This document shows positions 1 through 64,000 of a stretch of 64,000 nt of DNA, one piece after another. A program made the position numbers and the translations under genes. The stretch spans positions 35,774,001 to 35,838,000 of the forward strand of contig CM060733.1 in NCBI GenBank assembly GCA_030704615.1, in the 5' to 3' direction. The DNA comes from Takakia lepidozioides (lineage: Eukaryota; Plantae; Bryophyta). Numbering within the stretch: the stretch's first letter is position 1; the number at the start of each line of letters is the position of its first letter. The notes beneath the pieces were generated by a model. The model ran no database searches. It saw nothing but the letters and a program-made list of their open reading frames with translations, and was not told the DNA's origin.

Positions 1-2060
1 TAGTGTTAGTAGGATATTTCAATACTCGGGAGAAAATCCAAGACTGCTACATATTTCACCACCTCTATTTCATCCTTGGCCCAGATGTGCAGGATGGGAG
101 CTCAGAGAGGGGTCCCCAAATAACCTATTTTATAACAGACTATGACATCATGCTGGAGAGCTATGGTCCACAGACACTTATACCAAATATATATTTGAGG
201 AAGATAGAAAAATAATTAAGATTGTTGCATTCACATAAGGCTTGCCCTTCCACTTACTTACACACGAACACTACAATCATAACTGTATACATATACCTCG
301 TTGGCTCCAACACTCATACTAATAGTAAGCTGGTGTATCAAAACATTGTTATCCTTTGCAGTGCAACGCGCCATACAGGCGAGCTTGTGGATTGCACCAT
401 TGTTGAAAACATCTGTAACTTCTTGCTGCGGTTTCCCTGATTTTACTCTTTCTGTAGAATACACTACCAACAATCACACAACAAAATAAGACAGCATTCT
501 CAGAATGTCAGACCAAACTCTATTATATGCCTCTTGTGCACAGGTTTCCGTAGGTCACAGAAGTCACACTTCATCATCCTACCTAACAGGCCCAGCTTCC
601 ATGTATCTCTCAAGAGATTGAAGTTTAGTCCTTCACAAGTTTGTCAGAAAATAAACAAGATGCAGAGATCATGGCGAGTTGCTTGAGAATTTGTTGTCCC
701 TAGTTATCCCTAGTTATCCCTACAAGACAGTCAGGAAGCAAACAATCCTCCAATAGCAAGCACGTGGACAGCAAAAATAGCTGAGAAGGAAGTACCTTTC
801 ATCAGAATCACTTTTGGTCTCCACATCAGAGTCATCAGCATCTAAATTTTTTATGGCCAGCCTGTCCTCTGTATCCCGTTTTGATCCTGCACAGAGAAAG
901 CCATGTACCCCTTTCATTACATCACAGAAAAACAAGAACCCACCATGCACCTCCTTCCCCTATAAGTGTTTGTTAACCCCGTCAACCCACCATCCAGACA
1001 CAAGCCCCAAGATTATCTGTGTACCAACAATCCACAAAATTGCACCATAGCAGAATGAAAGTCACCTTCTAAGTCTTTCAGAATTCTCCTTCCTGCGATC
1101 CAGATCATCTGCTGCCAAACCCACTTCCTAATTGAAAGCACCATGTTAGATCTGATGTCAATTCTTCAGCCCAAAGAAAAAGTGGCGAGGTAGATAATTG
1201 GCCTTGGCTCCTTCAATCCACTAAGCCAGGTCAGTATGGCAGTCAAGCTCACCCCTTTCAGGCGGTAACAACACCTGCTGAGTAATGATCATGTGCATCA
1301 AACATCTTAGTATATATATACATATACACCCACATATATAGGTTCAAAATTTCCGGAGTTGGAAACTCTGCATACCAAGAAGCAGCGGTCAGGGAAATGA
1401 ACTATGTCATTAAACCCAACATAAAGCGGCCCTGGAATCAACAAGGAGTTCCCTTTGAAAATTAGCACACATGTCCAAACATAGACGAACTCAACTACTG
1501 AAGTGAAACGGAAAGAAAAAATTGAAAGTAGGGAAGCTGACCTGAGTAGCCTCTATCCTTGGAGGCTACTCCAAAATGGCGGCGTTCCCGGCCCTGAAAC
1601 TCTTCCGTCAGGTCTCTCTTTCTCAAATCATCAGAGGTGTCTTGGCCACCTTTCCTGTGGTAGTACAATACAAACGGTCATCAACTCGATATTCGTAACT
1701 CCAAACTAGATGGATACACCTAGCCTAGGACTACCTTAATTCAAAGACAGGACCACAATAACTGAGAGCGAAGAATGGGGGAAAATGAACCCCAATCTCG
1801 TCTCAGACCTCAAGCAAGGCATACAGACACGACCATTCCCTGCAGGAATTCTGACCAAAGAAAACCTAGGGACAATTGAAGCCTAAAACCTAATCTAAGC
1901 TCAGACCTCACGCAAAGGCATAAAGTCTGCAGGACACTTGACCCACAATTGAACAGATTACATGACGATGGTGAGGAAGCAAAGCCACATACAACAGTAC
2001 CTGCAAGGTTAGTACTATGCTATGATGCTACCACAAGTTCATAGAATCAAATGAATTTTA

Positions 2061-2620
2061 CCTTGTGATGATTGGTTCCAAATGTTGCATCGCATGCAAC
2101 AATGCCAGCATGCCCCAATTTCAACATTCTTTGCTTTCGCCACATAGTCCGTATCCCAATAGTGAATGTCAAATCACCATCCTAATGCATGAAGGTAGGT
2201 GCCAAGGTTTCCTCTTGATAGAAGAAGACTGAATCATGATTTTGGTCTCCTCTTGATAGAAGAAGATTGAATCAGGATTTTGGTCTTTCCACAGCCGAAC
2301 AGTACGAGGATCGATTTTTTTTTGTGTTCTTTTAAGGTTTGTCAGGTCCGTTTCTCAACCAGGTTGCATGCGCAAACATCATGCTCCAAAAGGAAATCGT
2401 CATGTGTCCATGCATCTCCCAAGCCAATGTTCATCATTTCGTGCTCTTTATGTTCCATCATGATTTGGGCCATCTACAAACCTCGACACAAACATTCCAT
2501 GATCCATGCTTTCAGTTCTTCAACGATATGTGGAGCAACGATGTTCCGGGGTGCTCTTGATCCATGCTTTCAGTTCTTCAACGATATGTGGAGCAACGAT
2601 GTTCCGGGGTGCTCTTGAAC
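2061..2620 (-). pseudogene. Remnant of a Mutator-like (DDE/SWIM family) transposase, paralogous to the one at 33-36 kb
   Basis: Minus-strand translation gives APHIVEELKAWIMECLCRGL*...DDFLLEHDV and SVFFYQEET...DLTFTIGIRTMWRKQRMLKLGHAGIVACDATFGTNHHK|gt. This matches SVFFYHEET...FVIGIQTEWQKQKMIDLGH...YDATFGTNENK|gt at 34.0-34.15 kb, including the intron position. Stops are present. Confidence 0.85.
2500..2618. repeat. Tandem duplication, two copies of a 58-bp unit, inside the transposase remnant
   Basis: tgatccatgctttcag...gtgctct occurs at 2500 and again at 2558. Confidence 0.9.
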
Positions 2621-4959
2621 TTCAATCGAGGAACCATGGAAGAGTTTACTTTCCGCATCCACCATCTTCATAATGTTCTAGTATGTGACCACACAAATAT
2701 CATGACTCAGGAGCAAGCAAGATACTTATTAGCACTGCTGCACCTTGCAACGACAGTGACAAGCACGCTTGTAAGACTCCCCGTAGTCAGATTTCTTCAT
2801 CCTTGGGCCTTCAGGAGCCTTTATGAGAGTGACTTGATCCAGCTCCTCCCCGACCATCCCCGCACGGCGTGGGGAATCGGGATGGACAGGCGGGGGGGCC
2901 CGCCGCTGTCGTGGGTCGTCCGCATTGAAGCCCTTAATATTTGATAATGAGAGGAATGAGTTGCCTGGTAGGCTGGTTTAGTCGACATGATGGATAGTAG
3001 TACCAGCCTACCAGCCTGGTGTCGATGTGTTTGCATCCCACTACGTACTGGCTCCTGACTCAATAAAGGCGTCCGTGGAGGAATGCTGCAGTTCATTAGC
3101 GTGCTGGCCTTTAATGCGTGCGCGTGGGACCCGTTCAGACTCCAGACTCCAGAGGGTGGCTGCGGGGAACATGTGCCGACTCCCGAGCTCACGAGTTCCA
3201 GAAAAGGCGGAGGTCTTCGACAGTGAGGTCACTCTCATGCGGAAAAAGCTCGATTTGAATGTGACTCCAGAATTGCGGGAAGGTTTTCTTTTCTGGGGGT
3301 CAATTGGATAAGTTAGGTCTTTAGATTTTCGTTTTGCGTCCATAAGTATCTGAAGCAGCTGATCTCATGAAGGTTCTGGAATCTGCAGTTGTTTGTTTGC
3401 TATGTGAGCTGCAGCCTGCGAGGTCATTCTTTCTATGTAGCCAACTTGCCTTGATTAGGTGACCGACTTCTTCGCCGCCGCATGCTTTACTTTGAACAAG
3501 AGCCTTGGTACTCTCTGCATACCTATTTTGAAAGGGATGTCTGACATGCCTGTTCCCTCTATGCAATCACAGAGGTTGCAAGTTGCAAGGAAAAAATCCA
3601 TGTCAAGGGATTGAAGCTTGGATTCAAGTTCTTTGTCATCGTAACATAGCTTCAACTTCAAAGCTTTCCTGTTGCCTTTCTATCCATGTCATTAGCATAA
3701 CAGAGCTTGTAAGTTCAGGAGTTTGTGTCAAAGGATTTAAGTAGCAAAACTGGATGCCACAATCCCACCCCATTCATAATTATTGGAGCATTTTGAATGA
3801 GTCAACGAAGTCAAAATTCCGACCTCTTGATCCAATGATCATTGTTTTCTGTGTAAGAAAATGGAAATAGGAATATAGCAGGTCCAGTGCATGTCAATGT
3901 TGATAATCAGTTCAACTGTACCGCAAGTTTCGAATTACTGTACTCTGTTTGGTTGGTGACGGAGCTGTACCAGTTTCTTCAACCCCCAGTTTTCCTTGTG
4001 ATGAGAGGTTTGCAGCTCAGGTCCACATGCAGAAATGCAGGAAAGCTCATAAATTCAGGGTGGAAAGCAACAGCAAGGCAAAGGTGACATACATGTCTGG
4101 AGGCATAGATTCATCAATCCCCCCTAAAAGACCAGCCTATCTTACACTGGGCCCATAAATTGTGTTGGTCCCTCCAAAAGGCAACCTCAATGCTGTAATT
4201 TCTTGCAACGTCAAAATTCCGCATACAAGACGAGATCCTGCGCCGCTACTCTCTCCTACTTATTGACAGCCGATCCCTGACAGAGGTACCTACCTATTGC
4301 AATAGGTATGGGGATCAGAACTCATGCCTTCTGGCACATTTTCATGAGGCTCTCCACCTTTGAGAGCTCTTTAAGTTAGATTCTACTTTTTTGTTTCTAG
4401 GTTCCTTCTCCTTCTTCCCGTTAAGAGCCAGCTTCCATGTCAAATTCCAGAGGCTCCTCCTCTCCTAAAATCTTACTTTGGATGAACATCACTAGCATTC
4501 TGTAACGCTGTGGGCCCGTGACAGGAAAAGACAAAGGTGTCAGTTAACTTAGCGGGGCCGCGAAACTCTGTGTGTTGATCAAGTTTATGGCAAGTGCTCG
4601 TGTGCTGGGAAAGCTGGGAGCGAGTGCGCACAATTCAGGCATAACCCTAAAGCTGCATATACAGTAGATATTCAGTGACACAATAAAAATAACTATATTC
4701 ACCACGTTTTCAAGGTGAAACATGTACCATACTTACCGAGGGTGCTGACGTGGGGGCGCCTGCTGCCCCCCCAGGCCGCACGTCCGCGGCCCGGCTCAAT
4801 CTGCCGCGCAGGCAGCCGCCGCGGCTCATTTCTGGCCGGCCTGAAGTCTAGTTCACCACTGAGTGCGCACTGGTTTCTCCCTTGCGATGCAGCAAGCTGG
4901 TCGGGGAAGTTTGTCTTGAGACTGCTTGCATGCACACCATCTTCCCCTGTTCCAAAGCC

Positions 4960-7339
4960 ATGGCCCTCTCTTTGTCAGCGCAAAAGGAAGCTAGACCACA
5001 TGTGGTGATTGTACCATTACCCGTGCCAGGCCACACTAATCCTATGCTGCAACTCTCTAAGCAGTTGGCTTCCCTTGGTGTCATTGTGAGCTTGGTGAGC
5101 TTAGACAGGCACATTAAGCAGCTGCAGGAGGAAGGACAAGCAGCCAGAGTTGGGCTTGAACCTGCTATGGACTTCCGACTGGTAGGTCTGGGGGAAGATT
5201 TCCCAGAAGGCAAAGAGTGCTTTGACTTATGGCTCCGCAGGCCCGATAAACTAGTTACCTGCCTACAGGATGTTATCTCAAGGATGTCATCAAAGTCAGG
5301 GTTGGATTCTGGATTCGGGCCAGCTCCTTGCTGTATTATCTCGGACTTCCTTGCTGGATGGGCCCAAGATGTGGCAAACAAATTCAACATTCCTAGGCAT
5401 GTCTTGTTCACCTCACCTGTGGGAATGTTGTCTCTCCTGTTATCGGTACGAACTCATCCTCCCCCAACCTGATTGTGTTCTTACAACCCAGATCCCTGGG
5501 AGTCCTGTCTTTCTACAACATCTTCTCCACCCGTCCAGCTGACATAATTCTGGTCAACACTTTTGAGCAAATGGAACACCAGGTCTTTGAATCCCTTCGT
5601 AATGAAGTCCTCCGTACACAGACAGTGAAGGTCAGTATGATCCTATACCAGTCTTTTGATCCCTGTAACAATGTTTCATGTATCTTGGTTCTAATTGATC
5701 TACAGATTCTTCTGATCACTATATTCTCCAATACCTCCAAGGATGAGTGAGGGATGAGTTGGTTGTTTGTGTGGAAGTAATGCATGCAGATAGTGATTAG
5801 TTAATTTCTTGCTAGTAAATCATCTCCATACCAACGAAACATGCTTACTGTAGGTGCGGAAGTGCCGGTTGGCCCGCTGTTGTTGGCTGAAAAGGCTGCC
5901 ACCAGCATAATAAAAAAATGCAAAAGCACAGAGCTGTTATGAAGAATGGTTGGACACTCAATCTCCTTCCTCCGTTCTCTTCGTGGCACATGGAAGCGTG
6001 GCTACTGTCTCGGCTGAACAGATCCATGAGCTTGCATTGGGGCTAGAAGCCAGCGAACAGCCTTTCCTGTGGGTACTTAGACCACCTGATTCAGCTCCCG
6101 CTCATGCAGGTCAAGCGACGCCATCCATCTCCGAATACCTCCCTCCAGGTACGATTCATTGCAAGCCGTTGGAATGTTGAGACAAAAAGAACTATCCTTA
6201 CAAACACCTCTACTTACATTAGTTGCCTTGGGCCCTTGAACTCCCTGGATGTGATGCGCAAAGTGTGCCTTACAGGCTGTGTATCTCTCTAGGCAGGTAT
6301 TAACTAGTGGAAGGCCAAATATCTAATAGGTTAGGGACTTGTTTCAAGACATTGCAACTGTAAAATGCTCATACCAGCATCCCTCTCCTTAGACTGCCGC
6401 TGGAGCTTCGTAGCATGGTTGCACATGTAGGTGCTTCTTGTTGAAAGGTAGAGCGACAAACCCTAGGCTCAGTTTTTACATGGATCCAACTCAAAATGGA
6501 GTCAGGTTTCTCTTCTGCCCCCAGGATTTGAAATGCGGATGAAGGGGAGGGGACTGGTAGTCCCAGGTTGGGTTTCCCAGCTGCAAGTGCTCTCCCACCC
6601 ATCAACAGGGGCTTTCCTGACACTGTGGGTGGAACTCGATGTTGGAAAGTCTTTGTGTGGGCCACCCATTGCTCGCTTGGCCAATTGAGGCAGAGCAGAG
6701 GATGAATTGCAGGTCAGAGTTCCTCCCTGGAGCTGAGTTTTTTGTGTCGGGCTAATATCTAGTAGAAATAGACTCTACTTTGAATCTGTAAAGTTTAAAC
6801 AGCAGATTCAAAGTCAATCTACGTTAGAAAGTTGGGAAGGTGCAAGGGAGCTATGATGGTTCGTGGGAATCACAGTTCAAAAACTTCCAATCTATCTTAG
6901 CTGCAACTCTATGCACATTCTCCTGTCAAGGTGCGCCAGCAGTGCAATCACGGATGGAAGTGTCTGTGTGCTTCTCTTTAAAAACTATCTTGTGAGGCAG
7001 CCATCCAGACGCCATATTCATGAGCAAGTCTGAATTATGAAATAACGATGTCTCCTCTTGACCATTCTATGCCACAGGTACATGGTGGATGTATTGAAGA
7101 TTGCCTTAGAATTCAAGCGACAAGCAGATGGAGTGGTGGAGAAGGAAGAAGTGGAGAGAGTGGTGAGGGAGCTCATGAGAGGGGAGGAGGGTATGGCAAT
7201 TCGAACCAGGGTAGGGAAGCTAAAAGATTGTGCTCATGAGGCTATGGCCGAGGGTGAATCCTCAACTAAAAACTTGCTGGCATTTGTGGAGGAGCTCAAG
7301 TCCCGAATTTTGCAGACCAAGACTTTGCAGGTAGAATGA
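4960..7339 (+). pseudogene. Family-1 UDP-glycosyltransferase (UGT) pseudogene with introns
   Basis: N-terminal PHVVIVPLPVPGHTNPML, CIISDFLAGWAQDVA, WLDTQSPSSVLFVAHGS and ELALGLEASEQPFLWVLR. PSPG-box exon at ~6525-6711 ([28 protein letters not shown]...WPIEAEQ) is frameshifted near 6620. Stop near 5470. Last exon 7078-7339. Confidence 0.9.
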
Positions 7340-10300
7340 TTGTTGACACCATCTCTCTCACCACCTCTTGTGCCTTGAGGCCTGTTGGCACAGGTTGGAT
7401 TCAAAGTGAACCACGACTCCTTGCAACCCCATCCCTGCTGAAGGCCTTCATGGGAGTACTTGACATAAATGTTGGACATCCAGGAGTAAAAATTACATAG
7501 TAATTTATTCTCAATTCTTCAGTGATGAGGGTCACAATGGGGACCGTTATGACAGCCGAAGCTCTCATCTGGCCAAGGGGCCAGTTGGAGAGTTAGGCGC
7601 ACACACTAAAGCCATTAACTACGATTTGAAGGGGAGTTTATCAAAGGGAGGTGCGTATCACTGAGTAAAAAATTGTTCACGGTTGTAGTCCCTCCCCTTC
7701 CACGCGAATAGACCTCATCTTTGTTGACTGAAAACTGACAAATCCAAGTCTTCGACCATAGCCCGAATGGGGTGTACTGGCATGTCTTAAAACGAAACAC
7801 ATACAGAATTCAAAATGAAACCACTCAGCTGGGCTGTAAACTGAGATTGATTCAAGTCAAGAAGGGTCCAGAAGTCTCTGGTATCCCAAGGGTGATTACT
7901 TCCGTAAAATACTCCCCTGAGGTTGTTGTACCATTCGTCTCAGGCAGTGGCTGCCTCATGCGAGAGGCCATTTCCATAATATATCCAATGTACTCTGTAG
8001 CAAAATTTACAGGTAAAGGTCTGTCAAGTGTTGGCGTTTGTATTTTAGGGGCAGTTCTCAGGCAGTCTAGCGTAAGACGTTTTTCTTTCAGTTTTCCAAA
8101 ATCGCCACATGTGATTTCTATCCAGTGCCCATCTGGCGAGAATAGCCACGTGGCATATTTAACTGGTCCACGTTGGCAAAATTAGGCTCCTGATATTCAA
8201 CTGCTGGCGCTTTTTGGTGAGATTTTCGGATTCTACTGCCAGGATTGAAAAAAACACTGAAGAGGACAAAAGGGTTTAAATCTGTGGATTTGATAGTTTC
8301 CCCAATTTTTGCCCCATCATGCCCAATAGCTCTCTACTGGATTCTTTTTGGGTGGACATTGGCCTTGTCAAGTGTAAAGAGGCCCTTAACACTTACAAGT
8401 GTAACATATCAATGTCAAAATAACAAAGATCAGTATTGGGGCTCATATCAGGATTGGATTGGGGTCTCAACAGACCCACTTCAATCTGCTTCCTCCCACA
8501 TGAGTATACATTTTATGGATAGTGTCTTGCTTTGCAAAACATCTCTCTTTGTCAGGGATGTTATGACAGCATCCGGTCTTTGCTGAAAACAGTGGAAATG
8601 TACATTGGTAGAAAGGAGAATACATTAATTCCCGCACCTCCTCTCCTGTACTGGTTCAATGTTTCTCTCAAATTCATGCTAATATTGTATGTATCTAAGT
8701 GCGGACATGGTAGGGAGTGGTTCACCCAACCCAATCCTAAACTGATTTCTAAATACATACAAAGTGGAGACAAATTAGTTATAGATGGGGTATGAATTAA
8801 CACTTGAACACTTACACTCAATTTTTCAAAAGAGGGAAAAATATACCTAACAATGAGTGCAGTGTAACAAGGATAGTTGGTAATTCTATTGTATTTATCT
8901 GAAAAGACAATAGGTTTGCGGTTTGTGCACAACTGGTGGCAGTGACATCGCCATCAAGAGGTACGTTAGGTGGGGTTAGTCTCTAGGTAGTTAACGGAGC
9001 GGACGAGTGTCTTGATGAGGGACTCCGATAGGTGACAGGGATGCTGTCAATTTGTTGAGGCAAATAAAATCGGGGCGATTCACATGCTGGGATTGTTCTG
9101 TTCAGAATTCCTTATATGTAAGTACGTTGGAAAATGAAGTACATGGTTACAGAGTTCAATTGCACCATCCAAATCATTGAATTGGATGAATTGATCATTC
9201 TGTGTCCTTCCAGGCTCCATAAAAAACATTTGACTTGGGAAGATTATTTATCACCCACTTTCCAATAACCATGTACAGCCAGGATGAAGCTCCCGGACAG
9301 GACAGAACCGTAGAAATGGTTTCATCTACTTCATTCCAAAGCTCTATGTTCCTGGGGAGACTTTTCAAAGCAACCGATGGATCCCCATGCGAGATAGTAG
9401 GTGGATGACAGTTGGGACTTTGGGTCCTCCCTCGTCCCGAACTTTCTTCAAGCCCACCGCGTTGCGCACATCCATGTGTTCGCCAAAACAAACCGCAACA
9501 CCTTCTCCATTGTTATCCCTAATGGTCAAGTGGAATCAATCGAGCATGTGAGCATGCTCACGCCAGCGGGCGTGAGCACGAAGGCATATTCCAAATATTC
9601 CAAGAATATGCAATTACGAAACCAAATGCGCTCACGCGGTAAGAAAACTATCTGAAAATCGTGCTCACGCGAAAAAAAATCATGAAATTAATCGTCCAAA
9701 GTTTAGCTCGCATGAGCACAAAGACCCACAAATATATCTGCCAGAACTCAAAGATCCGCGCACGTAAACAATGTGGCAAGAACCACCCATAAAGGGTTTC
9801 ACCAACGAAACTCAAATGGTTTTTGCCAGCGAAACTTGGTTTCATCTGTGAAATTGGGGTTTGGTTTTGGTTTTTGTTGTTTTGCTAAGGTTTCTCCCTT
9901 TCGAGCTCTTTCTATATGTTTAAGATTATATTTAGACACCATGGAGACCCTATTAACGCAGAAGGACCCTATGTTCGTCTATTATATGTATTTCCGCTAA
10001 CATACATATCACCCCTATAACCGTGGATCCTGCTTATGTGGCGATTTTTGTGCTCACGCAGTACCAACATATCAACCCCCCAATGAATCTAGCACTGCCA
10101 GTTTGATTGCACCTCTGCAACCATGATTTGGTCTAACGTTCCAAGCTTCTGTTCAACATGAAAATTGTTTCATGCACTTGCTAAACCTACACAAGAGACA
10201 GGTTTGGGCTCATTGTCCGGTCACGAAGGTAGACAAACCTATAGTGGCTCCTTTAAGAGATGCAGGGCGGCACGTTCCAAGTGTACAGTGTTGCCATATA

Positions 10301-11059
10301 TATTTTCTGATGTGGGCACAAGGAGATGAACTTTACTGAGAAACCAAACTTAAGAAATTTGAAGTAATATGTAATATTGGTGAATATTCAACGTGAAAAC
10401 ACAGAATAATCCTTGAATGGACCAGTAGGGGGTACTATTTTGAACAGCAAGTCTGGAGTCAATGGTGCCCAAAAGGTGCGCCTCATCTTTCACTTCACTG
10501 CATCAATTCTAGCGACGACCTTTGTCGGAAGCTAGTTTAGCATAGAGCAGGAATAGGGATGCCATAGTGCCTCGTCATCATCGCCATGTCATGGTCGCCA
10601 TGTCATTGTAGCCACATCATCATTGTCAAATGTTTTGGAATCTGCCCGGAATGCCCGAGCAAGGAGAAGGATGATGTCGTCCCGCGTGCTTGAGCGCCTA
10701 GGGGTTTCACACACCGATCTGAGGGAGATCGTACATGGTGGATGCTGCACAACCTTTTTCATCTTGCAAATGTGGGCTTTTGGCTCCTGTTAGTACCATG
10801 ATTTGGTGTTCTTTTGGACGTTTATAAAGTTTTTGGGAGAGTCAGCTTGGGTGTTTCAAGCGCACCGTGGTGGTTCTCACATACCAATCCGACATTCCCT
10901 GACTACATACACAAGCAGCACACACAAGAGGTCCTTTTGGGTTGATGGTCGGTCCAATCCTCCATGGGTCATGACACACGGTCAAGGACAATGTGGTGAG
11001 GGCACCTTCTTCTTCGACCTATTTCAGCTTGTTTTGCCCTCTCATCAGACTCGGCCCTG

Positions 11060-11490
11060 ACAAGTTACTGCCGATGTGGCAGCAGGAAAGTATCCAAAAA
11101 CAGATAACCGAGATGAGGAGAAGCTTTGGAATGATTTCCGACCCCAGTCAATGGTGGGACAATGGAGACAAAAAGGTGAATGCCTACTGGACTACAAAGA
11201 GAAGTAGATGCAATTCAGACTTGGAACTATTAGTAGGGTTGGGGTGTTTGCTGGAAGAACTTCACGCCGCTGTCAGTGTCAGCTGCTAGCAGCAAGGCTG
11301 AGGATGTATTCATGATTTGTACACAGGCAGGGATAGCTGAAGGACCAGAGGTAGAGGTCCAGATTCATCCAAGAGGGCCGGATTTCAAACACAAGATTAC
11401 TTCTGATTCCCTGTGGATCAATAGCTACAAGAAATCTGCGTGGGTAGATGGTCAACTGGAAACAGCAGCTTTGCAGCAGCACAATTGATA
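11060..11490 (+). pseudogene. OSB-type PDF-motif gene fragment (copy 1)
   Basis: DPSQWWDNGDKK | intron | IHPRGPDFKHKITSDSLWINSYKKSAWVDGQL resembles the PDF motif of organellar ssDNA-binding (OSB) proteins. Near-duplicate of 13430-13850. Confidence 0.75.
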
Positions 11491-12199
11491 GAACAAGGCA
11501 CTGCCAATGAAGGCACATTTTTCAACACATTTCAGCCTGTTTTTCCCTGTTATCAGAGTCGTCCCTAAATTTTCTGCAATTCTGCAAGTTAGCTCGTTGG
11601 TGGATCTATGGTGGTCAGTTTATGTGGGAACTTTGCAGTTAGTCATGACAGTCTGAATGGTGGGTGACTGGTGAGCTCCTCTTCTGACAGAAAGCTAGGA
11701 TCGTCATCCCCAGATCAGTCTGCACAACCAGGAATTGTAGCAAGACTGGTCTGGGTATATACATTAAGTGTCGAACAAGCTGGCACCTCTGTTTCCTTTG
11801 GAGTCGCTTCTTGTTTCTAAACTTTTGGAGTTCCTAGAAATTCCAAAGAAAAGTATTATGTTGTCATGATGCTTGCATCTGCACTATGCCAACTCCTGCT
11901 GTGGAATGTTATGTTAGATGGAGTTCCTAACATATATGGGATGGTCCTGCCAGATGGGGAGCATCAAGTCGGCCAGATTTTACCTGCAAAAGTACTGAAG
12001 GTATGTCTTCCATTTATTTTCTTATTTGATGCAACAAGAAAGTGCCGAGATTATTATTGGGTACAGGTAGATGTAATCCAGCAAAATGTTCATGGTCATA
12101 TTTATGGGAAGGGTACAGAGGTTAGAATGCTGGCTAGCTTCTGCCTGCTGAAATCTTATCACAAACTTTGGGATGTTCTCTGTCTACATAACAGAGACA

Positions 12200-12921
12200 G
12201 AGTCATGGTTTGTGGATTCTCTTGAAGAATGGCGGAAGGCGAAAAAGCTAGTTAGCTTCATTTTGCTTGGCCACTTGCTTGGAGGCTGTGTGGCAGGTTG
12301 ATACGCCCTCAAGGTGTGCGTTTAACTACTAAGCCCTTCTCTTTCATCACATGAATTGTGGGTTTATTGCATATTAGGGGACTAGATTTTGGAAATTGCT
12401 TGGCCATGGTCACTGATTTGGGATTGTTGCAAGAATGAGAAAAATAGATGCAGGGATAGTAACCATTCAAAATCCGATCCACTTGTGCTTGTGCTAAAAA
12501 AACATCTCATTCTTGCAAGAGGACAACTGTTACTGTGTAGACCCATGTTACTTTCTTGTCCCTGCCCTGAATCCTGCTGGTGTTTGAAAATGGTGGACTT
12601 GTTTTTGAGGGGTCGCAGTCAGTGTGTGTGTGTGTGTATGTGTGTGTGTGGTGCATAATTTTGTTTCACTCCAACATTCTCTGTCGTTCTACCTTTCTGC
12701 AATGCTTAGACTAGACATGTTAGCAAGCAAGATTAATTGTAGTCCCCTTTCTTTCTTTCTGTGTGCATACAGCATCCGGAGCATGTGCAGCATCTTGTGT
12801 TGGTGGGTTCAGCAGGTTTCTCTCCTGAGTCAGATTGTTTCGTGCAATTCAGGTCAACTTGGCGTGATGCTCTTGCCAATTTCATTTGGGAGTCCAACCT
12901 CACCCCACAATCCATCATAAG
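12200..12921 (+). pseudogene. Two orphan exons of a CGI-58/ABHD4-5-like alpha/beta-hydrolase
   Basis: WFVDSLEEWRKAKKLVSFILLGHLLGG..G*YALK|gt ... ag|HPEHVQHLVLVGSAGFSPE...WESNLTPQSIIR|gt. Contains an in-frame stop, and no other exons were recognised. Confidence 0.75.
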
Positions 12922-13429
12922 GTATTTGTTTGTGTTGACCTAGTATACTATGTCAGTGGTTTGCTATGTATTCCCTCTTTCCTTCCTTCTCCCTCACCGA
13001 AACCAGGGTCTATAGCCACAAGCAAGTCTAATGAGTCATCTCTTCTGTAGTGATGAGAGCACTCCTATGACACACTACCAGAATTACTGGTTTTCAAAAT
13101 TACACACTAGGATTCAATAACATTGGTGAGTACATCTGGAATAGATTTACTGACAGGACAGAGAAGATAACCCACCAGACAACAATTTGGTCTCCTTTTC
13201 ATTCAATGTATTGCCTGAGGCATATGTCCCAAACCTTGCTGCTGCATACTTGCAGACCAAATTTGGACTCCAAGGCCCTAAACTCCTGCACAACATGGGA
13301 AACTATATCAACATAGACTGCACATGGTAGGCTTCTGTCAAACAGCCAATATACAACCTCATCGAGATGCACAGACTCTCATGGCACAACAGTCCATTCA
13401 CAACCTACAACCAGCGGAGTGATTTCGAC

Positions 13430-15050
13430 ATGTTACTGCCAATGTGGCAACAGGAAAGTATCGAATAACAGATAACAGTGACGAGGAGAAGCTCTGGAGT
13501 GAATACGTTTCCGATCCCAGTCAATGGTGGAACAATAGGCAAAAGGGTGAATGCCCGTTGGAAGCAGACGCAAGTCAGCATAGGAACTAGTGTGATAAGT
13601 AGGGTTAGGGTGTGTGCTGGAACAATTCTAGGCTGTCATTGTCAGCTGCTAGCAGCAACGCAAGGATGTATGGATGATTTGTGCAGAGGCATGGATAGCT
13701 GAAGGAGCAGGGATAGAGTGTGGGTCCAGATTCATCCAAGAGGGCCGGACGTCAAGCTCCAGATTACCTGTGATTCCCTGTGGATCAATAGCTACAAGAA
13801 ACCTGCATGGGTAGATGGTCAACTAAAGGCAGCAGCTGCAGCGGCACAGTTGATAAAATCAGGCACCTCAACCATGACCACAGCTTCTGAAAGAGGATCA
13901 AGACAGGGAGTCCACACTGCCTCTTCTAGCACTTCTGGGCATGTGAAGATGCTTTGTGCAACAGGTAGACTGACAGAGGCCTCCATAGACTTTAAACCAA
14001 GTAGGCATTTCAGCAGATTCAGATGCGTATGTCTGTCTCTTGCTTAAGTGCATCAAGATGGAAGGTCTGGAAGCTGAAAAGCAGGTGCACACTCACATTA
14101 TCCAAAGTGGATTCACGCCAAAGTTTTTTCTACTCAACACCCTCGTCAACATGTATGTTAAGTGTGGGAGCATCATGGATGCTCACCAAGTGTTCAACAG
14201 AATGCCTCAACGATCTTCGATCACGTGGAATATAATGTTGGCAGGATTTACCAAGCATGGGTGTGGTAGGAATTCTTTGGAGACCTATGAGCAAATGCTG
14301 CGCAAAGGGGTGAAGCCCAACCACATCACATTTGTTTGTGTTTGCAATCCGTGTGCAAGCCTGGGAGCTCTGGAAAATGGGAAAGAGGTCCATGGTGACA
14401 TCGTCAAAGCTGGAATTGTACCAGATGTCAGTCTGAACACTCCCCTGGTGGACATGTATGCCAAATGTGGAAGCATTAAGGATGCGAAGGGAGTTTTCAA
14501 CACTATGGCTGAACGAGATGTGGTGTCATGGAACGCGATGCTTGCAGGGTATGCACAGCAGGGACGTGGTATGGAGGCTTTGGAGACCTATGATCAAATG
14601 ATGGGGGAAGGGGTGAAGCCCGACCACATCACGTTTGTGTGCATTTACAATGCGTTTGCAAGCCTGGCAGCTCTGGAAAAGGGCAAAGAGGTCCATGGCG
14701 ACATTGTCGGGCTGCAATTGTACCAAATGTCATTCTGAACAACACCCTCGTGGACATGTATGAAGGGAGTGTTCGACAGTATGGCTGAACGAGATGTGGT
14801 GTCGTGGAGTGCGATGATTGCAGGATATGCACAGCAAGGGCGCGGGATGGAGGCTTTGGAGACTAATGATGTGCGAAGGGGTGAAGCCCAACCACGTAGC
14901 GTTTGTTTCCATTTGCAATGCGTGTGCAAGCCTGGCAGCCCAGGAAAGTGCAAAGAGGTCCATGGTGACATCGTCATATCTGGAATTGTACCCGATGTCA
15001 TTCTGAACACTACCCTGATGGACATGTATGTCAAATGTGGGTGTGACATC
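13430..15050 (+). pseudogene. PLS-class PPR pseudogene with an N-terminal OSB-like PDF motif
   Basis: PDF-motif exon runs in frame into a PPR N-terminus (HVKMLCATGRLTEA). PLS repeats follow (NTLVNMYVKCGSIMDAHQVF, RDVVSWNAMLAGYAQQG, VKPDHITFV). Frameshifts near 14000, 14710 and 14870; 3' truncated. Confidence 0.85.
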
Positions 15051-15402
15051 CCGTCTTCTTGTTTTACGTGGTTCAATAAGGGCATGTTTTGGACATGTAT
15101 TTTGTCTCCTTTCCCACAAATCTGTTGACTATGTTGACTCTAGAACTGAGGAAAGGTCAAACCTATGGTGAAGAGCTTGAGATGGTAATCCTGAGTGTGA
15201 CACACAACTCACCTTTGACACCCCTAGTCTGGCCATGATAAGGGTCACTTAGCCTATTATGAAATATCCATCCAAACCTATCTGCAAGGAGGACCTGCCA
15301 TAAACTGGCTTGTGTATTAGACTCTGTCGTGGGTGGTGGTTCAAAACCCTTCTAGTCAGTGTTCTCTTTGTTCATTCTTTGATCAAATTCCCCATCTGTG
15401 CA

Positions 15403-15490
15403 GGTTGGAGAAGGAAGGATTTTGATACAAGATATGCAAGTGGCCCTTTTGGGATATGGGACAATGGTTCAGAACTGTCTGGCAGCTGCT
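15403..15490 (+). pseudogene. DXS: Isolated exon fragment of 1-deoxy-D-xylulose-5-phosphate synthase
   Basis: After a tgcag acceptor: VGEGRILIQDMQVALLGYGTMVQNCLAAA, matching the DXS C-terminal G.GRIL.EG..VALLGYG..VQ.CL.AA motif. Confidence 0.75.
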
Positions 15491-15935
15491 ACCGAACCAA
15501 TTTCAGAACTTGAAGGAGAAAGCTTCATAGTATGTGTAGTTGAGTACAGGCAAAGCCGTTGTTGTACCCTACACATCTTGTAATTGTACCTTTTTGCCCG
15601 TTGCTTTATACTTCATGAGATGCTCCATATTCCTCGTGGTGGTCTTGATCATGTTTTACCAGCGCTCTCATTGTGGCCTCAGGAATCGAACTACAGCATA
15701 TGCATGTTTTTTTTGCCTGGCAACCAGAGTCCTCCAGCTGATTGACAATTCACTCACATTTTTATCACAACCACCTTCCCACAATCCCATCGAACACCAT
15801 CCCATTCAAGAGAGGTGAAGCTCATCACTAGAATTCTGGGGCAAAAAGCAGACATGCAGGAAGTCATTGTGATAAAACCGAGAGAAAGCGCATATAAAAG
15901 AGCTGAAGGGATGAATATGAAAGGAACTGAAATAA

Positions 15936-16174
15936 ATTTTTTCTTTTTTCTTTTTTTTAAAGGGAAACACCTTGGAGCGACAGCTCACAAATCAGGCCCC
16001 TTGATAGAGAGGAGAAAATAACCTCTCAGTAACCTTGCTGTAAGGCTTTCAGATGGGACACCGCGCAGGGAAGAGGGCGAAGAGCGTACCACACCCGTCA
16101 AGTAGCAGGATTTGACCCCAGGGTCATCCGGATGGCACTCAGTGCACTTTACCAACTGAGCTACTGACTGTTGG
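15936..16174 (-). mobile_element. tRNA-derived SINE
   Basis: Minus strand has A box tagctcagttgg, B-box-like ggtcaaatcc and an A-rich tail. tgaaataa direct repeats at 15928-15935 and 16175-16182. Confidence 0.75.
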
Positions 16175-18514
16175 TGAAATAATAAAACTGAGGGGATAAA
16201 TCTGAAGGGAAATGAATTTTGTGAAACTAAAGCACTAATCAAGTTAGAAATGAATGGATAACAATAGCAGATGAGAATCTAGAGTTATTGAAAATGGCTA
16301 TTTATTGGGGAAGGTATGATCTTGATAGATAGGTCTTACCTGGGGAGGTACATCAAGAGAAAACAATCATGGTTTCTCCTCAGGGAGGAGCCAATAAACA
16401 AATCTCCTCCCCCTCGAAACTCATCGATCTGATCCCGAAATTGATCGGCACATATACGTAATCGAACCACCTTTTCTGCCACCAAAACCAATCTCTCTCG
16501 CCATGAGCCTGAACCATTTATTCCCAATGATCACCTTTGTTTGCGCTCGCGTGAACCCATGGAGGTTCGACGAGGACAAACCTATTGTCTTCAAATCAGT
16601 CCAGGATTAATCACTCTAACTACCCACTCTTGTTGCAAAAATAAACGACGGATTGTTTCAATCCTGACCCACTCAATGCAATTTCCTAACACTATGCATC
16701 TCCCAAAACGACTTAATGCGTCCCCAAATGTGAGTGTAGAGGTCTGTGTTTTGAACTAGCAGTAGATGTCATGCAGATTAGCCACTTTAATACCTTAGAT
16801 CTTTACCGTGCAAATAGTTTCCAGCAAGTTCTCAAATTGATTGAGATGGATATCTGCATCATATTTCCCATCATATAAGGGAAATGGTGGTCTGGTTGAA
16901 CTGCCATGTCATGTCATGAACCTAATTCTGATCAGCAGGTGTGACTGGATGTTTTCGAGTTCACGCTTGAGCCATTTAACAAAAAATTTCAGGGGTCACA
17001 TTTTCAATGGTAACCATTATAGGTTTGTCTACCTCAAGGGGTTTTTTCCTGCAGCTCTTTGTAGAAGCTATGAGAACCGGCAAGCCAAGCATTATAAGGA
17101 CTTTTGACTCGACGTGGGGATGGCATAACATCTTGTCCTCATGGGATGCTCATTCAATTCCCTGGACCTCTGCCTTTCCTGACTGTTGGAAGGCCACCGC
17201 CGTTGGAGACTGGTGACTGATGACAATATAAATTGGACTCGAGCACAATGAGTTTTTCTAACGATTTTTTTTAAAAAAATTGTGGGTTTTTTTTAGTTTG
17301 TTTCTCCAATGAAACTCTTCTAACTTAGTCGATATATTTGAGTAAGCCTAACCTTACACTAACGAAATATTTTTGTTAATAATACCAATCATATTACTTA
17401 CATATTAAATAATTATTTTCTTACCCCCAAACATTGGGGCGCGCAAGGTGGAAATCCCTATTGGTTGAAGGTGGACCGGACCAGTGTTGTTTAGGACATA
17501 CCAGTTGAGTATCTATAATGGTGTAAATGTTGTTTTTTTATATACTGGTATGAATATGAGTATTATGATCACAAGTACCATGTGGTATATAGTATCAATA
17601 GGGTATCATTCCAAGTAAATAAACAAAACAATAAACTATATATTATATTATATTATCCATTAAATAAATATAAATACGTATAAATACATAGCATATATAT
17701 AATAATTTAATATAGTATTGATACCAATATAAATGAGGAAGATGGCTGGGTAGTACTGGTATCAGTACTGGTATTGAAAAATCAATAACAGTTGGGTAGG
17801 TTCTGCAATACCAGATTTATACCCAGGTGAAACCCTCGTATTGAGATAGGAATAACCGTCCCCTTATCCGGTAAATTGAACCGGTTGCTTATGTTATTTT
17901 ATTTAAAATCAACTTTAAAATCACCCACCCTATAGCGCTCCGGGTAGGGCTTTGGTTCAGCGTTCAGGTCTTTTTGCGTTTCCGTGCAGGCGAAAAGAGA
18001 TATATATATTTATTTATTTATTTTTATTTTTATTTTTTCGCTACGCCCTCCGCGCCTACTTCCGCTCCATGCCAACACCATGTGAACTCTCAGATGATTA
18101 TCAATTCTTTTGAAGAATGAAAAACAAAAAAACACTAGTAGTACAACACGGGACCGGACTAGCTCCCCACACCAATCGCTTTTCGGCTCAATTACTTGCT
18201 TCACTAGCTTATGGTTGCTTTAACGGGCTTGCACCGTTCTCCGGATTACTACTGAATCTCCCTTCTCAAGGTCACTCTCTCTTCCTCTGGATAGACCTCC
18301 GTTGGCCTGGTTGGCTGTTGGCATGTTCGTGTGGATTGGAGGTCAAACTACATAGGCCCTACAAGCACACCCAGCTGAATGGAAATGGACATTTGGCATG
18401 AACATGGACCATTTTTTTTCCTTTATTGCCAAGAAAGCGTAAAGAGCTCTTAGAAATGCCAAGCCCCTCCTTCAAAAATGGAATGACAAGTGGGAGCATG
18501 TCCACTTTGGAGAA

Positions 18515-19540
18515 GAAAACTTGAAAAGTATTTGGTCCAATATTTGGGACAAAGCCAAATCGGCAAAGCTTAGTGCTTTCCTCTGGTAAGTGGCAAATAG
18601 GGTGCTTAAAGTGGGCCAGTTTCTAAGCTTTCTGCAAGATGCAATTCTTTGCAAATGTTACTTTGTAGGAACAATTGAAACTCTCGAACACTGCCTGCTC
18701 TTCTGCAGAACGCCTCACACTATTTGGCCTTTGGTTTAGCATGTAGCCCAGTGGTAATGGGCACATACTACGTTGGATGTGGTTGTGGGTTCAAACCACG
18801 GTCTGGTGTGTCATGAAGGTGTCCACCTTCTTAGCAGAAGGCAATAGCCCTTGGGGGTGAAGTGACTCCATAACGTTCCTTTCGAGATGTGTCATACTTT
18901 TTTTTTTCTGGCCTTTGGTTCAAGATTTTTACACCATGGGCACTCATGCCTATTGAGCAACTAGCCATTTTTCTAAACTTTCAACCTAGGTTCCAAATCT
19001 AAAGCCAGTAAGTAACTGTCCAGTGTTTGAAGCATTGAGAGGGACAACTCTATGGCACATCTGGGAAGCCCGCTGCACCTTAGCATTGGATGGCTGCTAA
19101 GAAAGCTTGGTCCAAATTGTATGCAGACATCGACGACAAAGCTCTGGAACGTCGACCTTCACTCTTCTCAACATTCAAAGCTACCTGGGGTAGGCAAGGC
19201 CTCATATTTAGCTGCGTTGAAGATCACTAATGTATCTGGCCCAACAATCTTCCGCTCCACTGGGAGCACTGTATTCGGCATCCCCGGAGTTTGATAGATC
19301 AGAGATCAACTGGAAGCACATTAAACTTGTTTCTAAATCTAGATTGCTCTTTCATATCTATAGACTCTCTTTGCACTCCTTCTTGCTCAGCTCGTCTCCT
19401 TCGTCTCCTACTTTTGCTCTACTGATAGGGTTTATTAATCCTTCATTCTCTTCTCTCATTAGGAATACTAGGCTTCTTGGAACCTTCCTTAGCTTTTAGT
19501 CCCTCTTGAGTGATTCACGTGGTGTATTGTTCTCACGTTA
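18515..19540 (+). mobile_element. L1-type LINE 3' remnant (zf-RVT region)
   Basis: IWSNIWDKAKSAKLSAFLW*VANRVLKVG...CKC...ETLEHCLLFC..PHTIW, followed by a pyrimidine-rich 3' UTR-like tract. Confidence 0.65.
18737..18908 (+). mobile_element. tRNA-derived SINE inserted in the L1 remnant
   Basis: A box tagcccagtgg, B box ggttcaaacc, oligo-T tail. Perfect 12-bp TSD tggcctttggtt at 18725-18736 and 18909-18920. Confidence 0.85.
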
Positions 19541-20002
19541 TCAGTCCTCAGATTATACCTTTAGGGTATAAGTAAATTATTTTTGTCAAATCATTTACCC
19601 TCGGGGTATGGATAAATTGAAATCTCAAAAAATTATTTACCCTCCGGGTATGCGTAAATTAACTTTTCAGATTTCTATATAACCCCCGGGTATGGATATA
19701 TATGCCAAAATACACCCTGAGGGTATGAATAGTTTCCGGGTATGGATAGTTATTTCCATTAATATATAATTTAATGGTTTTAAAGAATATTTTTTTTAAT
19801 TTTTTTATTTTCAAAAAAGAAACCAGGGAGCGACTGCTCACAAGATGTTCTTCAATATGTACAAAACACAAAAAAAAAAAAAAAAAAAAAAACCAAAAAA
19901 AACAATCTATGGTAAAAGAGAAAATTAATAAGATATTGCATAATATTTTGGTGTTAATTTCCAATGCAAGATGGAGGAGGTTTGAGATTTTAAAAAAAAC
20001 AC

Positions 20003-20160
20003 ATCGGCTGGTAGCTCGGCTGGTAAGTGCACAGTGTGTGTCACTCAGGTGGTTCGGGGTTCGAACCCGCTGCCCTGCCCCGTGTGTGGGATTGTTCGTG
20101 TGACGGTATGTTTGGGCGTTGATCGTCAGGTCTCATGGCCCATAAATGAAAGGGGGTTAA
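20003..20160 (+). mobile_element. 5' part of a tRNA-derived SINE interrupted by the large transposon; probable tail at 37686-37760
   Basis: A box tagctcggctgg and B box ggttcgaacc, with no tail on this side. An (AAAT)n/A tail lies ~55 bp past the right TTAA. Confidence 0.6.
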
Positions 20161-20740
20161 CCCTCAAGTTCCCAAGCCCTTTTTTGACTTTTTACCAATT
20201 TTGGGTACCCAGCTACAGTAAATTGCCCCTAGAAAATCATCCAAAGATTCCATCCTTATAGCAATGGGCCCAGCTCATTTATGCATGACATACCAAAAAA
20301 GGATCCAAGTCCACCGTGGAAATTGTGAGATTATAGCATTTGCCCGGACCATATATATCAGGTCCCAAATAAAAATGAGAAAGAAATTGTTTTGACCAAA
20401 TCAAAAGCTAGCTTTATCCAATTTTGCTTGCCCCAAGACCCACCATTTCCAAATCAACAGTGGAGTGGCTATGACCCCACTAAATTGCAGGTCCAACTGA
20501 TTTTTTCACCTATGGTTGCTATTCATGCAATTACATGGGGGTTGAAATCTCAAAATTGACAAGAGAAAATGTGCCTCCAAATGAAGTACTTTTTTTTTAC
20601 AATTTTAAAAAAAAGCCAATGGTGGATGTGTGTATGTAATGCTCACACACCAGTGAAGTGTTTTTTCCAAAATTGCTAATGTTCTGCCAAAAATGGCCTT
20701 TGGAGTGCAAGCCCTTATCATGCCCCAAAACGTAAATGAG

Positions 20741-20990
20741 AAGATAATAGGAATAATGTAAGAACTTAATGCAAGCGCGTCAGGACGGTCCAGCCCTGAC
20801 ACCCGTACCGCCGGTTCTTCGCCTCCGGCAGACATCGAAAGGCAGCCGGCTGGGCTCGGTCAATCCCTCCCCACCCCCGCCCTCATCCCATCGGCGTCGT
20901 CGCCCCCTGCGTCGTCGTTCTGCGACACCAGTCCGCCGCTTCCAGCAGTCCGCCAGTTCCCTGTAACCCCCGCCCCGGGTTCAACCATCA
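20741..20990 (+). repeat. Left arm, unique GC-rich part of the long internal inverted repeat
   Basis: gaagataataggaataatg...gcaagcgcgtcaggacggtccagccctgacaccc...ggttcaaccatcaccccc is the reverse complement of ~37270-37503. The ORF track shows near-identical peptides on opposite strands (20769+ and 37305-). Confidence 0.95.
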
Positions 20991-22630
20991 CCCCCATGTA
21001 ACCCTCTGTAACTCCGCCGAGTGTAACCCACACCACCATGTAACCCTCTGTAACCCATGTAACCCTCTATAACACCGCAGAGTGTCACCCCCACCCCTAT
21101 GTAACCCTCACTACATGTAACCCTTTGTAACACTTTGCAACCCATGTAACCCTATGTAACCCTCTGTAACACCGCAGAGTGTAACCCTCACTCCATGTAA
21201 CCCTCTGTAACCCTTTGTAACCCATGTAATCCTTTGTGACCCTCTGTAACCCATGTAACCCTCTCTGACCCTTTGTAACCCTCACCACCATGTAACCCTC
21301 TGTAACACCGCAGAGTGTCACCCTCACCCGTATGTAACCCTCACTCCATGTAACCCTCTCTGACCCTCTGTAACCCTCACCACCATGTAATCCTCTGTAA
21401 CCCATGTAACCCTCTGTGACCCTCTATATCCCTCATCAGGTGTAACCCTTACCACCATGTAACCCTCCGTAACCCTCACAAACCCTCTGTGACACCGCAG
21501 AGTGTCACCCTCATCCCATATCACCCTCACTCCATGTAACCCTCCGTAACCCTCACAAACCCTCTGTGACACCGCAGAGTGTCACCCTCATCCCATATCA
21601 CCCTCACTCCATGTAACCCTCACAAACCCTCTGTGGCTCTGTAACCCTCTGTAACACCGCAGAGTGTCGCCCTCACCCCTTATGTAACCCTCACTCCATG
21701 TAACCCTCTGTAACCCATGTAACCCTCTATGACCCTTTGTAACCCTCACCACCATTTAACCCTCTGTAACACCGCAGAGTGTCACCCTCACCCGTATGTA
21801 ACCCTCATTCCATGTAACCCTCACCACCATGTAACCCTCTGTAACCCATGTAACCCTCACCACCATGTAACCCTCTGTAACCCATGTAACCCTCTGTGAC
21901 CCTCTATATCCCTCACCAGGTGTAACCCTTACCTCCATGTAACCCTCTGTAACACCGCAGAGTGTCACCCTCGCCACCATGTAACCCTCACTCCATGTAA
22001 CCCTCACAAACCCTCTGTGGCTCTGTAACCTATGTAACCCTGTGTAACACCGCAGAGTGTTGCCCTCACCCCTTATGTAACCCTCACTCCATGTAACCCT
22101 CTGTAACCCATGTAACCCTCTGTGACCCTTTGTAACCCTCACCACCATGTAACCCTCTGTAACACCGCAGAGTGTCACCCTCACCCCTATGTAACCCTCA
22201 TTCCATGTAACCCTCTCTGACCCTCTTTAACCCTCACCACCATGTAACCCATGTAACCCTCTGTGACCCTCTATATCCCTCACCAGGTGTAACCCTTACC
22301 ACCATGTAACCCTCTGTAACACCGCAGAGTGTCACCCTCGCCACCATGTAACCCTCACTCCATGTAACCCTCACAAACCCCTGTGGCTTTGTAACCTATG
22401 TAACCCTCTGTAACACCGCAGAGTGTCGCCCTCACCCCTTATGTAACCCTCACTCCATGTAACCCTCTATAACCCATGTAACCCTCTGTGACCCTTTGTA
22501 ACCCTCACCACCATGTAACCCTCTGTACACCGCAGAGTGTCACCCTCACCCCTATGTAACCCTCACTCCATGTAACCCTCTCTAACCCTCTGTAACCCTC
22601 ACCACCATGTTACCCTCTGTAACACCGCCT
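20960..22630 (+). repeat. Left TGTAACCC-motif array (C-rich on +) with higher-order units
   Basis: Dense tgtaaccc/tgtcaccc/tgtaacacc units. Marker ctatatccctca recurs at ~21424, 21904 and 22271. Confidence 0.95.
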
Positions 22631-22794
22631 CGTGTACATCATACACGTGTAAACTATCCGACGGCCGAATGGAGGTTTAAATAGAGGCCAAAACCCTAAT
22701 TTGCTCTCTCCATCCGTTTTTCATATTCCTAGCTCGCTCGTTTTTTTGCTTTGGGGCATCAGCTTTCTGCAATTCCCATGGTGCCCAATCGGCT

Positions 22795-23170
22795 TCACAC
22801 ATCAATGCGAAAGATTTGTAGTTCATTCAGTTCAGTATCGTCATCCCAGCAACATACAAGACAACTTTTTCCGCACAGCGATCCGTCAAATCTATTACTA
22901 TGGTTTTCTCTACGATTGATACGGTTGTCTCTATTCTTTTTCTTTCTCAATGTCATTCTTGTTGTTTTGTCACCGTCCCCGATGGCTATGGTATTCCTAA
23001 GATCCGCATTAGGAAAGGGTTTTGTTTCTTTCGGTCTAGCCATGCAAGCAGCCGCTCATTTGACGGGGTGCCCATTCACTCTCCTCTCGTGTATCTTTTG
23101 TTCACACACCAGCCGGGGCAGCCTACTCATCGCTATTATGGATGCAATACGTATCGAATCATGCGTGTTT
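22795..23170 (-). pseudogene. Degenerate inverted paralog of the N-terminal Zn-finger region of the ZnF-Ulp1 gene
   Basis: RRVNGHPVK*AAACMARPKETKPFPNADLRNTIA vs SRLNRHIVDGTAACMARPKGTKPFPDAELKHAMA at 24.1-24.25 kb. Confidence 0.75.
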
Positions 23171-23926
23171 TGCAAGCACTGTCAACCGGTTACATGTCTG
23201 ATGGTTTATATGACTACCTCACGTGTGCTATGGTTACACACAGGGGGTTACACGGTGTTTTCTTTCTCAATACATGCTAGCTTGGTAGACAGTTTAGTAA
23301 TGGAGGTTTAGATGGGGTTGACATGTTTGATGGGTTACGTGGATGTTGCGCTCGCAGAGCCACATAGGCTAGGGTTACATGGGTGGGGCATTACATTGAC
23401 CATGTTTACCTGGAGGTTGCATACTAAAGGTTTGATATGACAGGGTTACATCGATGTTGTGTTCGGGAGTCACATAGACTAGGGGTACATGAGGTTGTGA
23501 CGAAGGGTTACATCATATGTGGGTACCTGACGGAGGGTTACACTCGACGTGCCTGGCATGCGGGTAACGGCCGGTTTGTCGCGCTCACAAGTGTAGGGTT
23601 ACGGGTTACACTCCGCTATTCCGGGTGACATCGGGATTGCAACTCATACACGTGTGAGTCAGTACGGATATAATTGATTGCAAGCCGCCAGATTTTAATG
23701 AACCGCCGTCTTTCGCTTAACGGACGTGCCTTACGGGTGACATCTAGCTAGCTTCGTTCTTCGTTCTTTCATCATTGTTCAGTTTTCCCCTTCTCGCAGC
23801 CTTTCATATTCTTCCTGCACTCCTTGTTGTGCGTGCTCCCTGTTGTGCGTTCTTCGGAATTCTCTTGGTCTTGGTCTTTTCTTGCTCTTGCTCTTCTCTT
23901 CTCTTCTGTCAGCTTTTTCTTTTGTC

Positions 23927-26900
23927 ATGGCTGATTGTTATTTGTTCCCTGGAGAGGCTACTATTCCATTTGATCACTTGAAAAGGGATGGCGAACGAGT
24001 TCGCTTCTGGTACACTGAGCATGAGCATGCTACAATGATCGCGTACTGCCACACCAGGTGTAGAGAGGCCAAGGTGGAGGGAGCAAAGGGCCGGCCTAAG
24101 TTCAAATGTCCTTATTGTGGGGCAGTAAAGGTAGATAAGAGCAGATTGAATCGGCATATTGTCGATGGAACGGCCGCATGTATGGCCAGACCGAAAGGAA
24201 CAAAACCGTTTCCTGATGCGGAGCTCAAGCATGCCATGGCTGTTGAAAATGTGATGAATTCTGTTCCAGCTTCTTCTGTTGATGCATATCATGCATGGAT
24301 TCCGCAAAATAGGGTGGCTTTGGGTGAGATTGCAGATCCTATTGAAGTGCCTGCTGTTGTACCTTCTTCGGCTATTTCTGCTATAGAGGTTCCATCTTCT
24401 GGTGCTCCTGTTGTTTCTGTCCCTGGTCCTTCTATTTGGCAGGTTTCTAACGAGAGAGACAAGCGGCGATTGAGCCCGCCTCTACCTGTCCCTATTGCAA
24501 AGAAAATCAACATTGGAAACCGGGGAAACCGGAGCTCAAGGTTCATCTTGCGAAAGCGAACTCCAGGCTCAATCCTTCTGCTACCGCATGGCCTTATTCC
24601 TCAGTTCCCATTTCCGAATGTCAATGAGAAGGGGTTTTGGCCGGCATTCCAAGAATTTGTTGCGTGAGGCGAGGGCGCAGTCCATGCGACAGCTGCAAAA
24701 TCAAGTTGGGTTCTATCGACAGACAATCAAGTTGGATTCCCTGCCATTTCTCTGTTTTTCAAATTTTGGGCTGTTGTGTATCCATGTAACCCCTTGTGTT
24801 ACCCCCCCTGTCTCTCCTGTGGTGTGTAACCCAGAGTGTAACCCACCTACAGAGGACCCCTTTTAAAAACCCCTATGGTGTGTAACCCACCTCTGTGTAA
24901 CCCCGTGTAGCCCATCTTGTTTGTAACCCATTTTCATGTGTAACCCCTCGTGCTGTAACCTTTTTCTCTGGTGTAACCCCTCATGCTGTATTGCGCAGGG
25001 AGCTCGATATCATCTTAGAAGCGATGATATGGACAGTGTTGTTGCTGCCCACAAGGCGTTTACTGCCCAGCCTGATCATGGTCCATTAATGATAGAGGAA
25101 TTGAATCGGGTGAAGGAGTATTTAGAGAGCATTGAGCATCCTGACATGCCAAAGCAGAAAAGAAAAAAGGTGGGAGACTTACACGAGTCCATCGAGAGAG
25201 CCAAGCCTCACATGATGATGACACGATGGACGAACTAGCTGTTGGCAATACCGACCTTGACGATGCCAGAACTTCAAATCCTCTTGTCATCACTATTACT
25301 GTAGATGGAATCAAAGGTTTGGTTGTTCCAGATCCGTTGGAATTCACTCGTGGTTTTGCCGAAGGATTGATCAGTCAAATGGAGAATCTCACCAAACCGC
25401 ACATTGGACCGCCACCACTCCTTTTGAGAATTCTGGCCCACAACGATGTAAGAAATCATGGCAGGTCAGTTTCCCAAACGCATCCCAGGTTGGGGTTCAC
25501 GACTGAACTTCTGGAAAGTGCTCTTACGGCCTCAAAGGTGAAGGACCTGGTCGATGAGTATTACGGCTTTAGTCTGATGTACTTTGCACAACCTGGTGAC
25601 GGAATTGCGACCTTGGATTCTGAGCTCGAAGACTTAAGATCGAGTTTGAGTACAGAAGAGTGGGGTGACCGGTCAATTAAGATCAACGGAGCTATACAGT
25701 TTTGCAAGGCAAGCCGTCGTCGCGCCGCCCATCACTTTGCGATCCGACAGAGAGAATCGTTTATCCAACTTTGGTGTTGTGGCCTCTTCAGCGAATCACC
25801 AACAGAAATGGACTTCAATGCGCGTTTGGGCATCCAGTATATGAGAGACCTTGGGTCTGTAGTGCCTTGGTATCTCTGTAATTGTTACTCCATCCACTGT
25901 CACCCCTCTCGTCGTGTAACCCCTTTGTGTGTAATCTTGTAATCATTGTAACCCTCGCTATGTGGAACCTTGTAACTCAGTGTAACCCTCGTTGTGTGTA
26001 ACCCTGTAATCAGTGTAACCCTCGCTATGTGGAACCTTGTACTCAGTGTAACCCTCGTTGTGTGTAACCCTGTAATCAGTGTAACCCTCGGAGAATGTAA
26101 CCCTGTAATCAGTGTACCCCTAATGGTACCCCTCGCTGTGTTACCCTAGATTTGTTACCCTCTCGTTGTGTAATCTCAGTAGTGTAACCCATGGTAGTGT
26201 AACCCATTGCAAACTACTGTCTCTAACAGGGTGGTGTAACCCACATCGTGTAATCCGAACCATTGTCTTGTCCTAGTCAGTGTAACCCTTACATAGTGTA
26301 ACCCTTGCACTTTCAAAAACCTTGTTCCACGACTAAAAACCTTTGTCTTTTCCCCGATGCAGATGAGTCCGAGCTCATGACCAATCAAGTCACCAATGCG
26401 TTCAAAAACCTTTTTGAGGCTCAACGTGAGCTTCACGAAGTTGTGTATGGGGCCCCTCCACAATGCGATACAGGGGCATAGGGGGCGCGCAGACGATCGA
26501 TGGGCCAATTTCCGCCCCGCAGAGCGACGATGTACATGACGAGGACATCATTCCAAGTCAATCTGCCGTTGTATCTTTGTCGCAGGTTGGTGAATTGTAC
26601 TCAACCCAGCTGCACTTAGGGGTGAACCTAACAGACTTGACGCGGGATTTGCCCATGAATTCTGATACTAATACTGAAGATGATACATCAAGGTGGAACA
26701 CCCAATTGCAAACCTCTTTGTCCGCAGCCCCAGTCATTTCTTTTGAAGGTCTTAATCGAAGAATCGGGGACCCGCTTGACCTAGAGTCTGTGTATGACTT
26801 TGAATCTGGAGATGCTAGGTTGAACCCTCGATGCAGCAATGTAAGTATTTGTCAGGATCATGTGGTCAACCTCTCTCAGAATGACCCAGCCTTCGTGGGT

Positions 26901-29434
26901 CCCATTGATGCGCAGGGTGACACTGCAAGGGGAGGATGCCCTGAAACCGAGGGTTACACTGCACCTGAGGGTGACACTGTGCAGAGAGGAGCAACAGGGA
27001 AGGAGGGGGTTACACTGCACCTCAGGGTGACACTGTGCAGAGAGGAGCAACAGGGAAGGAGGGTTACACTGCACCTCGGGGTGACACTGCGGATACCGGT
27101 GTGGCTGACAATGCCGTGAGGGACATTGTCGTGGGTGACACACCATTGCCCGTGAACACTGCAACTTCCGTTGAGAGTGACATTGACATGGGTTACACTG
27201 ATAGGGGTGACACCCTACAGCCAACCCACATGGTAGATGTCAGTGAGTGTAACACTGTCATGGATGACATTCCACTACCACTAGTCGTGGAAGGTGACAC
27301 TCCTTTGCCACGGCCACTAGTCGCGACGGATGACGGTCTTCCGCTAGACAACATGGTCTTGGAGGGTGCAGAGAAGGGCGACACAATCAAGGATGGCATT
27401 GAGGAGGTTGATGCAAAGAAGAGTGACATCGACATGGGTGACACGGGGAAGGGTGTCACCGAGGAGGTTGTCAGTTGGAAGGGTGACACAAAGCAGGGTC
27501 ACACTGAGAAGCGTTTCACTGTGGAGAGTCACGAAGAGAAGGATGTTGCGGAGCATCTAGACACTGAGAAGAGTGACACTGCCAAGGGTGACACACATAA
27601 GATTGTTATTCAGCAGAGTGACACTAGGAAGGAACCCGATGAGAAGGGTGACACTGCGAAGAGTGACACTGATAATGCGGCCAAAGAGAAGGGTGACACT
27701 GAGACCAGTGACACTGAGAAGGTAGCCGGAGAGAAGGGTGACACTGAGATGCGTGACTCTGAGGAGGTAGCCGAAGAGAAGGGTGACACTAAGAAGAGTG
27801 ACACTAAGGAGGTAGCCGAAGAGAAGGGTGACATTGAGAAGGAAGCCGAAGAGAACGGTGACACTGAGAATTGTGACACTGAGGAGGTAGCCGAAGAGAA
27901 GGGTGACACTAAGAAGCGTGACAAGGGGTTTGAACAGAAGGGTGACACTGACAGGGGTAGCACCGAGGAGGTGAGCTGTGACACTTCTGCCCTTGGTCAA
28001 TCACCTCCCTAGCACGTCTCAGACGAGGGAGTGCAGTCTTCAACACTTGTAGCAAACTCAGAACAAGGCACCTCTGGCTCAGAAATTCCCCCTACCGGTG
28101 GCATTGTCAGGGTTGCAGAGAATCCCAGGAGGTCAAAACGGCCGCTTGCTCAAAGAAAGCGGTTGGCTGAACCCCCTAGCGCTGACAAAGAAGTATCTGT
28201 TCTTGTCGCACCCAAAAAACAGCGAACCAAACCGAAAGGCAAAAGTGCAGGGGTCTCGGAGGTTGACGTTGTCCAGCAGCAAGAGGTCCTTGCCAAGCAC
28301 TTGCGGGAGCGTTCGAGGTACCTCATTGTACTTTGATCCTCTCTGATTTTGAATATTGATTATAACTCTTGTATGATGCATCGTAATGTTCGTAATGTGC
28401 GGTTTGTTGTGCAGACTAAAACAACGGTACTTGACAAAGTTCAGAATGGTGTCGGACCCTCCTGGGGCGCCCGAAGTGAAGTTTTATTATGGCGATGCCT
28501 TCCTGGCTTCTAGTCCGTTACAGTTTTACTTGGAAGAGACAGTTTTTGAGCCGATGTATAAAATAAGAGCAACTGTCACAGATGCATTGCTCTCGGGTTA
28601 CAACAAACTTCTGGAGGCCAAATTGTTTAAGGCTATCGCACCTAAGTTTGTCATCTGTGCTCCTTTCCAATGGCATGTCATGCGTACCAATGGTAACGAT
28701 CTGCAGACGCTATTCGGGTTGGTGCAAGAATGGTACACTCAGGATGCCCGAGGGATGGTGTTCACAAAGAATCGAGATCTTGTGGACGTGGTTGTCATCC
28801 CTATTGTCTTCGAGTTAGTAATTTCAGCGTCGACTGAGCATGTTGGGTTACACTCCTCTATTCTAGACTGAGTTGCACTAGTGACTGCTGACTAGTTGTG
28901 TAACACCGTTTAGAGTTACAGTACAAAGGGTTACACTACTGGGATACACCACAATGGGTTTCATTGGAGATGTTTTTTTCTATTCTGACGTAACGGCTTT
29001 GTTTGTGTTGCAGTGATCACTGGAGTGTTGCTATTTTAGAGCGCCGAGGTCGGATAGTACATTTGGACTCCCATAAAACCATTGCCCGACCCAAACTCAT
29101 TGAAGGAATTTTGCGAAATTTTGCCATAGCGTTCTTTGATTTCATGCCTGGATCTGATGACTTCAGTTACGTCATGGAGAGGATGGAATGGTTTGAGGCC
29201 AGTGTCCCCCAGCAATGGAGCTGTTGGGAGTGCGGCTATTATGCACTTTGTTTTGTGCAATTTTACTTAGAGTGGAAGTTCAATGTGAAAACCACAGAAG
29301 ATCGAACCCGTCATAGGCGGGCGTTTACTGCAAGTTGGTTCAACGAGTCAACCATGATAGCTTCCCGTACTCATATGATTAGTTGGCTGTGTGACGAGAT
29401 GGACAAAGACTTGGTCAGATGGCCAAAGAAATAA
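23927..29434 (+). pseudogene. Multi-exon transposon gene: N-terminal Zn-finger-like motif, acidic KGDT-repeat linker, C-terminal Ulp1/C48 SUMO-protease domain (disrupted)
   Basis: CPYC...LNRH motif. Predicted exons ~23927-24663, 24979-25869, 26363-28317, 28415-28813 and 29014-29434, with GT-AG sites. The last splice yields VVIPIVFDDHWS...HLDS...VPQQWSCWECGYY (H-D-C triad plus oxyanion Q). Frameshifts near 25220, 26460 and 27030; stop at 28010. Confidence 0.75.
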
Positions 29435-30783
29435 ATAGCGTCTCTTGATGCATTTTTGCTTCTATGTGGTTTGTTCGTAACACTTCACAGTTTGGGTTTC
29501 ATGCAATGGGCTTACATGGGGTTACACCTTATAAGGTTACATGAAGTGGAATCATAGACAAGTACTTGGGTACACCTTTGGGCCCTGGGGCAATGGGCTT
29601 ACACTCTGTGGGTTCACACATAAGTGATGGGTTACACCATGTCGGGTCTCACAACGTGGGGTTACACTTATGGGTTACATACAATGGGCCTAGGGTTACA
29701 TGGTTGGGCCTTCCTGGCTATGTCAGGGTCACGTTGCTGAAACAGTATACTTTCGTGGCATGTAACCCCACCTCGACTATGCGCATTTGTTTTATTTTTT
29801 ATTTTTTTCGCACTGAAGTGTTTGTGCACTGAAGTTCTCAGATTTATACTACATGGGGTTACATACATGAGGGCTATGTACAATGGGTTACATACGATGG
29901 GGTCACAATAGTGTGGGGGTAACATCTGGTCGGGCTTCATACTTCTTGGAGTTACAACACTCTGGGTTACACTCACTCAAGAGGGTTACACAGTTCTAAG
30001 TTACACTGTGCACAATGAAAGTGGGCAGGGTTGCCTATACAAGGGCTACGTGTCGTGGGGATACATAAGATGGGGTGATGTAGCATTGGGGTTTATAGCG
30101 TGCACCCTAAATTGTACAATGGGTTACATGCGATGGGGTGACATCAATGGGGGTTACATGTGGTCGGGATACATACTTCTTGGGGTTACACAACAACAAG
30201 TTACACTCCGGAGGGCTACACTGGTCCATAACATAGGTTGAACGGAATGATTATCTATCTCATGGATTACACGTCCATGGGTTACACACAAATTGGGTTA
30301 CACATAGAGGGGTTACACATACAAGGGCTAGTGTTGGTGACTAAAGGTGCTCGACTTCAGCATCTTCCCACTCTGTATTGAAGGGTCATGTAACCCCGGC
30401 AGACTAACCCAGACCCTGTAGTCACATTGTAGTCATCGACTTATAATTCTCAGAGTTACACCACTGACAACAATATTCTATGGGGTTACATACTGGGTTA
30501 CACTGTTGATAGTTACATTGCAGTTACACCACAATGAGTTACACTGAAGAGGTTCACACTCATCTGTGTTACACTGTGTGGAGTACCACAGATGTGAGTT
30601 ACACTAAGTAGAGCTATGTTACGTTATGAAACCCCAGACAGTGTAACCCTGCGGTGTGTCACCCCGGCCCATGGGTGTCCCATTGAGTGGGTTACATAGG
30701 TTGAATGTGGATGGAATGGCAAAGTGAATAACAACCCATGAACAGACATGTACTTCATATTAAACTTGGTGATCACAAAATAA

Positions 30784-31140
30784 GTGTCATTGCCAATGGA
30801 CTCAATGGTCACGACTCAGGAGGAAGTTAACTCATTGGATGTAGCCGGGTTTTGCCTGGTCCCGAGGGATGATATCCCACGATTTCAAATGGAGGAGGAC
30901 GTTCGTGCCCACCAGCCCGCAACTCATCAGAATCGGGACTATTACCCCAAATGCAGATGGGGCAAGCAATATAACCGCAAAAAACAGACAGCTCTTAATA
31001 GGACGAAGGTCGGATTGGCGATGTCGCTGCGAGGTATCGTTCAGAGCTTCCGTGATGTTCCTCGACCGGGGATGGGAAGAGTTTACACCATCAGTACTTC
31101 CAGCTCAGCGACCAACGGGCAGGCCCTCACCACTATGTAA
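30784..31140 (+). CDS. Truncated ORF of unknown function, cut off by the middle repeat array
   Basis: 118-aa complex-sequence ORF, free of the motif, between motif-rich DNA. Ends abruptly in array sequence at ~31125. Confidence 0.4.
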   Translation: MSLPMDSMVTTQEEVNSLDVAGFCLVPRDDIPRFQMEEDVRAHQPATHQNRDYYPKCRWGKQYNRKKQTALNRTKVGLAMSLRGIVQSFRDVPRPGMGRVYTISTSSSATNGQALTTM

Positions 31141-32840
31141 CCCTCTGTAACCCATGTAACCCTCTGTGACCCTCTATATCCCTCACCAGGTGTAACCCTT
31201 ACCACCATGTAACCCTCTGTAACACCGGAGAGTGTCACCCTCGCCACCATGTAACCCTCCGTAACCCTCACAAATTCTTTGTGACACCGCAGAGTATCAC
31301 CCTCATCCCCATGTAACCCTCACAAACCCTCTGTGGCTCTGTAACCCATGTAACCCTCTGTAACACCGCAGAGTGTCACCCTCACCCCTTATGTAACCCT
31401 CACTCCATGTAACCCTATGTAACCCATGTAACCCATGTAACCTTCTGTGACCCTTTGTAACCCTTACCACCATGTAACCCTCTGTAACACCGCAGAATGT
31501 CACCCTCACCCCTATGTAACCCTCACTCTATGTAACCCTCTCTGACCCTCTGTAACCCTCTGTAACCCATGTAACCCTCTGTGACCCCCCATATCCCTCA
31601 CCTGGTGTAACCCTTACCACCATGTAACACCGCATAGTGTCACCCTCGCCACCATGTAACCCTCCGTAACCCACACAAACCCTCTGTGACACCGCAGAGT
31701 GTCCCCCTCATCCCCATGTAACCCTCACTCCATGTAACCCTCTGTGACCCTCCGTGGCTCTGTAACCCATGTAATCCTCTGTAACACCGTAGAGTGTCAC
31801 CCTCACCCCTTATGTAACCCTCACTCCATGTAACCCTCTGTAACCCATGTAACCCTATGTGACCCTTTGTAACCCTCACCACCATGTAACCCTCTGTAAC
31901 ACCGCAGAATGTCACCCTCACCCCTATGTAATCCTCACTCCATGTAACCCTCTGTAACCCATGTAACCCTCTGTGACCCTCTATATCCCTCACTAGGTGT
32001 AACCCTTACCACCATGTAACCCTCTGTAACACCGTAGAGTGTCACCCCCATCCCTATGCATCCCTCACTCCTTGTAACCCATGTAATCCTCTGTGATCCT
32101 GCGTAACCCGTGTAACCCTCTGTGACCCTGTGTAACCCATGTAACCCCATGTAACCCTCACTCCATGTAACCCTCTCTGACCCTCTATAACCCATGTAGC
32201 CCTCTGTGTCCCTCTATAACCCTCATCAGGTGTAACCTTCACCACCATGTAACCCTTAGTAACCCTCTGTAACACCGTAGAGTGTCACCCTCACCCCTGT
32301 GTAACCTCACTCCATGTAACCCTCTGTGACCCTCTGTGACTCTCTGTAACCCTCAGCAGGTGTAACCCTCACTAGGTGTAACCCTCACCACCATGTAACC
32401 CTCCGTAACTCGTTTATCCCTCTGTACCACCGCTAAGTGTCACCCTCACTCCATGTAACCCTCCCATGTAACCCTATGTCACCCTCTGTAACCCATGTAA
32501 CCCCATGACCCTCTGTAACCCTTTGTAACCCATGTAACCCTGTTACTCCGCGGGGTGTAACCCTCACTCCATGTTATCCTGCATCGTGTAACCCCAATGT
32601 GCAACTCTCACATTGTAACCCCACCATGTAACCCCGATACTGTATCAATCCCCTACGTGTAACCCCCGATTGTGTCACTCATAGCTCGTGTCACCCCGGA
32701 TCCTTTATCCCCAACGCATGTCACCCCTGTTCGTGTAGCCCCTTGGTGCCCGGCAAAAATTGGCGGGCTCCAAGAGGTGTCAGATATTTTGAATTCAAAC
32801 CTGGTTACACGATTCGGTGACATCAAAACCCACGTGTAAC
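31125..32840 (+). repeat. Middle TGTAACCC-motif array (same orientation as left array)
   Basis: Same subunits as 20960-22630 (ctatatccctcaccaggtgtaacccttacc, aacaccgcagagtgtcaccc), decaying towards the transposase start. Confidence 0.95.
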
Positions 32841-33076
32841 TCCATCATCGCTCGTCATTTTCACCAGGTGCGTAAACGACGTGCAGTCCCGAGGGCTCCG
32901 CTGCGTTGCCCGCGTGTGTTATGCGATTTGTACTGTACTGGTGGTACTGTTGCTGCTAATGGCATGTGCTGCCGCGAAGGTGCTAGACGAGGAACGCAAA
33001 GCAGCATTGGAATCAAATGGTTTGAAAGATGAGGCGGGAGAACTCTGTCATTTGCAGCATTTGGTATCTCATTTGA

Positions 33077-36000
33077 AATGCATCCTACAGCTGCCCATAG
33101 ACGGGCTTTTCAATCACACAAACCTTCGTTGGATACGCCAGGTTTCCAGGGAAAAGGGAAACGGATATCCATCGAAGTAGCTGTCGTTCCATGGTCTCGC
33201 ATTCCTGATTTTCTGGAGGGAGAAAGGAGTAGAGTGGATGGGAAGACCCAATTTTATGTTCAAGATCGAAGGTACCGTGAGTTGCCAGATTTGACAACAC
33301 CGCGTGCAAACAGTTATCGTCAGTGGCATAAGTAAGTCACTTATGAGGGTTGTATAACATTCCCAGCCCCACTTCTTTCTGCTAGCCTAACAAAGTCGTA
33401 TATGGCGATAACCCTCCTCGCTTTATATGCTTTTTTTGCAGGTACCACTGCTGCTACGGCCCGATAGATAGGCGCACAGACCCGCCGATTGTGAAGAAGA
33501 AAGAAAAACTGATAGCAGCCTCCGATAATCAAAAACCAGTCAAGCGAATCAGACGTAAGGCAGCGGATTTCGGAGAGTCATACAAACGTGGGTGTACGTG
33601 TAGCTTCAAAGTTGGCCAGTGTTTTCTAGATTCAGAGTTGGCAATCATCACATACTTCCAGAAACAGCATGTGGATGCAAAAGGAAAGCCATGTCATGGT
33701 TCAGCTGACCCCTCTTCCCATTTCTCGCGATTCGTGCATGCCCCTCGTCTCAGCCAATATATGAAACAGTGGATCGTCGATAGTCTTTGCAGTGGCCTAT
33801 CTCCAGCTATGATTATGACACAACACACTCAACAGCTCCAGGAAGCTTGTGCGTCTCAGCCAGGCATGGAGTGGAGTCGCGATTGTTTCTTGTTTGAGTA
33901 CGACGTGAGAAACATTGCCGACAAGCTTACGATTGAGAGTTACAAAAAAATCCAGATGATGCACAAAGTGTACGTATGTGGGTCGATAGCAATCCTGAAA
34001 GCGTCTTCTTCTACCATGAAGAGACAGCGCCAGTGGCGGGTGATTTGAAGTTCGTAATTGGAATACAAACGGAGTGGCAAAAACAGAAAATGATCGACCT
34101 GGGACACAACCGTGTGGTATCCTACGATGCAACATTTGGGACCAACGAAAATAAGGTATTCGTGTCACGCTTTACCTTTCATCGCATTCTGAAATGTGAG
34201 TGCCATGCAACTGTTGCCAATATTATAACACTCACCTTATTCATTTTTGTACCATTGCGACATTGCAGTTCCCAATGTATACCATGATGGTGTTCGACGA
34301 ATGGCTCAACGGCATACCTGTTGCTTATATTATATCAGCGAGAAACAAAACCACTGTCCTGAGCCCCTGGATGAAACGTCTTCACGACCGACTTCTTCAG
34401 AGCAAACCAGATTGGAGGCCAAATGCTTTTGTTGTCGACGATGCAGACGCAGAAATCAATGCTATCAGGTACACGGCTAGAAGTTACAATGTTCTGAGTC
34501 ACACAGTAATTCACACTACAAGTTGCATGCACGAGGGGTTTCATGGATCGGGCTACACTGCTGCTAGTTACACTGAGAATCACAGTAAGAGTTAAACTGC
34601 CAGTTACACGAGGGGGTGCATTGCTGCCTGTAACACTTGGAGTTACACTGTCAGTTGCTTGAGGGGTTACATGGATTGGGTTGCAGTGTTGTCTGTTACA
34701 CTGAGGGTTACACTATCAGTTAGACAGATGGTTATACTGCCTTGAGTTGGACGGAGGGTTACACTGCTGTGAGTTAGACCGAGGGTTACACTGCTATGAG
34801 GTAGACATGTGAGTTACACTGGGAGCATCGCAGAGGGTTGTATGGGTTGGGTCGCTCTGAGAGTTATACGGTGTAACATGGATTGCGTTACAGCGCTGCG
34901 AGGGGTTATATGTGTTGGGTTACACTGCTGTGAGTTTCACTGATAGTTACATGACCAGATGCACGAGGGGTTACATGAGTCACACTACTAAGAGTGATAC
35001 TTTGAAGAGTTACACTGCGAAGAGTTCCTCTGATAAGAGTTACACTGACAAGAGTTACACTGATGGATTGGGTGGCATTTGATGTGTGTGCGTGCAGGGA
35101 ATCGTTTGGGGACGTAGCGATATTTCTATGCCTTTGGCATGTTCGCCGCGCTTGGCTGAAACATTCGTGGCGTAAGATGCCCGATCCATACACTCGCAAT
35201 GCTGTTTTGAAACAGTTTGGCGACGTAATGTACGGCATTAACGCCTGTGTGGGAGTCACCCCAGAAGAGTGGGCGCTGGAGCGACTGGAAGATTTGAATT
35301 ATTCATATCCGCTTGCGCGTGACTTCCTACGTTACATCAGAATGGAATGGGTCCCAAAACTGAGCATGTGGATCACGGGGGCTCGTTATATTCCCCACGC
35401 AAGTCAGGATACTAATGCCGCATTTGAATCTTGGCACGGAAATTCGAAGGCTCGTTTACGCTCGGGAAAGCAAAGGCTTGATGGCAGAAGAATCGATTGG
35501 CTGATCAGCGAACTCGTGGGTCCTTTTAACCCACTATTGGTATAGAGATAACTTGAAATCGAAAGGCTTCAAAAGGAATTTACGACAGGAGGAATTTATC
35601 AGTAATGTTGTTTGGACTGCAAGGGAGATCCCTGATGTCAATGTTCATTGGCCCACTGTTCCTGGTCATCCGACGATTGTGGATAGTGTTCAAACGGCCG
35701 GTCGAAGCTACACAATCTATGCACCTGCGACCACCTGAGCTTGTTGCGATTGTCCATGGGCTTTGAAGGGTAACTTGTGCAAACATCAAATCCGCGTTCT
35801 TCAATTGATGAAGCCAAATCTGAAGGAAGGGCTTATTGTGAAGCTCTGTGGCACAAAGCTCGGGACCATTCATGGAGGTCTTCACATGTTGATGAAATCG
35901 GAACTTCCAGATATTGATGCAGAGGAGGAAGTTGTGAATCTAGCAGAGCCTACGGAGTGCTCAGCATCATCCCAGCGTGGTCGGCAGGAGCCATCGGATG

Positions 36001-36251
36001 TTTCATCAATTGAATCTGAGATGAAGTCCCTGTCGCTTCTTGGCAATGAGAGTGAAACAATGCGCAAACATTTGCTTGCCGAGCTTCGTTGTGTTCGTGG
36101 GAGGCTGTCCACTTTACAAGTTAGAATCGACAAAGGTCTGTTGCACCCTCTTCAAGCAGTTCCATTCATAAAAAATGATGATGGAAACAACATGTCCCTT
36201 GCCAGGAAAGTAGAGGGTCATAGAGGGTTACATGGAATAAGGGTTACATAG
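33077..36251 (+). pseudogene. Mutator-superfamily DDE transposase with a WRKY/GCM-like N-terminal Zn domain and a C-terminal SWIM finger (4 exons, a few lesions)
   Basis: YHCCYGP...KRGCTCSF...HVDAKGKPCHG; SYDATFGTN (D1); FVVDDA (D2); CLWH (CxxH); NAAFESWH (E); SWIM CDCPWALKGNLCKH. Introns ~33332-33441, 34156-34268 and 34469-35097. Frameshifts near 33170, 33945 and 35525; stop at 35736. Confidence 0.88.
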
Positions 36252-37310
36252 GGGTGAGGGTGACACTCTGCGGTGTTACAGAGGGTTACATGGTGGTGAG
36301 GGTTACATGGGTTACAGAGCCACAGAGGTTTGTGAGGGTTATATGGAGTGAGGGTGACATGGGATGAGGGTGACACTCTGCGGTGTCATAGAGGGTTTGT
36401 GAGGGTTACAGAGGGTTACATGGTGGCGAGGGTGACACTCTGCGGTGTTACAGAGGGTAACATGGTGGTAAGGGTTACACCTGGTGAGGGATATAGAGGG
36501 TCACAGAGGGTTACATGGGTTACAGAGGGTTACATGGTGGTGAGGGTTACAAAGGGTCACAGAGGGTTACATGGAGTGAGGGTTACATAAGGGGTGAGGG
36601 CGACACTCTGCGGTGTTACAGAGGGTTACATGGGTTACAGAGCCACGGAGGGTCACAGAGGATTACATGGAGTGAGGGTTACATGGGATGAGGGTGACAC
36701 TCTGCGGTGTCACAGAGGGTTTGTGAGGGTTACGGAGGGTTACATGGTGGCGAGGGTGACACTCTGCGGTGTTACAGAGGGTTACATGGTGGTAAGGGTT
36801 ACACCTGGTGAGGGATATAGAGGGTCACAGAGGGTTACATGGGTTACAGAGGGTTACATGGTGGTGAGGGTTACAGAGGGTCAGAGAGGGTTACATACGG
36901 GTGAGGGTGACACTCTGCGGTGTTACAGAGGGTTACATGGTGGTGAGGGTTACAAAGGGTCACAGAGGGTTACATGGGTTACAGAGGGTCACAGAGGATT
37001 ACATGGGTTACAAAGGGTTACAGAGGGTTACATGGAGTGAGGGTTACACTCTGCGGTGTTACATAGGGTTACATGGGTTGCAAAGTGTTACAGAGGGTTA
37101 CATGTAGTGAGGGTTACATAGGGGTGGGGGTGACACTCTGCAGTGTTATAGAGGGTTACATGGGTTACAGAGGGTTACATGGTGCTGAGGGTTACAGAGG
37201 GTCATCGGGTTATATGGGTTACAGAGGGTTACATGGTGGTGTGGGTTACACTCGGCGGAGTTACAGAGGGTTACATGGGGGTGATGGTTGAACCCGGGGC
37301 GGGGTTACAG
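36210..37310 (-). repeat. Right array (GGGTTACA on +), inverted relative to the left and middle arrays
   Basis: gagggttacatgg and gagggtgacactctgcggtgttaca units are reverse complements of the left-array units. Confidence 0.95.
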
Positions 37311-37503
37311 GGAACTGACGGACTGGTGTCGCAGAACGACGACGCGCCTGGGGCGACGACGCCGATGGGATGAGGACGGGGGTGGGGAGGGATTGACCGA
37401 GCCCAGCCGGCTGCCTTTCGATGTTTGCCGGAGGCGAAGAACCGGCGGTAGGGGTGTCAGGGCTGGACCGTCCTGACGCGCTTGCATTATTCCTATTATC
37501 TTC
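37270..37503 (-). repeat. Right arm, unique part of the long internal inverted repeat
   Basis: Reverse complement of 20741-20990, with small indels. Confidence 0.95.
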
Positions 37504-40500
37504 CTTTTTAATAGGTCGAAGCTTTTGTTTTTTTTTTAATTTTGTTTTTTGCATCATACTGGAGGACAAATCCCTTGTCATTAAAGCTTCAGGAGGGGGC
37601 CCCATCAGATTAGATCATGCAAAAATTAGGTGAACTGCAAATTCAAAGTGACCCCATTCAGGTCGCTTGGGAACTTAAGGGTTAATCTTTCCCCCTCCTC
37701 AAGGGCTTGGATTGTGGGCTGTCGCTCCCAAATTTCCTTAAATAAATAAATAAATAAAAACCCCTCAAGGACCTAAATTGTGGGCTGTCAGGTTTTCTTT
37801 TATATATATATATGCGAGATCTGAAGAGGCATTGTTTGGGTTATATGACATTTAAGGAATGGTACATATGTAACATTTGTTTTAGCGGTGATTGGAGCTT
37901 TCTTATAACTCAAGGCTCCCTAACAACGCAACAAAAAGAGAAAAGACTTAGCACATAAAGGCTATGAAGGCACATAAAGGCCCTTATATACCGATTAGAT
38001 ATACCCTTCATTTTTAACATTTATACCCTTCCGGAAAGTAGGGTATGTGAGACGTCTCGAGCAGGGTAAATATAAGGAGAAGGGGTAATCATAAAAATAT
38101 ACCCTGATATAAGGGTATACATCCGGGTACCTAAACTTGGCACACCAGGGTATATATATATCAATATACCCTGATATACCCGGCGGGTATATCAGGGTAG
38201 TTCATATACCCGCCCAACACTGGATATTACCTTGAGAAGCATACGAGGAAGTAGTTTTCAGCCAAGGAGAGGAGGTAACGCCTGAGGCACAAGAGGGGCT
38301 TAGCCATCTTTTGAGCCCTAACCCTAGATTGAGGACCAGGTGAAGAATCAAACCTAAGACCATACGAGGATGGGTAATTCTCCTTATTGCCCGAGCTAAA
38401 ACCAGGGCTTTGGGCCGGGCATTGAAAAGCCAATACTCTTGTGCCGGTCATTTGCAAGGCAAGAGCATCCCCACTCTATGCCCGTGCATCCGTACTTCTC
38501 GTATACATGTTCGACTTGCCTCCAAACGTACCCACACCCTTGGCCCCCAACCGTATACGTTGTTCAGGGCGGACAATGAACCGCCTCTCTTTCGGTGGAT
38601 CCACGCACGATATTCAGCATCCTGAACCCTTCCCGCAACCGAGTTTACAATGGATATGTCATAGATGCAGAAGAAGCGTGTGAGAAGCTTATGAGAGCAT
38701 ATGAGAACTTCGTGGGAACTCCAGCAAGGCAGGAACATCGGATACGGGGTGTAATGAGGGGCAAGGGTGTGGCTACGAGCAACCGACTCCTTCAGAGAGA
38801 AATGAAATGAAATGGTGCTTTATAACGTCCGCGGAAAGCTCATAGAGCTTATGGGACAAAATGGAAGAAAACATGAGAGGCCGGCGTAACTAAGAGCCCA
38901 CCCATTCACACACCTTTCAAGAGTCCGGAACCAAACTCTTCAAAATAAGCATAGAGGGGCCATTCCAGTCAAAAGGGTGGGGATGCTCTTAAAGACCGCC
39001 AGGCTTCACTACACCTACCAAAACTACCAAGGGAGTAACCCCAAGCTGATCCATGAGAGAGATGATAGAAAACCTTATAAGTAGTACAAACACGACACCT
39101 ACCAGCATCGCTTAAAAGAAGATCTGTCATGAGGTTGTACCTCTCTTGTTACGGATGTGGGCCCATCAGCTCACACACTACACTACTACTGGATTCCATC
39201 CCTTATTAAATATCTCCCACTCCGAGAAACCCAGTTAGGTGCACAATATGACTATAGTGATCGTAAGCTTCGGCCGGTAACTTCCAAATGCTCATACTTG
39301 CAGCTAAAAGATGTACTCCCGTGGCCTCAAGTACCAAAAAGAGCCCCGACCCTAACTGACACTTGACCTTAAGACTGAGGCGGCAGCCACTGGTGCCAAA
39401 AGCTCCACACAATCTAGCACCCTGTCTGCAATCTTCAAAAGGTGGGTCCTACTAGCCTTGCTTGAGTGGCCACGCTGCAAGTTGCGGCGCAAAGCTCTAA
39501 ATTCGGACAGTCCTGGTCCAGTCCTGGTCAACGTCACACTTCAGCCGAAATTTTGTGTGGAGCACTTCAGGCTGTTCAGCCGCCATGCACATAATTCCGT
39601 TCAGGACTTCTTATGATTGCATGCAAACAACAAAAAAAGTGCAACGGCACCAATTAACAAAGAGTACAGCCTTTTATACTGGGCAGCCCATACGGGGCTC
39701 CACTTCCGAGGTACCTGCTTTGGGCCTTGGAAGTTGGCAATACCTTTCCAGTATGGCTTTGGGCTTTGTGCCTGTCAATCGATTATCCTCTTACTAGCAT
39801 TCTTTTGGGGCCTATTTAGCCTTCCAGGTAGAGTTCAGGGCTCTACCCAACTAATCTGATTTGGGTAGGACTCAATTTCGGTTAGTAGGGCAGTCCTTTC
39901 ATCATTGTAGTGCCACAGTGTAACGTACCTCCATATCTGTTTTTAGAGTTTTCCACCTGTTGTGCCCCTGCAGAACTTATTCCCATCATTAGCCTCACGA
40001 GGTTCAATATGATGTACCTCAAATTTGAGGTATGGGCGTATGGGCTCATTACTATCACACATGTAATGTCATAAACTCCCACCCAAATACGCATAGTCTA
40101 GTGTATGTAAACATGTAAATCCTTTTTATGATATTTGCCCAATCCGATTAGTCATTTTTGGGCTCCTGGTCCTGCAAACAGTCTACCGTAATCCTGCTCC
40201 ACTATGCAGGAAGGACAGAGATTCAGCGGAGGTGACGCACTTGAGGGTCAGCCCATGAATTGACAGTGTCCCGTCAATTGTCCCGGTGCGCACTTGATGT
40301 GTCCCCCGAAGAGTTCCAAATCCGAAACTACAAGTAGCTCCAGAGAGATCTCCACTCTCCTAGATCAGCCCATACTACGTCTACCGTTGTTGAACAGAAG
40401 AATATCCACCCTTCTCTCAACACTGTTTCCTCCTGAGCTTCTACTAGATGTTCGTAGACGTGCCCTGCAGCCCTTCTCTAGCAGTGAGGTTTGATGGGTG

Positions 40501-40733
40501 AAGAACTAAAGTGCTTGGTGCGAAGGTGATGTTATTTCTGCGGTGCAGTAAGATGTGTGGTTTTGATTTTGGTTTCTTCAACAGTGAGTTGAGCTTGATT
40601 CATCCTTGGAGAAGAGTGAAAATGAGGTAATCGTTGTTTTCTTCAGCAGTGATTTGAGCTGATGACTGGCAGCTACAATGAAAAATGAAACTTCGTGAGA
40701 ACTTTGGAAAGAGCGAAAGGACCTTCCTTTGCG

Positions 40734-43700
40734 ATGGAGACGATGATCGAGCGGCGATGGCTGCCGCTTTGTTTCCAGAAGAGAACGAACCCGTTGAGGA
40801 TGGCAGGAGTTCGCGCTTCAATCCTGCTAATGGGCTGGATCCTGGCAGCAGCTGTTGGTTTGGTTTTGTACAGAGCCGCACTGCAAGCGGAGCACGAGGA
40901 ATCCCAGCTCAGATGTATGAACCGGAAAGAGGTACTGTCAGTTGACTCCTTGAAGAACTCCTCTGGGAAGTTCAGTTTTGACATCTCAACTGTTCTTCAA
41001 ATGAGTATTGTTAAAGAAAGTTGAGATTTGTCAGCTTCTTTGCCCCAACTCGATTCGATGACCCTTCTCAGAGTTGGCATATCATTAATTCTGGTAGTTG
41101 TCAGAAAGAGTGGAAACGGTAGTGAACATGGGAAGCATGTATCCGGAGTTTGCAAGATGATCACATGGAACAGTGCCCAACCGTTCATGGGTCTCCGTCT
41201 CTGTCTTCCAGCTCTTACACGAAACAGACCAATTTTTTGGGGTATGAGCCTCCGAGATGAAGCATCTTGTCATCTTGGACTTCTTCAAATCGAACTTCTA
41301 TTTTCTGCCAGTGTGAAGTGTGTATTTTACTTGCCGTACGCATGTAAACACAGCTGAGACTCGCATGGTTTGGCGAAGTCCAGCTGGATTGATGAATTTG
41401 GCACTTCCCCTACTGGGGAATCATGGTTTTAAGAGTTTACAAGTAAGACGCAGATTTTGTTTTTTCGCAGATGGAGTTTTCTATAAAGTTGCAGGACAAA
41501 TGCACTGCCCCACGTATAGTAATGCAGCTTAAACATGCTCAAGCTGCAGAGCTCAGTGCCCTTCAAAACTTCTCGCTTGAAGGGTCCTTGAATGTCTGCT
41601 TTATGTGTTGTCGGTTTTGGGAGTCAGGTCCTCCAAAAACGTGGTGGAAGAGAAGGTGGCAGCATTGCCCAATGGTGGGGTGCTGCTGCTGGAGAATGTA
41701 AGGTTCTATCCGGAGGAAGAGAAGAATGTCCTCATTACTGTCACAATTCCTCGAGGGAATTCACTTACTTATTCTCGGGTGCCATAATGACTCTTGCAGG
41801 CACTGCGGTCAGAAATTGAGAACTGTGTCAACTCCTCCTTCATGATATTGGGGTTCATGGCCAGTGTTCCAAGCATGACTGAAAGCAACTGGCTCACTTT
41901 TACAGAACAGACACTCTTTCTCAGGCCCAATGTGCGAAGGCTTGTCTACTTGCAACGAGTGCTCGACACTGAAAGGGCTGCTTTTGAGAAGAAAATGAAC
42001 AGGTCCATACTTCAGACAGACAACACTATGTCAAACAGATTTGTGCGGACGGTGGCTGCAGAGTATACTCCAATCATCTATGAAACTCAAGATTTGAATT
42101 ACTCTATGGTGGACTTCTCATCCTATGCACTTTTCAATCAGACCCTTTATAGAACTCGGACAACAGGCGCGTTTGCTTTCACCCCGCCAGCTTCAAGTAC
42201 AGGGATTTGGCGCATAGGGGCATATCAGGCTTATTACGGGGGCACTGATGTCCAGTCGTTGACGACTGCTCAATCTAGGGAGGAGGCTTGTCAGGGCTAT
42301 GTAGGGACAAGTCTGGAGGTGCAAAAGGTGTTTCATGCAGTGCTTTCAAGGTACATAAATTCCACCTTCTGCACATCTATATCACCACTAGGAATTCGAG
42401 AATGAAAGCATCTTCTTTCTAAAAATAAGGTCCCCAATTGGGAAGACGAAAATATTTTTAGGGAATTGTGGAGTCCTTTAGATTCCCATTGGCTGCATGC
42501 AGGTGATTCTTGTTGAAAATCTACACTTTTGATATCTAGCACTATTACTCCACCATGTAAATTTTCTTTGAATGGCCTTTCTGTTCAGGTTTCAAGACGT
42601 TGGCATGGATGTCACGGTAATATATGTGGTTAATCAGTCTGCGAGCTTACCCTGGTTTTATAATTGCAGTGACTTGGCTGTCTGCACACTAATCCTCTAT
42701 GACAGTGCATCAAAGGCAAGTGAACCACCCACTGTGGTTGTACCATGGGCCTACGATTCTTGGAACCATTCCTTGGAAGTGCGATGTTATGCAAAACAGA
42801 ACATCAAGCTGTATGCTGTACGAAGTGTAATTGCATGGCCACTGCTTATGATCATATTGATACTGCTATGTGCTGTTATTGTATATTTGGTTCTCAAGAG
42901 AATGGAAGCCATTAAGGGGGATGTGGTTATTATCGAGAAGATGAACATTGATTTGAGAGCTGCCAAAGTTGCTGCTGAAGCTGCAGACAAGGCCAAGTCC
43001 AGTTTTCTTGCCACTATTTCACATGAGATCAGGTAGTGGTTTTGCACTGTGTCATGATAGGGTGTTCAGCCTGTACAGGGATGAAGGATATTTTGCCTTA
43101 AGTTTTTGTTCCTAATTCTGGTGCTGTTTTCATGGCTGCCATTTGATGATTTTAATGAGAGGGTTAATTTGTGGATTTCAGCCATGAATGTGGGTTTTGG
43201 ACTCTATATGAAGAGAGGCTGGATTAATCCTGAGTTGATTTCCTGGCCTTGTTATAGGTTATTACCTGTGTATGGGGATAAAGGCACAAGAAGAACCCAT
43301 ACAACAATGTTCAATGTCTCCATCCCCTCCCAATGGCCAAACATAAAAGCTCCCCAGGTCATGGTAGCAGTAACTGTATGGCCAACCGCTTAGTCTGTTG
43401 GCAAGGTTTGTATGTGATTGCTTGCTTGTTTCTTACACTGTGCTTGTATGCTTGGGCTGTTTGGTGGGTGCAGGACTCCCATGAATGGAGTAATAGGTGA
43501 GCATTCTGAATTTTCTTTCTCAAATGCTACATGTATGTCTTGAAAATATCGTTAGTCTGTGTTGAATGGTTTTCTCATCAACGACATTGTTATAGTTGCT
43601 CAGGATCTTGGAGACATACCGTTGTAACAAGATTGAAAGGGTGCACTGGTCAAAGTACTGTAGCTCCATCCCCAGTATTCCATCCATCAGATGCTCTGGG

Positions 43701-46700
43701 AGCTTTGCTTGGTCTTCACTGTTTGAAGCTGTCGGCTTGAGATATCTTAAGTTTGGAATTACCAAACAATAGAGAATTGAGTTGCACATTGTAATCCTCC
43801 GTGGTCATGCTGAAGTACCTCTACTAGCCTGACTTTAGATTGCACAACGTGGTAGAAAAGCTGTTGCATGAGCCCTCGAACAGAGTTCAATCACTTGTTT
43901 CTGTGACAGAAATGGCAGCATTTTGTATCATGCTGGAGGCAGCTGATTTATATTAGTGCAAATGGATGCTTGCTCAGTGAGTCCTCCTAAAGCAACCTTC
44001 GGAACACTTAAAATTAATGGATGGTTTCACTGTCGGTTTTCTGGGCAGGAATGACGAACTTGCTGATGGACACAGATTTGACACCCCAGCAGCTGGATTA
44101 TGTCAAGATTGCCCAAGCCAGCGGAAATTCACTCGTGTGAGTAAACTCATTCCCCGCACCATTCATTGACATCCCAACACCTTGGACCATGTGGTCGATT
44201 ACAGGCTGTGCTTTTCTTGTGGCCAAAATTGTGATATGAGGCAGAATGGCCCTGGATATTCCTTGCGTGCCACCCAAATCTTGGGCAGCACTGCTGGCAT
44301 GTACCTGCCTATGGGGGGTCGGTCGTATCTGTGGCCCCATGGGGCTAGCTGGTGGGGGTGGCCCTTTGGATAAGCCCTGAAAAACAAGGGTGCAGTGCAG
44401 AATTACAGGTCTTATAAGGGAAACCCTCATCTGAAGGCATTTCCTTAATCAACAGTTTAGGAGGGCCTTCCCAACTTGATTGACAAGACTGGGTTTGTCC
44501 AGTTTTCCCTAAAACACCCCCAATTTTTCCCCAAAACCAAGAAGGTGGCAAAGCCCAGAAATGCAGTTTCTGGACCCCCTCCAGGACACTACAAAGGAGG
44601 TATACCAAAATCTTGTCCAAGATGAAGGTAGGGGATGTAGTTACAAACATGATTCAACGGTCAAGTTTTGTGAATCTTAGCATGTTCTTAGTTATGAATA
44701 AAAAGGTGGCCAGAGGTGCAGATTTTTGCAGTCAAGGATGAAAACAGCTGTAGCACTTTAGAGCTATAGACTGATTTCGCAAGGTTCAATGGTTACAAAG
44801 ATGCAGTCCTGGAAAGCTTTTAAAATTCCATCTCATTACGTCACAGAGGGCAAGTTCACTATACGAATACAATCCCCCCATGCTGTCATTTCATCTCAAT
44901 GTTAAAATCTGAATTGCCGCGTAATATTTCAACTTCTGTGGCAGTGCCCTTGTGAATGATGTACTAGACCTGTCAAAGATTGAGGCGGGCCGAATGGAGA
45001 TAGAGTCTGTTCCCTTTGATGTAAGGGCCGAGGTGGATGATGTGCTCTCTCTATTTGAGGAGAAACTTCACCAGAAGCAGCACCTTGAAGCAGCTGGGCT
45101 CATCCATGACACTGTGCCCACGTGTGTTATTGGGGATCCTGGACGACTTCGTCAGGTAATTTAATTTTGTTCTCATCACTGTCTGTTGCAGTGGAATGTG
45201 AAAGAGTGCTAGGAAGTCCTGTGGACTAGCTTTCTTGGATGTCAGATCTTCCAGATGGCGCGTTGACGTTATAAAGTACCATTTCATTTCATTTCATTTG
45301 CTGTTCTTTGCGGCATGAGCAACCAAAAGAGCAAGAAAAAGAGTGACGGAGGATCACCTCTATTACCAGGCACAAGACACAAATATAGATATGGAAATGA
45401 AATGAAATGATACTTTATAATGGCCGTGGAAAGCTCAAAGAGCTTATGGGACAAAATGGAAAAAAACATGAGAGAGAAAAATACATGAGAGGAAACAAAT
45501 CCAGAGCCAAAAAAACCACTGCTCGAGGGATTGGCTAAGGGTGAAGGCCTCGTGCAGGTAAGCTGCCAAGCATTTCTGATCCTCATAGTGGAAGACTTCA
45601 GTGAGAGATTGAGTTCTGCGGAATAGACAGTGGAATCTCCCCCGGATCTCGTAATATAGAGGGCAATAAAAGAAGAAGTGTTCTTCAGTTTCAATTTCCC
45701 TGGTTGCGCTCTGTGCAAGCTGGAAGAAGGCCATGTTGTTTGGGTTTGTAAGTCTCTCTCCTGAGGCACAGAAAAGTGACAAATTTCAGAGTGTCCAAGC
45801 GGAGGAGCTGGGTTCTGATGAGCATGTTATGACATGATACTGTTCGTGGTGCATTGCAGGTTTTGATCAATTTGGTTGGCAATTCTATGAAGGTGAGAGG
45901 CATGTAGCTATTTTCAGTTCGTATTCTTTTGAGACTTCGTGAGATTTGGAGCGTTTCAGAGCCCAGAGTTGCTGTGGCAGTTTGTAGTAGCTTCTAATGA
46001 CCTGGAAAACTGCATGGGTGGTGTTTTTCCTTGTAGAGGCCAGCAACCCTTAATGATGCCAACACCACAGGGAGTACTGGAGTTTAGTCCTTCTGCACTG
46101 AGATGTAGTAGGTCGTGCTGCAGGAAGTTGAGATAATGGTGACAAATATTTTTGTCAGCGAGATTTGCTCACCCGGCAGGGCTAGAAGCTCATATTTTCA
46201 CCTCCTTTGGTGCAGTTTACAAAAGAAGGGAGTATCTTCTTGTGTGTACGCCTTGTTGATGACAACCAACCAGACGTAGGTCAACCTCTGCCAGTGGAGA
46301 CACCCATTCAAAATGAGAACTTCCAGGATCTGGGTGCCAGGGAAGTCTGCCAGTCTCAGGTAGTGGCCACATCACCGGATGTGAGCATCTGGCAGCACCA
46401 TTGCAGTCAAAGTATGGACAGGTGTATTATTGTTGAAAGTCCAAGTGGAGTTGCAAGTGCTGAAAACTTTAGACTAGCTAGTTCAAGGTGGCAAGGCTCA
46501 GATTTGGTGGCACCAAGGTTAAGCATGCAGACACAGAGTTCAAGCAAGGAGACTATCTCAAAGTGGAGGGGTTGGAAACCAATGGCACATACCGAGTCTA
46601 CTAGCCCAAAAGTTACTCTTATCATTTCCGTTGAGGATACAGGTACATTTTGCAGAGCCCAAGTTCCAGTTGGCATACATAATGTGGTTGTCTAGGGTTT

Positions 46701-49700
46701 GGGAGGCTACAAGAGAACGCAGGTAAGAAGAAAACAAAAACTATACTTATGTATGCTCTGTGTTGTTTTCCTCCTTACAGAATTTTTTTGATCAAGAAAG
46801 AAGAAATAAAATGGTACTTTATAACGTCCGCGGAAAGCTCAAAGAGCTTATGGGACAAAATGGATAAAAACAAGGGAGAGGGGATAAAACCAGAGCCAAA
46901 AAGCAGCCCAAAAGCAACTACTGCTCAAGGGATTGCCTAAGGGTCAAGGCCTCGTGCAGGTAAGCTGCCAAGCATTTCTGATCCTCATAGTGGAAGCCTT
47001 CAGTGAGAGTTCAAGTCCCACGGATTAGACAGTGGAATCTCCCACGGATCTCATAATACAGAGGGCAACAAAAGAAGAAGTGTTCTTCAGTTTCAATTTC
47101 CTGGTTGCGCCCGGTGCAGGCTGGGCATAGGCGGTCCTACCGTTGCAACTCTACCAATCTCTGTCAATAGATTGTGGGAGCCCACCCTGAACAGCCCCAA
47201 TGCCCTCAGGAGGGAAGGAGATGAACGCGCCAAAAGGTAATTGGACCGCATGATTCTATCATCACGGAAAATCAAAATGTCTCTCGATAGAAATAGAGTT
47301 TTGTTGTGAGATTGGTTAGCTTCGAAGTTCTCCTGACATGTAGTTCCATAAGTTCTATTCTAATGAGTCTGTTGCGATTTCCACCCCTTCTGGATTTTGT
47401 GGCAATAGCGAAGCAATAGAGAGTCCATTGAGCTCAAAGAAACTGCACACTCGAGCATACCAGGAGTGCTTGAAACCTGCTGTTTTGAGACTAATAGATG
47501 TTGCGATGGCTCTTGCCACGAGCCCCTTGGGTGGAAGGGCTTGTAACCTTGTAAGAAAGATTGTAAGCCAGAAGACGGCCTCAGTTTGAAGTGGCACACA
47601 AGAAAACTCTGCACATAGGATGTGAGATGGAGTTGTGCCTCTGGCGCCAAGCATTGCTTGGAGAAAAGATGACTGCAACGGTTCCAGATTTTTTTTCCAC
47701 CAGGAAACTGGGACACCAGGTGCCCAGAACTCACAACCATAAGTGGCGGCCAGGGTGACAACGGTGTCAAATAGCCACTTTTTGGTTGGGGGGTGGTGCA
47801 GATGTATCTATGTGCATTTGGCCTGAAGGCGGATGGAGGCAGCCTTGAATTTGGGAGAGTGGATAACCAGACCCAGGTATTCGTATGATTTGTCAATCTC
47901 AATTTCCTGTTGGTTGAAGATGAATCTGCGGTCCGCCTGGCCATTGAACACCATGATCTTAGTTTTGCTAAGATTAACCTGCAACCCATAGTCTTTGGAG
48001 AACTCTTCCAAGATGTGAAGATGGCGTTGTAGGAAGACAGGAGATTGTGCCAAGAGGGCAACATCACCAGCATAGAGGAGTGCTGATTGCGTTGGTCCCC
48101 CATCCAACGGCACTCCAACTCCATGGTTTTTTGAGATGTAACCCTCCAAAGCGTCAATGTAGATCCCGAAAAGGGTAGGTGAGAGGGGGCTGCCCTGTTT
48201 AACCCAATGTTGCTATGCACCTCTACTGAAAATTCCCCCGCACGTTGACCATGCCAATGACAATCTCGTACATGGATAAGATGGCATATATGATGTCCGG
48301 AGGGACTCCCATCCTAGAAAGTAAGAAAGCAATTCTATATCGTCCATGGGAGGCCATTAGGGCCCATGCAACAGGGTAGGACAAATGAAATGAAATGGAA
48401 TGGTGCTTTATAACGTCTGCAGAAAGCTCATAGAGCTTATGGGACAAAATGGAAGAAAACATGAGAGAGGAAACAAAACCAGAGCCAAGAATAAAAGCTA
48501 TTGCTTGAGTGATTGTCTAAGAAAGAAGAGATTATGTCTGGGGGACTAAATGGTAGAACCGTTGAAAATGACAGCTGAGATTAATCCCCAAACTTTGCAC
48601 GAGGGCAGGATGCTGCTGGTAAGGTGCTCAGGAACTTCATGGGGAACTAGGGGCGTTTCACATTATATTACACAAGAAAGACGAGAGAGGTCCAAGGGAC
48701 TTGAGTAGAGTAATAGGAAATGAAATGAAATGAAATGGTGCTTTATAGGAAGAGAGAGACTCTGTTGGGCATGATTTTAGCTGTACATTTCCTGGTGTGT
48801 GTGAACACTACTCACTAGATGTATCAACAGAAAATTTGTCAAGGACAATATCCAATTACTGTTTGGAAATCTGGTTGCAGGTATTGGCATCCCCTTGCAT
48901 CTGCAGAATCGTCTATTCCAACCATTTCTACAGGCGGACAGCAGTACCTCAAGGGAATATGGGGGTACCGGTATTGGCTTATCTATCTCTCAGGTAACTG
49001 TAGCCATTATTTTGGAGCAGTGTGATTCTTATCCGACGATGATTTCCAAGACTTTTACTGACTTTCATGAGGTCATGGGTCGGTTGGCTGTTGCAGAAAT
49101 TAGTTCATTTAATGAACGGACAACTCACACTTTCTAGTCAGTTTGGAGAGGGAAGCGTGTTTGAGTTTACACTCGAACTATCCCAAGGTGGAAACTCGGA
49201 TAACGAGCCGAGTGTAATTTGCAACTCTCAGTCTCCAGAGGAACAGCTGAGAGGAATCAGAGTTTTAGTAGTTGACAAGCATCCCGTCCGACAGGTGATA
49301 ACACTCACATGTATGAAGAGGCCTTTGATTGCTAGTCTTCCTTTTTCTGATCCGTGGGAGATTCCACTGTCTATTCCACGGAACGCAATCTGTCACTGAA
49401 GTCTTCCACTATGAGAATCAGAAATGCTTGGCAGCTTACCTGCACGAGGCCTTCACCCTTAGACAATCACTCGAGCAATAATTTTATTTTTGCTCTGGTT
49501 TTGTGTTTTCCTCTCTCATGTTTTCTCCTCTCTCCGGGGACGTTATTGTTGGAAAACCACTGGTGTGTGGTCGGGGTAGGGATTGAACCTAGGACCTCCC
49601 CCATTCCGGTGGGGTGCTCTACCGCTGAGCTACCCGTCCCATTCTGTTCTCAATGTGCCGTGCAAGGGCTATAACCTTGACACTCCAACAGTTATAAAGC

Positions 49701-52414
49701 AGCGGTGATCATTTCGCATATCTCTGCATGAATCTTCCAAATAGTAAGGATTGATGAGCATTTGGGAGCTCAATCAATATTTGTGGCGATTGACATCATA
49801 ACTTCCATATGCACCCCAAATTCAGGCTTCTGTCTGACCATGATGACAGGAGGTGACAGCAAGCTATATGCGAAGATTGGGCATGGTGGTTGAGGAAGCT
49901 GAAGATGTGCAGGCAGCATTAACTGTGTTAAAGAGGTGCCCAATCTTTACCCTGCTTTTGGATTTCATCAGTCTGTCCTGGCATCAATCAGTAAGCATAG
50001 TTTCACAGGCTTTTACTGGGTGTTTCATGCATGTCGGATGATACACGACCCAAGAGATACGATGACTATACTCGACCTGTCTGATTCCTGTCCTGCAACC
50101 ATGTTGACAATGTGAATTCAAGTTTAAGTGGGCAGGCTCATGAAGGTCTGCATTGAGGGCTCTCTCATTCATCGATGAAACTGGAATTCATTAAAATTAG
50201 TGACCACAGTCATTTTCAAAGGGTATGTCGGTGTCCTGCCAGAAGTAGTTGAGTCAGAGTCATATGTAATTAGTGTCCATTAAGTCGTCACTCTAGGATG
50301 GATCTAAAGGGCCAGTTTGTAGTTAGTCTGAAACAAGGAGAATGTTCAAGAACAACTCTCTGACAGTTGTGCCAAATGTTTTGTGCAGAAAGGACCAGGT
50401 ATCGGTGCAGGCAGTGATTGTTGACTTGCAAGGGGTTGAATCTGCTCTGGACTTGGCTCGATTGGTTCGGAAGGAGCCTGGTCTTGCGACTATGCCCATG
50501 GTGGCTCTCTCATTGCTGCTAAGTAGCGATGGCCAAAAAGAACTTCAGGTAGCTGGGTTTACATTCACTGTGCAAAAGCCACTCCGGCTGTCAATTCTGG
50601 CATATGGCTTGCTACAGGCCTTGGGGATGCAGCCCCCACCCTTTTCAGCGAAATCAAACATTCATTCTAAGATGCTTGCTGGAAGGAGGTTGCTTCTGGT
50701 ACGTTGCTGAGTTTGTTCTTTGCCTTGATCATTGCACATGCAGTAGAAACCTTGGTGAAGGATGGAAAAGTGTTCTCAGCACTGAGCATATTGGGCAATC
50801 TTTGTTTTGGTGGTCGTGTATCTGTGTATCTCTCTGTCTTTATTCTGTTCTGTCCTTGGGCCTGTTAGGAGTCTTCCATTATGAGGATCCAAAGTGCTTG
50901 TCAGCTTTTCTGCATGAAGCTTTGACCCTTAGGCAATCCCTTGAGCAGTAGTTGCTTCTGGGCTGCTTCCGGCTTCACTCTTTTGCTTTTATTCTCTTTC
51001 TTGTTTCTTGTTTTCCTCTTGTACCATAGGCTCTTTGAGCTCTCTGCGAACATTATAGAGTTCCATTGCATTGCAATTCATTTCTTCTCTTGTCTTTACT
51101 AATGTCATGATGTTGTTTGTAGGTGGATGACAATGCGGTCAACCGAAAGGTGGCATCATCAATGTTGTCACGATATGGAGGGACAGTTGAGAGTGTGAAT
51201 GGTGGAATAGAGGCAGTTTCCGCCGTCAAAAACCAAGAAGCAGGCCAGCAGTTTGACTTGATCTTGATGGATATTCAGATGCCTGAGGTATCCACAAACA
51301 TTGTTGGATGTGTTCTTGATTTCTTTCCATAGGCAATTTCTGTGTCCAATGTGTGAGCTTCTTGTTGCATGAAGGGCTTTAATTGAGTAGGAGACATTCC
51401 CATCCTGCTTACGGGCAATGGACTGATTCGTCCTGGAGGAGTCATGGCAAATACGTGCCCATTGTGAAATGAATTTCACATTTTATGATGATATCTATAC
51501 AGGGCTGTTGTTAGGGGAGTTGCATTGGTTTTTGTGTCCAGAGTGGTGGCATGTCCTTGTCATCCAGACTGTTGGTCTCCAGAAAGGTACCTGATTGCAG
51601 GTTGAGGATCAGGCTCAAAATATGGCTTCACTCGATTGCGTCAGTGCAAATGGATAGCGCATAACTAGCAGTAACACAAATGATCCCCTTTTGGTTGCAG
51701 ATGGATGGATATGAAGCCACTCGGCAAATACGCATTTGGGAGGCTGCAAGGTGTGAGAAGTGTCAGACTGAAGGAGTTAGTGAACCCATCTCTCTTGCAG
51801 GCAGAGAGTTCTGTGCTCACAGTCGGATTCCTGTAGTTGCAGTCACTGCTGATGTTATGAAGGGGACAGATAAACTTTGCTTCAATGCTGGCATGGACAA
51901 CTACATTTCCAAGGTACAATCCATCCTTGTAAGGCTGCTTTGGTTTTTCAATCCAGGAAGACTTTCCATCAGATTATACTGATGTGGGGTTTCTGACTTG
52001 ATATGTAGATAGTGGTCAGGGTGTAAGAGGAAAAGCCCCATGTTGGTGCCTGGGGAAGAGGGCTTTATGTAGGTCAGACTCCCTTGCATCTCCAGCAGGT
52101 ACTGGACAAAAAACTGATGCAGTACTGTATGTTTGTCAAAATGATCAATCGGTCAGCAGTCACTAACGCTCTTGTTGGAGTTCCTAATACTCTCCAATTA
52201 GTTGCATCTGGTGTATGCAGCACCCATTCTTCTTGAAAGTCATTTTTGGTAAGTTTGCGCAAATATATGAGAGTCTAAGCCTTCCTCATGTGTATTTTGG
52301 GTTGGGTCTGAATTACAGCCTCTGGACCCGAAGCAATTGCACGCGGTGCTGGAGAGGTTCCTTGGTAGCAATAGACCAGACCAGGCAGATGTTGGAGGCG
52401 GTTCTACCAAGTGA
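40734..52414 (+). CDS. CHK: CHASE-domain hybrid histidine kinase (cytokinin-receptor-like), ~15 exons
   Basis: TM segment; CHASE ([32 protein letters not shown]); TM; H-box [13 protein letters not shown]|TPMNGVIG; [12 protein letters not shown]; GDPGRLRQ; N box NLVGNSMK; VEDTG|IGI; [21 protein letters not shown]; receiver-like domain; receiver [14 protein letters not shown]|MDG..K|PLD. Exons ~40734-40931, 41800-42350, 42589-43032, 43474-43497, 44049-44138, 44945-45155, 45861-45892, 46216-46642, 48881-48993, 49097-49294, 49850-49934, 50389-50698, 51123-51287, 51701-51913 and 52319-52414. Confidence 0.92.
41620..41730 (+). pseudogene. PGK: Phosphoglycerate kinase fragment inside CHK intron 1
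   Basis: [28 protein letters not shown] matches the [17 protein letters not shown] signature. Confidence 0.8.
45394..45790 (-). mobile_element. 5'-truncated LINE family A (RTE-X-like, (CATTT)n tail)
   Basis: [23 protein letters not shown]-terminal motif; gaaatgaaatgaaatg on + strand. Confidence 0.8.
46800..48520 (-). mobile_element. LINE family A, longer copy with RT C-terminal part, plus an adjacent short tail copy
   Basis: [13 protein letters not shown]-like region, [10 protein letters not shown] (YADD-like), [19 protein letters not shown] and [11 protein letters not shown]. Frameshifted. Confidence 0.85.
49345..49705 (+). mobile_element. LINE family A 3' fragment, shared with the paralog intron at ~60445-60612
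   Basis: ccgtgggagattccactgtctattccacggaacgcaatctgtcactgaag occurs at the same intron site in both CHK copies. Confidence 0.8.
49547..49690 (-). mobile_element. 144-bp solo LTR containing a tRNA-like sequence (Helenus-like TRIM)
   Basis: TGTTGG...CCAACA termini; 5-bp TSD GTTAT at 49542-49546 and 49691-49695. Internal minus-strand ggacgggtagctcagcggtagagc...ctaggttcaatccctaccccgacca has A/B boxes and a near-cloverleaf fold. Confidence 0.85.
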
Positions 52415-52639
52415 AGTTTGACACCACCCTGATTATGGACTTTTGCTTTCTGAAAGTTCACTGCTTGAAGTATGCAGTAGCAAATTAATTGAAAGAAGGA
52501 AGAGTGTCTCTTGGATCAGCAAACGCATTTTCTGTTTCAGACATACAACATGTCAACTTTTTTTTTGCTGGTGATCCAGTGTCTTGTGCTAGCTTGCATG
52601 TTGTGATTCAAACATCAAGATCATTGTTTTCTCTCGTTA

Positions 52640-52805
52640 CCTGCAGAGGCCTTGACCCTTGGGCAATCCCTTGAGCAGTAGTTTCTTTTGGGCTGCTTTT
52701 TGGCTCTGGTTTTGTCTCCTCTCTCTTATTTTTTTCCATTTTGTCCCATAAGCTCCTTGAGCTTTCCGCAGACGTTATAAAGTACAATTTCATTTCATTT
52801 CATTT
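52640..52805 (+). mobile_element. LINE family A 3' tail fragment (similar short copies at ~38808-38880 -, 45240-45300 + and 50870-51080 +)
   Basis: ttgtcccataagctc..gagctttccgc.gacgttataaagtac..(catttc)n shared 3' end. Confidence 0.75.
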
Positions 52806-53735
52806 CTCTTGGGTGTTTGTTTCGTTGCTTTTATATGATAGATCAAGAGTACATAAACAAGTTCCTGCAGGAGGGCTTGTACAATGCCACCCAAAATTCT
52901 ACTAGTAACCTCTAATGTTGCTTCTTTATCATCGCCTATAGGCCACTGTGTCTCTGTCAACCCAGCTCGGGATCCACCACCTTTCCACTTTCACCCCTCC
53001 CAAGCAGACTGAGATACTCACCCTGTATTTTCGTTCTTAGATAACATGTAGTGCGGGAACCTGGCACATGAACATGAACTGCTACTCGCTACTCATATGC
53101 TAAGTAACCCAGGTTCCTCATCTCATTAAAACTATGGAAGACCACATGGTTTAAAAGTATATTAACCAATCTTGAAGGCTGCCCAGGGTCAAGAGTGTCA
53201 GTCAGTAAACATGACATGGCCTACCTCAAGAGCGCGCTATTGCATGCCTATCTCTTTCCTGAAGTACAGAAGACTATGAACATCCAGTAACCACCATAGA
53301 ATGGATGCCAAGAGTAAGCTTGCCTGTGCCAGGAGAGTTGAGCCGGAATCTCATTCAGTGACTTTTCTATTGTGGTCAACCTAACTGGACATTTTCAGTG
53401 TCACTTCTACCTCAAAGGCTTGGAGGTTTGATTTACATAGGCCTTCCTCCCTGCACAAGAATCTCTATCTTTGGATGCTGAAAATGTAGTGCATGACTTG
53501 AAACCATAGACAGCTAACAGCCCTGTAGTAGATTTCTTACCTTAAATGCAAACATGCAAGGGTGAGGGACCTTGTTGTCACTATCTGTGCATGCATTAAG
53601 GATGGATTCAGCAAGGCAAGGTAATCTTGAACTTACATACTGATGATGATTTTACCTTGAGAAGCCTTGGCTTGTAGATTTTTCAAGTGGGATAAGCACT
53701 TTGTAAGTTACAAAAAAGAACCCTGGATGTCACAG

Positions 53736-53831
53736 CCTCTGGACCCGAAGCAATTGTATGTGGTGCTGGAGAGGTTCCTCGGTAACAAAGTAGCAGACAA
53801 GGCAGATGTTGGAGGGAGGACTACCAAGTGA
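53736..53831 (+). other. Duplicate CHK terminal exon with intact acceptor and stop
   Basis: cacag|cctctggacccgaagcaattg...accaagtga encodes PLDPKQLYVVLERFLGNKVADKADVGGRTTK*. Confidence 0.8.
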
Positions 53832-55139
53832 ATTTGGACATCAACCTCATTCTTGCTATCCGAAAGTCCACTGCTTGTATAAATGATTCAAGATTGTCCA
53901 CTTCACCTCAGGCAATTTCGGCATAATGTTTATACATGTTGATGACCAGCCCCTCAAATGTATTGGTTTCTTGCCTTTCTATAATGATAATAATCATCAA
54001 GAAGCTTGCAATAGTTCTGCAAACGTCTACAGCTTGTGAATCTGCAAAGGAAGGAATTTATTATTATTCTGATTTTGATTTTGAGGTAAAGTTCCAATAA
54101 TTGTGGTTCCAGTTATCAGGCAATGTGGGAGACTGGTTGCTACCCTCTTTGTTTGGAGCTTTGCCTAAAATAGAACAGCCCTTAAATTAGATTCTTACTC
54201 AACTCTCCTGGAATTGGCACATAGGCAACTTTAGTCATGGGATCCTATGTAGTGCATGTTATAGTTTTCATGCATTTCAGGAAAGAGTTAGGCCAGCAAT
54301 AGGTCTGTTGCAATGTGTATACCTGACTACACTGTTGACCTTGGGCAGCCTTCAAGACTGGTGAAAACACCTTTGCACCATGTCTTGCATAGTTTCCATG
54401 AGACAAGGAGTCTTTGAGTCTTTTTCTAGCATATGAAGTACCACTACAGCTGGGTTAGGGTCTGATGCAAGCAACAATCATGTCAATTGATGTATTCTAG
54501 GCAACAGATTACACACAAACTCCTGAATTGTCAGGTTGAGAGAGACAGTGACCTATAGGTTCTGATAAGGTGGCCTATAGGCACCTATGATCTATGATAT
54601 TCAAAACAGCAGTGAAAATAATGAGAAAATAATGATCTTTGAGTCACAACATGCCATCCGGCACAAGGCCTTGGATTGCCAGCTAATATTGATAGGTCTT
54701 GTGTCTGAAAGAGAGATGCTTGTGGTGACCCCATATCTACCTGCAAGAGGCACTCAGAATTCTCTTGGGATGATTTTCTTTGGGATTTCAATTAGATTGT
54801 TACCGCAACCTTCAACTGTGGCTACCAGTGTGGCATGTCCAAGACTAACACCCAGACCTAGATCAAGAGTAGGCAAATTAAGCAGGGCTTCAAAAAACCG
54901 GTAGAAAATGTAAGGCAGGAAGAGTTACACCATCTAAACTTGAAGCAAGTTTTAAAGCAGAAAAAACCTAGTTTCTGGTTAGTGTGCAGTGACTTGGTGC
55001 CTTACAGGGATTGATTGTGAAACAACTGGGGTAAGAAGGCAAGAAGAGTTAAAGCTGGGGATCAGTGAAAGGGTTTTCCATCAAATGGCAAGCCTGGATG
55101 TGTATATTTTCAGGCATTACAGTGTAATGACAGGACAAG

Positions 55140-56070
55140 TTAGGCCTGCCTTGGAGTACGCATCTGCCATGTGGGTCGACACTCCAACCATGCTAAATCT
55201 CTAAAATCCAGATTGCGGTGCTCAAAGAGAGCATGTCAGCCTGCTCTAGAACATATTAGGTGGCTGTTCGGGGTCAGTTTGGAATACCTCCCTTAGCTCT
55301 CGACATAATGAGTTCAAAGTCAGGTAGTTGGGGTCAGTTGAATCGCATGTCTAATACCAAATACCCTAGATGACCGACTGTATTTCTTGGAGGAAGACGT
55401 CCTATTAAACAGGCAAAGTCCTGGCAGAAAAGGGTAGAAGAGATTTCCAAGACTCCGATTATTAGTCCAGAAGAATTGACCATTTTAGATGAAGCTGACC
55501 TGGAGGTTGCAGTCTAAAGCCATGTCAGATGCCGAAAGACTCCCATTTTGGCATAGGTATCCCTGAACTTGTTTCCAAATTTGTGACGTGGGCGAGGGCC
55601 TCAAGGATGATCTGACGGGCCTACGTACCCTCGGCACTGAAATTTAAACCTTCCTTTGAACATAAACAGATGCAGAGAGGAAGAGGAGATTGTAATTGCT
55701 TGATGTGCGGGCAGCCTGAAGACAATATCCATTTCCTGATACAAAGTCCCGGGTATTCTCACCAGAGAGTGACCCTCTTCAGGAACATCAAGAACATTGT
55801 TCCTGAACCTCCTCTGTTCACCAACTATGAAAATTTCTAGGCTGAGCCTAAGCCCTTGTCCTGTTGGGGTCTGATTGCTGGGCGGTTCATACACAGCAGA
55901 TTGGTGCTTGTGTGAAGGGCTTAGGAAAGCCTGAACTAACTGTTTATACCAAGGTTTATGCCCACCACCAGAGTGAGCCCCTCACTAAGGTACTGTCCGT
56001 TCCCCTTTGTTCCGCCCAAACTGGGTGCGGGATCTATGCTCACAAGGCTGCGGCAAACAATGTCTTCTCA
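55140..56070 (+). mobile_element. Degenerate LINE family B 3' part
   Basis: Colinear with 61525-62490 (VRPALEYASAMW..., aaacaggc.aagtcctggcagaa, 3' caaactggg.gcggg...acaaggct.cggcaaacaa). Confidence 0.75.
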
Positions 56071-56454
56071 GTATATTTATTCCCTTGGTCTGCCTTTTCT
56101 AGTGTACACAAGTAAAGGGAAGCTCCCATGAAAGAGGGTAGCAACCGGTCTCCCACATTGCCTGACAATTAGCTACACAATCCACAATATCACAGCCAAG
56201 TGTTGTCCCAAAATCAGAACACAGAAAGTTCCTTCCTCAGCAGATTTGCAAGCTGTAGGCGTTGCAGCACCTTTGCAAACTTGTTGACGATTAAACTATG
56301 GAAAGGCAAGAAACCAACACATTTGAGTAGCTGGTCATCAGCATGTATAAAAAGTATGCCGAAATTCCCTGAGGTGAAGAGGACAACCTTGAATCATTTA
56401 TACAAGCAGTGGACTTCAGAAAGCATGAGTCCATCATGGGGTTGGTGTCTGAAT

Positions 56455-59400
56455 TCACTTGGTAGTCCTCCCTCCAACATCTGCCTTGTCTGCTCTTTTG
56501 TTACCGAGGAACCTCTCCAGCACCGCATGCAATTGCTTCGGGTCCATACCAACCGAAAATACACATGAGGAAGGCTTCAACTTTCTGATATATTTGCCAA
56601 AACATAACCACAAAAGACTTTCTAGGTCACCACTCCATAGAAGGAATGGGCGCTCATACACCAGACGCAACGAATTGGCGACCATTAGGCACTCTAATAA
56701 GAGTGTTGGTGACCTGCTGAATAAAACTGCTCATGTGGACAGACATACAGTACTGCATTAGTATATTGTCCTGTACTTGGTGGAGATGCAGGGGAGTCTG
56801 ACCTAAATAAAGTCTCCTTCCTCAGGCACCAACATGGGGTTTTAACTCTTACATCCCTGACCACTATCTACAAATCATGTCAGAAACCCCAGGTCACTAC
56901 ATGACCATAGAGTCTTCCTGGATTGAAACACCAAAGCAGCCTTGCAAGAATGGATCGTACCTTCGAAATATAGTTGTCCATGCCAGCATTGAAGCAAAGC
57001 TCATGCGTCCCCTTCATAACATTAGCAGTGACTGCAACTACAGGAATCCGACTGTGAGGACAGAACCCTGTGCCTGCAAGAGAGATGGGATCAGTAACTC
57101 CTTGAGTCTGACACTTCTCACACCTTGCAGCCTCCCAAATGCGTATTTTCCGTGTGGCTTCATATCCATCCATCTGCAACCAAAAGGGGATCATTTGTGT
57201 TACTGCTAGTTATGCGATATCCATTTGCATTGACGCAATCGAGTGAAGCCATATTTTGAGCATGATCCTCAACCTGCAATCAAGTACTTTTCTGGAGACC
57301 AACAGTCTGGATGACAAGGACATGCCACCACTCTGGACACAAAACCCAATGCAACTCCCCTAACAACAGCCCTGTATAGATATCATCATAACATGTGAAA
57401 TCCATTTCACAATGGGCAAGTATTTGCCAGACTCCTCCAGGACGAATCAGTCCATTGCCCGTAAGCAGGATGCGAATGTCTCCTACGCAATTAAAGCCCT
57501 TCATGCAACAAGAAGCTCACACATTGGACACAGAAATTGCCTATGGAAAGAAATCAAGAACACATCCAACAATGTATGTAGATACCTCAGGCATCTGAAT
57601 ATCCATCAAGATCAAGTCAAAATGCTGGCCTGCTTCTCGGTTTTTGACGGCGGAAACTGCCTCTATTCCACCATTCACACTCTCAACTGTCCCTCCATAT
57701 CGTGACAACATTGATGATGCCACCTTCCGATTGACCGCATTGTCATCCACCTGCAAACAACATCATGACTCATTAAAGTGGAGAGAATACGATTTTACTG
57801 CATCCCTAAGAGGCCCGAGGACAGAACAGAATAAAGCCAGAGAGAGGTACACAGATGCACGACCACCAAAACAAAGATTGCCCAATATGCTCAGTGCTGA
57901 GAACACTTTTCCATCCTTCACCAAAGTTTCTGCTGCATGTTGTGATGATCAAGGAGAAGAATAAGCTCAGCAGCATACCAAAAGTAACCTTTTTGCAGTG
58001 AGCAACTTGGAATCAATGCTTGCTTTTGCTGAAGTGGGTTGGAGCCGCACCCCGAAGGCCTGCAGCAAGCCATATGCCAGAATTGACAGCCTGAGTGGCT
58101 TTTGCATGGTGAATGTAAACCCAGCTACCTGAAGATCTTTTTGGCCATTGCTACTGAGCATCCATGAGAGAGCCACCATGGGCAGAGTCGCAAGACCAGG
58201 CTCCTTCTGAACCAATCGAGCCAAGTCCAGAGCAGATGAGAGATCAACCCCTTGCAAGTCAACAATCACTGCCTGCACCGATACCTGGTCCTTTCTGCAC
58301 AAACCATTTGGCACAACTGTCAGAGAGTTGTGCTTGAACGTTCTTCTTGTTTCAGACTAACTACAAACTGGCCCTTTACATCCATCCTAGAGTGACTAGA
58401 CTTAATGGACACTAATTACATATGACACTGACTCAAACTACTTCTGGCAGGACACCGACATACCCTTTGAAAAGGACTGTGGTCACTAATTTCAATGAAG
58501 TCCAGTTTCATTGATGAATGAGAGAGCCCTCAATTGCAGACCTTCATGAGCCTGCCCTCTTAAACTTGTATTCCCATTGTCAACATGGTTGCAGGACAGG
58601 AATCAGACAGGTAGAGTATAGTCATCATATCCTTTGGGTCGTGTGTAGCCTATTCTGCTGTCTATCATCCAACATGCATGAAACACAGACCCTGTAAAAG
58701 CCTGTGAAACTATGCTTACTGATTGATGCCAGGACGGACTGATGAAATCCAAAAGCAGTGTAAGGATTGTGCACCTCTTTAATACAGTTAATGCTGCCTG
58801 CACATCTTCAGCTTCCTCAACCACCATGCCCAATCTTCGCATATAGCTTGCTGTTACCTCCTGTCATCATGGTCAGACAGAAGCCTTTGGGGTGCATATG
58901 GAATTTATGATGTCAATCGCCACAAATGTTGATTGAGCGGCCAAATGCTGATCAATCTTTACTATTTGGAACATCCATGCAGAGATATGCAAAACGATCA
59001 CTACTACAGGGACTTCAAATGATTAGAAGCCTTTGGCGACTCAATCACAGCTCATTATGATCTTTTGCAGAACACGCTGCAGAAGGAAAAACATGTAGTA
59101 GAGACGCAAAAGCGTGTTCCCATGAGATGTTTTCCGTAGCCTTGTGGCCATAGACCCCGCCCCCAGTTTGAGGGGAACATGAGGGAACAGACACTACCTA
59201 TGTGAGGGGCTCACTCCATTAGTGGAGAAATGAAATGAAATGATACTTTATAATGTCCGTGGAAAGCTCAAAGAGCTTATGGGACAAAATGGAAAAAAAC
59301 ATGAGAGAAACGAAATGAAATGAAATGGTGCTTTATAACGTTCGCGGAAAGCTCGTAGAGCTTATGGGACAAAATGGAAGAAAACATGAGAGAGGAACAA

Positions 59401-61230
59401 ATCCAGAAACCACAATTAATGTTCTAGCGATTGTCTAAGGGTGAAGGCCTCGTGTAGGTAGTCTGCCAAGCATTTTTGATCCTCATAGTGAAAGACATCA
59501 GTGAGAGTTTGGGTTCCACTGAATAAACAGTGGAATCTCCCACGGATCTCGTAGTATAGAGGGCAGTAGAAGAAGAGGTGTTCTTCAGTTTCAATTTCCT
59601 TGCTGCGCCCTATGCAAGCTGGACATAGGTGGTCCTCCCGTTGCAGGTTTTCCCATCTGCCAGTCTCTATCCGTAGGTTGTGGGAACCCACCCTGAACCG
59701 CCCCAATGCCCTCAAGAGGGAAGGAGATAAGGGTGCTGAAAGGTAATTTGGTCTCAAGATTCTATCATCGCGGAGCACCAAGAATGTCTCTCGATAGAAG
59801 TGGAGCTTTGTCGTGAGATTGGGTAGCATCCAAGTTCTCTTGACATGTAATTCCATAAGCTCTCTCCGAATGAGTTCTGTTGCGGTCATGTCTGGATGTG
59901 ATGTCCACCTCATCTGGGTTCAGTGGTAATAGGAAAGCAGTAGAAAGTCCGTTACGTTGAAATAAACTGTCCACTCGAGCATACCAGGAGTTCCTGAAAC
60001 CTGCAGCTTTGAGCCTCATAGATGTTGTGAGGGCCCTTGCCACTAGCCCTTTGGGTGGAAGGGCCTGCAATCTATGGAGAAAGATTGTAAGCCTGAAGAG
60101 GGCCTCGGATTGCAATGGTACACATGCGAACTCTGCATCTAGGATCTGAGATGGAGTTGTGCTCCTGGCGCCAAGCATTGCTTGGAGAAAAGATGACTGT
60201 AATGGTTCCAAATTCTTTTCCCACCAGGAGACAGGGACACCAGGTGCCCAGAACTCACAACCATAGATGGTAGCAGGGCTGACGACGGTGTCAAACAGCC
60301 ACTTTTTGGTCGGGGGATGCCGCAGATGTATTTGCTTGCATTTGGCCTGAAGGCGGACGGAGGCGCCCTTACCTTTAGTCAACCTGTCCAAGGCAGTGGC
60401 TGCAAAGTGAAACTTGGGGGAGTGGATAACCAGACCTAGGTACCGGTATGAGAGAGAAAACAAAACCAGACCCAAAAAAACTAATGCTCAGAGGGATTGT
60501 CTAAGGGTGAAGGCCTCGTGCAGGTAAGCTGCCAAGCATTTCTGATCCTCATAGTGGAAGACTTCAGTGACAGATTGCGTTCCACGGAATAGACAGTGGA
60601 ATCTCCCACGGATCAGGAAGGAAATGAGAGACAGACTAGCAATCAAAGGCCTCTTCATACGTATGAGTGTTATCACCTGTCGGACCGGATGCTTGTCAAC
60701 TACTAAAACTCTGGTTCCTCTCAGCTGTTCGTCTGGAAACTGAGGGTTGCAAATTACACTTGGATCTTTCTCCGATTTTCCACCTTGGGACAATTCGAGT
60801 GTAAACTCAAACACGCTTCCCTCTCCAAACTGGCTAGAAAGTGTGAGTTGTCCGTTCATTAAATTAGCTAATTTCTGCAACCGCACACAACAGCCAGCCC
60901 ACCCATGACCTCATGAGAGTTCAGCCATTTGCGAAATTGCCCAACAGTAAAAGTTTTAGACATGAGCGTCTAATACAAATCACACTGCTCAAACATAAAC
61001 GCTACAGTCACCTGAGAGATAGATAAGCCAATACCGGTACCCCCATATTCCCTTGAGGTACTGCTGTCCGCCTGTAGAAATGGTTGGAATAGACGATTCT
61101 GCAGATGCAAGGGGATGCCAATACCTGCAATCAGATTTCCAAACAGTAATTGGATATTGTTCTTCACAGAATTTTTGTTAATACAGCTAGCAGCTAACAT
61201 TGACCACAAACCAGGCAACGTACAGCTGAC
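56455..61230 (-). pseudogene. CHK: Inverted paralog of the CHK gene; only exons 9-15 visible, last-exon acceptor deleted
   Basis: ORFs 60970-61218, 60488-60886, 58603-58842, 57967-58314, 57541-57756, 56880-57194 and 56455-56685 mirror the + strand exons, with conserved introns. Confidence 0.85.
59226..60445 (-). mobile_element. LINE family A insertion (doubled tail) in the paralog intron
   Basis: YLG...IYGCEFW...[35 protein letters not shown]. Two (CATTT)n tails. Confidence 0.85.
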
Positions 61231-61524
61231 ATCATGCCCAACTGCAACCCATTCTCTCTACCAGTATCTCTTGCTCGTATCTCCCTGGTTCCCCCCAAAC
61301 TGGGCAGTGTCTATGGCCACAAGGCTATGGCAAGCAACGTCTACTGAGTACATTCTCTTACTCATTTTCAGCCTGCAAGCAGAGTCTTCTGGTGACATCT
61401 GGATACAATAGATGACTACTTTTGCTTTTCTAGTTTGTCCCATGGGCCCCTGTGGACACATGAAGATTCAATTACTATGGGACATTGCTGTTCTATTGTG
61501 TCCATTGCTGCTCATTGCATCTCT

Positions 61525-62490
61525 TCCCTCTCTTCTGCTATATGGGTTGATAACCCCAACCAGGCTAAGTCTCTAGAATCCATTCAAGTGGGGGTGCTTA
61601 AGGAGTGTATGTCAGCATGCTCCAAAACAGCCAATGTGGCTGTTCGGGGTGAGTTTGGCGTTCCGTCCTTAAGCTCCCGACGAGATGAATTCAAGGTCAG
61701 ATGGTGGGGTCAGCTGCAACATATGCCCAACACCAGATATCCTAAGTTAATCGACTCTATATCTTGGACACAGGACCGCCCTGTCAAACAGGCTAAGTCC
61801 TGGCAGAAGAGAGTAGAAGAGATCCTCAAGGACCTGGACCTGGATCCGCAAGTCTTGACCCTGCTGGATAAATCTGACTTAGAGGCTGTAGTGTCCTCAG
61901 TCATGTCTGTTGCCATGAGATTGTCTGATGAAAATGAAGTTAGGCAGAAAACTTCCCTGAACTTGTTTCCAGTCTGTGACATGGGGGAGGACATCTTGGA
62001 TGACCTCAAGGGTCTACCCACTCTCGGCACTAGACTGAAATTTAAACTCAGGGCAGGAAGCCTACCTTTGAACAACAGAAGCAGAGAGGAAAGGGAGAGT
62101 GCAATTGCCCGTTGTGTGGGCAATCTGAAGACAGTATTCATTTTCTGATACACTGTCCGGGGTTCTCTCACCAAAGAGACCCTCTCTTCAAATCTATTAA
62201 GGGAATTGTGCCTGTACCCCTGTTTACCAACTTTGAAAGTCTCGAGGCTGAGCCAAAAGCCCAGGCCCTCCTGAGGCCTAGTTTTTGGGCTAATCACACA
62301 CAGCAGATTGATGCTTGTGTGAAGGGATTTCTAGAGGATATCTGGAAAACCCGGATTAATTCTTTATATGGAGGTAAGTCTTACTACCAACGTCAGCCCC
62401 TGACAGAGGTAGGTTCTGTCCCTTTTGTTCCCACTCAAACTGGGCGCGGGGTCAATGGCCACAAGGCTACGGCAAACAACGTCTTATGAG
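61525..62490 (+). mobile_element. LINE family B 3' part (post-RT region and Cys/His knuckle)
   Basis: LESIQVG...KTANVAVRGEFG...LKFKLRAG..CPLCGQSEDSIHFLIHC across a frameshift. Confidence 0.8.
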
Positions 62491-62689
62491 TACAATCTCT
62501 TGTGTAATATAAATGAGCGCTCGTAGTTCGCTCATACGTTCCTGAGCGCTTGACCTGCATGAAGTATTCTGCCCTTGTGCAAAGTTTGGGATTTCATCTC
62601 AGCTTTCATTTTTAAGGGTTCACCATCACGTTCTTCTACAGTCACTCTTGGGCACTTTGGGCCTCCTTTCTCTTTCTTATATAGTGTGG

Positions 62690-64000
62690 GCGAGGTACTA
62701 CCAGCTCCGTAAAGATATCAATCAGCTTGTTAGGTCTCAGAAGAAATTATACTGGGACAAGTTATACAGTGAAATAAACTCAAACCACCATGGTGGTAAT
62801 GACAAGAATTCTGGTTGGCCCTTCAACATTTATACAAGCCGAAAAACGGTCAGCAAGTACAAGCGCTGAAGACTACTAAAGGTGCAGTGGTGACTTCATC
62901 GGTTGACATTGTCAAAACCTTTGAAACTCACTACAGTATCCTTGGCAGAACTTCTAGGTTTAACAGTGAGGGGTCTTCTGCTGAATGGAGGGACACAGTT
63001 GGAAAAACTGTTCCTATGATTCAAAACAGCCCTGATGAACTAGAGTATATTTCAATGGCTTATAACGCTGCCATTAGTTCTTCTGAGATTGTGGAAGCAA
63101 TTGAACATTTAATATAAAGCTGGTGGACCTGATGGTATTGTCAACGAGCTTATCAAGCACAGCGATCCCATGATAGGCCCTAGTTCTCCTCTTTAACCTT
63201 ATCTGGAAGACTGAAATGATCCCTTTCGCTGGCGACAGGGGGTCATTGTCAATCTATACAAGAAGGGTGACAGAGAAGAACCGGGGAACTACCGTGGCAT
63301 CACGCTCCTCAATGCTGTTGGCAAGACATTCTGCAGAGTTATAAGTACTCGTCTCGAGGTTGATCTAGAGTCTAGAGGTTGTTTCCACGAAGGCCAAGCT
63401 GGCTTTCGGCGAAACAGGGGCTGTGTGGATCATATCCAGGGAAGGAATAAAGAAGGGAAACCCACTTAAGTTTTTTTCCTGGATGTCAAAAAGGCTTATG
63501 ACACAGTGTGGAGAGATGGCCTATGGTTCTGCCTCTGGTCTTGTGGGATCAAGGGAAAGATGTGGAGGGTTGTCCACAACTTGTATGCACCAAAAGCTGT
63601 GTCACTGTTAACGGACAGAAGTCCAACTTCTTTGACATAGACCAAGGTGTAGCTCAAGGATGTACTCTCTCCCCTCTGCTCTTCAATGTTTTCATCAATC
63701 AACTCCTCGAGGATGCGGAAAGTGAGGGATTTGGGTTAAGGGTGGGTGATACCACCATACCAGCCCTTATGTTTGCAGATGACTTCGCAGGCATAGGGGA
63801 GACTCCAACCAATCTCCAGGAGTTGATTGATTGCGCGAAGAGATACTTTAATCTTTGGGGGCTAGAGGCTAATGTCAGCAAATGTGCAGTGGTGGCATTC
63901 AACGACAGAGGAGATGTAGGAAGTGATCTTAAGTGGCAGTGGGGTAGCCAAGAGATCCCGGTCCTCCCTTCCTACACTTACCTGGGCGTTGAGTTTTCCT
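62690..64000 (+). mobile_element. LINE reverse-transcriptase region (degenerate, runs off the window)
   Basis: KAGGPDGI, YKKGDREEPGNYRGITLL, QAGFR, FLDVKKAYDTV, GVAQGCTLSPLLF, FADD and YTYLG motifs. Confidence 0.9.

Follow-up and report, generated by a model that had tools for sequence, protein, structure and literature searches.

A 17.5-kb insertion in Takakia lepidozioides is most likely a Mutator-like element nested in a TTAA-targeting miniature element within a SINE-like repeat

The insertion described here lies in a stretch of 64,000 nucleotides of Takakia lepidozioides DNA (the window), and its features are compiled in Table 1. On the left it is bounded by TTAA at 20157–20160 followed by the terminus CCCTCAAGTTCCCAAGC at 20161–20177, and on the right by the terminus GCTTGGGAACTTAAGGG at 37665–37681 followed by TTAA at 37682–37685. 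The two termini form an inverted repeat that is complementary at 16 of 17 positions, and the TTAA-flanked terminal inverted repeats (TIRs) proposed in the initial annotation are thereby borne out at 20157–20177 and 37665–37685. A search of the 64-kb window allowing up to 3 mismatches returned these two sites only, with 0.00 expected from shuffles.

Table 1. Features of the insertion and its host repeat (window positions)
Feature	Position	Strand	Remarks
Host SINE-like repeat, 5' part	20000..20160	+	pol III A/B-box-like motifs; ends in target TTAA
Left TTAA target-site duplication	20157..20160	.	single TTAA at empty sites
Outer MITE, left part	20161..20737	+	17-bp TIR 20161-20177; multi-copy
Inner 16.8-kb Mutator-like element (MULE)	20738..37505	+	apparently rearranged, non-autonomous in this copy
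Left terminal unique TIR of MULE	20738..20968	+	begins GAGAAGATAATAGG; extra 13 bp at 20754-20766
Left subterminal array	20969..22634	+	TGTAACCCTC-type repeats
ORF with weak C2H2-like zinc-finger match (putative cargo)	23843..24667	+	E 0.004-0.06, under Pfam cut-offs
ORF with KGDT/KSDT repeats	26915..28012	+	the element's GGTGACAC motif read as protein
Ulp1-like cysteine protease (Peptidase_C48) gene pieces	28386..29434	+	29003-29434 matches PF02902, E 3.6e-4
Internal copy of left-arm repeat array	31124..32634	+	without terminal ~230 bp
MULE DDE + SWIM transposase pseudogene	33428..36215	+	homologs with PF10551/PF21056
Transposase pieces	33428-33946, 33940-34206, 34212-34469, 35060-35533, 35523-36215	+	homolog alignment
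Right subterminal array	36212..37271	+	GAGGGTTACA orientation
Right terminal unique TIR of MULE	37272..37505	-	aligned to left arm
Outer MITE, right part	37506..37681	+	TIR 37665-37681
Right TTAA target-site duplication	37682..37685	.	single TTAA at empty sites
Host SINE-like repeat, 3' part	37686..37760	+	(AAAT)n/A tail

The sequence on either side of the insertion belongs to a SINE-like repeat, the 5' part of which contains the pol III A/B-box-like motifs TAGCTCGGCTGGT and GGTTCGAACCC, and the start of which is marked by 28 contigs showing unrelated sequence upstream of position 20000. Neither ARAGORN nor Rfam reported a tRNA or RNA family in this repeat, and a tRNA origin is suggested by visual inspection only. 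Twelve contigs pass from position 20160 directly into TTTTTCCCCCTCCTCAAGGGCC with a single TTAA, and a diverged paralog within the window (15940–16170, minus strand) aligns across the insertion junction, the empty sites showing a single TTAA/TTA. The single TTAA at these paralogous empty sites indicates that 20161–37681 is one insertion into the SINE-like repeat. The target-site duplication (TSD) could conceivably be a 3-bp TTA/TAA duplication plus one asymmetric terminal base, instead of TTAA.

The left MITE part (577 bp) is multi-copy in the organism's DNA runs, with 20–50 variant contigs per site, and its summed k-mer depth, an approximate measure, exceeds the depth of the unique MULE TIR by a factor of 2–4 in each of the four runs. 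The copy studied here differs from the family majority at at least 14 of the 577 positions. No ORF with a family match is found in 20161–20737, and the two outer parts show no similarity to each other past the 17 bp. A chance origin of the outer TTAA/CCCT inverted repeat, with no outer element behind it, is favoured only by the TIR being as short as 17 bp; the shuffles, the paralogs that stop exactly at the TTAA and the copy number of the 577-bp part refute this idea, and we give it practically no weight. Searches for an intact MITE copy, in which 20737 would be joined directly to 37506, with a 55-aa MITE ORF as protein query and by exact look-up of 10 MITE/junction ORFs in the protein collection, found none, and neither the MITE nor the inner termini nor the cargo recur elsewhere in the 64-kb window. 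When metagenome contigs were scanned for exact occurrences of the 21-nt terminus, there was a sole match, of 22 nt, which was rejected as chance since about 0.5 chance matches are expected; the adjoining sequence resembles, by eye, a bacterial RNA-binding-protein gene.

Kolobok transposases have the CxxH motif in common with those of MULEs, and the outer element shares its TTAA target site with Kolobok and T2-MITEs. Kolobok elements have purine termini (RR/AG; AG/AGGRR), whereas those of the outer element are CCCT/AGGG, and a Kolobok identity was rejected for this reason (PMC6004289). Piggybac-like elements likewise target TTAA and have a TIR of 14±2 bp starting with C[CAT][CAT][TGA][TAG][TGA] (PMC5381638). 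Both the TTAA duplication and the short TIR are present in the outer element, the right end of which (CCCTTA) fits this start motif in full, whereas the left end (CCCTCA) fails at position 5. No piggyBac transposase (DDD, DDE_Tnp_1_7) was detected inside the insertion or among the window ORFs of at least 170 aa, and with no cognate DDD transposase identified the superfamily assignment is one by end structure only. In this, and in having a moss as host, the outer element differs from PBLE-derived MITEs, with which it shares the TTAA duplication, the short TIR CCCT...AGGG, the non-coding interior and the multiple copies. A 2017 survey listed piggyBac elements in eukaryotes "except in plants" (PMC5381638), and a 2025 survey placed piggyBac group 4 in land plants (PMC13461360).

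The arms of the inner element align from about 20738–20740 to 37503–37505. Their unique terminal stretches of 98–145 nt are 97–99% complementary and are followed by TGTAACCCTC arrays of about 1.5 kb per side, with a mutual divergence of the arms of ~3%. The GTAACCC/GGGTTAC motif occurs 16–24 times per 500 bp in these arms as against 0–1 times in the MITE parts. In runs of the same organism's DNA, the inner terminus at 20740 has loose ends in 43 (X1) and 49 (X4) contigs, and the outward flanks, with a median length of 255 nt and a consensus agreement of 0.41–0.42, are unlike the MITE. The inner MULE is an independent mobile unit, since these contigs leave position 20740 into unrelated AT-rich sequence; it thus has both the long terminal inverted repeats and the ends at many loci with unrelated flanks that characterise a MULE. 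The 9–11 bp TSD of such elements is absent from this copy. The initial annotation was correct in reporting no 9-bp TSD around the inner arms, for no direct repeat of 7–11 bp was found at the flanks (best candidate 5/7). The gene order in this MULE copy differs from that of its paralog, and the copy appears to be rearranged relative to it. This rearrangement may account for the missing TSD, and may do so better than a single element would.

The Mutator-type DDE-SWIM transposase that had been proposed is supported both by homology (PF10551 MULE and PF21056 in the relatives) and by the visible motifs DATFGTN, VVDDAD, CLWH, ESWH and CxC..CKH, although the copy is broken. Homologs retrieved with the exon 35063–35545 contain PF10551 and PF21056, and their alignment extends over 33428–36215; the exon ORFs, searched singly rather than as a spliced model, have no Pfam match on their own. 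The reading frame shifts near 33945 and again near 35525, a stop interrupts the SWIM finger at 35736–35738, and the 590-nt gap from 34470 to 35059 is probably an intron. A MULE-type DDE transposase with CxxH and a SWIM finger is thus present as a pseudogene. The proposed Ulp1 protease stands narrowly, its Peptidase_C48 match lying just at the Pfam threshold (20.9 vs 20.7 bits). No Pfam family was found for the KGDT/KSDT-repeat ORF.

Two relatives of the transposase, in the MULEs L003 and L014, are 43–45% identical in amino acid sequence, and these elements have TIRs of 428 and 665 nt at 99% and perfect 9-bp TSDs, CCAAATAAG in L003 and GCATGTACA in L014, rather than TTAA. In the related MULEs the cargo matches no Pfam family and does not resemble that of the window. 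The intact MITE copy and the piggyBac transposase that were looked for and not found, the missing TSD of this MULE, and the fact that no strongly supported loose end "behind" ~20739 occurs among the rows listed (24 of 887) count against nesting. So does the identity of the outer MITE terminus CCCTCAAGTTCCCAAGCCC and the related MULE terminus CCCTAACATTACCAAGCCC at 15 of 19 anchored positions. Were this identity to reflect kinship, the TTAA/CCCT elements of Takakia would be moved not by a piggyBac enzyme but by a Mutator-derived transposase that had switched to a 4-bp TTAA target, which we consider highly unlikely. The same resemblance, the lack of a TSD flanking the inner arms and the fact that the sole transposase inside is of MULE type would all be consistent with a single element belonging to an undescribed lineage, whose CCCT ends are recognised by a MULE-like DDE-SWIM transposase that targets TTAA. 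This reading, mildly preferred in the initial annotation, is already largely refuted by the unrelated flanks of the inner terminus in 43–49 contigs. It is also opposed by the 9-bp TSDs made by related MULEs with CCCT termini, by the inner TIR and binding-site-like arrays, which have no relation to the outer ends and are missing from them, and by the enclosed transposase being a pseudogene, and we judge it even less probable than such kinship. The independent inner terminus, the relatives' 9-bp TSDs and the motif distribution instead favour the alternative that the annotation had offered, in which a MULE with long TIRs sits inside a short, non-autonomous element of the piggyBac-like kind.

The 17.5-kb "hybrid" is therefore, with high probability, three ordinary mobile elements nested in one another, a MULE in a TTAA MITE in a SINE-like repeat. 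The layers are most likely a broken 16.8-kb MULE, a 0.75-kb TTAA-targeting piggyBac-like miniature element and the SINE-like repeat. As the empty sites show, a non-autonomous cut-and-paste element of ~0.75 kb, whose ends are of piggyBac style (a TTAA target and a 17-bp TIR beginning CCCT), entered a TTAA of the SINE-like repeat and duplicated it. A large MULE would then have landed in an AT-rich spot of the MITE, in an order that we infer, bringing its own long TIRs, the subterminal arrays of putative transposase-binding sites, the DDE + SWIM transposase and the Ulp1-protease cargo. This copy has since decayed, its transposase having acquired two frameshifts and one stop, and was apparently rearranged relative to its paralog. 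The outer ends, to judge from their structure, would have been mobilised by a TTAA-specific transposase supplied in trans from another locus, most likely one of piggyBac type, and not acted on by the MULE-type enzyme.

The TTAA duplication and the empty sites bound the whole 17.5 kb and are silent on the order of events, and the outer TIRs are still intact at 16 of 17 positions. Both would also fit a nesting that formed elsewhere, the whole MITE-plus-MULE composite then being moved into the SINE by a TTAA-specific transposase. Published piggyBac-like elements, however, measure 1.7–8.5 kb (PMC5381638), and no further copies of the MITE/MULE junction occur among the matches listed (24 of 887). 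The distance of the MITE from its family majority, set against the ~3% between the MULE arms, suggests as a weak dating that the MITE is no younger than the insertion of the MULE. We regard transposition of the composite as unlikely, though less so than the kinship considered above.

A Mutator-type enzyme acting on piggyBac-type ends at a TTAA target would, if true, represent a new transposon lineage; the evidence points to ordinary nesting, and this claim should not be carried forward. Of more modest value are a well-delimited example, with an empty site, from a family of TTAA-specific piggyBac-like MITEs in an early-diverging moss, piggyBac elements having been reported in this plant group only recently, a family of large MULEs that carry Ulp1 and unusual arrays of motifs, and a clean nesting of three levels that may help to date the activity of TEs in Takakia.

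Ulp1-carrying plant MULEs of the Kaonashi/KI-MULE type are large and have long TIRs, a DDE + SWIM transposase and an internal Peptidase_C48/Ulp1 gene, all of which are shared by the inner MULE. The copy described here differs from them in its lack of a TSD, its extra internal arm array, its broken transposase, and its dense GTAACCC arrays that reach introns and spacers. Its cargo is co-oriented with the transposase, whereas the two are convergent in the paralog L001. The MULE clade ending in CCCTAACATTACCAAGCCC is bryophyte-associated and has 9-bp TSDs.

The locus is most likely a Mutator-like element (MULE) nested in a TTAA-flanked MITE, which is in turn nested in a SINE-like repeat; the outer and inner elements are of known kinds. 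Of the two readings offered in the initial annotation, that of a MULE nested in a short piggyBac-like element is supported, and that of a single TTAA-targeting element, mildly favoured there, is not.

Features of the nested insertion and of two related elements
Feature	Position	Strand	Remarks
SINE-like repeat, left half	20000-20160		flank of outer element
SINE-like repeat, right half	37686-~37760		flank of outer element
Diverged SINE-like family member	15940-16170	-	A-rich tail, box A/B-like motifs
MULE, unique terminal stretches	about 20738-20968 and 37272-37505		97-99% complementary, one 13-bp indel
Arm array without terminus	31124-32634
GGGTTACA/GGTGACAC motif in ORF	26915-28012		translated as KGDT/KSDT repeats
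GGGTTACA/GGTGACAC motif, second place	34718-35064		in ~590-nt gap (34470-35059) between transposase pieces
Related element on metagenome contig L003			428-nt TIRs, 99%; perfect 9-bp duplication CCAAATAAG
Related element on metagenome contig L014			665-nt TIRs, 99.5%; perfect 9-bp duplication GCATGTACA

The left outer boundary (20157–20177) reads GGGGG, then TTAA, then CCCTCAAGTTCCCAAGC, and the right (37665–37685) reads GCTTGGGAACTTAAGGG, then TTAA, with TCTTT beyond. The two 17-mers are complementary at 16/17 positions and are the only such sites in the window with up to 3 mismatches allowed (0.00 expected from shuffles), which bears out the near-perfect TTAA-flanked TIRs described initially. 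Among contigs from DNA runs of the same organism aligned to 19700–21700, 12 pass from ...GGGGGTTAA (20160) straight to TTTTTCCCCCTCCTCAAGGGCC, which is the window sequence beyond 37685, TCTTTCCCCCTCCTCAAGGGCTTGG. The diverged repeat copy within the window provides an empty-site control, its alignment being unbroken across the junction. On the evidence of these 12 contigs and this copy, 20161–37681 was inserted with duplication of its TTAA target; a duplicated trinucleotide plus a single asymmetric terminal base would be a less parsimonious account. The interrupted repeat was judged SINE-like by eye from its pol III box-like motifs and (AAAT)n/A tail, and it gave no match with ARAGORN or Rfam.

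The outer parts and the inner element are of different kinds. The motif GTAACCC/GGGTTAC occurs 0–1 times in 20161–20737 and 37506–37681, whereas the MULE arms contain 16–24 per 500 bp, and it is also present in spacers and introns across 20.9–37.3 kb. The two outer parts share no similarity past the 17-bp TIR. The left one is multi-copy, with 20–50 distinct contigs agreeing at many positions on a letter unlike that of the window copy, and its summed k-mer depth, a rough measure, exceeds that of the unique MULE TIR by a factor of 2–4 in 4/4 runs. By the structure of its ends, the outer element would be a non-autonomous piggyBac-like element, sharing with piggyBac-like elements the TTAA target, short TIR and C-C-C-T start (PMC5381638), whereas it fails the purine-start terminus rule of Kolobok (PMC6004289). 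In 2017 piggyBac was stated to be absent from plants (PMC5381638), and a land-plant piggyBac group was published in 2025 (PMC13461360). No intact MITE copy was retrieved from metagenome contigs by exact pattern or by protein-level look-ups of MITE and junction ORFs; we infer that an intact copy has a direct 20737–37506 join.

The inner element is mobile in its own right. Matches begin exactly at 20740 in 43 contigs of one DNA run (X1) and 49 of another (X4), and outward of this point the contigs extend by a median of 255 nt, in AT-rich, MITE-unlike sequence with an agreement of 0.41–0.42, that is, no common consensus. Since these contigs do not run on into 20161–20739, the outer and inner parts do not always travel together. 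Directly outside 20740 the contig consensus ends in GG, so that the family terminus is G(G/A)GAAGATAATAGG, the start of which resembles maize Mu termini, and the element spans about 20738–37505. In 32 more X4 contigs only the terminal ~34 nt (20740–20773) match, and the sequence then diverges (CACGTGCAACCTCTGACAGG...), which suggests derivative subfamilies reusing the terminal sequence. Arrays of the TGTAACCCTC type, about 1.5 kb long, adjoin each unique terminal stretch. We take the element to be a large MULE carrying Ulp1, like the KI-MULEs long described from plants. The gap between its transposase pieces is probably an intron.

The transposase exons of the window were searched one by one, and the exon ORF 35063–35545 has 315 relatives. 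Full-length relatives carry PF10551 (MULE) and PF21056 (ZSWIM1-3 RNaseH-like) and align along 33428–36215; the gene has a 95% identical paralog in run SRR15431198 (moss Takakia lepidozioides metagenome; PMC9021317), so Takakia is the most likely source of the window. Three related elements (43–45% aa) are whole on the metagenome contigs L003, L014 and L005. The first two are flanked by perfect duplications, none was found at the ends of L005, and TTAA flanks were seen in 0/3; the relatives of the window enzyme are thus ordinary Mutator elements in behaviour. The hybrid transposon proposed initially, with TTAA/CCCT ends and a MULE enzyme, finds no support in view of the independent inner ends at 20740 and of the relatives with 9-bp duplications. 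The MITE terminus CCCTCAAGTTCCCAAGCCC (20161–20179) does match the terminus CCCTAACATTACCAAGCCC of a related MULE clade at 15/19 anchored positions (L003:148–166), and L014:357–375 at 13/19, the chance of a 15/19 match being ~1e-5 to 3e-4 unconditioned and ~1e-2 given the CCCT start. This likeness is treated as a probable coincidence because CCCTAACATTACCAAGCCC-type MULEs make 9-bp duplications and the window MULE's own termini are unrelated.

No target-site duplication was found at the ends of the window MULE, confirming its reported absence around the inner arms. The copy also appears rearranged relative to L001, a metagenome contig bearing a paralog. There, at positions 1549–1596, 24 nt separate the transposase 3' end (= window 36214) from the reverse complement of window 30812–30789, so that the cargo is convergent with the transposase in the Takakia paralog, whereas in the window it lies upstream in the same orientation. 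The right array is directly abutted by the transposase in the window. Both this arrangement and the missing duplication may stem from an aberrant or two-element event. The window transposase is broken. Against P0003, the paralog protein on L001 (97% aa), the frame shifts near 35525, and a stop at 35736–35738 replaces the tryptophan that directly precedes the SWIM-finger CxC; a second frameshift lies near 33945 when referred to the continuous ORF of a relative on contig L004.

A second, fragmentary MULE transposase relic (30–45% aa to the same homologs) is located at 2059–2821 (-). On metagenome contig L013 (1397–5112, -), a MULE transposase relative has TIR-domain and LRR gene pieces as neighbours, and these NLR-like surroundings suggest a plant-host origin for the contig. 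Host-type plant gene pieces in the window itself include PPR repeats at 14040–14738 (+; E 7.5e-34) and a CHASE domain, as in cytokinin-receptor kinases, at 41794–42405 (+; E 1.4e-10).
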